Of a DNA stretch of 64,000 nucleotides, positions 1 through 64,000 are shown piece after piece. The notes below the pieces were generated by a model. That model had not been told where the DNA came from, did not search any database, and saw only the letters and a list, made by a program, of their open reading frames with translations. The stretch spans positions 224,001 through 288,000 of the forward strand of contig CAWBQK010000006.1 of NCBI GenBank assembly GCA_963791045.1, given 5' to 3'. The position numbers were made by a program, and so were the translations under genes. The DNA comes from Candidatus Latescibacterota bacterium (GTDB lineage: Bacteria > Krumholzibacteriota > Krumholzibacteriia > WVZY01). The stretch's first letter is position 1, and each line of letters begins with the position of its first letter.

Positions 1-124
1 AGTGGGGAAGTTCGTATCTCAATAGATGTCAATTAGATAACTTTGAGCGCACACGAAAAACACGTATTCGCGCTTCACAACGATTTTCGGGAGGGATTTG
101 TTGACCACAGTTCGCGGTTTCGAG

Positions 125-760
125 ATGGGCCGGTCAATTCGCGCTGGCTGGGAGATTTTCAAGGCGAACGCGTTTTATCTCGTCGCGGTGTTCGTCATTG
201 TATCCGTTGCTTACGCTGTCATCGAGCGGGCGGAGGTGTTGGGGGACAAGCTGCCGTTTCCGATAGAGGTAATGATCCGGTTTGGCTACAGCATTGCAGT
301 GGCGCTTGTCGAAATCGGTATCCTCACCGTCGCGCTCAAACTGGTCAGGGGCGGGGAAGCGAAGTTTGAGCATCTTATCAGCGGTATGTCCGTTCTCATC
401 AAGTTTCTTATCGCTTCATTTCTCTATTACATGATTATTTTCGCCGGGCTGCTGGCGCTGGTGCTGCCCGGTATCTATCTGGCGATTAAGTACGGCTTCT
501 ACGGCTATCTTATCGTCGAAGAAGATCTCGATCCAATCGAGGCATTCAAGATCAGCGCGCGGATGACCGACGGTCTAAAGCTTGAGTTGTTCTTCTTTTA
601 TTGCCTCCTTGTTATGATCAACATCCTGGGGCTTCTGTGCCTCGGCGTCGGGGTGTATGTGTCCTGGCCGGTGACGCGCCTCGCGCTTGCCAATGTTTAT
701 CTCGATCTGCGCGAGCAAGTGAGGGAATCAGACAACGCTCCCGTCGTGACGGTGCCGTAA
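125..760 (+). CDS. Integral membrane protein (DUF975/YciC-like)
   Basis: About five hydrophobic segments and the motif 'LALVLPGIYLAIKYGF...DPIEAFKISARMTDG' typical of this family. ATG at 125 chosen as start. Confidence 0.65.
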   Translation: MGRSIRAGWEIFKANAFYLVAVFVIVSVAYAVIERAEVLGDKLPFPIEVMIRFGYSIAVALVEIGILTVALKLVRGGEAKFEHLISGMSVLIKFLIASFLYYMIIFAGLLALVLPGIYLAIKYGFYGYLIVEEDLDPIEAFKISARMTDGLKLELFFFYCLLVMINILGLLCLGVGVYVSWPVTRLALANVYLDLREQVRESDNAPVVTVP

Positions 761-856
761 GCCTGGGCGGTGGCCGATGGGGCCCCCAAAGCGCGCGAAA
801 CGTCCGTTGAGCGCGTGTGGGGTAATCGGGTAGAATTCCTGGAAGGAGGATGTCTC

Positions 857-1273
857 ATGGCGGATATCGTCAAGAAAGTGACCTACTGCAACACCGTCGT
901 CACCAACCGCGCCGCTCAGGGCGTCAAGGTGCTTGCTGAACTCCAGCGTGTTGGGGTCAACCTCACCGCGTTCAGCGGATTTCCAACAAAGGGCGGCAAA
1001 GCTAAGCTCGATTTTGTCACCGAGGATATCGGCGCTGTTCGAAAGGTCTTCAGAGAGAACGGATGGGAACTGAGTAAGCCCAAAAAGGGCTTTCTCATCC
1101 ACGGGGCCGACGGCGTTGGTGTTGCTTTCAAACACATAAAGAAGCTCGCCGACGAGAATATCAGTATTACGGCGGCGGACGCGGTCTACGCGGGCAAGGG
1201 GCGTTTCGGGATGATTCTTTGGGTAAAACCGAAGGATTACCGCAAGGCGGCGAGGCTTCTCAAAGCCAAGTGA
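857..1273 (+). CDS. ACT-domain protein (two tandem ACT-like units)
   Basis: RBS GGAGGA before ATG 857. 'NRAAQGVKVLAELQRVGVNL' and 'DGVGVAFKHIKKLADENISI' are two ACT-like units. Confidence 0.7.
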   Translation: MADIVKKVTYCNTVVTNRAAQGVKVLAELQRVGVNLTAFSGFPTKGGKAKLDFVTEDIGAVRKVFRENGWELSKPKKGFLIHGADGVGVAFKHIKKLADENISITAADAVYAGKGRFGMILWVKPKDYRKAARLLKAK

Positions 1274-1277
1274 GCGT

Positions 1278-1539
1278 GCGCGGGTGGCTGTTTACGGTTT
1301 GGGTTGTTGAAGCTTCTGAGCCAAGCACCCACACTTCGCTTCGCTCGCCGGTGGGGCCCCCGAAGCGGCGAAGCGGAGCGAGCGCCGAGCGGGAGGACCT
1401 TGGCGCTCGAGTCCCACAGTCTCTAAGCCGGCGGAGTCGGAGCGAGCACGCGTGGGCTTACCGCTGAGGTAGTTGCAGCATCTGAGCACGACACCCCGCA
1501 CTCCGCTTCGCTACGGGAAATCGGCGACAGGACCCGCGC
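1278..1539. repeat. Dispersed structured non-coding element, copy 1 (REP/MITE-like or ncRNA)
   Basis: Aligns by eye with 60817-61117. Terminal inverted repeat GCGCGGGT/ACCCGCGC and two internal sub-repeats ending CGCTTCGCT. Confidence 0.75.
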
Positions 1540-1558
1540 TCCGTTTATTTTTAGGTAG

Positions 1559-1990
1559 TTAGTCGTCTTCGCTGGCGTCGCGGCGTTGGCGCTTTCTTGC
1601 GCCGCGGTGGCGTTTGTCTTCCAAACGGCGTTCCTTCGAAGCCTTCGTCGGCCTTGTTTTCCGGCGCGGCTTTGGTGGGGTTGCCGCTTTCTTTATCATT
1701 GCGACGAGTCGTTCGATCGCGTCTTCGCGGTTGGCCTGCTGGGTCCGGTGCCGCTGCGCGGTTATTACGAGCACGCCCTCGTCGGTCATTCTTTTCCCCG
1801 CAAGCTTTAACAATCTTCGCCGGATGTCGTTGGTTAGCGACGGCGATCCCTTCACATCAAAACGTAGCTGGACGGCCGTCGACACCTTGTTGACGTTCTG
1901 ACCCCCAGGGCCCGAGGATCGGATGAATTCGAGGTGGATCTCGTCCTCGGCGATGGAGAGTGTGTCGGTAATGGAAATCACGTCGGGCAC
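1559..1990 (-). CDS. arfB: Alternative ribosome-rescue peptidyl-tRNA hydrolase ArfB/YaeJ
   Basis: RSSGPGGQNVNKV (GGQ motif), RTQQANR and a basic C-terminal tail (RRKTRPTKASKERRL). GTG start at 1990 inferred. Confidence 0.93.
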   Translation of the reverse strand: MPDVISITDTLSIAEDEIHLEFIRSSGPGGQNVNKVSTAVQLRFDVKGSPSLTNDIRRRLLKLAGKRMTDEGVLVITAQRHRTQQANREDAIERLVAMIKKAATPPKPRRKTRPTKASKERRLEDKRHRGARKRQRRDASEDD

Positions 1991-2118
1991 CGTTCTTGTG
2001 GCTGGGGTTCGTGCCCAGTGAACAAGACTCCTCAGAAAAACGCAACCGCAAATCACTTTTTGCCGTAGATCCTTAAATATTAGGAGGTCGGATCGAAAAA
2101 GCGGGGAGGCCACGTCGC

Positions 2119-4432
2119 ATGAATCAACGTACGCTCGTTGTCGGCTTGATGTCGATCACGCTCCTCTCACTGGAGCTCGTTTGGACTCGGTTATTCTCGG
2201 CCGAGTTTTTTTACACCTATGCATTCTTGATGCTTTCGCTCGCCGTGATGGGGATGGGTCTTGGAGCGCTGGGCGCGCGGCTGTGTCCCGGGGTTCGATC
2301 GGCCCGAGCTGGAATGGGTGTTTGGCTTGCGTTCGCCGGCGTGTTCGCGATACTGGGGCCTCCCATGGTTTTTCGGCTGGGGATTGATTTCGCGTTGATG
2401 TTTACGGAAACTGGGTGATGATAGGGCGATTTGTCCTGACCCTCCTGCTTGCTCGGGATGCCGTTTTTTTTGGCGGAATCGCGCTGGCCATCGTCGTTCA
2501 AGAGGCACCATGAGGAAATGCCCGGCTGTATTCGGCGGATCTTATCGGCGCCGGCCTAGGTGTTTTTGTGGCGATCGTATTCATGAACAAGATGGGCACG
2601 CCGACCGCTGTCTTCTGGCTGGCCATTGCCAATGCTCTTGGCAGCGCTGGTGGCGGCGCGCTGGTGGTTCAAGATCATTCCCCGTCGGGTAATCATCGTG
2701 CTTGTTTTTCTGATGGACGGACGCGCCGACACGCTTCTCGAGGCAGCAAAGGGAAGAACGGGCTCCCGTGCTATACAAGCACTGGGATGCGATGTCCAAG
2801 GTCAAGATGTACATCTACGGCGGGTATTACAGGGGAATCAATGTCGACAACGTCGCGAACTCGCCGGTGATTCCTTTCGACGGCGATTGGGAAGCGTTCG
2901 AGAAGGAGATGGGTCCCGAAGGGTGGAACATCGATGTGGGTATCTGATCGATCAGTTCGATGACTGCACGTTTCTGTCACTGGGATCGGGGGGCGGGTCA
3001 GGATGTGATTCAGGCGCTGATGTACGGTGCTACGGAAATCCACGCGGTCGAGGTCAATCCGCACATCAACAAGATGATGCTCGAGGGCGACCCAAAAGGG
3101 TATATCGTCCGGGATTCATCGGTGGTCGATTCGACGGGACGGCTCGTCACCTGCGCCGAGTTTTCGGGACACATATTCAAAGATCCAAGAGTGAAGGTAA
3201 TCAGCGAGGATGCGCGCACCTATGTCCGGCGGCACAAAAACAAATTTGATGTCATTTACTCGTTGAGCTCGAATACATGGGCGGCGTTCGGGTCGGGGTC
3301 ATTCGCGCTGGCGGAAAACTATATCTTTACCACCGAAGCATTCAAAGACTACTGGCAAGCGCTCACCGACGACGGTTTTTTGTCGATGGAGCACCAGGTG
3401 TACATGCCGCGTCTCGTCGCGGAGTTGATAGACGCGTTGAACGATCTCGGTGTGGAGAATCCGACCGATCATTTCACCGTCTACAATTTGCCCAAGCTCC
3501 GCCGCAACCTCCTGCTCCTCTCGAAGCGCCCGCTCACCGATGAGATTCGCCGCGACGCCTACAAGGCGATGCGCGACGAGAGACACGATTTTATCGAGTA
3601 TCTCTACCCGGCCCCCGATTCGCTCGAATCAAACATTGTGAATCAGATCGTCACCAATGGGTGGAGGGCCGCCGCCGACTCGTCGAAGATCAACATATCA
3701 CCGTGCACCGACGATCGGCCGTTTGTGGCGCAGTTGGGGCTGTGGCGCAATTTTACGCGCGAAAAACTCGATGGAATCAACCCGTATGCGGAGTTCAGCG
3801 GATTCCCGGTGTCAAAAATCATCATATTCACGATTCTTGCCGTGGTTATTGTATTGATGATTCCACTGATGTTCGTCCCCTATCTGACGCGGGGCGAGAA
3901 GCTTTGTCCGGCGGGATGGTTGTACTTCTTCCTCATCGGCGTTGCGTTTATGTCGGTCGAGGTTGTCTTGATCCAGAAATACGCGCTCTTTATCGGCGCG
4001 TCGGTATATTCGATAGCTACGGTTCTCCTGTCGCTTCTTATTGCGTCGGGTGTGGGGAGCCGGTTTGCCGGGCGCGTACCGGTGAGTTCGGCGTTCTTTG
4101 GAATTCTCGTGTGGATTCTTGTCGAGCTTTTCCTTTTGAAATTCATTACGGCATCTCTCACCGGTCTTCCGATGATCGCGCGGGCGATTGCAGCGGGCGC
4201 GCTTGTGTTTCCCCTTGGGTTCTTTATGGGAATCCCGTTCCCGAAGGGCGCGCTTCGTGTAGGCACGCTCGTCGACTGGGGGTTTGCCGTCAATGGCGTC
4301 GCGTCGGTCCTCGGCGGGACGGCCATTGTACTCGTGTCGTTCACATGGGGATTCGCCGTCGCGCTCCAGGTTGCGGCCGTATGCTACGCGGCGGCGTGGC
4401 TCCTCATGTCGATGGAATCGCTTTGGAATTAA
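2119..4432 (+). CDS. Membrane-embedded spermidine-synthase-like SAM-dependent transferase (frameshifted in the first ~850 nt)
   Basis: N-terminal TM block 'LELVWTRLFSAEFFYTYAF', SAM motif LSLGSGGG-QDV..AVEVNP, 'EDARTYV..FDVI', 'ENYIFTTEAF', 'TDDRPF' and a C-terminal MFS-like TM block. Several indels between 2400 and 2990. Confidence 0.75.
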
Positions 4433-4574
4433 CGGTTTTGTGCCGGGATGCGTGTGGCTCGCGCCGCCGCGTCCCGGCTTAGCGCTTGCCCTTTTTTTGA
4501 TCTCGCGTTACATTCTGGTGATAACGGAATCGCAAAACAATCGAAACAAATAGTGCATCGAGCAGGAGGGTTGC

Positions 4575-5066
4575 ATGCCGAGTTATTCGAGCCAGTTTCC
4601 CGATCCCATCGCGCTGGTGACGGCGAAAAGCGGAGATAAAATCAATGTGATGACGGCGGGATGGACTACACCGGTGTCATCGAACCCGCCGATCTTGATG
4701 GTGAGCATCGCGCCGCAGCGATTCACCCACGATCTCATCCTGGAGTCGGGCGAGTTTGGTTTGTCGATCCTTGCCGACGATCAGAAGGCGCTTTCCGAGC
4801 TTGCCGGAACGTTGTCGGGTAAAAAAGAAGACAAGATAGTGCGGCCCGAGTTCGAACTCATCGACGCGGAAAAAATAAGCGCGCCGCTGATTGCCGGCGC
4901 GCGTGCGTGGATCGAATGCTCGTTGGATTCCCATCATACGGTGGGGGACCACACGGTATTTTATGGCAACGTCCTCAAAACCACCTTCGACAATACCAAG
5001 TCGCCGCTTGTTCTTTTCTTTCGAAAGTACTACGGTCTTGGCGAAGTGAAGGGACTGTATCCTTAG
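4575..5066 (+). CDS. Flavin reductase family protein
   Basis: RBS AGGAGG; motifs INVMTAGW, SSNPP, APLIAGA.AWIEC and GDHTVFYG. Confidence 0.9.
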   Translation: MPSYSSQFPDPIALVTAKSGDKINVMTAGWTTPVSSNPPILMVSIAPQRFTHDLILESGEFGLSILADDQKALSELAGTLSGKKEDKIVRPEFELIDAEKISAPLIAGARAWIECSLDSHHTVGDHTVFYGNVLKTTFDNTKSPLVLFFRKYYGLGEVKGLYP

Positions 5067-5139
5067 GCCGCGGCGGCCCTTTCTTCGACTGTCGATCCAA
5101 CCGCGCGTGTTCGTACTTGAGCACGCGCTTTCAGCGCGC

Positions 5140-7490
5140 TTATTTTGTCACCACCATTTTCCTCGTGTCGGTGTAGCCGGGTGTGATGAGTCGGTAGAAG
5201 TACACACCCGAGGATACCCGTGCGCCGCTGTCATCACGCGCGTCCCACGTGACCGATTTCTCTCCCGGCGCCTCGACTTCATTCTTGAGTGACCGGACGA
5301 GCCGACCGTTTACATCGTACACGACGAGCGATACGTGTCCGCCGCCCGGCGGGACATCATAACGAATAACCGTCGACGGATTGAAGGGGTTCGGCGCGTT
5401 CTGATAGAGTGCGAACTTTTCGGGGACGATTGGATCCGGCTCGACTCCGGTGCCCGGGCTTGTCGGCGAAATCCGGATCGAGTACCAACCTTTTTTGTAG
5501 AGTTTGTTCGCAAAAACGACAAGGCCGTACCAATCGGTCGTTTGGGGAATGAAGATGCCGGTTTCCGAATCGCCGAGCTCCCATTGGGCCGACAAGCGAT
5601 CCGCAAAGTAGTTGCCGTTGCCCGGGTTTCTGAACAGCGAGAGCCGCATATCGGCAAGTCCGCTTCTGGTGAAACCGATTTGATAGGTCTTTCCCGCTTC
5701 CAGATACACATCCCAGATCTTGATGGAGCCGCAACCGCTGGTGTGATCGTAGACTCCCTCAACGGTCGTGTCGTACGGAAACTGTTCGGTGTCGTTGTCC
5801 GTCTGAACCGAGAACGTCTCCCATTGGTCGCCCTCAGTTACATGGGCGTAATAAGTTCCCGTCGCGCTGTGGTTGAAATCACCAACAATGAAAGACGCGC
5901 CGCCAAATGCCGGGGAGTCCGCGAGAAGGGTGCCTTTGCCGTCACACTGTGTGCGGAGAGCGATGCGTTTTAAGTCGCCCTCTGCGGGAAGCACGCCGAT
6001 CACCGACCAGTAGTCGGCGCTCTGTGCGAACGAGAAGTCGTTCGGCCAGCGCGACGTGTACACGCATTCCATTGATGTCAAAGGCATGCAGTCGTTGAGT
6101 TCCTGGACCTGGATCTCGTATCCGCTCGTGTGATCTTTTCGGCTGTCCGCAAACACGACGAGTCCGAAAAAGTCGCTTTGCGGCGCTGTGTAGTTGTGGG
6201 TGCCGCTGGTTGCCAATTCAAACTCCGCACTGACCCTTCCACCCCAGTATTCGCCCGTGCCAGGGTTCTTGTACAGGGAGAGATGTGGATCCTTCTGGCC
6301 CCATTTATTGAAGAAAAACTCGTATTCACGACCCGCGTCGAGATACAAGTCCCAGATCTTGACCCCATTGCACTCGCTGGTGGTTCCCGACATCGTGCCG
6401 ATTTCGTTTCTCGGGGGATAGAACAAATCGGCGCCGCCATCCCACTGGACGGTGAAGTCGAGATCGTACTCGGTGCTCTGCAAGTACGGATACCGGTCGG
6501 CGGGCAGCGGTGCGCTGCCAAAGTCACCGACGACGAGTTCAGTCTGGCCGACTCCCGCGTTGTACGATGAGCCGAGTTGGTTGCCCAGTGCGTCACAGGC
6601 GTCGATCAGGTAGAGGCTCATATCATCTAGTGTGTCGGGAGTTACGGCGAAGGCCGTCCAATAATCCCGTTCCTGGTAAAAGTGAAAATTGTTGGCGGGG
6701 CCGTCGGCAACGGTGTAGAGCTTGTGGTTGGTACAGACGGCATGGTCCATCGGAATGCAGTCGGAGAGTTTTTCGATGTTGATGGAGTAATACCATGATG
6801 ACGACGTGTTCCACGGCACGAACACAACAAAGCCATACCAGTCGCTGGCGGGGGCTGTGTAGAAGTGCCCCGTACTCTGTGGTGATGATATTTCGAATTC
6901 GCTCGCGTCTCGGCCCGCCCAGTAGTCGCCCGTCGAGGGGTTGCGAAAGATCGCCACGTTGGCTGTCAAACCTATCTGGGGGGCGAATGAGAACATGTAC
7001 TCGGCGCCTTCTTCGAGAAAAACATCATAGATCTGGATCATGTTGCAGCCCGCGCCCGTTCCGCCAAGCCAACCGCTTACCCACGGGCCGACGGGAAGTA
7101 TGTCGCCGCCTTGATTCCAATAGACATCATATGCGACATCTCCGCCGTATGTGACTTGCGGGTAATAAGTCCCGATCGCATTGTGATTGAAATCCCCGAC
7201 GATAAAGTCGGTGCCGTCCGTTCCCGTTGAAGATGCCAGCAGCGAACCCGTTCCGCACGAAGGGTACAAATAGATATCCTTGTCATCCGGACTCGACGGG
7301 ACCACTCCCACGACCGCCCAGTAGTGGTAGAACTGATTTATCGAGTAGTCCTGGGGTATGGTGGTCTCGGACTGGCAAACGCCTTCGGTCAGTGCGGTCA
7401 CTGGGCGTCGCGCCGCCTGCCCAGAGCAGGGCGCGCGAGAAAACCGGCCACAAAAACAATTGAGCGGATGGACTTGTTCGAAGCTGTCAT
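5140..7490 (-). CDS. Array protein A: secreted protein with three ~220-aa repeats and a FlgD-Ig/T9SS-like C-terminal tail
   Basis: GGAGCCCGAG-ATG at 7490 (MTASNKSIRSIVFVAGFL), with an indel in the signal region. Repeats contain DFIVGDFNH, IWDVYLEAG and DWYGLVVF. Tail is LYQNAPNPFNPSTVIRY...SGVYFYRL...RKMVVTK. Confidence 0.8.
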
Positions 7491-7524
7491 CTCGGGCTCC
7501 TTCAGGGGGTTCCCCTTTCAAACT

Positions 7525-9889
7525 CTACTTCATCAAAACCAGTTTCCGTGTCTCGCGGAAGCCCGGTGTTTCAATGCTGTAAAAATACACACCTGACGCG
7601 ACCCGGTTTCCGCTGTTGTCGTCGCCGTGCCATGTGACTGATTTCTCTCCAGGCGAGAGGCTCTCGCTGACAAGCGTTTTGACGAGCCGGCCGTTTACAT
7701 CGAATATTCTTAAACTCACGTTGGCGCCCCCTGACGGAACGTCATATCGGATCACTGTCGACGGGTTGAATGGGTTGGGGCTGTTCTGATAGAGCGCGAA
7801 CTGATCGGGGACGATGGGTTCCGGATCAACGCCGGTTCCAGTCCCGACCTGGTCGATTCGAATCGTGTAAGTGCCCGCGCCTTCCCGCTTGTTTGCAAAC
7901 GCGACGAGCCCGTACCAGTCACTCGCCGGAGGGGAATAGTTGAAGGTGGCATGGGCCGGGGTTTCCCATTCGCTGTTCGCTCTGCCCACCCAATAGTCGC
8001 CGATGCCGGGGTTATAGAAGAGAGCGATGTGAATATCTGATTGCCCGCTGCGTGTGAGTCCGATCTGGTAGGTTTCGCCGGCTTCCAGAAAAACATCCCA
8101 TACTTTCAGTTGGCGACAATCGATACCGAAGTTTCCGAGAGCTCCCTCAACCAATGTATTGAGCGGGAAAATATCTTCGAGTGCGTGAAATGCCACGGTC
8201 GGAATCGAATGAGTACAAGGCATCCGGATCTCCATACGTGATCCGGGCGTTGTACGTCCCCGCGGTAATGTGGTTGAAATCGCCGACGATGAAATCGGCG
8301 CCGTTTACATATCCTGACGTGGCAAGAAGCGTCCCTTCTCCATCGCACTCGGTGAATACATTGATATCTTTGTCATCTCCCTCGCTGGGGACGACTCCGA
8401 CTACGGCCCAGTATAGCCGGCGTCAAACGAAAAGTCCAGAGGGTAGCCAACCGACGTCACGCAGGATTCTGTAGGCAGCGGAGTGCAGTCGTCGTAGCGC
8501 TCGATCTCAACCGAATAGGTGCCCGAGCCGTTTATTGCCTTGCCGAATATGACAAGGCCGAAGACATCGCTTGCAGGGGCGGTGAACACGTAGCCCGTTA
8601 TGGGGTTCGAGACTCCCAATCGGCGTATGGACGTCCCCCCAGTACTCTGTGTCGCCGTTGAGATTCTGATAGAGAGCCACATGATGTTGGCGTCTCCTGT
8701 CTCCTCAAAATTGAGGCGGTATTCCATGCCGCCCTGGAGACCGAGGTCATATACATCAATGAGGTTGCAGCCCGTAGAGGTGGTGTTGATCACGCCGGAT
8801 ACGCCGGGCGCACCCACGGGACAGTAATTGGGACCATCCTTCCACTGGACCAGGTAATTTTGGTCGGCGCTCCCGTCGAAGACAACGGGGTAAACCGTGT
8901 GTGGGAACGCGTGGTTGAGATCGCCCGCGATGATCATGGTGTTGCCGGGAAAGGCGGGTGCCGACACTGCGAGATCCGTTCCGCCTTTGTCACATTCACT
9001 GTACAGATACAACCCTTTGGTGTCCGTGGGCTGGCCGATCATCGCCATTGCCACCCAGGACGTCGAAGTCGGTGCTAATCTCGTAGTCCGTCGCCGGGCC
9101 ACCCCCTGGCGAATATATTGGGGTGTAAAAACAATCGCCCGGATCGAGCGCTATGCAGTCGTTGAGTTTTTCGATTGTGATGCGAGTCGCTGCGCCATAG
9201 GATGCTACCTCGCTTGGAAAGGCGACAAGCCCATACCAGTCCGTTGCCGGGGGGACGTAGACGAACGCCGCCGTGTTTTCGTCGATCTTCCATTCACTGT
9301 CGCCGCGTCCTGCCCAATAGTCTGAAGTGCCGGGGTTTCTGAAGAGTGAGAGAAACACATCGGGGTGGGCACCGACTTCCATTTCAACTCTGTACTCAAC
9401 TCCTTCCTCGAGAAAGATATCCCAGATGCGGACGAGATTGCACGGCGAGGGGCTGCCTCCCGTCGTTACCCAGAAACATGTGCTTATGGGGAAGATCTCC
9501 CCGCCGGTTACCCATTCGACCGTGTATAGATCGGTTTCGGTGCCGAAGACAGTTGTCGGGTAGTAAGTGCCCACGGTGTTGTGGTTGAAATCTCCGACGA
9601 TGAAGTCGGTGCCGCTGATTTGTGTCGATGAGGCCAGCACGTCTCCCGCATTGCACTGTGTGTAAAGATAGATGTCCTTGTCGTCGGTGGCGTCCGGCGT
9701 CACGGCGACGACAGTCCAGTACAGCGAGGATTGATTGAATGACCAGTATCTGCCGTTACCTACCGTATCGACGCATGCTTCTGATGTGAGCGGTCTGCAG
9801 GCGTGTGTGTCACCAACGACGCACATGGCGGGAATGAAGAATCCAAGCAGAATAACGATTGAACAAATGCACCTGTGTGAGACTTTCAT
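7525..9889 (-). CDS. Array protein B: paralogue of A (frameshifted into three ORFs)
   Basis: ORFs 8996-9889, 8401-9102 and 7525-8235 tile the same three-repeat plus tail architecture. Signal peptide MKVSHRCICSIVILLGFF. Confidence 0.75.
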
Positions 9890-9959
9890 TTCGGGCTCCT
9901 CCGTGAGGGGTGCCCGTGCGTCGAATGTTAACGCTCGAGTCGGCGCGCGGGTCGTTGGA

Positions 9960-10424
9960 CTACTTGTTCCGGCTCTCCAGGTATTCTTCCAGTTTGGCTC
10001 GTTCCTGGGGTGTCAGTCCTTCGATGCCCGGCGCTCGTGGGATGTTTTCGATGGTAGAAAACGCCTCGACTTTTTCCGGCGCGCTCCGTTGTATCTGGTG
10101 CGGACGGTTTTTCGATTGTGCGAGTTTGTCACGCTCGGCCTGTGTCATTCCGGCTTTTGGGTCCCTTTTTATGATCGGCTCGGAGACAGTTCCAACATTG
10201 ATGAATTCCATCGGAACCGATCGCGTTGTCACGGGCAACAGGCGTTTTTCCTTCTCGAGGGCGGTCAAGACATAGGGCTTCATCTCAGGCCCGATCGTGG
10301 ACACCGCGGGCAGTTTTACCGAGTTATCCCCGGCGTAGCCCAGGCCTATCCATATGATCGCCGGAACGAGAAGCACCGCGACGACGATTGTCGCGATAAT
10401 CAATTGTTGTTTGTTGTTCCGCAT
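9960..10424 (-). CDS. Small N-terminally anchored or secreted hypothetical protein (array partner, copy 1)
   Basis: RBS AAGGGG, basic N-terminus plus hydrophobic helix, and a clear paralogue at 12909-13376. Confidence 0.75.
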   Translation of the reverse strand: MRNNKQQLIIATIVVAVLLVPAIIWIGLGYAGDNSVKLPAVSTIGPEMKPYVLTALEKEKRLLPVTTRSVPMEFINVGTVSEPIIKRDPKAGMTQAERDKLAQSKNRPHQIQRSAPEKVEAFSTIENIPRAPGIEGLTPQERAKLEEYLESRNK

Positions 10425-10473
10425 TTCAGAATCCCCTTACGTCTGTGAAACAATCGCTACTCCCAATTCGGAT

Positions 10474-12838
10474 TTATTTCATCAAAACCAGTTTCCGGGT
10501 TTCGCGGAATCCCGGAGTTTCAATACTGTAGAAATACACACCGGAAGCGACCCGGTTTCCGCGGTCGTCGTCGCCGTGCCAGGTGGCTGATTTCTCCCCG
10601 GGAGAGAGAGTCTCACTGACAAGAGTTTTGACGAGCCGGCCGTTCACATCGAATATTCTCAAGCTCACACTGGCGCCCCCGGCAGGGACATCATAGCGGA
10701 TCACCGTCGACGGGTTGAATGGATTTGGCGTGTTCTGATAGAGCGCGAACTGATCGGGGACGAGGGGTTCCGGATCAACGCCGGTTCCAGTCCCGACATG
10801 GTCGATTCGAATCGTGTAGGTGCCCGCGCCTTCCCGCTTGTTTGCAAAAGCGACGAGCCCGTACCAGTCGCTCGCCGGTGGGGAATAGTTGAAGGTGGAA
10901 TGAGCCGGGGTTTCCCATTCGCTGTTCGCCCTGCCCACCCAATAGGCGCCGTTGCCGGGATTATGGAAGAGAGCGACGTGAATGTCTGATTGCCCGCTGC
11001 GCGTGAGTCCGATCTGGTAGGCTTCGCCGGCTTCCAGAAAAACATCCCATATTCTAAGCTGGCGACAGTCGATACCGAAGTTTCCCAGCGCTCCCTCAAC
11101 CATAGTATTGAGCGGAAACATGTCCTCGGGCGCGGAAATGCCACGGTCGGAATCGAACGAGTACAAAGCATCCGGATCTCCAAACAGGATCCGGGCGTTG
11201 TACGTCCCCCCGGCAACGTGGTTGAAATCGCCGACGACAAAATCGGCGCCAAAGAGATACTGCGAGCCCGTCAGTTGAGTCCCTTCTCCATCACATCCCG
11301 TATAAACGTGAATATCTTTGTCATCTCCCTCGCTGGGGACGACTCCGACGGCCGCCCAATATCCGCCGGCGTCAAACGAAAAGTCCAGGGGGTAGCCAAC
11401 CGACGTCACACAGGATTCTGTGGGCAGCGGAGTGCAGTCATCGTAGCGCTCGATCTCAAGTGAATAGGTACTCGATCCATCAATTTCATCGCCGAACACG
11501 ACAAGACCATAAATATCGGTGACCGGGGCGGTGAAAACGTAGCTATCCGTGGGATCCGAGAGTTCCCACGCACTATTGTCGCGTCCCTGCCAATACTCCG
11601 CATTGGCAGAGTTGACAAAAAGCGCCACTTGAACGTCGGCGTTGCCGCCTTCCATGAACTTGACGCGATAGTCGACGCCGGCATCGAGTGCAAGATCGTA
11701 GATATCGATAATATCGGTGTCTGTGGTTGTCGTGTTTATGGTCCCAAAAACTCCCGGCGCACCGACGGGAAGTTCGACGGGTCCTTCCGTCCATTGGAAC
11801 ATGTAGTCTGCGCCGACGTCACCGCACCCAATAGTAGGGTAGACGGTGGTTGTTGACGCGTGGTGGAAATCGCCCACAATAACTTCCGTAATTTCCGCGT
11901 AGCTGTTGTTCGACTGGGCTAGCTGCGTTCCTCCCTTGTCACATTCGGTATAGAGGGTCCAAGCACTTGTCGTCCACGTATTGACAGGTCACTGCCATCG
12001 CCATCCAGGTTGACGTAATGGGGGTGATGGCGTAGTCCGTTGCCGGGCCGCTCGCGACCGAATAGAGATGTGTGATTGCACAAACATCGGGCTCAAGCGA
12101 TATGCAGTCGTTTAGTTCCTCGAACCTTACTCCGACCGGCGCCCAAGTAGGCATCGGTTCGTCGGAAAACGCGACAACACCGTACCAATCGGTTGCCGGA
12201 GGAACATATATAAACGGCGGGGTGTCTCCATCGATTTCCCATTCGCTTTCATTTCGCCCGCCCAAGAACTCCGTACTGCCGGGGTTTCTGAAAAGTGAGA
12301 GAAACCCGTAGGGAGGACCCATCGCAATGAAGTCAATACGGTATTCAACGTCTTGCTCGAGATATACGTCCCAGATCCTGACGATAGGACATGCCGCGCC
12401 GGGGTATCCCAGGTTACTGTTTCCAAAAACACTAATGGGAAGGATATCTCCGCCGGTCACCCACTCGAGGGTATACGGATCGGTTTGGCTTCCGTATGAG
12501 GTTTCCGGATAGAAGGTGCCCGCGGCGTTGTGGTTGAAGTCGCCGACAATGAAATCGGTGCCGCTGGTTCCCGTCGAAGTGGCCAGTATGGTCCCTGATG
12601 CGCAGTTTGAATAGAGGGCAATGTCTTTGTCATCGGTTGGTTGCGGCATCACGGCGACGACCGTCCAGAACGCCGCGATCTGGGAGAATGAGAAGTCGCT
12701 GAATACCCCAACTGTGTCGACACAGACTTCCGATGTGAGCGGTCGGCACGGGCGCTTCGTCGCCCGCGATGAACGTCGGGGAATAAGAAATCCAAAGCAG
12801 AATAACGGTAAAAAGATGGATTTGTGTGAGATTTTCAT
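10474..12838 (-). CDS. Array protein C: paralogue of A (frameshifted near 11950)
   Basis: ORFs 11939-12838 and 10474-11877 with GGAGCCCGAG-ATG start. Three repeats and the tail ...RKLVLMK. Confidence 0.78.
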
Positions 12839-12908
12839 CTCGGGCTCCTCCGTGGTGTGCCCGTGCGTCGATACTGTTAACGCTTGGGTCGGCGCGCTGG
12901 TCGTCGGA

Positions 12909-13376
12909 TTACTTGTTCTGGTTTTTCATGTATGTTTTGAGTTTGGCCCGTTCCTGTGGCGTAAGTCCTTCGACGCCGCGTGCCCGCGGGATATTCTCAA
13001 TTGTCGAAAACGGTTCCGCTTTTTCCGGTGTCCACAGTTGTTTTTCGTGAGGCCTGGTCTTCCCCTGTGCGAGTTTATCACGATCGGCCTGTGTCAAGCC
13101 GATGTTGCGGCCGCTTTTCGTGCCTGGAGTTGCGATCGTCCCAATATTCGCGGGGTCCATCGGAACCGATTTCGTTGTTACGGGCAACAGGCGTTTTTCC
13201 TTCTCGAGGGCGGTCAAGACATAGGGCTTCATCTCGGGCTCGATGGTTGAAACCGCGGGAAGTTTCACCGAATTTGGATCCCCCGCGTAGCCCAAACCTA
13301 TCCATATGATCGCAGGAACGAGAAGGACCGCGGCGACGACCGTCGCAATCATCAACCGTTGTTTTTTATTCCGAAT
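12909..13376 (-). CDS. Small N-terminally anchored or secreted hypothetical protein (array partner, copy 2)
   Basis: Shares SVKLPAVSTI.PEMKPYVLTALEKEKRLLPVTT and FSTIENIPRA.G.EGLTPQERAKL with copy 1. The codon homologous to the copy-1 start reads ATT (13376). Confidence 0.75.
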   Translation of the reverse strand: MRNKKQRLMIATVVAAVLLVPAIIWIGLGYAGDPNSVKLPAVSTIEPEMKPYVLTALEKEKRLLPVTTKSVPMDPANIGTIATPGTKSGRNIGLTQADRDKLAQGKTRPHEKQLWTPEKAEPFSTIENIPRARGVEGLTPQERAKLKTYMKNQNK

Positions 13377-13424
13377 TTCAGATTCCCCTTGCGTCAGGAC
13401 TCAATCGTTTCTCATAAATTGAAT

Positions 13425-15836
13425 TTACTTCATCAAAACCAGTTTCCGGGTTTCGCGGAAACCCGGCGTTTCAATACTGTAGAAATACACTCCCGACGCG
13501 ACGCGGTTTCCGCGGGCATCGTCGCCGTGCCAGGTGGATGATTTCTCCCCGGGGGAGAGCGCTTCATTGACCAGCGTTTTACGAGTCGGCCGTTCACGTC
13601 GAAGATTCTCAATTGAACGTGAGCGCCGCCCGCGGGGACGTCATATCGAATGACGGTCGATGGATTGAACGGGTTCGGTGTGTTCTGATAGAGAGCGAAC
13701 TTGTCGGGCGCAGCGGGGTCGGGATCGACGCCCGTTCCCACACTTGTCGGAGATATACGGATTGTATAGTTGCCCCATTTTTCACGTTTGTTTGCGAACG
13801 CAACGATTCCGTACCAGTCGGTCACCGGCGGCGTATAGTCGAACGTGGTCTGGGCCGGAGTTTCCCATACGGCGCTTCCTCTACCCACCCAGTAGTCGCC
13901 GCTCCCCGGATTGTGGAAAAGCGCGACCCAGATGTCGTTGGTCCCACCTCTGGTGAGGCCAACCTGGTACGTTTCTCCCGCCTCGAGATAGACATCCCAG
14001 ATTTTGATATGGTCACATTCAGTGCCGAAATCTCCAAAAAAGCCCTCGACCACCGTGTCGTGCGGGAACATGTCTTCGGAGGGAGAATTGCCGCGGTCGG
14101 TGTCGATCGTAAAGGGTTCGTTTGTGTCTCCGTATGTGACTCGCGCGTGATACGCCCCCGGGGCGACATGATTGAAGTCTCCGATGACAAAATCGGCGCC
14201 TTCGATATACCCAGATGCGGCTAGTAGCGTTCCTTCACCATCACACTCAGTGAACACACGGATGTCCTTGTCGTCGCCGTCTCCGGGGGTGACGCCGACC
14301 ACCGCCCAGTACCCGTTCGCGTCAAATGAGAAATCATAGGGATGATTGTCGATCCAACTGCACGCCCCCGATGGTTCGAGATAGCAGTCGTTGTAGACCT
14401 CGATAGTGAGACCGTATGTGCCGGTGCCGCCGGTGATGTAGTTGCCCATGCCGTTCCCGAACACGACGAGGCCATAAACGTCGGATGCCGGAGCGGTGAA
14501 CACATGGCCGGCCGTCGGGTCGGTGAGTTCCCACAGGCTCTGATACCGATCCGTCCAGAATTCGCCGCTGCCGGAGTTTTGGAAGAGTGCCACATGGATG
14601 TCGGCGTCCCCCGTCTCCCCAAAGGTGACCCTGTACTGGGTTCCTGCGAAGAGCTCAAGATCGTAAACCTCGACAACGTTGCCCCCCTCGCCCAGAGTGT
14701 TTATTTCGCTTGCTATGCCGGGGGCGCCGATCGGAAGAATGCTGGGACTCTGTGTCCACTCGATGGTGAAATTCTCCGAGATTGTCCCCAGGTCGATTCT
14801 GGGGTGAACGGTATAGGGATCGGCGTGATTGAAATCTCCGACGATAATTTCGGTCCGTCCATAGTACCCCGACGCCCGCGTAGGACTGGGCAAGGAGCGA
14901 TCCGTTCTCGTCGCATTCAGTCCGAACCTTCAAGTTTTCTGGTCGGACGATTGAGGCGCGACCACTATCGCCATCCAGGAAGATGCCGTGGGAGCGACGG
15001 AGAAGTCCGTTAAGGGACCATCATTGACCGAATAGCGCGATCCTGTTCTGCACACGTCGGGGTCAAGGAATATGCAGTCGTCCAGTTTTTCGAATATGAC
15101 GCCCGCCGGATTGAGGATGGTTTCTACCTTGTCCGGAACCAGGGTTACGCCGTACCAGTCGGTGGCGGGCGGGGTGTAGATAAATGGAGCGGCAAAGCCG
15201 TCGATTTCCCACTCGCTGTCGTCGCGCCCGCCCCAGAAGTCCGAAGTGCCGGGATTTCGAAAAAGGGAGAGAAACAATTTTGGAAAGTACTCATCCATTC
15301 CACAGAATCACACGGTAATCGAAACCCGTTTCGAGATACGCATCCCAAACTCTGACGAGATCGCAGGTCGGTCCGTCGTCACCGGTGGTGGCGGGGTTGT
15401 AATTGCTGATCGCGAGGATGTGCCCGCCTCTGACCCAGTCGATATGGTAAGGGTCGGTTTCGGTGCCGTAATGAGTCGTCACGTAGTACGTGCCCAACGT
15501 GTTGTGGTTGAAATCTCCAATAATAAAGTCGGTGCCGTTGGTGCCATTTGATGAGGCGAGGGGCGTTCCCGACGCGCAGTTCGGGAAAAGCATGATGTCT
15601 TTGTCGTCGGCGGGGTCGGGCGTCACCGCGATGATCGTCCAGAATGGCACGGTCTGATTGAATGAGAAGTATCTGCCATTGCCGACTGTGTCGACGCAGA
15701 CTTCAGAGGTGAGCGGTCGGCACGGTTGTGCCTGGATTTCGGCCGTTGATAACACCAGAAGACAAAGTATACACACAGAGACGATGATCGCCCGGGCGAT
15801 TGCCCATTGTTCGATTCCGTTGGATCGATTTTCCAT
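13425..15836 (-). CDS. Array protein D: paralogue of A, first gene of the array (frameshifted)
   Basis: ORFs 15291-15836, 14930-15298 and 13433-14893. The tail shifts frame near 13570 and ends RKLVLMK-TAA at 13425. Signal peptide ...VCILCLLVLSTAEIQA. Confidence 0.75.
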
Positions 15837-16026
15837 CTTATCCCTTCCTGCTGTCACGCCGCGACCCGGGTTGGCTTGCCGCCACCCTGGATGAAGGGCA
15901 CAAAAATACGCGGTGCAAAATTGCAACCGCGCGGATTCGGTTCAAAAAAAACACTTGTAGTTGCCATGTGCCGACATGCCCGATCATACCTCCATATGAT
16001 CACTGGTTTGCAGATGATATCTGTCA

Positions 16027-16035
16027 ATTATACCA
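16027..16035 (-). promoter_or_regulatory. Candidate extended -10 promoter for the array
   Basis: Minus strand reads TGGTATAAT (TGn-TATAAT) about 190 nt upstream of the gene D start. No good -35. Confidence 0.45.
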
Positions 16036-16256
16036 TAAGCGCCGGGCTATATCTGCTTATTTTTCAACGTTTGGCGGTGTTTTGACCGTTCGTTTGGTGA
16101 GGGTGGTTTTGCAGGTTTGTCGAGGATCGCTGGTCCCGCATGTGCCGCAGTTCACCAATTCAGGCACAAGCTATGCTTTAACGCGTGGTGGAAGGGCAGT
16201 TACCATATTTTGAGTCCTCCAGCCGGAAATCACGTGACAGCGGAGGGTTACGCGAT

Positions 16257-16703
16257 ATGGGTTCGAGCGTAATGAAATTATTTTCCACGCTGTGGTTCGC
16301 CGTATTCGTGATGATGCTCGTATTCGGTCTCGCATACGAGCTCCAGAAAATCTGGAGTTTCGGCTGGATGGTGTGCATCGTGGCGCTTCTCGGCGTCCTG
16401 CTCTTTCTCGTTGGGCTTAGAAATACCGCGTTGCACGAGGCGGTGCTCGTCCGGCGTGAAGAACGATTTTGTGGCAAACAAAAATCGAAACACGGGAAGA
16501 ACGAACCCATCTATGGCGATCCTGCCGACACACGCCGCAGTAGCGGCGATGACCGTCCGCTGCCGGAATCAATTCGGGGTCAGGTCGAAGCGTATGTCGC
16601 CATGCGCAGGGCGACGGATCCGGATCAGTTCGACCGTGAACTCGTCGTTTCTAGCAGCTTCAACGCCTTGATAAGACGCGAATTCAAGGCCGGTAAACTC
16701 TAG
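16257..16703 (+). CDS. Hypothetical membrane protein (two TM helices)
   Basis: RBS GGAGGG, two hydrophobic helices, then a charged domain. Confidence 0.55.
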   Translation: MGSSVMKLFSTLWFAVFVMMLVFGLAYELQKIWSFGWMVCIVALLGVLLFLVGLRNTALHEAVLVRREERFCGKQKSKHGKNEPIYGDPADTRRSSGDDRPLPESIRGQVEAYVAMRRATDPDQFDRELVVSSSFNALIRREFKAGKL

Positions 16704-16729
16704 CTGTTTTCGTCTGACCGTTAACCAGC

Positions 16730-16758
16730 TTGTTATTTCGCCCCGCCGGTGCTACAAT
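16730..16758 (+). promoter_or_regulatory. Candidate sigma70 promoter
   Basis: TTGTTA-17 nt-TACAAT with a TG extension, upstream of 16899. Confidence 0.45.
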
Positions 16759-16898
16759 TATTAGGTAAATACTCGCATCGCAGTGGCAGGGCGGCTGTTT
16801 TGGAACGCGCGTCCTGCGCGTCCGGAATCCCACCTTAAGACCACCTCGCTTCCGCGCCTGCCCTGTTCGAGCTGCTAACCAACAAGGAGGGGAGCAGC

Positions 16899-17510
16899 AT
16901 GAAATATGTGTTACCCGTTGTAGTATTGTGCATGATTGCGCTCGCGCAGATCCCGACCGCCCAGGAAAACGACGACGGGTTTTCATGGGCCGATCTTCGC
17001 GCGGACACGATCACCTTTGGTTTTCCCGCACCGGATTCGATCGAGGTCAACTGCAAGTTCTCGATTTTCAACAACACCCTTTTTGACACGATCATCGTGT
17101 CGGAGGTGGGGCTTTTCCTCGATGGCGTTGCCATGGGAGGCGAGCCCATCGATGTGACGAAATCGATGAACAACTGTCACGTGTTTAAGACCGAAATCGA
17201 ATGCAAGGGTGAGTGTTACTACACGACCGTTCCGCCGATCGAGTTTGGCGAGTGCAAGTGGTACAGTCAGCCCCCCAATCCGGGCCCGCCGGATTCGATA
17301 GTGGTGCGGCCGTGGTGTGCGTGTATGAAGGATGGAGAAATCAGCTGGACCGTCCACTACACAGGCCAGGATATTGTCACGTTTCAGTTGGACCCGGCCA
17401 ATGTCGTCTGGGAGCCCGACGAAACCGACAATTCTTTCTCGGTTCACATTAGGCCGGTCGCGGTCAAGGAACACACGTGGGGAAAGATCAAATCGTTGTA
17501 CGTGGAATAG
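16899..17510 (+). CDS. Secreted Cys-containing CARDB-like protein with a C-terminal TWGKIKSLY motif
   Basis: RBS AAGGAGG and a signal peptide. 'LDPANVVWEPDETDN' resembles the CARDB end. Ends PVAVKEHTWGKIKSLYVE. Confidence 0.75.
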   Translation: MKYVLPVVVLCMIALAQIPTAQENDDGFSWADLRADTITFGFPAPDSIEVNCKFSIFNNTLFDTIIVSEVGLFLDGVAMGGEPIDVTKSMNNCHVFKTEIECKGECYYTTVPPIEFGECKWYSQPPNPGPPDSIVVRPWCACMKDGEISWTVHYTGQDIVTFQLDPANVVWEPDETDNSFSVHIRPVAVKEHTWGKIKSLYVE

Positions 17511-17744
17511 TGCGGCAGTAATGCCGGAATAGCAGGCTCCGATCACGCCCACTTGTCATTATGGCAAGGGGAATTGTCCGCATTGGTATGCGGCATTCGG
17601 GCTCCTCTCCCAACCCGCCATTGGTTCATTTCATCCAATCCGCATAGCAATGGGTACATCCCGTGCTTCATTACACTCCCTGGTGTCGTACTGCTTTCAA
17701 AAGGGGAAGCGTCGCTTCCCCTCGTTTCCCAGGGGGTAGACATA

Positions 17745-18311
17745 ATGGTTTTTCGAGTCGCAGGTTCGTTTTTGCGAAAGGCGATTTGCCATATCCAAAC
17801 GGATTATCGGTACCGCTACTATCCATTGTACTCTGCGGGTCTCGCCGGTCTTTTTTATGTGTGGGTCCTGTGGCCGTGGGACGATTGCGTCTTCGAGGCG
17901 CGATGGCTTCACCCATGGATACGGACGTTCGAAGATTACGCCGTCTATGCGGTTTGTCTTATGGCTGTCTGTTGCGGTGTTGTCGGGTTATTCCGCCGTG
18001 GGTTACCGGCAAAAGTGTTATCGTTTGCGGGACTCTATGTAATGAACTGGTTTTGGGAGCCGTTCGGGTTTGTTGGTCATTTGACGAGCGACTTTTTATG
18101 GTACACGTTCGATCTTCCGGAAAAACATATATCTGGATTCGCCGGGCTTGAGACGGGTGGCGCCACACTTCTCTGGTGTGGCTATCTGCTTATTGTGTAT
18201 TTGTTGATTCGGCCGGTGTTGAAACGATCTTTCAAAGGTTTCAGGTCGATCGCACGGCGGGCAGTCGATCTCTATCCGCCGCTGGCTCGGCTGGACAAAC
18301 CGGTTCTTTAA
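17745..18311 (+). CDS. Hypothetical membrane protein
   Basis: RBS AGGGGG before ATG 17745 and about four aromatic-rich hydrophobic segments. Confidence 0.55.
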   Translation: MVFRVAGSFLRKAICHIQTDYRYRYYPLYSAGLAGLFYVWVLWPWDDCVFEARWLHPWIRTFEDYAVYAVCLMAVCCGVVGLFRRGLPAKVLSFAGLYVMNWFWEPFGFVGHLTSDFLWYTFDLPEKHISGFAGLETGGATLLWCGYLLIVYLLIRPVLKRSFKGFRSIARRAVDLYPPLARLDKPVL

Positions 18312-18513
18312 AAGTTCACGAGATCCAAGGACTTCCCGATCCGCCGGATTTCGTTTGCCCGGGGTGGAAAGCCGCCCCGGGCAGAGGTTCTTGCTCCAAT
18401 AAATCCGCTTCAATGCGTCTTTTCGCACGCGATCTACTCCAAACATAGATATACAGGTTGAAACGCGCCCCTCCGCGCCCGTAACATAATGCGGCTCGGC
18501 CAGCACCCGGCGA

Positions 18514-20283
18514 GTGGCGAACGCACATGACCCAGCACGAGGAGTATTGAGAGCTGTGATCAACGACATCATCGAAGCGGTCAAAGTCGAACAAGAACGA
18601 ATCGAAGAGCCCCGTAACCGGAGCCGTTATTTTATTTTCGGGAAACTCGGCGAGCAGGCGACCGAGGATTATCTCGTGTTTGTTTTTCAGAACGCGCCCG
18701 AGCGGGTCATCCGCGACGCGCGCTATCACGGCGCCCGCCAACAGGAAAGTCTCTTCAAAGTCGGTGACGTATTTATCTCCGGGTACATGACGCTTTCATC
18801 ACCCGGGCTGGCCGTTGCTTTCACATTTGATGAAATCGCATTCCACAACATTGAACCCGAGTGGCTCCAGGCGGCGACGGCGCGGGGAATCGAGTACGTC
18901 ATGGACAACCGCGATCTCAATATGTACATCCATGATTTTCTCGACGGAAACAGGATGACGGACAATCCGTTTCTCGAAGAGATCCTCGTTGCCCGTGACG
19001 TGATGACGCAAGCGCCGCTTGCACACGCCGGACACTTCGACGACTTGAACCCATCGCAGAACCAGGCGATCGAAAAGATTCTTTCGCAACGAGTGACCTT
19101 TGTGTGGGGGCCGCCGGGGACGGGGAAGACCAAGACGCTTGCGGCGATGGCCGCGACTCTTGTGAACGCGAAGAAGCGGGTTTTGCTTTCGGCGCTGTCC
19201 AATATGGCGCTCGATCAATTGCTCGCTGCCACGGTCGAACGGCTCGACTCTTCGGTCAAGAAAGTGCCCATCGCGCGCACGGGGAGCCGGATGGATCGCG
19301 AGATGGAAGTTTTTGGGCGCCGGGCGTTCCAGGCGAATGGGTTCAGGGGGAAACGCGCCGGGGCCAAGTGGGCCGAGCACGTCGAGAACTCGCGGCTCGT
19401 GGCGGCGAACTTCACCATGCTCTCGTTTCCGGGCGCCGTGTTTCCTGGTGTGTTTGATTATGTTATCGCCGACGAGGTGTCGATGGCAAACATTCCCAAC
19501 CTCGCCGCGGCGACATTTTATGCGACGGGGGGAATTGCTTTTGGTGGAGATCCCTATCAGCTTCCGCCGATTTATCCCGAGGACTCCGAAACTCCCAACG
19601 AGTGGTTCCGGCAGAGCGTTTTTGAGAAAGCAGGTATCATCGACCGGCATGATCCGAGGGTCGCTTTTCTCGATACTCAGTATCGTATGCAGACGGAGAT
19701 CGGTGATCTCGTGAGCGATTTGTTTTATGGTGGGGAGCTTTTGACCGGTACGGCGCCGCTCCCGGTTTTGCCCGCTTATGACGCGCGCGTCGTGTTTATC
19801 CAGAGCTCCGGGCGGGTTCAGTATTCCGAGGCGTTCCCCGACGAGCTCGGTGACGAACGGCGATTCAACGAACCGCATGCCGATGCCGTTGTGGATGCGG
19901 TCAAGGCGCTCGTCGACTGTGGCGTGTCGGGGAGTGAGATCGGCGTTATTACGCCGTATAACGCGCAGGTCGTCGTGATTACGCAGAAGCTTAAAGTGGC
20001 GTTTGCGAAAAAGCAGCGCGCCCTTCGGGACTTAAAGGTTTCCACCGTGCATTCGTTCCAGGGGCAGGAGCGGCGTGTGATTGTTGTTGATTTCACCGAT
20101 GATAATGTGCCGCCGACACACCTCACGGCCAAGTGGGAGCTTATTAATGTCGCGTTGTCGCGGGCGAAAGAGCAACTTGTTATTGTGGGGAACCGGTACT
20201 ATCTGACCAACGATGAATTCTTCAGTTCGGACGAAGTCTCGGTTTTTGGGCGGATGCTCGAGCATGCCGTGATAGTCGACTAA
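18514..20283 (+). CDS. Superfamily 1 helicase, Upf1/DNA2/NAM7-like (AAA_11/AAA_12)
   Basis: LNPSQ (Q motif), GPPGTGKT, SNMALD, DEVSM, GDPYQLPP, QYRM, TPYNAQV, TVHSFQGQE and NVALSRAK. Confidence 0.9.
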   Translation: MANAHDPARGVLRAVINDIIEAVKVEQERIEEPRNRSRYFIFGKLGEQATEDYLVFVFQNAPERVIRDARYHGARQQESLFKVGDVFISGYMTLSSPGLAVAFTFDEIAFHNIEPEWLQAATARGIEYVMDNRDLNMYIHDFLDGNRMTDNPFLEEILVARDVMTQAPLAHAGHFDDLNPSQNQAIEKILSQRVTFVWGPPGTGKTKTLAAMAATLVNAKKRVLLSALSNMALDQLLAATVERLDSSVKKVPIARTGSRMDREMEVFGRRAFQANGFRGKRAGAKWAEHVENSRLVAANFTMLSFPGAVFPGVFDYVIADEVSMANIPNLAAATFYATGGIAFGGDPYQLPPIYPEDSETPNEWFRQSVFEKAGIIDRHDPRVAFLDTQYRMQTEIGDLVSDLFYGGELLTGTAPLPVLPAYDARVVFIQSSGRVQYSEAFPDELGDERRFNEPHADAVVDAVKALVDCGVSGSEIGVITPYNAQVVVITQKLKVAFAKKQRALRDLKVSTVHSFQGQERRVIVVDFTDDNVPPTHLTAKWELINVALSRAKEQLVIVGNRYYLTNDEFFSSDEVSVFGRMLEHAVIVD

Positions 20284-20290
20284 CCTGTAT

Positions 20291-20665
20291 TTGCGCACGA
20301 GGGATGGAGTAGTAGTGGGAACGAACGATCTGAACGCTTATGAAATATTGGTCGCGCGGGCCTTCCGTCTTCTTCGAGAGTGGAGCCGTGCGCATCCATT
20401 CGAGACCGATCCGACCGACGCCATCGAAACGATTGCCGCGTCATGCGTGCCCGTCGAACCGTTGGAGATAAAAGCGGCGGCCGTTTGCGTGGGAATCGAC
20501 ACCATTGCCTCGGACGCGGAAATCCCCAAGAAAAACGGGGGAGAGGGGTGGGAAGCCCTTCGAATCCCGCTCTCCGAGTTGATTGAAGAAGAGCTCTGGT
20601 TGGAATGGGATGCCGTTGTGGGGGAGCAGGAGCTCATGAATGATTTCGAGGATGATTTGGATTGA
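20291..20665 (+). CDS. Acidic hypothetical protein
   Basis: Starts 7 nt after the helicase stop and has a very acidic C-terminus. Start codon uncertain. Confidence 0.55.
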   Translation: MRTRDGVVVGTNDLNAYEILVARAFRLLREWSRAHPFETDPTDAIETIAASCVPVEPLEIKAAAVCVGIDTIASDAEIPKKNGGEGWEALRIPLSELIEEELWLEWDAVVGEQELMNDFEDDLD

Positions 20666-20726
20666 GGAAATCCTGCGTGGCTGTTGTCGAAAAAGATTCA
20701 ATCATATGTGTGGAGGACCATGATTG

Positions 20727-22838
20727 ATGGCAAATCAAAACATTGATTCTCCTCCTCCGGTACAGAAATCAATCGAGCTCCATGCCGGATTGAGTGTTGT
20801 GGCCGCGGCTGTCCTATTTCTTCTTCTTGTTTCTCCATACCCAAACGGCATATTCGAGTCGCAGACCAGATTGCTTGCCACATTGTGCATTCTTGGTTTC
20901 AGTTCGATCTGTTGGCTTTTCTGGGGCGATCGTTTGACGAGGTTACCGCGCGAAGATAGTTTTGTCCTACTAGTGATGGCGATCTCGTACGGATTGCCGG
21001 TGTTGTTTTCTTTCAATCCCCACGAAGCCATTAAAGGTTTTTTGTGGGTTGAGGCATCGCTTGTAGTTTACTTGCTCGCAGCGACGGCCGGACGGAAGCC
21101 ATGGTTTCGCTCCGCCGTGGTCTCCACTTGGGTTGCCAGCAGCGGTGTTGTCTCCCTCCTCGGCCTATTGGTCGGTGGTGGAGTGCTTCATTTCGACGAA
21201 TATGTGGTACACCATGCCCTGACTTCAAGCTTTGGATACGCCAACGTATTCGCGATCTACATACTGAGCGCATCGGTGTTGGCTTTCGGCGAATGGGAAG
21301 CACGGCCCCGGAAGTCTTCACATTTGTATTCAATAGTATTGTATCTAAACATGGTGTGTTTGATTGCCACAGACTCACGGTTGGCTTGGTTGCTGCTTCC
21401 TGTTGTGATACTCGGTTACGTTATTTCTGCGCGAAAAACTGGCATTACATCAAAGCTCGGTCCTCTGGCGGTCATGGGTGTTGGCCTCTTTGTTGGATTT
21501 CAGATTGGGCCCCGGATAGGGTGTACATTTCCTCTTGCTGACTTTTGGACTCCGGTGATCCTTGGACTGCTTCTGGCATTATCTGTTGGGCCTTTGTTGG
21601 CTGTCTCGACACTCATACTTCGTCGTTTCTCCGGTAATGCGAAAAAATGGCTTGTTCTCGGAGCTGTCGTTTTGTCGATAGTCATGGGTGTCGGATTTGC
21701 GCCCAGGTTGATGCCGGCCGGAGTTGGGCGGCAGATTCGAACACTTGCTCCAAACAAGTCGGCCGACCAGCGCCGCCTGTACGTGTTGAATGACGCAGGC
21801 AAAATGTTTCTGCACTCTCCCTTCGGGCGGGGGGGTGGTGCGTGGCTTTGTCAGTATCGGCAATTTAGTTCGTACGGTTACATCATGAATGACCCTCACA
21901 GCGGGATCGTTTTACTTGCTATTGAGGGGGGTGTTCTTGCCTTAGCTTCCTATCTGGCCCTCTGGTTTTTGTTTCTGAGACGCTCGACCAGGGCTTTGAG
22001 GCAGAGCGGTGGGTCTGAGCGGACCCAGTTGGCGGCGATGATTTGGGCTCTGCTGGCCCTGGGGCTTCATAGTGCACTGGACGTGGACCTCTCTTTTGGC
22101 GCTTTGCTGTTCCCGCTGATGGCTTTCTTTGGGGCCACTGCCGGCAAGACCGCTCCGATTGATCTATCCGCGAATAGAAAGACCCGCACCGTTTTGTGGA
22201 TTCTCACATTTGTGATGCTGTTCTCCACTCTGGCCGCCGGCAGCCTTGCGGTCGGACAGAGATTCTCCAATGAGGCGCGAAGCGCCGTTCGCAATGACCA
22301 GTACGAAACGGCCCGCGACATTTTGAGTGCTGCTGTCCGATTCGCGCCGATTGATCCACAGATACTGGATGGCCTCGGTCGTCTTGAGTCAAGAATTGGT
22401 TGGGAAACCGAAAACCCCGAGTTGGTTCGAAGGGGTTTGAATCGTTTGGAGAGAGCCTCGGTTCTGGCTCCCTCAAACCATGGTATTCGGGTTCGATACA
22501 TAGAGGCGTTGATGGCGGTCCACTCTGAAGAGAACGTTGATGAGTTGATTGAGTCTATTGTTGGCCGTCGGCCATGGGACATCAAAGCATACGAGGATGT
22601 GGCGAGACTTCGATTGATGTCGGCGCGTTCTTTTTGGGCCCAGGAGAGGTATGCCATGGCTAACATAGAGGCTCGGAAGGTCCTCGGTTTGTTCGACAAG
22701 ATTGCATTCGTGAGGGCCAACGCACCAAAAGGCATCCCGGGCGACGAAAATCTTCCTCCTTCATCAGAAACCCTCGATGATTGCCGAAGGCAAGCGCGGA
22801 CTATCCTCGATGGAATATCCCCATTTACCGGCGACTAG
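20727..22838 (+). CDS. O-antigen ligase/Wzy_C-like membrane protein with a C-terminal TPR-like domain
   Basis: Multiple TMs; motifs SSFGYAN, TDSR, PFGRGGG.W, DPHSGIV..AIEGG and LHSALDVD; helical C-terminus. Confidence 0.8.
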   Translation: MANQNIDSPPPVQKSIELHAGLSVVAAAVLFLLLVSPYPNGIFESQTRLLATLCILGFSSICWLFWGDRLTRLPREDSFVLLVMAISYGLPVLFSFNPHEAIKGFLWVEASLVVYLLAATAGRKPWFRSAVVSTWVASSGVVSLLGLLVGGGVLHFDEYVVHHALTSSFGYANVFAIYILSASVLAFGEWEARPRKSSHLYSIVLYLNMVCLIATDSRLAWLLLPVVILGYVISARKTGITSKLGPLAVMGVGLFVGFQIGPRIGCTFPLADFWTPVILGLLLALSVGPLLAVSTLILRRFSGNAKKWLVLGAVVLSIVMGVGFAPRLMPAGVGRQIRTLAPNKSADQRRLYVLNDAGKMFLHSPFGRGGGAWLCQYRQFSSYGYIMNDPHSGIVLLAIEGGVLALASYLALWFLFLRRSTRALRQSGGSERTQLAAMIWALLALGLHSALDVDLSFGALLFPLMAFFGATAGKTAPIDLSANRKTRTVLWILTFVMLFSTLAAGSLAVGQRFSNEARSAVRNDQYETARDILSAAVRFAPIDPQILDGLGRLESRIGWETENPELVRRGLNRLERASVLAPSNHGIRVRYIEALMAVHSEENVDELIESIVGRRPWDIKAYEDVARLRLMSARSFWAQERYAMANIEARKVLGLFDKIAFVRANAPKGIPGDENLPPSSETLDDCRRQARTILDGISPFTGD

Positions 22839-22871
22839 GATTCGTATCAAAAACGAAAGTTAGGCCGCCCG

Positions 22872-22900
22872 TTGACTTAAAATACCCACAATGGTACAGT
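22872..22900 (+). promoter_or_regulatory. Sigma70-type promoter
   Basis: TTGACT-17 nt-TACAGT with a TGn extension, upstream of 22970. Confidence 0.6.
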
Positions 22901-22969
22901 AAATCGCAAGGAGGTTGTGCGAGCACGAAAGCAAGATAGTTTCCATTAACTTTCTTGAAGGGGGGAGTT

Positions 22970-23584
22970 ATGGTTTCAGTGTTTAAGGTGTGTGCGGCGA
23001 CGTGTGTGCTGGTGTTGGTCGCCGTTGTGCTTTTTTTGAACAGTCCCGAGGCTTCCTTTACCGTTTCTGAGCTGCTTTACGACGAGTGCGTCGATGGTTG
23101 GTGTCTTAAGACAGGCCCGTATCCTTACGGGCGTTTTTGTCGTGATTATTCTACCGCTGGCTATTCGAACAATTACGACCCACGTTCGACGCTGACCGAC
23201 GAGAGTTGCACGGGAGGACAGGCCGAAGGTCCCGATATGGTTTTTGAACTCGTGCTCTCAGATGGCGATGAAATCGACTTTGAGTGCAGGGCGTATTCCT
23301 GGGACGTCGTCCTGTATATGATCGGTGGTCTTGGTGTTCTCGATTGTAATATGGTGACCGAGTGTGTCGCGGGGAGTAACGTGGGAGGTGCAGGATACAG
23401 AGAGCGTATATCGTACGTTCACTCGGGGCCTACCACCCACTTCTTTCTAATTGTCGATGGTTTTGAGAGTTCGGACTTTGGCAGTTTCTCATGTAGTTGG
23501 ACGCACGATGGCCCCGACTATTGTAATCCGACGATCCCTGTTGAGCAAACCTCATGGGGGAAAGTAAAAGAGATGTACCGATAA
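22970..23584 (+). CDS. Secreted Cys-rich protein with a C-terminal SWGKVKEMY motif
   Basis: RBS GGGGAG and a signal peptide. 'GPDMVFEL...DVVLYMI' is a PPC-like beta domain. Ends PVEQTSWGKVKEMYR. Confidence 0.75.
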   Translation: MVSVFKVCAATCVLVLVAVVLFLNSPEASFTVSELLYDECVDGWCLKTGPYPYGRFCRDYSTAGYSNNYDPRSTLTDESCTGGQAEGPDMVFELVLSDGDEIDFECRAYSWDVVLYMIGGLGVLDCNMVTECVAGSNVGGAGYRERISYVHSGPTTHFFLIVDGFESSDFGSFSCSWTHDGPDYCNPTIPVEQTSWGKVKEMYR

Positions 23585-23612
23585 AACGATTGTGTGCTTT
23601 GCGCAACTCAAG

Positions 23613-23643
23613 GACAAACCGCTTCAACTCGAAGCGGTTTGTC
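23613..23643. terminator. Hairpin between convergent genes
   Basis: GACAAACCGCTTC-AACTC-GAAGCGGTTTGTC, a perfect 13-bp stem. Confidence 0.7.
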
Positions 23644-23692
23644 TTATTACACAGGGTTGCGTTGAACTACTTGAAAGGACTTCTGGGGCTCT

Positions 23693-24478
23693 TCAGCTTT
23701 CAGGTTCGGTAATCTGGAATTCCATGTAAAATCGCTCGACCACCTTACGAAGGGGATCGTCGAGCAGCACAAGTCCGCGCTTAGCGATTTCCTTGGGTAC
23801 GCCCCCATAAAAAGCCTCAGCAATTCCACCCGTGATGCACGCCAGTGTGTCCGCATCGCCGCCAAGTGAGATGGAAAGCCGAATCGCGTCTTCATAATCT
23901 GTCGAATCCAAGAAGGCAACAATCGCCTCGGGGACGGTTTCCTGGCATGACTCGTTGAATTGGTACGTCGGCCGAATTTCTTCTACAGTCCGATTGAGGT
24001 TGTACCCGAAGCGTTTCTCGATAGTCTCGCGGATTTTCTCTTTGGGTTGCCCATCACGGGCGAGGAAGATTGCGGCCGCGGTGGCCTGGGCGCCCTTGAT
24101 GCCTTCGGGATGGTTGTGTGTTACCTCAGCGCTACGCTTTGCCTCGGCAAGCGTCGTTTCAAGATCATCAAACGCAAATCCGACGGGACTAACCCTCATC
24201 GCCGACCCGTTTCCCCAACTGTTGTACGGTTCGCGGTTGCCGGCCTCAACCCAGCACGTGAATCCGCCACCATACCCCCGCCCGGGGTAAGCCAGAGTGT
24301 ACTCATTTAGCTTGTCAACATACGACGTGCCGGTTAGCAAACAATCCGCCACGGCAACCGTTAAGACAGTGTCATCGGTGAAGGTAGTGCGCTCAACGAA
24401 CAAATCGAAATCAGTGTGTTTGATCGCCGTGAACTCGTGAACCGAACCAATGATGTCACCGATGATTGCACCGATCAT
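23693..24478 (-). CDS. ADP-ribosylglycohydrolase (DraG/ARH family)
   Basis: MIGAIIGDIIGS, FTDDT, SWGNGSAMRVSP, THNHPEG and GGDADT. Confidence 0.92.
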   Translation of the reverse strand: MIGAIIGDIIGSVHEFTAIKHTDFDLFVERTTFTDDTVLTVAVADCLLTGTSYVDKLNEYTLAYPGRGYGGGFTCWVEAGNREPYNSWGNGSAMRVSPVGFAFDDLETTLAEAKRSAEVTHNHPEGIKGAQATAAAIFLARDGQPKEKIRETIEKRFGYNLNRTVEEIRPTYQFNESCQETVPEAIVAFLDSTDYEDAIRLSISLGGDADTLACITGGIAEAFYGGVPKEIAKRGLVLLDDPLRKVVERFYMEFQITEPES

Positions 24479-24660
24479 GATTACAGATTCCTTTCGTAGT
24501 CTCGGGCCGATACCAGTCCTTGCGTGTATTCCTTTTGGTTTGTGGTAGGGTGTTATTGCCAAAGAACCCTATCCATGATAATGTCAATCTAACAATTCCG
24601 CAGAACCGGTGCAGAGCAAATAAAGACAATTCAAAACGGACAAATCATTCCAGGTGCGTG

Positions 24661-26612
24661 ATGCATTTGAGAAGTGTTATATCCCCATGGTTAGGTGTGG
24701 TAATCGCCCTTTCCCTGATCGTTGGGGCGGGTTGTTCGAGTTCCAACCGGGAATTCGAAGCCGCGCCCGTACAACAAAACGTCGACATCCCCCCAGAATT
24801 TCTCACTGAGCCCGCCGTCATCCTCCTTGAAGAAGATCGAATCGAAGTCAACGGAGACGAGGCGTTCCACACATATATTCTCCACAAGAAAATTCTCAAA
24901 TCAAGCCATTCCGAAGAGAGCACCTTCAAATTCAGCACGGACAAAAATCGTGAGATTGTCTCGATCAAAGCCCGGGCTGTTTATCCCGACGGTCGTGACC
25001 GAGTTCTGACGGACAAAGATATCGTGGATATTCCGGATTTTTCAGGGTTCGTTTTGTACAGCGACAAACGATCGCGCGCCTTCGACTTCCCGGGCATCCG
25101 TGCGGGTACGGTGATTGCCGTTGAGGTTCGATCCAGAATCAAAAACCTGGCTTACTGGCCCCCCGGCCTATTTCAAAGCCACGTTCCGATGGTTGTACGC
25201 AGATACGTCCTGGTTCATCCGCCTGATGCCGAGTACACGGTCCGATCGCTAAACATGTCTAAAGAGCCCGCCCGGCGATCCGTCCACGATGACGGGTCTC
25301 ATGAAATCATCTGGGAAGCAAAAAATATAGCCGCATTCGAAACAGAAGAGATGATGCCACCGCCGATTGAGTTCATGCCGTCGTTGTGGTTCTCCACGCA
25401 CGAGGAAGTCGAGCTCGGTGTCGATCTCAGACTTGACTCCTGGAACGACATCGTGGAGTGGTACAGGAAACTAACCGATGAGCGTCTCGCCCCGAGCCGT
25501 GAGGTCGAGGAGCTTGTCGAGGTTCTTTGTCCGGGCAGTCTTTCTGAAGGAGCGAAGGCCCGCCGCATCTTCAACTGGGTCCAGGAGAATCTCCGGTATG
25601 TGGCCATTTACCTGGGACTCGGTGGTTACCTCCCCCATGGAGCGGATGACATCATAAGAAATCGCTATGGGGACTGTAAGATCAGTCCGTCGTGCTGGTG
25701 TCGGCTCTCAGAGAAGCTGGGGTTGAGGCTCACCTCGTGCTCGTTAGAACGTCGGATATCGGCCATTTTGAAAACATGCCTCCTTCTGCAGGGTACTTCA
25801 ACCACGCCATAGTCACCGCGGTCATCGAAAACGAGACGGTTTTTCTCGATCCCACGGGCGGCGCATGCAGCTTTGGTGTTCTTCCCGCCGTTGATCAGGG
25901 GGCTGATGCATTGGTGATTCGACAGGGAGAAAATGATCTCATTCGGCTTCCAATTGGCGAGCCTCAAGCAAACGGTTGGAGAGTAAAGGCGAATGTTGTT
26001 GTGGCGGAGGCTTCGCCGCAATAGTTGAAAGCAAGATCGAGTTTGAAGGATTTTACTCCGCGCTCATGCGAAGAGAATTTTCGCATCGGCGGGGTGACTC
26101 CAAGCTCGAGGTTGCGCAGAAATGGTTCGGAGGAGGATCGCGCGACCTCGTTGTTGAAACTCTCAAGATCGACGGCGAAAAAACCACGAGCGATAAACTG
26201 ACGGTGTACTTAACCTGCCGGCTTCCGAAAATGTTGAGTCCTGATAAGAATGTTGAGTTCGTTCAAGCAATCTTTTATCCGGTTCCTCTTGATTTTCCGA
26301 ATGCCGACGAACGGAAATACCCTGTGGTGCTTGGTAAGCCAAGCTATTTTGATTTCAAGTTGTCGTTAACGCTTCCTGAAGATTGGCGCGTTCCCATTGA
26401 CCTGCCCGGGTAAGCATCGAGAATCAAAATTTTGAATATGATTGTTCATATCAGGGAGGCGGCCAAGAGGTTGTCGTGTCGAGGGCCTGGAAAATCTCCG
26501 AGCCATTGATCAACGCGGCTGACTATCCCTCTGTAAGACCCCAGATTGAGATAGTTGCAGACGCTGAAAATACAAAAATCCTGGTGACCCGAGAATGATA
26601 ATTGATTTGTAG
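24661..26612 (+). CDS. DUF3857 plus transglutaminase-like lipoprotein (frameshifted)
   Basis: Lipobox LIVGAGC, N-terminal PAVILLEE; core WVQENLRYVAI..G..PH..YGDCK, FNHAI and FLDPT. Indels near 25680, 26020, 26410 and 26520. End approximate. Confidence 0.75.
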
Positions 26613-26629
26613 GTAACGGCTTGGAATGA

Positions 26630-28699
26630 ATGACTGTAAGGGGGTTTGAAGTGCAGCATTTTTACAGATTGTGGCGGTACTTCGCCGTGGTGATTGTGGC
26701 TGTGATGTTGGGAGCTTGTGCAAATCCGGAGTACGTCGTGAAGGAAAGCAACAACTCCGATCTTCATCCGGAAAATGTTGTTAATGTTGGCCCAGAGGAT
26801 TTTCCGAATCACGGGGCCGTTATTCTCGTGCGCCAAAGGATTCATAAATGGTCGTTCTGGAATCCAAGCGAGATAAAGGAAATCTCACGCGTCAAAATTC
26901 TAAACGAAGAAGGAATTGAGGACTTTGGAAACTTTGTGTCCGAGCCAATCTATAAAAAGGCGAAATATAAACTTCAGGCCTCAGTTACGTCGCCAACAGG
27001 AGACGAGAAGAATATTGGAGGAGATAACAAAAAGAAGGTTTTAATCGGAGATAATTTCTTTGAGTATCGAATCGCATTCCCCGGGCTTGAAGTTGGCTCG
27101 ATCATTGAAATTGAAGAAGAGTCCTCGGGCCGGCCAATTAAGTCGGGTTACTGGAATTTTGCCTCTCACGTACCAACGCTCCGTTCTCAACTCGCGTTCG
27201 TTGTTCCCCGAGGGGTAAAGGTCGATTTCAATTTCACGCCACAAGAGAGTGGAAGGGTTCCGAAGCCTCTGTCTACGGACAAGTTTGATTCCTATATAAT
27301 CACGAAGGAAGTCGTGCCGCCCTACGACGACGAAATCTACATGCCGATGAATCACGTTGGAAACCCGTCTCTGTACTACTATGTGTGGAAATACGATCAG
27401 GCTGATGTTGGCAAATATTTGTTGGGTGACGACTATGACGTTCGGGCGGCCAATTATATGGCGCGATACGTGGAGGAGCACGATATTGACTGGTCGTTTT
27501 TTTCAGAGTGGAATGATGTTGGAAATCTGTTTGCAAAGTACTTCGATCCGTACCGTTGGCGGAACGCTGATGACGCGGACAAATACCGGTCACGAGCAGA
27601 CGAAATCGTTCTCGAAATGGACGTCGAAAGCCGCGAAGATCCAGGGCAGGCGCTGGACACTATTCTGGTAATGTTTCACAAACGGTTCAGCCCCCTGAAA
27701 ATCGGATCATATGCAGCGTTTTATGGCAACCCGGAGGAGTCGTTTGACACCGGTGAAGGTGGCCCGTTTGAGCTTGCGTATGCGTTGAGATATCTTCTGG
27801 ATAAACTGGATGTTATTTCAACAGTTGTGGTGGTCAGAGATGTGGATCGTGGCTTCCTGGACAAGAGAAACCCGGATGAGAGTGCCCTCCATCATCCATT
27901 GTTGCTGGTTCAGACGGGAGAAGCAGAATACTGGATCGATCCGTTTTCGCCGGGCAGCGGGGCAAACCAACTTCCGTGGAAATGTCAGGGGGTAAAGGGG
28001 TTGTGGCTGAAGACCGACAAGGATTTTTCGTTTGTGACAACACCTCTGGACAATGAATACAAGAATTGTTTTACGGACCGAGAAGAAGTGACCATTGCCG
28101 AAAACGGTGATGTCGCCGGTCGGGCAACGTACACGTTGACCGGGCAGTTTCTCTTAGGTCTTCGGCAGGAAACAGGGATTGGCGATATGGATCCGACGGA
28201 TGAGCGCCTGATTGCCTTCGTCGAACGGAACGTGTCGGACGCATTTGACACCGATGGAATAGAGATTGATATAGATAGTAGAGACACGCTCCAGGTGTCC
28301 TTTGACTATATGGCCGCGGGATTTGCCGATCGATCGGGGGAGTATCTTAATATCGATTTTTCGCCGTGGTGCCGCTGTCCCGTCCAGAAAGTGTTCGAGA
28401 ACGATGAGCGGAAATTCGATGTTGTGTTTCCATATCCGGCGACCAGAAATACGACGGTGAAGATCAAAATTCCCGAGGATTTCGAGATTGCAGAAGCGGC
28501 CGAGAATACCGATCAGACAAACAAAAGTTTCGCCTACCGTAAAATGTGTTACAGGCAGGGGAACGGCGTGGTGCTGTCGCGCTACTTCGCGATTACGTCC
28601 CCGACCGTTGACGCAGCTGATTATTTGGAAGCTAAAGAGTTTGTTGCAATGACACGCAAGTACGATGCGGAGGCTGTTGTGCTGAGGCGGTCACAGTAA
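26630..28699 (+). CDS. Second DUF3857/transglutaminase-like lipoprotein (catalytic Cys apparently absent)
   Basis: Lipobox MLGAC, GAVILV, FPGLEVGSIIE, YWIDP and ERKFDVVFPY. Confidence 0.75.
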   Translation: MTVRGFEVQHFYRLWRYFAVVIVAVMLGACANPEYVVKESNNSDLHPENVVNVGPEDFPNHGAVILVRQRIHKWSFWNPSEIKEISRVKILNEEGIEDFGNFVSEPIYKKAKYKLQASVTSPTGDEKNIGGDNKKKVLIGDNFFEYRIAFPGLEVGSIIEIEEESSGRPIKSGYWNFASHVPTLRSQLAFVVPRGVKVDFNFTPQESGRVPKPLSTDKFDSYIITKEVVPPYDDEIYMPMNHVGNPSLYYYVWKYDQADVGKYLLGDDYDVRAANYMARYVEEHDIDWSFFSEWNDVGNLFAKYFDPYRWRNADDADKYRSRADEIVLEMDVESREDPGQALDTILVMFHKRFSPLKIGSYAAFYGNPEESFDTGEGGPFELAYALRYLLDKLDVISTVVVVRDVDRGFLDKRNPDESALHHPLLLVQTGEAEYWIDPFSPGSGANQLPWKCQGVKGLWLKTDKDFSFVTTPLDNEYKNCFTDREEVTIAENGDVAGRATYTLTGQFLLGLRQETGIGDMDPTDERLIAFVERNVSDAFDTDGIEIDIDSRDTLQVSFDYMAAGFADRSGEYLNIDFSPWCRCPVQKVFENDERKFDVVFPYPATRNTTVKIKIPEDFEIAEAAENTDQTNKSFAYRKMCYRQGNGVVLSRYFAITSPTVDAADYLEAKEFVAMTRKYDAEAVVLRRSQ

Positions 28700-28716
28700 C
28701 CGAATGTCAGTATTGA

Positions 28717-28749
28717 CAAAACCCGGGGAGCCGTGCTCTCCGGGTTTTG
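28717..28749. terminator. Bidirectional intrinsic terminator
   Basis: CAAAACCCGGGGAG-loop-CTCTCCGGGTTTTG between convergent genes. Confidence 0.7.
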
Positions 28750-28775
28750 CTTTATCCGGGTGAAATATACTTGGC

Positions 28776-29996
28776 CTATATTATGAAACCCAGCGACAAA
28801 CGAAATTCGCGAGATTTGTAGTTGATGGATTCTGGATGTGCGTCGTCCTTTAAACCAATCAGACCGATAAAATACTGTGCCGAGATCATTATGCGATGAG
28901 TCCCAATGGGGTGCTCATATCCGCCACCAACTATTATGGATACATTCATCGGGCTGAGCATGTCCGATACGTCGATATCCTCGCCAGTCGGGCCTTCAAG
29001 CCTGGCGCTAAGCATGTACGCCGGTTCGATGCCGCCGCTGAGGAATAACCTTGGATGTTCCATCGGGAAAAACTTGAATATGAGGGGGAGCGCGATGAAT
29101 TGATGTATCAAGTCATACTCACCGGTCGGTAAATCGCCTTCCATTACATAGGTGGCGCGATTGCCAATCTGGACATATCGTAGCTCGGGTTGAAAGGATA
29201 CCTGATAGCTGACCGGCATGTCGAGAATTAGTCCGGGTGAGAGCGATCGAAGATTCTCCCATTCACTCGCCTGCCCCATCCCAAGGTATCTATCCGCGAC
29301 GGCTGACGAAGTTTTGTCGCCCTGATAGCTCAGTGATGTGCTGCTCAATCCAACCTGGAACCCGAACCGGACTCGCTTCCATCGTGATTCGACGGCGTAG
29401 GGCTTCAATTGTACTACGAGGCTTATGGTACTGTCGGTGGGGACGTTGATCGTGCGAACATCCTCGACGTAATCCCATTTACGAATTTTGAGCGTGTAGT
29501 CTCCAGTGGAAACGTATTGTTTGAGGGGTGATTTGCCGATTTCATCGCCGTTGAGGAATACGTCGCAGCCGGTCGGCGTGGTTCGTATATCGATAGTTCC
29601 GTACATCTCTTTTCTGAATTGCTCGTAAATGTTTTTGAGAGCTTTCGGATGATGAGATGGGTCGATCTCGATGTCGGGAAACTCCGTAATGGCGGTTTTT
29701 GCGACCTCGGTCGCCTTGGATTCGTCGCCCTGCTCATGATAGGCGGTTGCAAGTTCGTTGTAGGCCGATTTCCTGACGTCATCGGTGGCGGAAGCATCGG
29801 CCAGGATGTCGTTGAGTTGTGTGATTGCCTCGTCATATCGACCAAGTTTGCGGAGAATCCGGATGTCAGATACGCTGTGGGTTGCCGCTGCCGCCTCGAG
29901 ACAAATGGTTGCCATCAAAAACGTCGTCATCAGAAACAGGCCGAAGGCTCGACACCAATCGATATGTGTTTTGTGATGTGCGGTGCGTCCTCTCAC
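28776..29996 (-). CDS. Secreted TPR + PEGA + outer-membrane beta-barrel protein
   Basis: Signal peptide, TPR (LGRYDEAITQL), PEGA (IRTTPTGCDVFLNGDEIGKSPL) and a C-terminal amphipathic barrel ending FRLSLGFII. Confidence 0.75.
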   Translation of the reverse strand: MRGRTAHHKTHIDWCRAFGLFLMTTFLMATICLEAAAATHSVSDIRILRKLGRYDEAITQLNDILADASATDDVRKSAYNELATAYHEQGDESKATEVAKTAITEFPDIEIDPSHHPKALKNIYEQFRKEMYGTIDIRTTPTGCDVFLNGDEIGKSPLKQYVSTGDYTLKIRKWDYVEDVRTINVPTDSTISLVVQLKPYAVESRWKRVRFGFQVGLSSTSLSYQGDKTSSAVADRYLGMGQASEWENLRSLSPGLILDMPVSYQVSFQPELRYVQIGNRATYVMEGDLPTGEYDLIHQFIALPLIFKFFPMEHPRLFLSGGIEPAYMLSARLEGPTGEDIDVSDMLSPMNVSIIVGGGYEHPIGTHRIMISAQYFIGLIGLKDDAHPESINYKSREFRLSLGFII

Positions 29997-30317
29997 TATT
30001 GTCCCTCCCTTTGAAACGACTCGTACGAAACCAGAGTGCGCCGTCGGTATAACGGCATTGGTTAGTACAATAGACGACGCCCCCTGCTCGTTTTCGGAGG
30101 GGAATCCAGCCTTTTCGCATCTGATGTGTCGTTTAATCGTACGCTGCGCCGTGCAAACTGTAGTTACCTCAATTAGTTATACCACAGGCAGTCGGCGTCG
30201 TGCAACCGATAAGCCCCTCCATGTGTCGTTGATCCATCGGAATTTTTTCCACCGAAGAATATAGTCCTCAAGCGTCTTGTCTAAATGAAGAGGCGTGTGA
30301 AACCGGAGTTCGAACGC

Positions 30318-30349
30318 AAAACGGCCGGGCGTTGGAGCCCGGCCGTTTT
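30318..30349. terminator. Intrinsic terminator
   Basis: AAAACGGCCGGGC-loop-GCCCGGCCGTTTT downstream of the 30400 stop. Confidence 0.75.
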
Positions 30350-30399
30350 AAAGATGTGAGTCGATGTCTCGAGGTGAGTTGCGCCGCCTGCTCGGCGGC

Positions 30400-31572
30400 T
30401 TACCCCTGAATCAACTTCTGAAGCTCATCGAGATCAACAATTGGCGCGTCGGCGCCGGCGGTCGACTGGGTCGCTTTGACATATTCCTTCAGTGCCCGGT
30501 AGGCCTTCGCGGCCGATTCGGTTTTTGGCGCCTGGCGAATCGACTGCTCCAGGAGAAACGCCGTCTCGGATATCCAGAATGATTTCGCTATCTGCGACTC
30601 TGCGACGGCGAGAAGGTAGTACGCTTCAGCGATGGTGTCGTCGTAGGTTGACATCGCCTGGAGATACTGATGAAGCAGGGAAGCAGCTGCGACAAACTCG
30701 ACGAGACGATCCGGATACGTGTTCGGCGCACGGCGGACCACGACTTCGGCGTCTCCGACAAGCGTCCGCGCAGTGTCGAGTTCATTCCCCTTCGCCGCGA
30801 CTAAATCGAGCGAACCGAGCGATTGAATCCAAAGAGCAACCTGCTTGCGGAGGGCATCGGGCATGTCGGATCGTTTCAAGAATGTCTGCAAGGTTGCCAG
30901 AGCCCGGTCGGTGTTGTCGACAACGCCGATGCAGAGCTTGAGATATCCCTCGAAAGCGCCGATGAGGGACAAACCCTGGTCGGTCATTTTGGGGAGCTTG
31001 AAGATTTCTTCGTATGTCGCGAGCGCCCTGTCGAACTGGCGGGTGGCTATCTCGACATTGACGCGGTCGACCGGCGGAATGGCGGCGACATTGGCATCGT
31101 CAAGAAATTTCGCCCCGTTGTCGAACGCCTGATCGGACGGAATGCGGCCATGGCACGTCGCACAGTTTTCCATGAGCTTGCTCAACATGAACTGCGAACC
31201 CAAAAATTGTCTGTCCTGGTAACGCTGGAGCGCCTGCTCGGCATCCGCCGCAAGGGTGTGCCTGAGGTAATCAAATGACGGATCCAGTCCGCCGCCGTGA
31301 TTCTCGAGTGCGTCGGTATTCAACACGAGCGCCTGCAGAGCCGCGGTTATGGTCTCGCGGTTGTGGCGGTCTTCAAAATATTCCATGTCGAGGCTGTAGG
31401 TGTACGCGGACGTGAGCGCGCCGAAGATCCCGCGCATGGTGGCCTGTGTTATTTGAGAATCGTCCTTCGTGTCCTGCGAAACGGCATGCTGAGTGTTGGC
31501 CCACAGGACGCCGGCAAAGGCAAATACAGCCACAAGAATTGACAACCGACGGAGGTGCGGAGAGTTAAACAT
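30400..31572 (-). CDS. Exported helical protein with a single CxxCH motif (putative c-type cytochrome, TPR-like)
   Basis: Signal peptide, CATCH motif and an alpha-helical TPR-like C-terminal part. Confidence 0.65.
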   Translation of the reverse strand: MFNSPHLRRLSILVAVFAFAGVLWANTQHAVSQDTKDDSQITQATMRGIFGALTSAYTYSLDMEYFEDRHNRETITAALQALVLNTDALENHGGGLDPSFDYLRHTLAADAEQALQRYQDRQFLGSQFMLSKLMENCATCHGRIPSDQAFDNGAKFLDDANVAAIPPVDRVNVEIATRQFDRALATYEEIFKLPKMTDQGLSLIGAFEGYLKLCIGVVDNTDRALATLQTFLKRSDMPDALRKQVALWIQSLGSLDLVAAKGNELDTARTLVGDAEVVVRRAPNTYPDRLVEFVAAASLLHQYLQAMSTYDDTIAEAYYLLAVAESQIAKSFWISETAFLLEQSIRQAPKTESAAKAYRALKEYVKATQSTAGADAPIVDLDELQKLIQG

Positions 31573-31722
31573 TCTCTGTCCCCTTTTTAATTTTTCTATT
31601 TTCAGCTACACCAATTGGACCCGAGGATGTGGGTCCGGCATCAATGGCCTAACTATAATACATCACAAGGGATTCGTCACGTGGTGTTCGCGAGTAAGGG
31701 TAAGAAATTGACTTTTATCAAG

Positions 31723-31751
31723 TTGTGACACCGGCGATGTCCCTCTATAAT
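31723..31751 (+). promoter_or_regulatory. Candidate sigma70 promoter
   Basis: TTGTGA-17 nt-TATAAT upstream of the M48 gene. Confidence 0.45.
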
Positions 31752-31829
31752 AGAAGAACAGGGTGATGGAAGGTGCAGCGACCTTTTTCCCCAACCACCG
31801 TTTCTTTCCTCCAGCCCACGGAGGCCCAG

Positions 31830-33308
31830 ATGTCCTCGCGATCGCTCTGGCCCCGGATGATCCTGGCCGTCATTCTGCTGGTTGGTTTCTATGCCATCGC
31901 GCTTGGAATCGCGGGCGCGCTTCTGTTCGGGATTTACGCCCAGTTGCTTTACTGGGAAGGAATATCGCTTCGTTTGACCTTCGTTTTGCTCGTCGGCGCC
32001 GGCGCGATTTTGTACGCGATCTTTCCTCGCTCGGACAAGTTCGAGCCGCCCTGGCCGAGACTTACCGCCGCCGATCAACCCCGATTGTTCGACAAGCTCC
32101 TGGAGCTCGCCACCGCGACACGGCAAGAAATCCCAAAAGAAGTCTATCTCCTTCCCGATGTCAACGCATGGGTCATGGATCGCGGAGGGAGAATGGGAAT
32201 CGGTTCGCGCCGCGTGATGGGAATCGGCCTGCCGCTTCTCCAGGTGCTCAACATTTCCGAACTCGACGCGGTGCTCGCACACGAATTCGGTCACTACTAT
32301 GCGGGAGATACAAAGCTCGGTCCCTGGATCTACAAGACACGTATGACAATCGGGTTCACCCTGGAAACGCTCGAGAGAACAAACCGATTTCTCAAAGTTC
32401 CGTTTACGCTCTACGGCAAGATGTACCTTCGAACGACACAGGCGGTTTCCCGGCGGCAGGAAATTCTCGCGGACGAATTCGCCGCGCGAACGGCCGGCGC
32501 GGAGAATTTGTCCAACGCGTTAAAGAAGATTCATGGGCATGCCCAGGGGCACGTCTACTATTGGAACGAGTACGTTGCTCCCGTCCTGGGCGCCAAGTAC
32601 CGCCCGCACATTTCGGAGGGATACGCCAGGTTCATCGCGTCGACCCCAACGGCGGACATGGTGGCGAGGGTGATCCAGCAGGAACTGACCGACGGAGAGC
32701 GAAACCCGTACGGTTCCCACCCGACACTTCGTGAACGCGTCGATGCGATAGAGATGGTCCCGGTGGAGAGCGGGGACGATGATAGCCCGGCGATCACGCT
32801 CCTGGACGACATTGATGCGCTCGAAGAGCAGCTGATCCACACGACGACGACCGAAGAGGTCACACATTCGCTCGAGCCGATCGAATGGGAGAACATCGGC
32901 GCCGAGGTTTTTATCCCGACGTGGAAGCGCTGGTACGATGTCAACAAGACGGCGGTCGAGGGTTGGACGCCGAAGACTCTCCCGCAAGCCGCCGACCGGC
33001 TCGGAGAACTCGCGCGCCGCCTGAAGTCGCCTAATGGGCAGAGGATTCCGCCCGAGCACGGGCCTCCAGCCGCGGCGTATTCGCTCAGTGTCGGGTTTGC
33101 GATGGCTCTGCTTGAGAACGGGTGGGAACTGATGTCGTGTCCGGGTGAGGGTATTTACTTTTTCAAGGGCACCTTCAAGCTTGATCCCTTCTCGCTGGTA
33201 AAGGCGATCTCGGCATCGGCCACCGTCGATCCGTCGGAGTGGAACAAGCAGTGCGTCGAGATGGACATCCAGGATATCGATTTCGGCGGAAAAACGGAGA
33301 GTCCTTGA
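31830..33308 (+). CDS. M48 (HtpX-like) membrane zinc metallopeptidase
   Basis: N-terminal TMs, VNAW, LAHEFGHY, SRRQEILAD and SHPTLRER. Confidence 0.9.
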   Translation: MSSRSLWPRMILAVILLVGFYAIALGIAGALLFGIYAQLLYWEGISLRLTFVLLVGAGAILYAIFPRSDKFEPPWPRLTAADQPRLFDKLLELATATRQEIPKEVYLLPDVNAWVMDRGGRMGIGSRRVMGIGLPLLQVLNISELDAVLAHEFGHYYAGDTKLGPWIYKTRMTIGFTLETLERTNRFLKVPFTLYGKMYLRTTQAVSRRQEILADEFAARTAGAENLSNALKKIHGHAQGHVYYWNEYVAPVLGAKYRPHISEGYARFIASTPTADMVARVIQQELTDGERNPYGSHPTLRERVDAIEMVPVESGDDDSPAITLLDDIDALEEQLIHTTTTEEVTHSLEPIEWENIGAEVFIPTWKRWYDVNKTAVEGWTPKTLPQAADRLGELARRLKSPNGQRIPPEHGPPAAAYSLSVGFAMALLENGWELMSCPGEGIYFFKGTFKLDPFSLVKAISASATVDPSEWNKQCVEMDIQDIDFGGKTESP

Positions 33309-33348
33309 TCCGCCTCGCATTGGAAGTCGTCTCTCGTCAGCGACGGGC

Positions 33349-33387
33349 AAAAAAAGCAAGGGGCGCCTCTTCTGAGGCGCCACTTGT
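33349..33387 (-). terminator. Intrinsic terminator
   Basis: GCAAGGGGCGCCTC/GAGGCGCCACTTG stem with an A-tract on + (U-tract on -). Confidence 0.55.
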
Positions 33388-33466
33388 TGCGTGCTGTCCA
33401 GGCACACGTTCGGGCAGAGTAGGATGCCCCGCACGGTCCGGGCTCGTCGTTATCGTAGGAGGCGAT

Positions 33467-35875
33467 TTATTTGACGAGCACCATTTTTTGCGTGAGCAGC
33501 TGCTTGCCCGCATTCAAACGACAGAAATAAACACCCGATCCTACCGCTACGCCGAGGCCGTCGCGGCCGTCCCACGTAAACGACTTGAACCCGCCGTCCA
33601 TTTCACCATCGGCGATCTGACGGACGAGCTTGCCCTGCGCGTCGAAGACCGAGAGAGCGACGTGTCCGCGCTCGGGCAGAACGAACGAGATGGTCGTCGT
33701 CGGGTTGAAGGGGTTCGGGTAGTTCGGATTGAGAACCAGCGACATCGCGTTCACGGTGACCGAAACCGGCTGCGACATTACTTCCGACCCGTCATCGAGA
33801 ACGACGGAGAGCGTATAAAGATACTCGGCGCCGGGATCGACCGACGTGTCTTTGTATCCGGCCGCACTCAACGGAATGAGCGCCGAAGAATTGACGACGG
33901 TTCTGCCCGTGCCCGCGTCACGGTAAATTCGAATTCCGTCGACGGCGTCGTCCGAAGCAATGTCCCAGGTCAACTCGACGGCCCCGTCAGCGGCGCGGGC
34001 GTCGAACATCGTGATGAATGTTGGTGTCGGCGGCGGATAGAACTGGAGCATGGTGAAGCCCGCCTCTTCGTCCGCCACGTAAACGTGATCGGTCTCGGAC
34101 TGGATTCCCCATGCCTTTCCGCCCGTGTCGAAGAAGCCCACATAGAGCGGATTCGAAGGATCGGCGGCGTAATAGGCTTTGACGCCGTCCTCGGCCAGGG
34201 CGGCGAAAATATAGTTGCCGGTCACGGTGACGTCATACACATTGTCAGGGCCCGTGAACTCGCCGACAAAAGATTCGCCCCACGGATCGACAATCACGAG
34301 TCCTCCATATCCGTCCGCAATGGCGACATTCCCGTCGAGAAATTCCGCGTCCACAGACCATCCACTCGTGTCGTAAAACCACGTCTCGGTGGGGCTGGAT
34401 GGGGTCGATACATCAATCACACGGAGACCCGCATCGCCGTCGGCGACAAACACATAGTCCTCCGCAAACTCGACGCCACGCGCGTCGCCCGGCGTGTCGT
34501 AAAATCCAACTTCAACGGGCGCCGTAGGCGTCGATATGTCGATGACACGAAGGCCGGCCGAGCCGTCTGCGACAAACACGTAATCTCCCGATGCCGCGGC
34601 GTCGTATGCGGCGCCTGGCGTGTCGTATCTTCCGATCTCACTCGGCGTCGTTGGATCCGACGCATCGATGATCGCCAGGCCCTGATAGCGGTCCGAGACG
34701 AGTACAAAGTTTTCGCCCCACATCACCGCCTCGACATGGCCGATTGTGTCGTAAGTGCCGATCGATACGGGGTTGGCTGGGTCCTCGATGCTCAAGAACC
34801 GGATTCCGCCATTGTGCTGCGCGAGCACGGCGACTTCATCTTTGACGTCGACGTCATAGGTGAAGTCCACCGCGGGGATGCCTCCGAGCCAGGTTGGCAT
34901 TGTAGGCATCGTCAAAGTGAGCGCATAGACACCGTCTTTCCTCATCCCACAATAAAGCATGTCGGCTTCTTTGACGAGCGCGGCAGTGGCGAGTCCCGTT
35001 GTGAACTCACCGGCGTAGGTCGGGCTCGACGGCGTTGAAATGTCGACGACAATCATGCCGTCTCCCGGGGTCGCGAGATAAGCGTAATCGCCTTCGACCT
35101 GGACATCGTACGCAGTGATCGAGCCGGCGCCGTAGTTGCCCACTTCGGTTGGTTTCCCAATTGCAGGGATCTCGATGATGACGAGACCGTTACTGCCGTC
35201 TGCCACGAAAGCATGGATGCCCTGAACGTCAACGTCGTAAGCCACATTGCCGGTGTCATAGAAACCGATTTCCGTGGGAGTCGCCGGATTGGAGACATCA
35301 ATAATTCTAAGGCCGCTATAGCCATCCGCGACATAAGCAACGTCGCCCTCGACGTACACGCCGTTCGATGCGCTCGGTGTATTGTAGGAGCCCACTTCTT
35401 TGGGACTCGCGGGGTTTTTTAAATCGATAATACGAAGTCCGTCTTCGGCGTTGGCGATATAGGCATAGCCATCGTCGGAATAAACCCCGCGGGATTCCTT
35501 CGCCATGAAATATGAGCCAACGACACTTGGACTACCCGGGGCCGATACATCCACGACCACAAGTCCGTCATAAACGCATGCGACGCAGGCGTAGTCGCCC
35601 TCCACCGACACGCCCCTCACGGGTGACGAGAGGGTGATGTTGGCGAGTTCGCTCGGGGTCGACGGTTTGAAATAATTCTGGATGCTTAAACACGCGCCAT
35701 CGCCCGCAAACACAGTGGTGCCGACAGCGTCGACCGCGATACAGGGACCGTGGGCCCAGCGTCCCAATTCGCGCAAGTTCCAGTAGTCACCGGTTTCCGC
35801 CGCCGATGTGGTCGGCATGATCGTAAAAGCCGAAGCAACAATTAACAGAGAAACAATCCAGTAGCGCAGAGCCAT
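33467..35875 (-). CDS. LVIVD-repeat beta-propeller protein with a FlgD-Ig/T9SS-like tail
   Basis: Many ~41-aa repeats 'YAYVADG..GLRIIDVSNP..P.E.G.YDT', a signal peptide and the tail LNPNYPNPFNPTTTI...QKMVLVK. Confidence 0.9.
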   Translation of the reverse strand: MALRYWIVSLLIVASAFTIMPTTSAAETGDYWNLRELGRWAHGPCIAVDAVGTTVFAGDGACLSIQNYFKPSTPSELANITLSSPVRGVSVEGDYACVACVYDGLVVVDVSAPGSPSVVGSYFMAKESRGVYSDDGYAYIANAEDGLRIIDLKNPASPKEVGSYNTPSASNGVYVEGDVAYVADGYSGLRIIDVSNPATPTEIGFYDTGNVAYDVDVQGIHAFVADGSNGLVIIEIPAIGKPTEVGNYGAGSITAYDVQVEGDYAYLATPGDGMIVVDISTPSSPTYAGEFTTGLATAALVKEADMLYCGMRKDGVYALTLTMPTMPTWLGGIPAVDFTYDVDVKDEVAVLAQHNGGIRFLSIEDPANPVSIGTYDTIGHVEAVMWGENFVLVSDRYQGLAIIDASDPTTPSEIGRYDTPGAAYDAAASGDYVFVADGSAGLRVIDISTPTAPVEVGFYDTPGDARGVEFAEDYVFVADGDAGLRVIDVSTPSSPTETWFYDTSGWSVDAEFLDGNVAIADGYGGLVIVDPWGESFVGEFTGPDNVYDVTVTGNYIFAALAEDGVKAYYAADPSNPLYVGFFDTGGKAWGIQSETDHVYVADEEAGFTMLQFYPPPTPTFITMFDARAADGAVELTWDIASDDAVDGIRIYRDAGTGRTVVNSSALIPLSAAGYKDTSVDPGAEYLYTLSVVLDDGSEVMSQPVSVTVNAMSLVLNPNYPNPFNPTTTISFVLPERGHVALSVFDAQGKLVRQIADGEMDGGFKSFTWDGRDGLGVAVGSGVYFCRLNAGKQLLTQKMVLVK

Positions 35876-36240
35876 GCTGCTCCCCCCTTGGGTTGTTGAT
35901 ACACAGCGAGGTATAAAGCCGGCGCGTAGCAAGGTGTGAACTGGTACAAGTGTGGGCTCAGCCATTCCGGGTCCGACCGCCGCTTCGGTTGGACACCGCT
36001 CCGCGATATGGCACTACAGCCGACGCCGTTTTGAAAGCAGTTGATCGATTGGAGATCGGGAAGAGCCTATCATATAACAAGTTGCAAGTCAACGTGCAGT
36101 TTGCCGCTCGCCGTCCAAATAAATCAAAAAAACACGTGACAAAATATGAATAGATGGTGTTTTGTTTTGTCTATGGTTGCAGCATCCGAGGCTCGGCACC
36201 TGGGATAGAACATAATCACTTGAAAAGAAGGTGGTATCAC

Positions 36241-37257
36241 ATGCGCAGAGCTTTTGCGTTCGCGCTGGTTTTTGTGGCGGTGGCCGTGCTTGTTGCGGGC
36301 CCCGTCCTCGCCGGTTGCGGCAAAGACTGCAAGTGTTGTAGTTGCAAGGTAAAGTGTGACAAGGAAATTACGGAATTTATCTATGACGTGACTTTCCCCT
36401 GGCCATTCCGCCAGAAGGTGAAGGATATGGACGGAGACGGCGTCCCCGACAAACTCGATAAATGTCCCGGAACGCCCCTGGGCGCCAAAGTGGACGAATA
36501 CGGTTGTCCGATGGACTCCGACGGTGACGGAATTTTTGACGGATTGGATAAATGCCCCGACACACCGAAGGGCGCCAAAGTAGACAAGTTCGGTTGTTCG
36601 ACGGACAGCGACGGCGACGGTGTGTCCGATGGCATAGACAAATGCCCGGATACGCCCAAAGGTGTTATGGTCGACACGGTTGGTTGCCCGATTGACAGTG
36701 ACGGCGACGGTGTATTCGATGGTTTGGACAAATGCCCCGACACGCCCAAGGGCGCCAAAGTCGATGGCTACGGTTGCCCGATTGACACCGACGGCGACGG
36801 CGTGCCCGACGGCATCGACCGCTGTCCGAATACGCCGAGTGGAATCACCGTCGACGCGTACGGATGCACCGCGGCGGAGACCCAGTTCCTCGACACCGGG
36901 TTGTTTACGACTTCCGACGTTAAGTTCGCTTCGAGCAAGGCCGACATCAACCCCGCGTCGTACCCGGTTCTTGACCGGATCGCCGAGGCGCTCGTGCAGT
37001 GGCCGCAGTTAAGGATCGAGATTGGCGGTCATACCGATTCCTCGGGTTCGGCTGAGTTTAACCAGAAGCTGTCCGAGCAGCGGGCGCAGGCCGTTCTCGA
37101 TTATATGGCGAAGAACTCGGACATCGAGAAGGGCCAGTTCACGTCGAAGGGTTATGGCGAGGCCGCGCCGATTGTGTCGAACGATACAACGGAAGGCCGT
37201 GCGAAGAACCGGCGTGTGGAATTCAAGATTCTCAACAAAGAGGTTTTGAAGAAGTAA
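36241..37257 (+). CDS. OmpA-domain lipoprotein with five thrombospondin type 3 repeats
   Basis: LAGC lipobox, five DxDGDGVxDxxDKCP repeats and OmpA motifs GHTDSSG, LSEQRA and NRRVEF. Confidence 0.9.
   Translation: MRRAFAFALVFVAVAVLVAGPVLAGCGKDCKCCSCKVKCDKEITEFIYDVTFPWPFRQKVKDMDGDGVPDKLDKCPGTPLGAKVDEYGCPMDSDGDGIFDGLDKCPDTPKGAKVDKFGCSTDSDGDGVSDGIDKCPDTPKGVMVDTVGCPIDSDGDGVFDGLDKCPDTPKGAKVDGYGCPIDTDGDGVPDGIDRCPNTPSGITVDAYGCTAAETQFLDTGLFTTSDVKFASSKADINPASYPVLDRIAEALVQWPQLRIEIGGHTDSSGSAEFNQKLSEQRAQAVLDYMAKNSDIEKGQFTSKGYGEAAPIVSNDTTEGRAKNRRVEFKILNKEVLKK
36424..36870 (+). repeat. Five 90-nt intragenic TSP3 repeats
   Basis: GACGGCGACGG...AAATGCCC recurs with a 90-nt period. Confidence 0.85.
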
Positions 37258-37312
37258 GACCGAGTGAAGCAAGTTAACCGGTTTTTTCCATCGAGGCCCA
37301 AGCGATGGACCG

Positions 37313-37350
37313 GAAGGGGCGCCCCATAGCGGGGGGCGCCCCTTTTCTTT
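37313..37350 (+). terminator. Intrinsic terminator
   Basis: AAGGGGCGCCCC-loop-GGGGCGCCCCTT followed by TTCTTT. Confidence 0.75.
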
Positions 37351-37374
37351 GAGTATTGACGAGCCCGGGGGGGG

Positions 37375-39282
37375 CTATTTCGCCGCCATTTGTTTCTCGA
37401 GGATTTCCATCGTCTGTTTGGGGTTGATGACGAGGATCGATTTTTCCTCGGTCCCACGGCTCTCAGAGCCCTTTTTCATCAACTCGATTACATCTGCCGG
37501 CGCGAGCGACGGGTTGCGGGCGATAAGTTTTGCCGCAAGATTTGTCACGTTGGGGGCGGCCATCGACGTTCCGGACATTTTGATCCGGTTGCCGCCGGGC
37601 ACGTAACTCTCCACCTCAAAACCGTTCGAGTACAGTGCGACAGTCTTCCCGGAACTGGTAAAACTCGTCGGATCACCCGCCTGGTCGACGGCTCCGGCTA
37701 TCACCAGGTTGGGAAGCTCGAATGCCGGGGGGACAAAAAGATCGAACTCTACGTCATTGTCGGAATTGCCCGCGCCGCCGACAAACAGAATATCCGGCGC
37801 GCTGGTAATCGCGGCCAGGAGGTCGTCCCTGCCGATCTCAAATAGCTCGCGGGCCAACTCTCCTCGCTCCTCCGCCGATTCTCCGATGCCGTTGGCCTCG
37901 AGGTTGTATTCGATTTCACGCAGACCCAGCACCCAGCTCATGTTGACCACACGAACACCGTTGGCTTTGTAATAATCGATCGCGCTCTGGAACGATTTGC
38001 CAAACGCCACCATGAGTTCTTTGGTGTACGGCCTGGGAATGATGTGATGGTCGAACGCGATCCGCGCGACGAGAATCCGCGCGTACGGATTGCCCTCCAC
38101 TGCGATGCCCGCCACGTGGGTTCCGTGTGAATAATTCGCATAGAGGGTGAGATCTTCCACAAACGCGGTAACATCATCGGGCTCGAGCGTGCCCATCGCC
38201 TCGCGCACTTCCAGAGCTTCGGGGCTTTCAACCGACGCGGTGATGTCGGTGAAGCCCTTGATTCTGTCCTCGAGCAGTTGACGATCTTTTTCGCGTTCGC
38301 CGAGCGCGTAAAGCAACTCGGGCGTCGGATTTGCGTCGAGGTCGAATGCGATGCCGTTGACATCGTCGACAAAACCGTTGCCGTCGGTGTCTTTGCCGTC
38401 TTTCTTTTCCTTCGGGTTGACGAAGAGCCGGCCCTCGAACACCTCGACATCCACGCCGGCGTCCCAGATCGCCACGACGACGTTTTTATAATCATCATTC
38501 TCCGGGAGCGCGATGTCACGTGCAGCCCAGATGTCTTCTTTGACCACCTTGTGCGCGGCGATTTGCTCGCCAATCACCAACTGGATCTCGTCCCTGTAGG
38601 GAAGTATGTGGTGCATCGCCGAGCGAAACATGATGATTTGCGACGCCTGATCACCGCTCATGTGCCCCGCCGCTTCGACCGCCGGGTCGATATGACCCTG
38701 GATCACGCCGATGAGCAGGTTCTCGGTGAGGATTTGCATCTGACCGTTCATCGCTTCGAACGTGTCCCGGACGTCATCCCAGGGCATCGCAGCGATACGC
38801 GCCCTCATGTTCTCGAGCATTACCTTCTTGAACGCGTCGCTTGAGGGATCATTCTCCACTTGCAGCGCGTCGATATATGAAAGCCCAACGAGCCCCATGG
38901 CGATTTTCTGTGCTTCCTTCTCTTCGAGTTCGCGGGACATTTCGAGATATTTTACAGAGTTCTCGTAATCACACTCGAGGAAGTAGAGGATTTGAAGTGT
39001 GTCATAGTATCGCTGGAGCGCCGTAGTATCCTCGATGTCGCACGTCTCCAGGTCGACGAGCGCGTTGTGTTTAACCTGTTCGGCGAGTTGTTTGAACTCC
39101 TCTTCAGATGTGACAATCTCCGATGGCTTCGCCGTTACCTCATAGGTGTGACGGGGAAGATCGTCAATCGTTGCCACCTTGGTTTTTTCCCCCGCGGTTG
39201 CCGTCGACAACGGCACAAAAACCAAACAGAACACAACGAAAAGGAAGAAACACGGAACGATCGGTCGGCGGTAGGATAGCAT
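37375..39282 (-). CDS. Secreted S8 (subtilisin-like) serine peptidase
   Basis: AIWDAGVD, HGTHVAGI, AGNS and SGTSMAAP; signal peptide. Confidence 0.92.
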   Translation of the reverse strand: MLSYRRPIVPCFFLFVVFCLVFVPLSTATAGEKTKVATIDDLPRHTYEVTAKPSEIVTSEEEFKQLAEQVKHNALVDLETCDIEDTTALQRYYDTLQILYFLECDYENSVKYLEMSRELEEKEAQKIAMGLVGLSYIDALQVENDPSSDAFKKVMLENMRARIAAMPWDDVRDTFEAMNGQMQILTENLLIGVIQGHIDPAVEAAGHMSGDQASQIIMFRSAMHHILPYRDEIQLVIGEQIAAHKVVKEDIWAARDIALPENDDYKNVVVAIWDAGVDVEVFEGRLFVNPKEKKDGKDTDGNGFVDDVNGIAFDLDANPTPELLYALGEREKDRQLLEDRIKGFTDITASVESPEALEVREAMGTLEPDDVTAFVEDLTLYANYSHGTHVAGIAVEGNPYARILVARIAFDHHIIPRPYTKELMVAFGKSFQSAIDYYKANGVRVVNMSWVLGLREIEYNLEANGIGESAEERGELARELFEIGRDDLLAAITSAPDILFVGGAGNSDNDVEFDLFVPPAFELPNLVIAGAVDQAGDPTSFTSSGKTVALYSNGFEVESYVPGGNRIKMSGTSMAAPNVTNLAAKLIARNPSLAPADVIELMKKGSESRGTEEKSILVINPKQTMEILEKQMAAK

Positions 39283-39303
39283 TGTGGTCCTCCGGGCTGT
39301 GAG

Positions 39304-41718
39304 CTATCGCAGCGGTGAATATTCGATGTTAATTTCATTCAAAAGTTCTTTAAAGCGGGGATTGTCCGCGATGGGCGCGAACGAACAATCCCGGTTCAGC
39401 GAAGACGTCTGATTCGCCTTCTGGTCGATCGCTCGTTCGAGCCATACGACCGCCGAATCGGCCTCACCGATCAACGCAAAAGAGCCGGCGATACCTATCG
39501 GTGACCCGTGCTTTTCGCTGTAGGCTTTTTTTAGCTGATCCAGCAGCAAGCGCTGGTACGCTTCGAAACCACCGGTTTCGAGCGCCTCGGCCAGCGCGCG
39601 AACATCATCTCTCTGCTCGGTGGTGGCCGCGACGAGTTCTCCATAACGGATGCCGCTTCTCGCTGCCTCTTCCAACTGTCCCGTACACAAGAGGGCAAAT
39701 TGCTTGGTGTAGTGCAGCGGCGGAAAGAGCGGCGACTCCGCGGCGACTTCGTCGAATTCGGCGAACCCGGCATCGATCTCGCCGTTGCGTACCAGGATCA
39801 AGCCTGCGACGACTCGGATGATGGGCGACAGCGGGTCGAGCTCCATCGCGATTCGGATTCGTGCGACGGCCTCGTCGAGGCGGCCAGTCGAAGACAGGAA
39901 CTCCGAGTACCACTGGTGCGCCGTCGCATAGTTCGGGCTGAGTTCGATCGCCCGCAAGAAATGCCGCTCCGCCGCATCCCAATCAAAATCGTATTCGTTG
40001 GCCACCGCGCCGAGCACCGCGTGAGCGGGCGCCAGTTTTTCGTCCAGTTCGATGGCCTTCTCGGCCATCTCCCGGGCTTTGGGATAATACCCCTCCACCC
40101 CGATATTTGTTCCCCACGTATTCAACACGGTGAACGTTTCGGCCAGCCCCGCGTAAGCCAGCGCGTAGCCGGGATCGATTTCGATGGCTTTCTCGAAAAG
40201 GTCGACCGCTTTGTACAGCGACTCCTCGGTACGTTTGTTCCAATTGAAACGCCCCTGCAAATAGAGCTCGTATGCCTCCCTGTCAACGACGGGGGAATCG
40301 GAGAGGCGCGTTTCATCATACTCTGTGAGTTCGACTTCGATCTGAGTGGCGACATCCATCGCGACACGGCGCTGAAGACCGAGCACATCAACCACTTCGC
40401 TCTGGTAGCTGTTGGCCCAAATATGCTCATCCGTCTTGCCATCGACCAGCTGGACCGTAATCCGAACCTGGTCGCCGGCCCACAAAACGGCCCCTTCGAT
40501 CACCTTCGCCACGCCGAGTTCATCGGCGATGGCCGTCATCGTCTTGTCCGAGTCTTTGTAGCGCATCACGGATGTTCGTGAAATCACCTTGAGCGCCTTT
40601 ATCTGCGCGAGCTGAGTGATGAGTTCCTCGGTCATGCCGTCGACAAAAAACTCGTTCCCCGGATCCTTTGAAAGATTTGTGAGGGGGAGCACCGCGATAG
40701 AGTTGTCGCGGGCCTCGGCAAGGGTTTTCGGCGTCGTCCGGTTCGTCGCCGGGTTGGGGCCGTTTTTTTGGGTCGTTTTTGGCCACAGCCAGACAATGAT
40801 TGCCGCGATAATGATGACAAGCGCAATTCCGACGCCGCGGCCGATTCTGTTGCGCCGTGGCTCGGTTACATCGATCGTGACGCTCGTCGGTGTCTCACTC
40901 GCGCCCTGGACCCCCAGGAAAACCTCGAGATCGGCCTGGAACGCGTCGACGTTCTGATAGCGGTCTTCGCGGTTCTTGGCGAGAGCCTTGTTTACGGCCC
41001 GTTCGAGTTTTTCGGGTACGTTCGGGTGTGCTTTAGATATGGGTTCGGGGTCTTCGTTGATGATCGAATAGATAACGGCCGCTTCGTGCTCGGCGACGAA
41101 AGGCGGACGGCCTGTGAGCATCTGATAGAGCACTACCCCGAGTGACCAGACATCGGAGCGTTGATCTGCTTTCTCCCCGCGAATCTGCTCGGGCGACATG
41201 TACGTCGCTGTTCCCACGGTCTTGCCCACTCTTGAAATCTTGGATTGGCTTCGAAGTTTGGCCAGCCCGAAATCAAGAAGCACCGGGCGGCCCTTTTCCG
41301 ACATCATGATGTTTGCCGGCTTGATGTCGCGATGGATGATGTCTTGCGAATGGGCTTCTTTGACGGCGCCGCAAAGCTCCATGGCTATGGCGGCGGCTCT
41401 GTTGGGTTCGAGCGGCTTGCCATCGAGGTGCTTTTCAAGATCGACGCCGGGGATGTACTCCATCGATATGAATGTCTGATCGTCCGCCGAATTAATCTCG
41501 TAAATCGTGCAGATATTGGGATGGTTTAGCGCGGCGGCCGTCTGCGCTTCATTGATAAACCGTTCCTTCTCGTCGTCCGACGCGAGAAGCTGCAGCGGGA
41601 GGAATTTGAGCGCGACGGTGCGCTTGAGCTTGGTGTCTTCGGCTTTGAAGACAATGCCCATTCCGCCTTCGCCGAGCTGCTCGACGATTTTGTAATGAGA
41701 TACGGTTCTTCCAATCAT
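39304..41718 (-). CDS. Hanks-type Ser/Thr kinase with TM, TolB-like and TPR domains
   Basis: LGEGGMG, VALK, HRDIKPANIM, DFGLA, YMSPEQ; TM helix; SIAVLPL.NLS; TPRs. Confidence 0.93.
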   Translation of the reverse strand: MIGRTVSHYKIVEQLGEGGMGIVFKAEDTKLKRTVALKFLPLQLLASDDEKERFINEAQTAAALNHPNICTIYEINSADDQTFISMEYIPGVDLEKHLDGKPLEPNRAAAIAMELCGAVKEAHSQDIIHRDIKPANIMMSEKGRPVLLDFGLAKLRSQSKISRVGKTVGTATYMSPEQIRGEKADQRSDVWSLGVVLYQMLTGRPPFVAEHEAAVIYSIINEDPEPISKAHPNVPEKLERAVNKALAKNREDRYQNVDAFQADLEVFLGVQGASETPTSVTIDVTEPRRNRIGRGVGIALVIIIAAIIVWLWPKTTQKNGPNPATNRTTPKTLAEARDNSIAVLPLTNLSKDPGNEFFVDGMTEELITQLAQIKALKVISRTSVMRYKDSDKTMTAIADELGVAKVIEGAVLWAGDQVRITVQLVDGKTDEHIWANSYQSEVVDVLGLQRRVAMDVATQIEVELTEYDETRLSDSPVVDREAYELYLQGRFNWNKRTEESLYKAVDLFEKAIEIDPGYALAYAGLAETFTVLNTWGTNIGVEGYYPKAREMAEKAIELDEKLAPAHAVLGAVANEYDFDWDAAERHFLRAIELSPNYATAHQWYSEFLSSTGRLDEAVARIRIAMELDPLSPIIRVVAGLILVRNGEIDAGFAEFDEVAAESPLFPPLHYTKQFALLCTGQLEEAARSGIRYGELVAATTEQRDDVRALAEALETGGFEAYQRLLLDQLKKAYSEKHGSPIGIAGSFALIGEADSAVVWLERAIDQKANQTSSLNRDCSFAPIADNPRFKELLNEINIEYSPLR

Positions 41719-41779
41719 TGTATCAAGATAGGCTGTGGGGCAATGGTTTGACAATACAAGAATTACGAAGCGCGGCGGG

Positions 41780-42772
41780 CTAGAGTTTCGACAGGTCAGG
41801 GCTTTTTTCCTGGAGGAGTTTCAACCAGGCCTGGAGCCCTTCCTTTTCGGCGTAACGCTTAACGCGGCGAAAGCCCTCCCCGTAGATCGGGTCGGGGTCC
41901 TTGAGCATGTTGTCGATAACGAAGTCCGCATTTTCGCCGCCCAGTGTGCGAAGAACGAGATACGCGGCGAAATTGCAGCTGCCCTCCGAAACCGCAGGGT
42001 CCTGGTCGAGCCGGCCGTTCTGGAACTGCCAGACGTGGGCGAGCTCGTGGGCGGCGGTGCTCGTCATCTGAGTCCGCGGCATTCCGTTTAGCAGATACAC
42101 TTTGATCGATTCGCTTTTCACCTGTCCGAAAATGTTCTTTTTGACCAGATAGTCGCTGAATCCCTTGGTGTCGTGCGAACTCGACGAGGCGACACGTTTG
42201 AGTTCATCTGTGCCCACGAGTAGGATTTCGACCTGCGAGATATCGACCTCCATCCCGTTCGAAGCGAGGACTTCCGCGACTTTGGCGAGGATGAGACGAA
42301 CCTTTCCGGTCGAGGTAATCGAAGATGGTGCGCATTTACCACACAAACGGCGGTCGTCGGGAAGTCTGACCATCCCATCGAGAAGCTCTCCGTATATGAA
42401 TCTCTGGCAGAAATCACACTGAGACACGACCCCCTTGTGCGACTTGTGGTACGCATCGCCCCAGTAATCGATGAGATAATCGCCCTGGATGATCCCGCCG
42501 CACACAACGCATCTGAGCGCCACATGGTCCTCAAAACACTGCTTGTGATAATTCTCGTTTTTGTAAACGAGGAAAGCATCCTTTATCGGTTCACCGCAGT
42601 GCGCGCAGGTGAAGCAATTCGGATGATAGAAGTGACTGCCCGTCTCGAAATATGAACCGGAAATTTCTCCGCCGCATTCGTGGCAGATTTTCTGGTCGTT
42701 CGCGCTCGTACCGTGCGAACCGAGCGCCAACAATGACAAGCACGCGAGCGAAATCAGTATGATGTGTTTCAT
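41780..42772 (-). CDS. Exported LIM-domain DA1-like zinc metallopeptidase
   Basis: Signal peptide, LIM-type CxxC/HxxC arrays, HELAH, SEGSCN and DPIYGEGFR. Confidence 0.8.
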   Translation of the reverse strand: MKHIILISLACLSLLALGSHGTSANDQKICHECGGEISGSYFETGSHFYHPNCFTCAHCGEPIKDAFLVYKNENYHKQCFEDHVALRCVVCGGIIQGDYLIDYWGDAYHKSHKGVVSQCDFCQRFIYGELLDGMVRLPDDRRLCGKCAPSSITSTGKVRLILAKVAEVLASNGMEVDISQVEILLVGTDELKRVASSSSHDTKGFSDYLVKKNIFGQVKSESIKVYLLNGMPRTQMTSTAAHELAHVWQFQNGRLDQDPAVSEGSCNFAAYLVLRTLGGENADFVIDNMLKDPDPIYGEGFRRVKRYAEKEGLQAWLKLLQEKSPDLSKL

Positions 42773-43157
42773 GTCGTCATTTTCGTGGTGAATGATCTGG
42801 TGATGTCGAATCCGACTCAAACATAATATCCGAGCAAAAACCAGTCCACTGTGGTGATTTCAAACCGTTTGGAGGTCCGCCGTCGTCGCGACCATGGGGA
42901 GCCCTCTTGAAAGTATGGGAAATCTCGGCATAACTGCCGAATTTCACCCATTTTAGCCCGGTTTGGAAACCCGGACGGCCGGCAATCGTACATAGTGGAG
43001 ACCGCCACGAGGCCGCGTCAGGGGGCATACGCTAATCGGATCCGCATCACCTTGTTTGACGCGCGTGCGAATTCCCTGATAGACTTGCCTCGAACACAGC
43101 TGCGCCAAACCGCCAAACACACATTGAATATTTTTCACAGGAACGAGTAGAGAAGAC

Positions 43158-46136
43158 ATGATCGGCAAAAAAGTCCTCCACTACAAAATCACCGAAAAGC
43201 TCGGTCAGGGCGGCATGGGCGCCGTCTATATGGCCGAGGACACCAAATTGAAGCGTACGGTGGCGCTCAAGTTCCTGCCGCCCCAGGCTCTCGCCGACGA
43301 GACCGACAAGGCGCGGTTTGTTCACGAAGCTCAGGCCGCCGCCGCGCTCCACCATCCGAATATTTGCACCGTTTTCGAAATCAACGAAGCCGACGAGCAG
43401 GTCTTCATCTCCATGGCGTATCTCCCGGGCGACAGCCTCAAAGAGAAGATTGAGGCGGGCCCCATCAAGGACGTGGATGTTCTCAAGATTGCCACGCAAA
43501 TTGCCCGTGGTCTCGGAGCCGCCCATGTTAAACAGATCGTTCATCGGGATATCAAACCCACCAATATTATGTTCTCCGAGAGCGGCGCCGCGACCGTGCT
43601 GGACTTTGGCCTGGCCAAATCCAAACACCAGACCCATGTCACTAAAATGGGCACCACGATGGGGACGATCGCCTATATGTCGCCCGAACAATCGCGCGGC
43701 GTGGACGTCGACCATCGGACGGACATCTGGTCGCTTGGCGTAATGATGTACGAGATGGTTACGGGACAAAGACCATTTATTGGTGACTACGACGAGGCTG
43801 TGATCTATTCGATTTTGAACGAGCCGGCCAAACCTATTGAGGAGCTGGGGAAGGACGTCAATCCGGATCTCATCTACATCATCAATAAAGCGATGGCGAA
43901 GAGCCCCGACGACAGGTATCAATCCGCGGAAGAGATGCTCGCCGACATGAACCCGTTGCTCGATGCATTAAGAACAGGTTCGAGCAGTTCGTTTTCCACG
44001 CGGTCACGCATCGGTATCACCGGGACGCACGCGGCGGCGAGCGGACTGTTCCGTCCGAAGGTGTTGTTTCCCGTGGCGGCAGTGGTCCTTGTGGTCGCCG
44101 TTGCGTTGATTCTAATGGTGACCGGCGACAAGGGTGGAGTGACCGAGACAGTTGCCGTTGTTGACGAGGAAGGTCAGACGATTGAACGCGTCGTTCCGAA
44201 GAGCGAGTTTCGAAAGAATTTCGCCTTGTATCCGTTCGAAAACAAGACAGGCGACGCAGCCAACGACTGGGTGGAGGCGGCGAGTGTTGTTCTGCTGGAG
44301 ATAGACCTGCTTCAGGATCAGATCCTGAACGTCCGAAGTGCAAACGATCAGTTCGCCATGCGAAAACTTCAGAGGGCGGGATTTAGAAAATGGTCGGAGG
44401 CCCCCTGGAATCTCAAACGCAGGATCGCCAAGGAATCTCAGTATGATTTCATCGTGACGGGGACGTTTACAATTGAAAACGGCGATTATGTCTTCAGCCG
44501 CTCGCTTCACAACACGGCCACAGGCAGGATGGTCACCCAGAAGGAGTACCGCGGCAAGGACGTGTTCGCGATCATCGATGACATATCGGTTGATCTGAAA
44601 ACCGACCTGGAGGTGCCGGAAGCATATCTCGAAAACCTCAAGGATCTTCCCGTCGCGGAGATGATGACGACATCCGACGAAGCCCTCAAGGATTTTGGGA
44701 TTGGAGTCCAGGCGTTGACGGTTGATCAGGATTGGACGACAGCCGTTGAATCCCTTCTGAAGGCTGTCGAAGTGGATTCGACCTTCGCGTTTGCCCATTG
44801 GCAGCTCCTGATCATGGGGCTCAACACCAACCAGAGCCAGATTATGGCAACGTCGTCCCAGAAGGTTATACAGTATGTTTACAAGCTGCCCGAGCGAGTT
44901 CAATTTATCGTCAAATCGGTGTATTACCAGCTCAAAAAAGATACGAACAAGCAGGTGGCCGTTCTCAAGATGATGAACGAGCTTTACCCCGAAGACACTA
45001 TCGGTTTGAGCATGCTCGCCCAGCAGTACGCCACGGAAAAAAGAACCGACGAAGCCATCGCCGTGTACGAGAGAATCCTCGAAATCGATCCGAGCCGGTC
45101 CGAGACACTGCGGACGATCGGACAGTTGTACCGGAACGAGGGTGAATTCGACAGAGCGCTCGAGTATTTCAATCAGTACGCGAGCCTTTATCCAAACCAG
45201 GTCAATTCGTTTACGCCGATTGCAGTCATATACAGAGACATGGGTGAGTATGACAAGTCGACGGAATATTACGACAAAGCGCTTCTCATCGAGCCCGGTA
45301 ACGTCTCGGTAATCTGCCAGCTTGGACAGATCGACGCCCGCCTCGGCAATTACGAGCAGGCTCTCACAAAGTATAACGAGGCGTTGGGCCTGGCCAAGGC
45401 GCCCAGGGACCGGCTGGAAATCTATTCCTCCCTTGCTACGTTCTATCGCGATCGTGGCGAGATGCAAAAGTCTTTTGAGTACATGATACTCGAGTGGGCG
45501 GAAGAGGGAGTTGTCACGTCACCGGTTCAATCGCTTCTCTCGGAGCTCATGGAAGCCCACTATTATGTCAAGGCTGGGGAGCGCGACAAGGCTTTTGAGA
45601 TTGTCGAATCGGTCGGCGCAAAGATCCAAGCGCCGTATGATGAAGCGGTTCCCCTGGGTTACGTGTATCTCTATCTCGAGGTCGAGGAGCCGGACAGCGC
45701 CGAGGTGGCGGCCGAGCGGTTGATGGCGTTTATCGAGGGATACAAGCTCGAAACTCTCCGCGGCCGCGTGTTCGATATACAGGGCCGAGTCGCTGAGCTT
45801 CGGGGTCGGTACGAGGAGGCGATCGGTCACTTCGAGAAAAGACTCGAGCATTCACCGCGGGCCGTCGATGCTTACTGGCGAATTGGACGGTGTTATCACA
45901 AACTCGGTGATCTCGATAGCGCCGAATTGAACCTGCAAAAAAATCTCAAGATATTTCCGGTGGATCCGGAATGCCTCTTTGATCTCGCCCTCGTTCAGGC
46001 GGACAAAGGCGAGCGCGAGAACGCGCGTGCAACTCTCGACAAAGTCCTCGAAATCTGGGCAAACGCCGACCCCGAGTTCGAGCCTGCCAGAAAAGCCCGC
46101 GAAAAGCTTGTCGAATGGCAGAGCTGGGAATCCTGA
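43158..46136 (+). CDS. Hanks-type Ser/Thr kinase with TM and TPR domains
   Basis: LGQGGMG, HRDIKPTNIM, DFGLA and YMSPEQ; TM helix; many TPRs. Confidence 0.93.
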   Translation: MIGKKVLHYKITEKLGQGGMGAVYMAEDTKLKRTVALKFLPPQALADETDKARFVHEAQAAAALHHPNICTVFEINEADEQVFISMAYLPGDSLKEKIEAGPIKDVDVLKIATQIARGLGAAHVKQIVHRDIKPTNIMFSESGAATVLDFGLAKSKHQTHVTKMGTTMGTIAYMSPEQSRGVDVDHRTDIWSLGVMMYEMVTGQRPFIGDYDEAVIYSILNEPAKPIEELGKDVNPDLIYIINKAMAKSPDDRYQSAEEMLADMNPLLDALRTGSSSSFSTRSRIGITGTHAAASGLFRPKVLFPVAAVVLVVAVALILMVTGDKGGVTETVAVVDEEGQTIERVVPKSEFRKNFALYPFENKTGDAANDWVEAASVVLLEIDLLQDQILNVRSANDQFAMRKLQRAGFRKWSEAPWNLKRRIAKESQYDFIVTGTFTIENGDYVFSRSLHNTATGRMVTQKEYRGKDVFAIIDDISVDLKTDLEVPEAYLENLKDLPVAEMMTTSDEALKDFGIGVQALTVDQDWTTAVESLLKAVEVDSTFAFAHWQLLIMGLNTNQSQIMATSSQKVIQYVYKLPERVQFIVKSVYYQLKKDTNKQVAVLKMMNELYPEDTIGLSMLAQQYATEKRTDEAIAVYERILEIDPSRSETLRTIGQLYRNEGEFDRALEYFNQYASLYPNQVNSFTPIAVIYRDMGEYDKSTEYYDKALLIEPGNVSVICQLGQIDARLGNYEQALTKYNEALGLAKAPRDRLEIYSSLATFYRDRGEMQKSFEYMILEWAEEGVVTSPVQSLLSELMEAHYYVKAGERDKAFEIVESVGAKIQAPYDEAVPLGYVYLYLEVEEPDSAEVAAERLMAFIEGYKLETLRGRVFDIQGRVAELRGRYEEAIGHFEKRLEHSPRAVDAYWRIGRCYHKLGDLDSAELNLQKNLKIFPVDPECLFDLALVQADKGERENARATLDKVLEIWANADPEFEPARKAREKLVEWQSWES

Positions 46137-46303
46137 TTGGGATTGCGAGCGCGGATCTCATTTTGCTTCTCGGGCTTGAAAAGCGTTCTTGCCACGTATC
46201 AAGGTTGATTACGCGTGATTAAACGCGTATCATGACAAGACCAACACGACTGCTCCATTTGATTCATAATCGCAACATCAACGAGATACCCCAGGAGGCC
46301 AAT

Positions 46304-47203
46304 ATGAAGATCGCCGTCAACACTCCGACAGGAAACATCGGCCGCGTTGTAACGGACCAGCTCCTCGACGCCGGTGTGAATGTGGTTTTACTTGCCCGAA
46401 ATCCGGACAAGGTAAAGCAGTTTGTCGAACGCGGCGCGACGGTTTTTGAGGGCAATCTCGATGACGCCGATTTCGTGGTTAGTGCCACAAAGGATGTTGA
46501 CGCACTTTTCTGGCTAACGCCGGCCGATATTGCGGCCGAGGATTTTCGCGGTTATCAGAGAAAACTCGGAAAGGTCGTCGCGCAAGCGATAACCGAGAAC
46601 AAGATCCCGCGCGTTGTCAACCTGTCGAGTATCGGAGCGCACGTGCCTACCGGGACCGGTCCGATCGCGGGTCTCTACGATGTCGAGAAGAAAATCGACA
46701 AAACGGGCGTGAGTGTTACACATCTCCGGGCCGGTTTCTTTATGGAAAACTTTTTTATGTCGGTCGAGTCAATGGCCGGACAGGGTGCGATATTTCTCCC
46801 CATCCAGGGAAGCGCGAGAATGCCGATGATTGCAACGGCGGACATCGGCCGGTCGGCGGCGGACAGGCTGCTCGACAGCAGTTGGGTGGGGCGTTCGGTG
46901 ATCGAGCTCATTGGCCCCGACAATCTGTCGTTCGACGGAGCGGCGAAGATTCTCGGCAACGCAATCGGAAAAGACATCCGATTCATGCCGACTTCGCACG
47001 ATCAGACGCGAGAGGCCTTTGTCGGAATGGGAGTTTCTCCTTCGGTTGCCGATGGGTTCCTCGAAATGTACGGCGCGTTTGATGCCGGTACGATTAGTCC
47101 GGAATCTCCGAAAAAAGCGCGGACGGCAACGACGACGCTCGACACTTTTGCAAAGAATGTTTTTCGGCCGGGTTTTGAAGCCATGACCGGATCTAAAGAA
47201 TAG
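46304..47203 (+). CDS. NmrA-family NAD(P)H-binding protein
   Basis: RBS AGGAGG; TPTGNIG Rossmann motif, LSSIGA, LRAGFFMEN and IATADIG. Confidence 0.88.
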   Translation: MKIAVNTPTGNIGRVVTDQLLDAGVNVVLLARNPDKVKQFVERGATVFEGNLDDADFVVSATKDVDALFWLTPADIAAEDFRGYQRKLGKVVAQAITENKIPRVVNLSSIGAHVPTGTGPIAGLYDVEKKIDKTGVSVTHLRAGFFMENFFMSVESMAGQGAIFLPIQGSARMPMIATADIGRSAADRLLDSSWVGRSVIELIGPDNLSFDGAAKILGNAIGKDIRFMPTSHDQTREAFVGMGVSPSVADGFLEMYGAFDAGTISPESPKKARTATTTLDTFAKNVFRPGFEAMTGSKE

Positions 47204-47375
47204 AACGTTTTGGCCGCCCCTGATCGGCGGGAAAACGTGCGGTTCCGCTTCGGCAGAGCCGCACGTTTTTTATTTCTCCGACACAAAACCCAAGATCCAC
47301 AAGAATGTCTTGCAAGAAATCCGCGGGCGCGTATCCAAGTGTAGGGGAGTTGGCCAGCAATAACGAGGTTTTGGA

Positions 47376-47941
47376 TTGCAAGAAGACGCCGGCACACAGT
47401 CGTTCGACGATATCTATGCGGCCTATGCGGAGAGGGTCTTGAACCTTGCGTACCGGTTTACGGCGAACGACGAAAGCGCCCGGGATCTGACACAAGAAAT
47501 CTTTATAAAGGTTTACCAGAAACTCGATTCGTTCGAAGAACGTTCTCAAATCTACACGTGGATCTACCGTATCGCCGTCAACCACATCACGAATTACCTC
47601 AAGAAAGAACGCACGGCGCCGCTGGGTCAATCTTCTCGACCGCACGGTATCCGATGTGGTCCACGATGAAGGGGTTGATCCATCGTACACCGACCGGGTG
47701 ACGGCCCCCCGCGCCGATCAAAAAATAGAGGATAGCGAGCGCGCGCGGATTGTGTGGGCGGCCGTTCGGTCACTTTCAATCAAATACCGTGTGCCGCTGG
47801 TGCTTTTTCATTATGAGGGACTTTCCTACAATGAAATCGCGGAGAGCATGGGGCTGAGTCTGAGCGCGGTCGAAACCCGGATCCACCGGGCGAAAAAACA
47901 ATTGATCAAGAAACTCGAACCGTGGGCTGGAGAAAATCTAG
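47376..47941 (+). CDS. ECF RNA polymerase sigma factor (frameshifted near 47620-47640 and 47925)
   Basis: Region 2 DLTQEIFIK and TWIYRIAVN; region 4 EGLSYNEIA...VETRIHRAK. End inferred. Confidence 0.85.
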
Positions 47942-48095
47942 GCGGGGTGTCATGGCTTATACAAAATATTATGCAAGAAAGCATCCCGCCGCGCTGTCCA
48001 AAATTACAGAAGAGCAAAGGAAGACGTTCCCGCCCTCTTCGGAGACTTCGAGCAAACAGACTGATAGAACATAACTTACAACCTTGGAGGACATT

Positions 48096-48824
48096 ATGAA
48101 ATACGCCATTCTCGTTGGAATCATCGGAATACTCGTGGCGGGGTTTGCCGTCCCGGCAGCTTTGTCGGCGGATAACGACACGGCCTCGGGCGCGGCAGCG
48201 GTCAGTCCGCAGGAAACACCGCCGCCTCAGGCACCGCAAGGCGTCAGCGGCGCCACGCCGGACATCCGCCCGCCGGCTGCGGATGGCTGGGTGTGTCCGA
48301 AGTGTGGAGCGGAAGGCCCTTACCAGAAACGTTACAAAAAACGGACGGGTAGGCCTCAGTTTAACGCTCAGGATCAGGGTCGCCGAGGACAGCGGAGCGA
48401 CCGCGGGGACCGTTATTGCGGACCTCGGAAGGGTCGTAGTCGGGGTCAGGGTCAGGGTCGCGGTGCGGGCCATGGGGTCCAGAGAGGTGTCGCAGCGGAC
48501 CGGATGCTCCGCCATGCGAACACACTCCAGTTGACCGATGACCAGATCGCAAGTCTCGAAATGCTTTCGTATGAAGCCAAGAAAAAAATGATCGACCTTC
48601 GCTCGAGCATCGAGAAGGAACAGCTCGAACTCAAGAACCGGATCCGGTCCGACGCCGAAGACATGACGCAGATCAAGAGGCATCTGAGCGCGATATCGAG
48701 TGCGAAGGTCGGGATCCAGGAAGTCAAGATTTCAAACATGTTCGCCGCGAGAAAGATTCTCACCGACGAACAGAAAGAAATCGTCAAAGAAAAACATCCC
48801 AGGATGGGTATGAACCTCGACTAG
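48096..48824 (+). CDS. Spy/CpxP-family periplasmic protein with an Arg/Gly-rich extension
   Basis: Signal peptide, LQLTDDQ and ILTDEQ (LTxxQ motifs). Confidence 0.8.
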   Translation: MKYAILVGIIGILVAGFAVPAALSADNDTASGAAAVSPQETPPPQAPQGVSGATPDIRPPAADGWVCPKCGAEGPYQKRYKKRTGRPQFNAQDQGRRGQRSDRGDRYCGPRKGRSRGQGQGRGAGHGVQRGVAADRMLRHANTLQLTDDQIASLEMLSYEAKKKMIDLRSSIEKEQLELKNRIRSDAEDMTQIKRHLSAISSAKVGIQEVKISNMFAARKILTDEQKEIVKEKHPRMGMNLD

Positions 48825-48835
48825 CGAATAGACTG

Positions 48836-49291
48836 ATGAAAACCAATCACGTCATAGAATCATATCAGTCCTGGGATGACGATCGTGTCACAGCGGAGGA
48901 GCGGCGGACGATTCAGCAGCATCTCGAAGAATGTCCCAAGTGCCGGCGTTACTACGAGAACATGTCAAGCTTGCTGGAGCAACCGGATCCGTCGCTTCTC
49001 CCGCGTCTCGAACCGGATCCTTTTCTTCCCACCAGGATTCGAGCGGAGGCCGAGGCGAAGAGCCGGCGCCCCGCGCTGCGAAGAGCGTCGAGTTGGGCCC
49101 GGTTGTCGGCTGCGGGAGTGATGGTGGTCGTAGCAGCCACGTTTGGAGTCTACCTTGGCAATGGGTTGTCGACAGCCACCCAATCCGACGACAATACCGA
49201 GATGATCAATGCTTACTACGAGGCGTTTTCGCCGACGAGCATCGTGGATGACTGGGCGAGTCTTCTGGAAAACGGCGAGGACGAGGGATGA
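48836..49291 (+). CDS. Zinc-binding anti-sigma factor (zf-HC2/ZAS) with TM helix
   Basis: HLEECPKC (HxxxCxxC) followed by one TM helix. Confidence 0.85.
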   Translation: MKTNHVIESYQSWDDDRVTAEERRTIQQHLEECPKCRRYYENMSSLLEQPDPSLLPRLEPDPFLPTRIRAEAEAKSRRPALRRASSWARLSAAGVMVVVAATFGVYLGNGLSTATQSDDNTEMINAYYEAFSPTSIVDDWASLLENGEDEG

Positions 49292-49328
49292 TCCCGCGTC
49301 GCGCTGAGAACCTGCAAAGGGAAATCAC

Positions 49329-49865
49329 ATGAAGATCAAGTTTCTTGTCGGTGCCCTCGTTTTGCTCATCATCGTCAATATCGCGGTGATCGGGACGTTT
49401 GTCATGATGCGCGCACGCAGACTTCCGATGCCCGAAAGAACGGGAATAAGGGCCGTGGCGCCCGACGGAGAATTGCGATCGCGGAGGTCTCGAATCCCAA
49501 GAGAACACAGGGAAGAACTGATGGTTCAGCTCCACGACCTGCAAGAGGAAACGGAACCGTACAGGGAGCGGATCGCGACTCTCGAGGGTCAGGTGTTCGA
49601 AGCCCTCCAGGCGGAGCCGGTATCCGAGGCGGTTGTCGATTCGCTGCTCGGTGAGATTTCACATGTGAAATTCGAGATGAGCAAGGTGGCGACCAGAAAA
49701 CTCATCGAAGCAAAGGAATTCCTGCCTCCCGAGCAGCAGGAGAGGTTTTTCCGCGCGATGATGAGTGCTCGCAAGGGACGCGAGGGAATGATGGGATCTC
49801 GCGGAGACGGCCGGTCCGGCGGGAGACGCGGACGACGGATGAACCCCGACTCGCTGTCTCGTTAG
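49329..49865 (+). CDS. Spy/CpxP/heavy-metal-sensor-like periplasmic protein
   Basis: N-terminal anchor LLIIVNIAVIG, coiled helical body and LPPEQQ motif. Confidence 0.75.
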   Translation: MKIKFLVGALVLLIIVNIAVIGTFVMMRARRLPMPERTGIRAVAPDGELRSRRSRIPREHREELMVQLHDLQEETEPYRERIATLEGQVFEALQAEPVSEAVVDSLLGEISHVKFEMSKVATRKLIEAKEFLPPEQQERFFRAMMSARKGREGMMGSRGDGRSGGRRGRRMNPDSLSR

Positions 49866-49903
49866 TCGCATACACAATCCGGTAATTCATAAAGGAATCA
49901 GTA

Positions 49904-50762
49904 ATGAGGTCGATTGTAAATCGTCATAGCGTCCCGTTAATTGTCACGATATTCGCGGTGATTTCCATGTCCCTGCTCGTGGGGGGGTGCGGCGGCGAAG
50001 AATTCGGCAGCTGCTGGCGCCAGACGGAAATCACCGTCGACGGCGATAACTCCGAATGGCAGGAATGTATAACCTATTTCGAGGATGAAAAGTTTGCAGT
50101 CGGTGATGATGAATGACTCCGAGTACCTCTATGTTGCATTGTTCACCGCGGATCGAAGTGTGCAGAGACAGGTTATGATGTCGGGGATGACTGTGTGGCT
50201 CGACGTGACGAATTCCGAGGAGAAATCGTTTGGAGTTCGTTTCCCGATGGGGTTCCATGGCAAAGACATGCCGCGGTTGGGCCGGCCCGGGCAAGACGGA
50301 ACCGATCCGGCGGAACGCCAGAAACAGATCGATGACATGATTGCCGGCATGGACGAATTTGAAATCATCGGACCGGCGGAGGGAAGCGACCGTCTTGTCA
50401 AGATGGGCGAAATCGACGATGTGAAGGTCGCTGTGAGGCAAGACAAGGGCTCATTCATTTATGAACTAAGAGTTCCTCTGACAATCGCGGGCTCCGGAAA
50501 CTTCTACGGGCTTGGGACGAATCCCGGCGACATGATTGGAATGGCGATCGAGTCCCCCAAAATCAAAAGAGATGCGACGCGTGACCCTGAGATGGCTTTG
50601 GGTGGGACAGGCCGTGGCGGTCGAGGTGGAGGAGGCCGTGGCGACGGCATGGGTGGCGGTGGAAAGAGAGGGCAACGATCCGGCGAAGGAATGGATCCAC
50701 CGGAACCGTTCGACGTGTGGTCAAAGGTCCAACTTTCCGCGAAGGAATCCGGCTCAAAATAA
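49904..50762 (+). CDS. Hypothetical lipoprotein (frameshifted near 50105)
   Basis: Lipobox LLVGGC; ITVDGDNSEW, NDSEYLYV and YELRVPL (DOMON/CBM9-like); Gly-rich tail. Confidence 0.65.
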
Positions 50763-50859
50763 TTTCAGAGTGACCGTGGTCAATGTTTGTATCAGTAGAC
50801 CCCACCCTGCCCAGTGCGCCTGTCCCCGACGGGCGCATTTCTGTTGGTGTGGAGACGAC

Positions 50860-52395
50860 TTACCGGATAAGCAGTGGGATCACAATCGCGTACGTGAGGA
50901 TGGCGACGAGGACGATGCCGATCAAATTGAGCCAAAGACCGGCGCGGGCCATCTGGTTGATCCGCACATAGCCCGACCCGAAGACGATCGCGTTCGGCGG
51001 TGTCGCAACCGGCAGCATAAACGCGCAGCTTGCGGCGATCGCCGCCGGGACGATTAGCATGTACGGGCTCAAGCCCAGCCCGGGCGCTACCGCAGCGAGG
51101 ATGGGGATGAGGGTCGCCGTCGTAGCGGTGTTGCTCGTAAGCTCCGTCAGAAAAATCATCATCGCGGTGACGACCACCACAAGAACCAAACCCGGCAGTA
51201 CGCCCAGTGCGGCAACTTGATTTCCAATAAACTCGCCGACGCCGTTGGAGCTTATAGCGGCGGCAAGGCTTAAGCCCCCGCCGAAAAGAACAAGTATTCC
51301 CCAAGGCAACCGAATCGCCGTCTGCCAGTCCATCGCGAAAACACGTTTGCGCGCATCGACCGGGATCACAAACAGAGCGAGTGCTGCGATCATCGCAATA
51401 CCCGGGTCGGTGAGCCCTCCGAATATCTGGACATCCGAGATGACGATCTTTTTCAAGAGTGGCCGGAGTATCCATGCCGAGGCAGCGACAACAAAAACAA
51501 AAAGCGTCGTCCATTCGCCGCGTTTCATTGGGCCCAGCTTGCTGTATCCTTTGCCGATCAGCATCGAACTGCCTTCGATGGTGTTAATGCGTATCGGATA
51601 GAGAACTCGCGTGATAAGCGCCCAAACGATGGGGAGAAACACGATGACGAGCGGGACACCGATTCCCATCCAGCGGACGAAACTGATTTCACGTCCAAGA
51701 TGAGTCTCGATGTATGAGGCGAGAAACAAATTCGGCGGAGTCCCGATCAACGTGCCGATCCCGCCGATGGACGCCGCGTAGGCGATCCCCAACAAAAGGC
51801 ACAACGCAAAATTGTGGCCTTCGCCCTCCGAAAAACTCCCGGTTTCATCGATGGTTTTGCCGCCCGCCTGCCGGAGAACGAGATCGATCACGCTCAGCGC
51901 GATGGGAAGCATCATGATTGTTGTTGCGGTGTTCGACACCCACATGCTCATGAACGCCGTCGCCGCCATGAACCCGAATACAACACGGTGCGGGTTTGTC
52001 CCGACGAGCCGGAGCGCGCCGAACGCGAAACGCCTGTGAAGTCCCCATCGTTCCATCGACAGCGCGATGAGGAAGCCTCCCATAAAAAGATATATCAGCT
52101 CGTGCGCGTAGGGTGCGGCCGTTTCTCGGATCGTAAACGCGCCAAAAAGCGGCAGAACGGCGAGCGGGAGGAGCGATGTCGCGTAAATGGGGATCGCCTC
52201 GGTCATCCACCATACGGCCATCCACACCGCCGCTCCGGTCGTTACGCGGCCGGCGTGTGTGAACTCGGCGATCTCGCCCGCGCCGTTTTGATACGTGGAT
52301 GGGAGGAGCGTGTAAACGATAAGCGCGAGGAATGGTCCCGCGATGAGACCGATCCACTGGACGGGCGAGTGTGCGTAACGGGTGCTTCTAGACAT
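50860..52395 (-). CDS. SLC13/DASS sodium:dicarboxylate or sulfate symporter
   Basis: WWMTEAIP, SMWVSNTAT, GTPPN, ELTSNTAT and MLPVATPPNAI. Confidence 0.93.
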   Translation of the reverse strand: MSRSTRYAHSPVQWIGLIAGPFLALIVYTLLPSTYQNGAGEIAEFTHAGRVTTGAAVWMAVWWMTEAIPIYATSLLPLAVLPLFGAFTIRETAAPYAHELIYLFMGGFLIALSMERWGLHRRFAFGALRLVGTNPHRVVFGFMAATAFMSMWVSNTATTIMMLPIALSVIDLVLRQAGGKTIDETGSFSEGEGHNFALCLLLGIAYAASIGGIGTLIGTPPNLFLASYIETHLGREISFVRWMGIGVPLVIVFLPIVWALITRVLYPIRINTIEGSSMLIGKGYSKLGPMKRGEWTTLFVFVVAASAWILRPLLKKIVISDVQIFGGLTDPGIAMIAALALFVIPVDARKRVFAMDWQTAIRLPWGILVLFGGGLSLAAAISSNGVGEFIGNQVAALGVLPGLVLVVVVTAMMIFLTELTSNTATTATLIPILAAVAPGLGLSPYMLIVPAAIAASCAFMLPVATPPNAIVFGSGYVRINQMARAGLWLNLIGIVLVAILTYAIVIPLLIR

Positions 52396-52639
52396 TGCCT
52401 TCGCGACGGTTAAAGAAACGAGCCTTTTCCGTGTAAGGAATTCTGGAGTATTGGACGAATGATTAAAAGACTTTTTTGCCCCGCGATGGGAAAAGAATTC
52501 GAAATCGGGGTATGGATAAGTGGCGGGGAATCCGCGCGATTCGCCTATAAAAAACCACCGGCACGCTTTCTCTGTCGAAAGTGTGCCGGCAGCCCGACTT
52601 CAGCGGTTTTCGCGAGCGCTGAGGAGTAACTCTTGCCTG

Positions 52640-53164
52640 CTAGAGGTTTCCTTTGACGAGCCGGATGTCATCGATCCAGGCGGTGCCCGTTCCGTCGATG
52701 ACAAGATTCAGCCTGACATTGTCCGGATTCTCGCCTCTCTTGAGCAGAAACGGTGTTTCCTGGGACGACCAATCGACGGTACCCGAGATCGGCGTGTGGA
52801 GGGCTCGCGAGAAATACTCGCCGCGCCCTTCGAACTGACACCACATTTCGAGGTACACCTGTCCGTCGACGTTCTCTGTTTTGATTTTTGCTTCGTATGT
52901 GATCCGCGCGTTTTCTATGTCGAGATCGCCTGTTTCGTACAACCGGAATGTTGTGGGTTCGGTAGCGGTTAACTTGAGTGACCCGTAACCGTCGCTCGAC
53001 GTGGCCTTGTCTGTTTCCACGCCGGAGCGGGTGAGCACTCCTTCGGTTGAATCCACCGGGTATCCGACTATATTTGTTACCTCGGATTGCTCATTCTGGC
53101 AACCGCAGTACAGCAGTGCGGCCAGAACGATGAGGCAGAGTATGACTTTCAAATTGATTTTCAT
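52640..53164 (-). CDS. Hypothetical lipoprotein with a carbohydrate-binding-like jelly-roll
   Basis: Signal peptide ending YCGC; ISGTVDW and GTGTAWIDDIRL. Confidence 0.7.
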   Translation of the reverse strand: MKINLKVILCLIVLAALLYCGCQNEQSEVTNIVGYPVDSTEGVLTRSGVETDKATSSDGYGSLKLTATEPTTFRLYETGDLDIENARITYEAKIKTENVDGQVYLEMWCQFEGRGEYFSRALHTPISGTVDWSSQETPFLLKRGENPDNVRLNLVIDGTGTAWIDDIRLVKGNL

Positions 53165-53331
53165 TGTGGCTATTTCCTTGTCACTTTGAAGGGGACGAAA
53201 TACCACATTGCAAGGGGTATACCAGTCCGGAAATCAGATTGTGATATCGGACTGATTATTTAAACTTTTGTAATATAACAAGTTGTACCGTATCCGGAGG
53301 AGGATGTGGTAGCTGGTCGAGTGATTCCGTT

Positions 53332-53712
53332 CTAGTCACGAGGACGCGTGTACATGACTTCCACTCGGCCGCGCGGGCCGATGAACCAGGAGGCGAACCA
53401 GCTTGTGAGACCCACGATGATCGATCCAAAGAACGCGGGGAAGAAACCGCCCAGCGAAAATCCCCCAAGAAGTCCGGCGACTAGGGAGAGCATCGTCGCG
53501 TTGATTATGAGGAGAAAAATACCAAATGACAGAATCGTTATCGGGAGTGTTAGAAATACAAAAATCGGACGAATCACCGCATTGACAAAACCGAGGAGAA
53601 ACGCCGCGCCGAGAAGTGTCCAAAAGCCGGAGAAATGAATGCTCGGGATAAGAATCGATGCAACCCACAGACCCGCCGCCGTAATCAGAAGACGTAGGGC
53701 AAAACCTCTCAT
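53332..53712 (-). CDS. YvlD-like membrane protein (Phage_holin_4_2 family)
   Basis: LGFVNAVIRP..LTLPITILSFGIF..INA signature. Confidence 0.85.
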   Translation of the reverse strand: MRGFALRLLITAAGLWVASILIPSIHFSGFWTLLGAAFLLGFVNAVIRPIFVFLTLPITILSFGIFLLIINATMLSLVAGLLGGFSLGGFFPAFFGSIIVGLTSWFASWFIGPRGRVEVMYTRPRD

Positions 53713-53801
53713 CGTGACAATCCTTGTCGCTAATGTTGCGCCGCCGCCGTGTCACCGCGGTGTTGATGCCACCCTCACCCGGTCCACGCGAATAAACTGG
53801 C

Positions 53802-54521
53802 CTACGGCTTTGATTGCCTCGCCATGCGCTCGATTTCACCGCGAATTTCCGTGGCCGTGAAGAAGGGCCGCTCGAAAACAAAATACAAAATATCCTCATC
53901 CGCGCGGACGTGAAAACCCTCGGGATCGGCTGCGATCATCTGAGCGTATTTGGGTTGCGTCTCATGGAAGTAGCGGCACATGTCAATGAGCTCGGCGCTG
54001 TGATTCTTGTTGATATCTTTGGCTATGTCGGCCTCGTCGTTTTTCCAATTCGCAGGCGGAAGAAGCCATCCTTCTTTTGATAGCCAGTGGATGCGACCGA
54101 ACCCCGATACGTACCGCGCCTTGTGGGGCTCGATCCAGTAAAACTGGAAATCCGGGTTGCTTTCATTCTTGCGGCTTCCCGGGAAAAACGAAAAATAACG
54201 TTCCGCCAGAAGGGCATGCTCGGTGTCGGGAATCGGTTCTGCATTCCCCATGATACTCACCTTGCTGGTCGCCTGTTTGTCCTTCTCCTCCGGGTCGTAA
54301 ACGGTCAGGCACAGGCGCGAATCGGCCAGTATGTTCCGTGTGTGTTGAGCGAGTTCGCTCGTGTATATGACCGGCCGGCCTTCGTGCGAGGCGACAAAAG
54401 GAGTGAGCGATCCGAACGGATATCCTTCGATTTCCACCGAGTGCGTGGAAAGCACGCCCGCGTCCAACCGCCGGATGAGCGCGCGCGCGGCATCGGCCAG
54501 AGTGATTTTTCCTTGTTCCAC
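53802..54521 (-). CDS. HugZ-family heme utilisation/PNPOx-like protein with DUF2470
   Basis: LSTHS..GYPFGS, SELAQHTRN and YVSGFGRIHW. Confidence 0.85.
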   Translation of the reverse strand: MEQGKITLADAARALIRRLDAGVLSTHSVEIEGYPFGSLTPFVASHEGRPVIYTSELAQHTRNILADSRLCLTVYDPEEKDKQATSKVSIMGNAEPIPDTEHALLAERYFSFFPGSRKNESNPDFQFYWIEPHKARYVSGFGRIHWLSKEGWLLPPANWKNDEADIAKDINKNHSAELIDMCRYFHETQPKYAQMIAADPEGFHVRADEDILYFVFERPFFTATEIRGEIERMARQSKP

Positions 54522-54560
54522 ACCCCCCCCGTTTCGTTAAGTTGTGGCGTGGTGGATCCG

Positions 54561-54842
54561 TCAGTCGTTTCGGCTAAGTATCTCGATCAGGTGAAAACCG
54601 AACTGCGTTTTCACCGGTCCGTGGGCCTTGCCGATTTCTTCGGTGAATACGATGTCGTCGAATTCTTTGACCATACGTCCCTGATCGAACTCTCCCAGGT
54701 CGCCACCCTCCTGTCCCGAAGGGCACTGGGAGTGCTGCTTTGCGATCTCGGCAAAGTCGGCGCCGCCCTCTATCTGTTTCTTGAGGTCCTCGCAGGTCGC
54801 TTCAGAGTTGACCAGGATGTGTCTTGCATGTGCTTTGGGCAT
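54561..54842 (-). CDS. ppiC: Parvulin peptidyl-prolyl isomerase
   Basis: ARHILV, SQCPSG..GGDLG, MVKEFD and VKTQFGFHLI; 93 aa. Confidence 0.9.
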   Translation of the reverse strand: MPKAHARHILVNSEATCEDLKKQIEGGADFAEIAKQHSQCPSGQEGGDLGEFDQGRMVKEFDDIVFTEEIGKAHGPVKTQFGFHLIEILSRND

Positions 54843-55036
54843 TAACCGGCTCCTTTTCCGTTGTTGGTTTCTCCTTTTAATAATAATTCGCTTATGGAGT
54901 CCTGTCGAGCCCCCAATTAGTAAACCGCATAAATTATTATAGAAGAGCGGGTAACGCCGTTTTGAGGGTTGATGCGCGGCCAGTTTGCGCTCGACAGGCC
55001 CACGGAATTGATTACCTTTCATAAAACGGAGGAAAA

Positions 55037-55855
55037 ATGTACGGAAGACAGATCAAATCCAGGTTTTCGGCGAGCGTGGCGTTGGCGGTCGTATTTACCG
55101 CCGCCGCGGCGATCCTTCTTGCACCGTGGGCGCCGGCTCGCGGGGAAAATACGGATGCAAATGCGCTTTTCACGGGGATGCTCGCCGATTACGTCGGTGA
55201 CGGACGGGTTGACTATGCTGCACTGTGTGGGGATGAGAGGCTCGGCGCGTATCTCGAGCGATTTTCGTCGACGGACCCTTCCAAGATCGAGAACCACAAC
55301 GACCGCTTCGCATTCTGGATCAATGCGTACAATGTTTTCACCTTGAAAATCGTCTGCGAAAATTACCCGCTCGAAAGCATAAACGATCTCCATCTCGGCG
55401 GTCTGGTTGTGGGGACGGTGCTGAATAAAACCGTGTGGGACAAGAAGTTTGTTGAAATCAATGGCAAGAAAATGAGTCTCAACCACATCGAGCACGAGAT
55501 CCTGCGAAAAGAATTCAAGGACCCCAGGCTTCATTTCGCCATTGTGTGCGCGTCGAAGTCGTGCCCGGCGCTTCGGTCGGAAGCGTATTCGGGAAGTCGG
55601 CTTGATTCACAACTCGACGACCAGGCGAGGATTTTCTTTGCCGATCCGGAGAAGAACACATTCGATGTGAGTGAGAAGAAAGCATATCTCTCGAAAATCC
55701 TCGATTGGTTCTCGAAAGACTTTGGCGACAATGACGAGGAGATTCTTATGTTCGTCAGCCGTTTTGTCGCCGCCGACCTGGCAGTCGAGATACGAAGCGA
55801 TCTCGACGAGTGGGACATCAAACACCAAGAATACGATTGGAGTTTGAACGACTGA
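55037..55855 (+). CDS. DUF547-domain secreted protein
   Basis: AFWINAYN, LNHIEH, PRLHFAIVCASKSCP and YDWSLN. Confidence 0.9.
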   Translation: MYGRQIKSRFSASVALAVVFTAAAAILLAPWAPARGENTDANALFTGMLADYVGDGRVDYAALCGDERLGAYLERFSSTDPSKIENHNDRFAFWINAYNVFTLKIVCENYPLESINDLHLGGLVVGTVLNKTVWDKKFVEINGKKMSLNHIEHEILRKEFKDPRLHFAIVCASKSCPALRSEAYSGSRLDSQLDDQARIFFADPEKNTFDVSEKKAYLSKILDWFSKDFGDNDEEILMFVSRFVAADLAVEIRSDLDEWDIKHQEYDWSLND

Positions 55856-55888
55856 CGACTGTGGGTCGGGTGCGTGCTCGGGAGTGAC

Positions 55889-55924
55889 AAAAAAGAAGGG
55901 GCGATTTCTCGCCCCTTCTTCTTT
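55889..55924. terminator. Bidirectional intrinsic terminator
   Basis: AAGAAGGGGCGA-loop-TCGCCCCTTCTT between convergent genes. Confidence 0.75.
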
Positions 55925-55948
55925 AGATACCCGAAAGCAACGGAGAGA

Positions 55949-58948
55949 CTATTTTTTGCCCCCGCGGCCTTTGGATTCCATGTCCTTCAGGTCGCGGCCT
56001 GTCGGAGGATGGATCTGGAAGTTGCCACCGTCGATGTAACCGGATACTTCGTACATCACCGGGTAGCTGTCATCCGGACCTTCATAGATTCTGATCCGGT
56101 AGAAGTCCGGGCATTCGCAGTCGGCAAGCTCGGTGCCGCTGTTGCGGCCGAAACCGTCGACATCGCAGATCTCCGAGGGCGGATCTACTTTGCCGGCTTT
56201 TCCGGGTTCGCCGAGATCATCAATGTTGACCTCGAACCAGTGCATGCTTTCACCGACGACGATATAGTTTTCGAGCGATGGAGGCAGGCCCTTGGTGTTC
56301 TTGAACGTGCCAACACCGGCGAAGTCGAGCTGTTTGGCGGGAGCTGGGCGTGCCTGTTTGCACCATCCCGGATCCATGCACTCAATCCAGTCGATTTCGG
56401 TTCCCGGAGGCGCGCTTGCCGTTCCGGCGTGGAACGTAAACGAACCGGCTGGGCCGCGCTTCTGGGTGTGAGTCCACTCGCCGTACGGCTGAGGCTGACT
56501 GGCGATAGGCGCACCGGCCTGGCCGCCACACGTATGGACGTTGGTACCCTCTCCGCGGTCGGGATGGACTTCTGGTGACGTGTCATTGGCGCCACCGGTC
56601 ATCCGGCAGCCGATGAACACCTGTGGCTCAAACATACCGGCATCCCACGTCGGATCGTGTTCGCCGGGGTCGAGGGTCGTGCATGCCGCGACACCCGAAG
56701 TTTCATCGGCATCGCTGTCGAGCGCGTCGTCGGCGCCCTGATCCTGCGGGCTGAAGACGAGGCCCGGAACAAGCGCGAACTGGACGAAGTAATCGCCCGG
56801 CATCAGGTCGTCGAACAGGTAGTACCCGTTGACATCGGTCGTCGTGGTGAAGAGCGGCGTAGACTCTCCACACCTGAAGAGGTGTACGGTCGCGCCCTGG
56901 ATTCCCATTTCACCGGAGTCCTGAATGCCGTCTTCGTTGTCGTCGTACCAGACGAAGTCACCGATTGAGGCGAGAGGAATGTACATACCCGCATCCCACG
57001 TGAGGTCGGTCTCACCGGGGGAGAGGGTTGTACAAATCGTCATTCCGGTCGTCTCATCCGCGTCGCTGTCGAGAGCGTCGTCGGCGCCCTGATCTTGCGG
57101 GCTGAAGACGTGATCGGCAAGCGGCGTGAATTTGACGAAGTAATCGCCCGGCTGGAGGTTGTCGAACAGATAGTAACCGGAGGCGTTAGTCACCATCGAC
57201 GCCATCGGCGTGGTCGCTCCACACGCGAACAATTCAACCGTCACACCGGGAATCCCGTTTTCGCCGGAATCCTGGATGCCGTCCTCGTTCATGTCATACC
57301 AGACGTAGTCGCCAATTGCGGCGAGAGGAATGTACATGCCCGCATCCCACGTGAGGTCGGTCTCATTCGGATCGAGGGTTGTACAAATCGTCATTCCGGT
57401 CGTCTCATCCGCGTCGCTGTCCTTCGCGTCGTCGGCGCCCTGATCTTGCGGGCTGAAGACGTGATCGGCAAGCGGCGTGAACTTAACGAAGTAATCTCCT
57501 GGCTGGAGATCGTCAAAGAGATAGTAACCGGTCGCGTTGGTCACCATTGAAGCCATCGCGGTCGTCTGACCGCACTGGAACAATTCGACCGTCACGCCGG
57601 GGATCCCGTTCTCGCCGGAATCCTGGATGCCGTCCTCGTTCATGTCATACCAGACGTAGTCGCCAATTGCGGCGAGAGGCAGGTACATGCCCGCGTCCCA
57701 TGTCATGTCATTTTCACCCGGATCGAGGGTCGTGCAGATCGTCCGGCCCGTGGCCTGATCCGCGTCGCTGTCGAGCGCGTCGTCGCCACCCTGATCCTGC
57801 GGGCTGAAGACATATCCACTCGGAAGAATGAATTCGACGAAGTAATCGCCGGGCATCAGATCGTCAAACAGGTAGAGTCCGCTGGCGTCGGTGAGCATTG
57901 TCGCCATCGCAGTGGTTTCTCCGCACACGTACAGGTTGACGGTGACGCCGGGGATTCCCGGTTCGCCGGAATCCTGGATGCCGTCCTGATTTAGGTCGTG
58001 CCATACAAAGTCGCCCAGTGAGGCGAGCTCGATGGGGACCGAGAGCCCCGCGCAGATCCACGCCAGCGAGGCGGGATTGGCATTGGGGTAGGCGCTCGAT
58101 GCATCCGCTTCGGAGAGACACTGAACGGTGAGTTCGGTAGCGCCTGCCGGGATCGTTACGTCGAACCGGTCCGCGTCGAAATCGCGGCCATCGTTATCGG
58201 CAAACGGATCGACGATTCTGGTGGTAACCGCGCCGACCGTTACTTCGACCACGTTGGGTCGCTCCTCCTGAACGCTGCTCGCAAACATGGCGAGCTGAGC
58301 GTTACGTGCAACGGTAGCCGGCAAGAACGTAAACGTCTGCGGCTCGGTCGTGTCGAGCGGTGGAGCAAAGTTCCAGTACGCCAGATCGTTTCCGTCGTTG
58401 ACGAACAGTTCGGTGGCGCCTGAGCCGTCGTCATAAATGACGAGCATGCCCGCACCGTTATTTTTTTCGAAATCCATGCCGCCGACCGAGATGTTATTGT
58501 TCCCGGCGGTGACAAGGCCAAGGCTCGTGATGTCGGCCCGATAGGACGAGCTGTATGCTTCGTTGAAGAACAGCGTCGGACCGCCGATAAGCGTGCCCGA
58601 AACCGGGTTGCCGCCGACAGTTATCTGGGCGTCGCCGGTTGCGGTTGGGTTGTGGCCTTCCCAGTAGACGATGACCTGCTCGACGCTGGCGCCGGCGGGA
58701 ACGTCGACTGTAATGGTGCCCGGCTGGCCGGTGCCTTCGGCACGCAGGCCCACGCCGCCAACCGCGAAGCCGGTGCCGTCGGCGATCGGTATCGTCGCCG
58801 GACCGAGGTCCTCGCTTCCGTCTAGAGCTGACATCAGGAGGCCGGTCTGTGAGGACGGCGCCTGAATCAGGTCTGGTTCTTCGCTACAGCCAAAGGCCAC
58901 AAGGCCCAGGACCACAACGAGAGCCACATATCTCGTGATGAATTTCAC
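55949..58948 (-). CDS. Surface lipoprotein with four SdrD B-like repeats
   Basis: Lipobox VAFGC, four repeats 'GD.VW.D.N.DGIQDSGE.GI.GVTV.L...DSDAD...WDAGM' and a Cys-rich C-terminal domain. Confidence 0.88.
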   Translation of the reverse strand: MKFITRYVALVVVLGLVAFGCSEEPDLIQAPSSQTGLLMSALDGSEDLGPATIPIADGTGFAVGGVGLRAEGTGQPGTITVDVPAGASVEQVIVYWEGHNPTATGDAQITVGGNPVSGTLIGGPTLFFNEAYSSSYRADITSLGLVTAGNNNISVGGMDFEKNNGAGMLVIYDDGSGATELFVNDGNDLAYWNFAPPLDTTEPQTFTFLPATVARNAQLAMFASSVQEERPNVVEVTVGAVTTRIVDPFADNDGRDFDADRFDVTIPAGATELTVQCLSEADASSAYPNANPASLAWICAGLSVPIELASLGDFVWHDLNQDGIQDSGEPGIPGVTVNLYVCGETTAMATMLTDASGLYLFDDLMPGDYFVEFILPSGYVFSPQDQGGDDALDSDADQATGRTICTTLDPGENDMTWDAGMYLPLAAIGDYVWYDMNEDGIQDSGENGIPGVTVELFQCGQTTAMASMVTNATGYYLFDDLQPGDYFVKFTPLADHVFSPQDQGADDAKDSDADETTGMTICTTLDPNETDLTWDAGMYIPLAAIGDYVWYDMNEDGIQDSGENGIPGVTVELFACGATTPMASMVTNASGYYLFDNLQPGDYFVKFTPLADHVFSPQDQGADDALDSDADETTGMTICTTLSPGETDLTWDAGMYIPLASIGDFVWYDDNEDGIQDSGEMGIQGATVHLFRCGESTPLFTTTTDVNGYYLFDDLMPGDYFVQFALVPGLVFSPQDQGADDALDSDADETSGVAACTTLDPGEHDPTWDAGMFEPQVFIGCRMTGGANDTSPEVHPDRGEGTNVHTCGGQAGAPIASQPQPYGEWTHTQKRGPAGSFTFHAGTASAPPGTEIDWIECMDPGWCKQARPAPAKQLDFAGVGTFKNTKGLPPSLENYIVVGESMHWFEVNIDDLGEPGKAGKVDPPSEICDVDGFGRNSGTELADCECPDFYRIRIYEGPDDSYPVMYEVSGYIDGGNFQIHPPTGRDLKDMESKGRGGKK
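56621..58024 (-). repeat. Four 351-nt (117-aa) intragenic repeats
   Basis: GCCAATTGCGGCGAGAGG recurs at 57311 and 57662; the middle two units are nearly identical. Confidence 0.85.
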
Positions 58949-59176
58949 GGAGAAACCCCCTTTTTGGAGATAATTAAAACTTGCCCTGAAGTTGCCGCTT
59001 AAGGGCGCGAAGGCAGCGATATCGCTACTGCACCGGAGACGATCATACCACAGAAAACCCGCATTCGTATAGGCTAAAATGCCTGTCGTTAAACTTCATA
59101 CACCATACCAACACTATTTGTCGTATACTTTCGCCGACGTTTTATAAAGCCGAAACCTTCTACACAGGAGAATCCG

Positions 59177-60781
59177 ATGGCTGATTTTACGTATGAGCCA
59201 ATGTTTCGCATGGGAGAGGACAAAACCGAGTACAAGCTGCTTTCAAAAGAAGGGGTTTCGACCGCTTCGTTCGAGGGCAAGGATGTGCTCAAGGTTGAGG
59301 CGGAGGCGCTCTCCGAGCTGGCCCGTCAGGGTTTCAGCGACATCAATTATCTCTTCCGGACCGAGCATCTCCAGTCGCTCCGGAATATCATTGAGGACCC
59401 CGAGGCGTCGGATAACGACCGTTATGTGGCGCTGACGCTCCTTCAGAACGCCGTGGTTTCGTCGGCGCGAACTCTTCCCAGCTGTCAGGACACCGGAACG
59501 GCGATTGTGTTCGCAAAAAAGGGTCAGAGGGTGTGGACGGACTTCGATGACGAGGAGGCACTTGAGCCGGGGAATATTCAAGACGTATACCGGCGAGTAT
59601 CTCCGGTATTCACAGAATGCCGCGCTCAGTATGTACGAAGAGAAGAACACGGGGACGAACCTTCCCGCCCAGATTGACATTCTTGCCGACACGGGGAATG
59701 AATACAAATTGCTATTCGTTGCCAAGGGCGGCGGGTCGGCCAACAAGATGTTTCTCTTCCAGGAGACCAAGGCCATTCTCAATCCCACACGTCTCCCCGA
59801 ATATATTGGTGAAAAGCTCCGGCTTCTCGGAACAGCGGCGTGCCCGCCATATCACCTTGCCGTTGTTATCGGCGGAACATCAGCGGAGACGACGATGAAA
59901 ACGCTCAAGCTGGCGTCAGCGCATTACTATGATGAGCTGCCGACGCAGTGGCAACGAGTTCGGATCCGCCTTCCGGGATCCCGGACTCGAGGCCAGGTTC
60001 TGAACAGGCGTCGCAGCTTGGGATCGGCGCTCAGTTCGGCGGCAAGTATTTTGCGCACGATGTGCGTGTGATTCGTCTGCCCCGCCATGGGGCTTCGCTT
60101 CCCGTGGGATTGGGTGTGAGCTGCAGCGCGGACCGCAGCCCGAGCGAAAATCACACGCGACGGTGTTTTTATCGAAAAACTCGAAACCGATCCCGCGCGG
60201 TTTCTTCCCGATCCAAAATTCATCAACGAAGGCGATGCCGTCAAGGTGGATCTCAACAAACCGATGAACGAGATTCGTGCGAACTATCAAGTACCCGATC
60301 AAGACACGAGTGAGTCTCACCGGCAAGCTGATCGTCGCCCGCGACATGGCCCACGCTCGTTTCAAAGAGATGCTCGACCGCGGCAAGGAACTTCCACAGT
60401 ACTTCAAGGATCATCCCGTTTACTATGCCGGTCCGGCGAAAAACCCGAAGGGATTGCCATCGGGGAGCTTCGGCCCGACGACAGCGGCGCGGATGGATCC
60501 TTACGTGGACGAATTCCAGAAACAGGGCGCGTCGATGATGATGCTTGGCGAAAGGGAACCGTTCGAAGGGAGTAACGGACGCGTGCAATGCCAACGGCGG
60601 ATTCTATCTCGGTTCGATTGGCGGACCGGCGGCGATTCTCGCGCACGTGAACATTAAGGATGTGCGTGTGTTGGACTTTGAGGATCTCGGAATGGAAGCG
60701 GTGTGGGAGATCACGGTGGAGGATTTCCCAGCGTTCATCGTTGTCGATGACAAGGGCAACGACTTCTACGCGCAGATCTAG
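59177..60781 (+). CDS. fumA: Class I (Fe-S) fumarate hydratase (frameshifted)
   Basis: [45 protein letters not shown] and [15 protein letters not shown] across several frames. Confidence 0.88.
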
Positions 60782-60816
60782 CGCGGGTCGTCCGGTGCAG
60801 TCATTCGAAAAGAGAA

Positions 60817-61117
60817 GGTACGGGTGGCCGTTCACGATCTGGGTAGTTGAAGCGTCTGAGCTTAACAACCCACACTCGCTTCGCTCGCCGGCGGGGCCCC
60901 CGAGGCGGCGCAGCGTCGCGGAGTGCGGGTGGCGTGCACGGTGCTCTTGTCGACGAACCAGTGGTCGTGTCGTGACCGGAGCTACTATCAGCGAATAAGC
61001 GATCCGCACGAAGCTTAAGCGAGCACGCCCGGGCTAGCCATTCAAGCTATCGAAGCTTCCGAGGCAAGCACCCCGCACGTCGCTTCGCTCCGGGTGGCCG
61101 ATGACAGGACCCGTACC
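60817..61117. repeat. Dispersed structured non-coding element, copy 2
   Basis: Terminal inverted repeat GGTACGGGT/ACCCGTACC; shares GTTGAAGC.TCTGAGC, CGCTTCGCTCGCCGG.GGGGCCCCCGA, AGCGAGCACG and GACAGGACCCG with copy 1. Confidence 0.75.
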
Positions 61118-61141
61118 GGGCCGGAGAAAGACCCCACCGCG

Positions 61142-61957
61142 CTACCAGTATTTTTCCAGGTGGATATTGCCGGGGGATTTCTTTGTGTGTTCCTTGAAGC
61201 CCTCTGCTTCGAGGACCGGCAGCATGTGCTGGATCATCAGCGGGTTGCCGCAGAGGAAGATGTGTGTGTGGTCCGGGGCCGGCCGCATTCCCCATGGGTC
61301 GTCAAGGGGCCGCTCCCGCCAGTAGTCCTGCAAAAACCCCGTCGGGCCCGTCCAGTCTTCTTTTTCATCTTCAGGTTCGCTGACAATTGCCGAGTAGGCG
61401 AAGTTCTTGTGTGTTTTCGTGGATGCAACGAGTTCTTCGCGGTACCCGAGGTCCCACGTGTGTCGGGCGCCGTGGAGTACTGCAAATTTCCGCGCTTCGG
61501 ACGCGCCGAGATGTGTGCGGAGCATGCTCATGTAGGGTGCGATTCCCGTTCCCGTCGCGACGAACACGATATTTTGATCCGTGGGAACGTGGTCGAGGGT
61601 GAACATCCCCTTGAATTTCGGAGACATCCACAACTCGTCTCCCGGTTGCAGTGCGAACAGCCGCGGCGTGAGCGCTCCCGATGGCACAAGCGCGACGTAG
61701 AATTCGACATACTCTTTTGCCACCGAAGAAGACGCGATCGAGTACGCGCGTTTTATGAGCTTACCCGTTCCTTCTGTCTCTTCACCGGAATCGGCGCCTT
61801 CAATACGCGTCGCATTCGGTGGAAGACCGAGCGCGGCAAACTGTCCGGGGATAAAATCAGGAAGTTCCCACCCGTTGGGCGCCACGCGAAAAATCGCGAG
61901 GCTGGGCGAAACGTCGGAGCGATGGGTAATAACCGAGTTAAGAATGACAGTGCTCAT
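61142..61957 (-). CDS. fpr: Ferredoxin/flavodoxin--NADP+ reductase
   Basis: FIPGQF, RAYSIAS, ATGTGIAPY, LCGNP.MI and C-terminal EKYW. Confidence 0.9.
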   Translation of the reverse strand: MSTVILNSVITHRSDVSPSLAIFRVAPNGWELPDFIPGQFAALGLPPNATRIEGADSGEETEGTGKLIKRAYSIASSSVAKEYVEFYVALVPSGALTPRLFALQPGDELWMSPKFKGMFTLDHVPTDQNIVFVATGTGIAPYMSMLRTHLGASEARKFAVLHGARHTWDLGYREELVASTKTHKNFAYSAIVSEPEDEKEDWTGPTGFLQDYWRERPLDDPWGMRPAPDHTHIFLCGNPLMIQHMLPVLEAEGFKEHTKKSPGNIHLEKYW

Positions 61958-61972
61958 GATTCACGGCGAAGC

Positions 61973-62434
61973 CTACCATGAGGTGTACGGATTGACAATC
62001 AGATTCACATTCAGATAGCGTGAATCTCCCGTTACCTCCTCTCCAACCCAATCCGGTCTCGAAAATTCCTGTTCTTCGCTCTCGAGTTCAATCTCCGCGA
62101 CAATGAGTCCATCGTTGTCTCCGTGAAATTCATCGATCTCCCAGGTCATGCCATCGTGTTCCAACCGGTGCCTCGTTTTTTCGATGATGGGTTTGAGACA
62201 CATCAAGTCGAGTAGTTCATCGGCTTCACCCATCGGGATTTCATACTCGAACTCCAATCGGGTGATTCCCGTACTCATCCCTTTGATGGTGAGGAAAGCT
62301 TTTTCGGGTGTGGTTCGAACCCGGACCGATCGTTGTTCCGCCCGGCTGAGATAACCCTGGCGGTATTTCTTTCCGGGCGCGGATCGCCAATGGTCATTGG
62401 TAACCAGAAATTTTCTTTCAATTTCTTTTGGCAT
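61973..62434 (-). CDS. CYTH-domain protein
   Basis: EIERKFLV, RQGYL, RVR, EFEYEI, IEKTR and AEIEL. Confidence 0.92.
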   Translation of the reverse strand: MPKEIERKFLVTNDHWRSAPGKKYRQGYLSRAEQRSVRVRTTPEKAFLTIKGMSTGITRLEFEYEIPMGEADELLDLMCLKPIIEKTRHRLEHDGMTWEIDEFHGDNDGLIVAEIELESEEQEFSRPDWVGEEVTGDSRYLNVNLIVNPYTSW

Positions 62435-62444
62435 GTCGATCCGA

Positions 62445-63266
62445 TTATCCCAGGGCAACGTCGAGGGTCATCATAACAATAAAACCGAGGATGGAGCCCA
62501 TCGTGGCGGCATCCGCGTGGCCGCTGTCCTGGGCTTCGGGGATGACTTCTTCGATCACGACAAAAATCATCGCGCCCGCGGCGAACGCAAGTGCGTAGGG
62601 GAGAATAGGCCGCCACGAGAGCACGGCGGCGGCGCCGATGACGCCGGCAATGGGTTCAACCATTCCCGACAGCTGCCCGAACCAGAAGCTCTTTACTTTG
62701 GAGACGCCTTCCCGGGCCAGAGGCATCGATACGGCGGATCCCTCGGGGAGATTCTGAATTCCGATACCAAGCGCGAGCGCGACCGCTCCGGCCACCGTCG
62801 CGGAATCAATTCCGTGCGCCGCCGCGCCGAACGCGACACCGACGGCAAGCCCTTCCGGGATATTATGAAGCGTTATGGCCAGAACGAGGAGCGTCGTGCG
62901 CCGCCATCCCGTCTGGATACCTTCGGCTTCCTCTATCGGTTTGAAAACATGAAGGTGAGGAATCAATCTGTCCGCCAACCGCAGGAAAATAGCGCCGAGT
63001 CCGAAACCTACCGCTGCGGGAAACCACTCGGGAAATCTGCCCCCCTGGCTCATCTCGATGGCCGGCGCAAGGAGGGACCAGAAACTCGCCGCGATCATCA
63101 CACCGGCGGCAAAACCGAGCATGATATCGAGCACCCGGCGGTTCTCGCGATGGACAAAGAAAACGAGGCCGGCACCGATCGCCGTCATCCCCCATGTGAA
63201 CAGTGTTGCCAGGAGCGCCTGGACGACGGGATTCATGTGGGTCAGATTTGCAACCAGGTTGTCCAT
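62445..63266 (-). CDS. ZIP-family metal transporter (ZupT/GufA-like)
   Basis: LHNIPEGLAVG, IQNLPEG and EEVIPE. Confidence 0.92.
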   Translation of the reverse strand: MDNLVANLTHMNPVVQALLATLFTWGMTAIGAGLVFFVHRENRRVLDIMLGFAAGVMIAASFWSLLAPAIEMSQGGRFPEWFPAAVGFGLGAIFLRLADRLIPHLHVFKPIEEAEGIQTGWRRTTLLVLAITLHNIPEGLAVGVAFGAAAHGIDSATVAGAVALALGIGIQNLPEGSAVSMPLAREGVSKVKSFWFGQLSGMVEPIAGVIGAAAVLSWRPILPYALAFAAGAMIFVVIEEVIPEAQDSGHADAATMGSILGFIVMMTLDVALG

Positions 63267-63342
63267 TCGGTCCGCACCCCTTTACCGACGTGTTTCCACT
63301 CGTCGTTTTGCGATCGGCTTGCCTGAAGTTGGACGATCTTGA

Positions 63343-63798
63343 TTAATAGTCGAGTATTTTGTCCGCCGCGAGCAAGAGATCGACAACCTCGTCCTGGGTT
63401 CCGATTCTCGCCCCTTTGCGAAGATCGTTTGCCTCCATGCCCGCCGCCATCGCGCAGTGCGGGCAAACAAGGACGCTTCCACCTGCGTTGATATACGATT
63501 CCAGATACGTCGTCAACTCTTTTGAGTGACCCCACTTCATATCGAGCGGTGTATTGAGATCGACGAGCCGAACCCCTTCGAGGTTGACAAACATCGTTAC
63601 GTCGGCCCCCTTTTCCTGAAGGGCGCCGGCGAGCTTGACCGCCATGAACGCGGCGTGGAGATCGTCTGTGTAATGTTTGAGATGCACGACGATTTTTTGC
63701 GGATCATCCGCGGAGGGTGCGCCCACGATTACGCCGGCGATGAGCGCCGCGAGACCTGCGATCGCCAAGAATCTTGACGCGTTCTTTCCAATAAGCAT
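63343..63798 (-). CDS. DsrE-family protein with a signal peptide
   Basis: VTMFVNLEGV and VLVCPHC; N-terminal signal. Confidence 0.8.
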   Translation of the reverse strand: MLIGKNASRFLAIAGLAALIAGVIVGAPSADDPQKIVVHLKHYTDDLHAAFMAVKLAGALQEKGADVTMFVNLEGVRLVDLNTPLDMKWGHSKELTTYLESYINAGGSVLVCPHCAMAAGMEANDLRKGARIGTQDEVVDLLLAADKILDY

Positions 63799-63824
63799 GG
63801 ATCCGTCCTTCCCGGTTGACGTGG

Positions 63825-64000
63825 TCAGTTTTTGAGACGGTACACAATAAACGTCAGGTCATCGAGCTTCGACGGGTTGCCGTTGCCCGGGTTGTGCATT
63901 CGCCTGTGGGCTCTTTCGGAAAGCGCTTTCAGCGATCCGTCGAGCGGCCCTTTCCGTATGGCGTCGACTATTTCCTGTGTGTTGAGATTGTCCGAGAGGC
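63825..64000 (-). CDS. PP2C/SpoIIE-type phosphatase, C-terminal fragment (runs off the window)
   Basis: My translation: LSDNLNTQEIVDAIRKG...SKLDDLTFIVYRLKN*, matching the PP2C (DG)LSDN and DDLT motifs. Confidence 0.7.
   Translation of the reverse strand, partial: LSDNLNTQEIVDAIRKGPLDGSLKALSERAHRRMHNPGNGNPSKLDDLTFIVYRLKN

Follow-up and report, generated by a model that had tools for sequence, protein, structure and literature searches.

The window analyzed here, a 64,000-nucleotide stretch of a Candidatus Latescibacterota genome, carries a tandem array of four paralogous genes that probably encode cargo of the type IX secretion system (T9SS). On our favored reading, the products are surface or secreted substrate-binding proteins accompanied by a dedicated periplasmic partner, and the frame breaks that interrupt the genes are errors or recent events.

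Organization and integrity of the array

All six genes of the array are co-oriented on the minus strand in the order D, small2, C, small1, B, A, and the spacers, read from D to A, measure 56, 70, 49, 70, and 34 nt. The order, strand, coordinates, and short spacers are as given in a preliminary description of this DNA. Genes A to D are paralogs of approximately 790 codons each, and the small gene, which is present in two copies, encodes approximately 150 aa. The large genes share one architecture, composed of a signal peptide (recognized by eye), three repeats of approximately 215 aa, and a T9SS type A sorting domain. The features are as follows.

5140 to 7490, minus strand: gene A, starting at ATG 7490, with a putative signal peptide, three predicted double-sandwich repeats, and a T9SS type A sorting domain
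5149 to 5394, minus strand: sorting domain of gene A, residues 710 to 791 (TIGR04183, 39.1 bits; FlgD_ig, 36.5 bits)
5461 to 6099, minus strand: repeat 3 of gene A, found by the repeat profile; the unit that was modeled singly
6097 to 6768, minus strand: repeat 2 of gene A (repeat profile, E = 4.6e-108)
6766 to 7410, minus strand: repeat 1 of gene A (repeat profile, E = 2.3e-110)
7488 to 7500, minus strand: leader GGAGCCCGAGATG of gene A, found by motif scan
7525 to 9889, minus strand: gene B, with the architecture of gene A, found by the repeat profile
9887 to 9899, minus strand: leader GGAGCCCGAAATG of gene B, found by motif scan
9960 to 10424, minus strand: small1, 154 aa
10474 to 12838, minus strand: gene C, with the architecture of gene A, found by the repeat profile
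12836 to 12848, minus strand: leader GGAGCCCGAGATG of gene C, found by motif scan
12909 to 13376 (or from 13355), minus strand: small2, 73% identical to small1
13433 to 15836, minus strand: gene D, with the architecture of gene A, found by the repeat profile

A profile built from the three repeats of gene A recovered 14 pieces in the reading frames of the window, with domain E values from 9e-13 to 2e-110. Since two units are each split across two frames, these pieces amount to the 12 units described earlier for the four genes. No further copies were found elsewhere in the 3.66-Mb genome by tblastn. The leader said to be shared by A, B, and C, GGAGCCCGA(G/A)ATG, was located at the three sites listed above; the scan returned 4 matches at no more than 1 mismatch, a number reached in 0 of 100 shuffles. 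Duplication during assembly had been raised as a possible source of the array and is ruled out, since the paralogs are too dissimilar (37 to 95% DNA identity in 150-column windows). The flanking genes (flavin reductase, helicase, and Wzy_C-like) suggested no functional link to the array. A scan for promoters and terminators yielded no decisive site; it returned 10 promoter-like sites (6.8 in shuffled sequence) and 20 terminator-like sites (12.6 in shuffled sequence).

The array contains at least 11 single-base frame changes within 10.7 kb. One lies in A (approximately 7405 to 7440), five in B (approximately 9075, 8683, 8625, 8415, and 8186), one in C (a CCC run at 11956 to 11969), and four in D (approximately 15293 to 15303, 14938, 14862 to 14870, and 13576 to 13580). 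Only A has an unbroken 793-codon frame, and its break sits right after the signal peptide, which is in a different frame from the body of the gene. This density raises the alternative that the array consists of decaying pseudogenes whose frame breaks are real and whose proteins are no longer made. In favor of decay, the rest of the window is tiled with long frames of up to 1,048 codons, the PorU and SprA genes of the same genome have frames without stops, and small2 has an ATT at the position of the small1 ATG, behind the same AAGGGGA ribosome-binding site (the starts available after it are TTG 13355 and ATG 13352). Against it, every lesion is a single-base indel, stops appear in the genes' own reading frames only after the frame shifts, the conserved motifs are all retained in the shifted frames, and the frames of relatives are unbroken (728 to 896 codons).

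Related contigs from other runs, mostly only 90 to 95% alike to the array, bear on the same question. These contigs carry 1-nt indels at 11956, 13576/13580, 14862, and 15293, and the indel restores the frame at all four sites that show one; the A and B sites and 14938 in D showed no indel, with coverage there thin or absent. The indel at 11956 turns C into one open frame of 794 codons. A dN/dS comparison of C with D was left out because its frame was misplaced (11 stops). Between B and C, the dN/dS ratio was 0.107 (219 codons) and 0.293 (269 codons), values that, at the level of sequence, place the paralogs under purifying selection and mark the genes as predicted to be functional rather than decaying. 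Given the frame-restoring indels and the purifying selection, the breaks most likely reflect consensus errors in the assembly or lesions of very recent origin, and pseudogene decay is quite unlikely.

Repeat fold and predicted export

In an alignment of 47 repeats, all of the motifs quoted in the preliminary description are present: C-x-P-L-x4-C, YW..V, DDKDI.LY, DF(I/V)VGDFNH, IWDV.LE.G, LFRNPG..YW.GR, and DWYG.V.F. The conserved cysteines reported with them hold in the Latescibacterota-type clade but not outside that clade. Pfam detected no catalytic domain in the large genes, in agreement with the earlier failure to see a catalytic motif. Apart from the tail families, no Pfam or NCBIfam family exceeded its own curated cutoff on these genes.

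The AF2 model of full-length A (mean pLDDT, 89.3; pTM, 0.71) is all beta, with six rigidly packed sandwich domains, and a model of A repeat 3 alone (pLDDT, 95.6; pTM, 0.92) comprises two beta-sandwiches. Among solved structures, the three top VIA-align matches, which fall to the second half of the repeat, were 1nqd, a collagen-binding domain of ColG (Z = 10.8; rmsd, 2.6; 100 of 111 residues), the PPC domain of the Bacillus anthracis collagenase, 5sv5 (Z = 10.8; rmsd, 2.1; 102 of 105 residues), and 5iku (Z = 10.8), while 3jqw scored 9.7. In the model, the second sandwich therefore has the PPC/collagen-binding fold, as had been suggested from its sequence. Foldseek likewise placed 5iku, the tandem collagen-binding domain of ColG, first (E = 2.3e-8); aligning the whole repeat to the tandem covered 236 columns with a TM score of only 0.34 to 0.38. 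GOLD domains, PliG, and carbohydrate-binding modules also score Z = 8 to 10, so the fold alone leaves the ligand unfixed.

At the sequence level, PPC was the commonest weak Pfam match, located in the second half of 5 of the 47 repeats (best E, 0.0057). None of the 47 reached the Pfam PPC cutoff of 25.9 bits (best among the 31 listed singly, 17.2 bits), Pfam PPC had no match at an E value of 0.001 in the genome itself, and the repeat profile had no match to solved chains at an E value of 1. The two halves of the repeat showed no sequence likeness to each other by hhalign. The repeat, which the preliminary description could not assign to a named family, has no family in Pfam and is best classed as a divergent PPC-like double module rather than as something wholly new in kind.

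The module shares its second sandwich fold with PPC domains (PF04151) such as ColG s3a-s3b (5iku and 1nqd), at Z = 10.8 and rmsd of 2.1 to 2.6 over 100 to 102 of 105 to 111 residues, and, like them, it occurs in tandem and, in relatives, C-terminal to secreted M4, S8, C25, and S1 peptidases. It differs in that its sequence is below the Pfam cutoff in all 47 repeats, in that the unit joins two unlike sandwiches in a fixed pairing and recurs two to five times, and in that the proteins of the window lack a peptidase and end in a T9SS sorting domain. One study reports that the M4 protease E495 has PPC domains that bind protein substrates (PMC3327674), and another describes the PPC domains of M9B collagenases as collagen-binding domains (PMC6168687). 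The D-x-D-x-Y-like string DKDIY in the first half of the repeat resembles, as an unaligned likeness, residues named in PMC3327674.

The tail described as FlgD-Ig/T9SS-like matches FlgD_ig at 36 to 48 bits (cutoff, 27). TIGR04183 (cutoff, 23) scored 39.1 bits on A, 33.1 bits on C, and 15.2 bits on D, where the score is low because a frame change cuts the sorting domain; the tail of B scored 47.6 bits with FlgD_ig and 24.2 bits with Por_Secre_tail. A flagellar role was considered and rejected, as only the Ig-like part of FlgD matches, where it overlaps the sorting domain, and the neighboring genes are unrelated; full FlgD models scored 15 to 25 bits against cutoffs of 230 to 383. By eye, all four large proteins open with basic residues and continue with approximately 18 hydrophobic ones.

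The same genome, which is 80.9% complete, encodes PorU (554.7 bits; cutoff, 420) in a stop-free frame of 1,370 codons and SprA (241 bits, or 543.6 bits summed with neighboring stretches; cutoff, 200) in a stop-free frame of 1,790 codons. A PorV-like frame directly after PorU scored 115 bits, below the cutoff of 250, and the sorting tail matched at 87 further places in the genome. The type A sorting domain, together with PorU and SprA above their cutoffs, supports the proposal that the proteins are exported, and the large proteins are predicted to be T9SS type A cargo. Gingipains of Porphyromonas are the textbook cargo of this type. The array proteins resemble type A cargo (TIGR04183/PF18962) in their putative signal peptide, sorting domain, and accompanying machinery, whereas they differ in having no enzyme domain and in their dedicated small upstream gene. 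A literature search found no paper naming both Latescibacteria and T9SS.

Relatives of the module and the small upstream gene

In relatives, the module lies C-terminal to Peptidase_M4 (P0025), Peptidase_S8 (P0079), Peptidase_C25 (P0126), and trypsin, S1 (P0147), and P0023, a close homologue of P0025, has a PepSY propeptide domain. The module also occurs with FG-GAP/ASPIC (P0165, P0197, P0200, and P0206) and with CARDB domains, while the four large genes of the window have no peptidase domain. Most relatives have single small-plus-large pairs rather than arrays. Judged from these architectures, the repeat is a shuffled accessory module and is not specific to the array.

These fusions also bear on the possibility that the large proteins are structural rather than ligand binding, forming an S-layer-like coat or a surface spacer. 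Six rigidly packed sandwich domains (model pTM, 0.71), predicted surface targeting by the sorting domain, four paralogs, and the lack of a catalytic domain would suit such a role. The module nevertheless follows four peptidase clans in relatives, a setting in which PPC-type domains are substrate binders according to PMC3327674, and it is found in only 3 of the 9 genomes of the family, which is unexpected for a core envelope layer. We consider a structural role improbable and favor substrate binding.

The small1 protein has a basic N terminus, a hydrophobic segment of approximately 21 residues, and then three short units of the form TxG..P..(L/M)T..E..KL. The small gene was upheld as a dedicated neighbor. 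In all 20 metagenome loci, which were found with the small protein as the query, the repeat gene starts approximately 90 to 165 nt downstream of the small gene on the same strand. By iterated profile, 12 of 31 genome loci, protease fusions among them, have the small gene immediately upstream of the repeat gene, and it occurs nowhere else in the flanks of the 31. The pairing spans Latescibacterota-type and Eisenbacteria loci. Of the 151 genomes surveyed in the phylum, 4 contain the small gene; all belong to one family (f1), and they are exactly the f1 genomes with the repeat. By profile, 19 of the 31 genome loci lack a small gene. Within the array, neither A nor D is directly preceded by one, and on contigs of close relatives the end of a D-like gene lies so close to a C-like gene that no small gene would fit between them.

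For the small protein, no Pfam family was above its cutoff in any of 26 members; the commonest weak matches were DUF6576 in 18 (best E, 7e-4) and Cytochrom_C in 9. The LTxxExxKL unit is similar to LTXXQ; identity with the Spy/CpxP (LTXXQ) chaperones was rejected, the family being absent among matches at E values up to 5 for the 26 members. The small-protein profile had one match among solved chains (E = 0.74), homologue P0118 returned only unnamed clusters (scores, 0.80 to 0.82), and no longer fused forms were found, which counts as weak evidence by the search tool's own grading.

The small gene could be a mere cotranscribed neighbor, such as a membrane or regulatory protein, that makes no contact with the large protein. 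The searches made yielded no family, fold, or binding evidence for the small protein, and this reading accommodates A, D, and the 19 genome loci that lack the gene directly upstream. It fits less well with a pairing that is tight and old (20 of 20 and 12 of 31, in every case on the same strand and immediately upstream) and common to two groups of loci, with a small-protein tree that splits by the type of the downstream large gene (support for the M4 group, 97/95), and with a number of units that, by eye, tracks the number of modules. We regard a mere neighbor as rather unlikely and a dedicated partner as the better account.

By eye, three units accompany three modules in two Latescibacterota-type clades and in the Eisenbacteria M4-protease fusions, and two units accompany two modules in the S8-protease fusions. 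A unit profile (stretches of at least 17 bits) found three units in 22 of 23 Latescibacterota-type small proteins. Regular-expression counts in complete loci were noisy and, taken alone, failed to follow module number; the (units, modules) pairs were (2,3) in 6, (3,3) in 4, (4,3) in 3, and five further combinations in one locus each. A stricter expression matched only 6 open reading frames, all 6 upstream of repeat genes. Such counts suggest a more specific idea, which is speculative and on balance unlikely, that the small protein serves as a modular escort in the periplasm, with one TxG..P..LTxxExxKL unit per double-sandwich module of its cognate T9SS cargo. If so, each unit would bind and mask one module until export, and the pair would constitute a cargo-specific, stoichiometric chaperone-and-cargo cassette of the T9SS common to two candidate phyla.

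Proposed pathway and significance

Under the favored reading, Sec would export the large protein to the periplasm, as the signal peptides seen by eye suggest, and there it would fold into the six sandwich domains of the model. The sorting domain, given the machinery present, would then pass the protein through SprA, and PorU would cut off this domain, leaving the protein attached to the cell surface or released. Outside the cell, the modules may bind a polymeric substrate, most likely protein, a function that PPC and collagen-binding domains serve for secreted peptidases and that is suggested here by the fold and by the fusion partners in relatives. The small protein, whose synteny with the large genes is observed directly, would be exported or membrane anchored with three short helix-type units and would act in the periplasm on the module, most likely escorting or masking it ahead of export.

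Cargo-specific helpers of the PorP/SprF type are part of the T9SS, and AprI/Inh are small periplasmic inhibitors encoded beside secreted proteases. As in those systems, the small gene here lies next to a single exported protein gene and is specific for it. Its product matches neither type; it has no Pfam family above cutoff in 26 of 26 members, is not a beta-barrel, and also accompanies cargo that lacks a protease domain. We know of no dedicated small partner for type A T9SS cargo, and the small upstream gene would to our knowledge be the first.

For annotation, the four genes would pass as pseudogenes by this assembly, yet the evidence favors intact genes. The repeat represents a domain family absent from Pfam, a fixed pair of beta-sandwiches of which the second is PPC-like. 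Uncultured Latescibacterota and Eisenbacteria attach this module to four or more peptidase clans and also deploy it by itself, which bears on the capture and degradation of polymeric organic matter by these sediment bacteria. If units bind modules one to one, the pair would offer a simple, testable model of how large multidomain cargo is handled within the periplasm ahead of type IX export.

Layout of the array and state of its reading frames

The array consists of six co-oriented genes on the minus strand, spanning 15836 to 5140 of the window: four large paralogous repeat genes (A to D) and two copies of a small gene that lies between large genes.

15836-13433, minus: D, large repeat gene
13376 or 13355 to 12909, minus: small2, small gene
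12838-10474, minus: C, large repeat gene
10424-9960, minus: small1, small gene
9889-7525, minus: B, large repeat gene
7490-5140, minus: A, large repeat gene

The spacers, from D to A, are 56, 70, 49, 70, and 34 nt. A profile built from the three repeats of A found 14 pieces in the window, corresponding to 12 repeat units, since two units are each split across two frames. The order, strand, and number of repeats given in the preliminary description are therefore confirmed, as is the leader GGAGCCCGA(G/A)ATG that precedes A, B, and C, the count of which was equaled in 0 of 100 shuffles. A tblastn search of the whole source genome (3.66 Mb in 21 contigs; completeness, 80.9%; contamination, 5.8%) found no further repeat and no further small gene. 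In 150-column windows, DNA identity is 55 to 93% between B and C and 37 to 95% between other pairs, and it is higher toward the 3' end; these values rule out an assembly duplication artefact.

Related Logan contigs, mostly 90 to 95% alike to the window, come from three runs of two studies that bear the label marine sediment metagenome. In all three runs, a D-like 3' end leads, across some 150 nt containing a D-like leader, into a C-like body. The joined contigs (window 12744/15733 and 15774/13412) leave no space for a small gene between the D-like and C-like parts, indicating that the make-up of the array differs among close relatives. A GC-rich hairpin (5124-5138) lies between the convergent ends of A and a flavin reductase gene, and one related contig carries 11 extra letters at 5129, in this region 3' of A.

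Three-frame reading and paralog DNA alignment revealed at least 11 single-base frame changes in A to D.

Frame changes in the large genes (gene, number, positions)
A: 1; ~7405-7440
B: 5; 9075, 8683, 8625, 8415, 8186
C: 1; CCC run, 11956-11969
D: 4; ~15293-15303, 14938 in GAAAAC, 14862-14870 near GGGG, 13576-13580 in AAAA

Only the frame of A (5140-7521, 793 codons) is open across all three repeats and the tail, and its signal peptide (ATG 7490) is in a different frame from its body. The apparent in-frame stop of D (14930-14932) sits between two compensating shifts. Outside the array, the window is filled by long frames, the longest 1048 codons, and the secretion genes PorU and SprA of the same genome are stop-free over 1370 and 1790 codons, respectively, so the breaks are concentrated in the array. 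Such breaks could mark the large genes as old pseudogenes. However, all lesions are indels, and the conserved motifs carry on in the shifted frames. For B versus C, the dN/dS ratio is 0.293 in the first 269 codons and 0.107 in the last 219, which also argues against old pseudogenes; it is 0.163 for A versus C and 0.115 for B versus D, with dS saturated in both of these pairs. Purifying selection acts on the paralogs. In addition, the Logan contigs show 1-nt indels at 11956, 13576/13580, 14862, and 15293, each in the frame-restoring direction. The indel at 11956 turns C into one uninterrupted frame of 794 codons, and D reaches 809 codons when its three observed indels are combined with one inferred at 14938. 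These contigs gave no informative cover of the sites in A and B. Genomes of the same family carry intact frames of 728 to 896 codons. Our interpretation is that the consensus is in error at the breaks, in a region that is paralogous and varies between strains, or that the lesions arose very recently.

Fold and distribution of the repeat module

Apart from their tails, the large genes match no Pfam or NCBIfam family at its curated cut-off. An AlphaFold2 model of A, built with 45 full-length homologues, was all-beta (mean pLDDT 89.3, pTM 0.71). The third repeat of A was also modelled alone, using 47 repeats from the window and related loci (pLDDT 95.6, pTM 0.92). This model was compared with 48,161 solved chains in a structure scan independent of Foldseek, and the top ranks lay mostly over model residues 100 to 213.

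Leading matches in the structure scan
1nqd, ColG collagen-binding domain 3b: Z 10.8, rmsd 2.6, 100/111 residues
5sv5, PPC (pre-peptidase C-terminal) domain of B. anthracis collagenase: Z 10.8, rmsd 2.1, 102/105 residues
5iku, ColG tandem collagen-binding domain: Z 10.8
3jqw, ColH collagen-binding domain: Z 9.7

GOLD domains, PliG, the C-terminal jelly roll of subtilisin Tk-SP, and several carbohydrate-binding modules followed at Z 8 to 10. When the whole repeat was submitted to Foldseek, the best match was the tandem collagen-binding pair 5iku (E 2.3e-8, 236 columns, TM 0.34-0.38), and next came the two-sandwich ectodomains of SIDT1/2, PCPE-1 CUB1-CUB2, and HA70 D3. On the predicted structure, these matches show that the second half of the module has a PPC/collagen-binding fold, as the preliminary description had supposed from its resemblance to PPC domains. 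The first half may be PPC-like as well, given the Foldseek alignment and a D-x-D-x-Y-like "DKDIY" motif; no sequence likeness was found between the two halves. Pfam PPC was the commonest weak match (5 of 47 repeats; best E 0.0057, repeat residues 124 to 202), but its cut-off of 25.9 bits was never reached in a scan of the 47 repeats. Because the modules fail this sequence test, the most fitting description is a double module that is new and divergent within this fold class. The repeat motifs described earlier recur in the 47-repeat alignment. The four conserved cysteines hold for the Latescibacterota-type clade and are not conserved outside it.

An indexed search placed the repeat family in 96 clusters at E 0.001; at 50% identity, the family has well over 100 representatives. 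Those members that carry a name come under the labels Candidatus Latescibacterota and Eisenbacteria. The stand-alone form has three repeats in about 780 aa, and the fetched loci carry one to five modules per gene, the loci with four and five being L008, L012, L013, L015, L016, and L026. Domain scans of 38 homologous proteins revealed fusions in which the module comes after, or occurs together with, the domains below.

Domains fused to the module (example proteins)
Peptidase_M4: P0025, with a PepSY propeptide domain in the close homologue P0023
Peptidase_S8: P0079
Peptidase_C25 with its propeptide: P0126
Trypsin: P0147
FG-GAP/ASPIC: P0165, P0197, P0200, P0206
CARDB

By domain content, this distribution is what one would expect if the module served secreted peptidases as an accessory for binding. 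In the M4 protease E495, PPC domains bind protein substrates and increase activity on proteins (PMC3327674), and in M9B collagenases they are collagen-binding domains (PMC6168687).

A maximum-likelihood tree was restricted to 37 repeats, namely the 7 of the window's 12 that are unbroken and 3 from each of 10 loci. Within the Latescibacterota-type clade, repeats cluster by position, with support of 100/97, 95/86, and 82/72 for the first, second, and third repeats, indicating that the triple architecture is older than the paralogs. A clusters with orthologues of other genomes, and B, C, and D form their own clades. The three repeats of two Eisenbacteria-type genes (loci L001 and L022) cluster by gene and not by position, a pattern that points to either independent triplication or concerted evolution.

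Secretion tail and machinery

The last ~80 residues of the large proteins match FlgD_ig at 36 to 48 bits (cut-off 27), and TIGR04183, the type A sorting domain of the type IX secretion system (T9SS), matches the tails of A (39.1 bits) and C (33.1 bits) above its cut-off of 23. The source genome encodes the PorU sortase (554.7 bits; cut-off 420) and SprA (543.6 bits summed; cut-off 200), and a PorV-like frame directly after PorU scores 115 bits, under the cut-off of 250. Matches to the tail of A occur at 87 other places in the genome, so that in their targeting A to D are nothing unusual within an extensive set of T9SS cargo. We consider it likely that A to D are T9SS cargo built of PPC-like modules. 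Our literature search found no paper naming Latescibacteria together with T9SS or type IX secretion; the module may be published elsewhere.

Further genes were noted elsewhere in the window.

33467-35965, minus: further T9SS cargo gene, seven LVIVD repeats and a FlgD_ig/Por_Secre_tail tail
37375-39282: Peptidase_S8 gene, adjoining the two kinase genes
39304-41754 and 43158-46136: Ser/Thr protein kinase genes with TPR repeats
55949-58948, minus: 999-aa protein, four SdrD B-like and CarboxypepD_reg-like domains

The small gene as a proposed partner of the repeat gene

The small1 protein has 154 aa and shares 73% identity with small2. At the position of the small1 ATG, small2 has ATT with the same AAGGGGA site at equal spacing (13352-13376, minus), and its homology to small1 extends upstream to 13376, so small2 may start at ATT or at a downstream TTG/ATG, or the ATT may be another consensus error. 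The family forms 29 clusters. In the alignment, a basic N terminus is followed by a hydrophobic segment of ~21 residues with conserved P-A-x-I-W-x-G and then by three short units. A unit profile, counting stretches of at least 17 bits, detected three units in all but one of the 23 small proteins of Latescibacterota type.

Units of the small protein
STIGPEM.PYVLT..E.EKL
GPY.GMT.AELDKLA
STIE.VPR.PGIEGLTP.ERAKLE.YL

None of the 26 members scanned reached a Pfam cut-off. Below cut-off, 18 of the 26 matched DUF6576 on the last unit (residues 133 to 148 of small1; best E 7e-4), and 9 of the 26 matched Cytochrom_C there. As judged by its sequence, the small partner belongs to no known family.

At all 20 metagenome loci found via the small protein, a repeat gene follows ~90 to 165 nt downstream on the same strand, and two loci (L036, L042) have the order small-large-small-large. 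Among the 31 genome loci found via the large protein, tblastn with the small proteins of the window detected the gene at 3 and an iterated profile at 12, including the M4 fusions L001, L002, L004, and L006 and the S8 fusions L009, L010, and L011; there was one small gene per locus, always directly upstream, and none elsewhere in the flanks. The other 19 loci gave no profile match. The proposed co-occurrence of the two genes thus held at the metagenome loci and, by profile, at 12 of 31 genome loci. At 10 genome loci (L008, L012, L013, L015, L016, L017, L019, L022, L030, L031), Pro/Ala-rich ORFs of 140 to 260 aa with a signal peptide lie upstream, ending at or near the repeat-gene start; by eye, they contain "V.T.G" and "L...KLE"-like motifs. 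The profile does not reach these ORFs (L022 gives E 0.005 with the unit profile), which may be very divergent partners. In 151 sampled genomes of the phylum, the small gene occurs in four, all of the source family (the source genome, G079, G120, and G126; thus 3 of the 9 other family members), and the repeat occurs in 34, including the same three. The 30 repeat-bearing genomes outside the family have module frames of 435 to 2244 codons, mostly >1000, and a search of them at E 1e-5 gave no small gene. In a tree of the small proteins, the groups follow the type of the downstream gene (M4, 97/95; S8, 84/74; Latescibacterota type, 99/98). These data establish the small gene and the repeat gene as a conserved pair.

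By eye, three units accompany three modules, and two units accompany two modules, as in the S8 fusions; a regex tally of units per module was too noisy to confirm this count. The small protein might conceivably act as a unit-per-module escort, with units matched one to one with modules.

We propose that the large proteins would be exported by Sec, fold in the periplasm, perhaps with disulfides, and pass through the T9SS, where the tail would be removed and the protein attached to the surface or released. The small protein could escort or mask the modules in the periplasm, a role that we put forward only tentatively. By analogy, the modules may bind a polymeric, probably proteinaceous, substrate, for which we judge the chances to be about even, and paralogy would diversify specificity. 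On balance, we lean toward reading the array as a set of exported PPC-like module proteins with a small periplasmic partner. Compared with PPC and collagen-binding modules, A to D would work like stand-alone, multiplied versions carried on a T9SS address tag.
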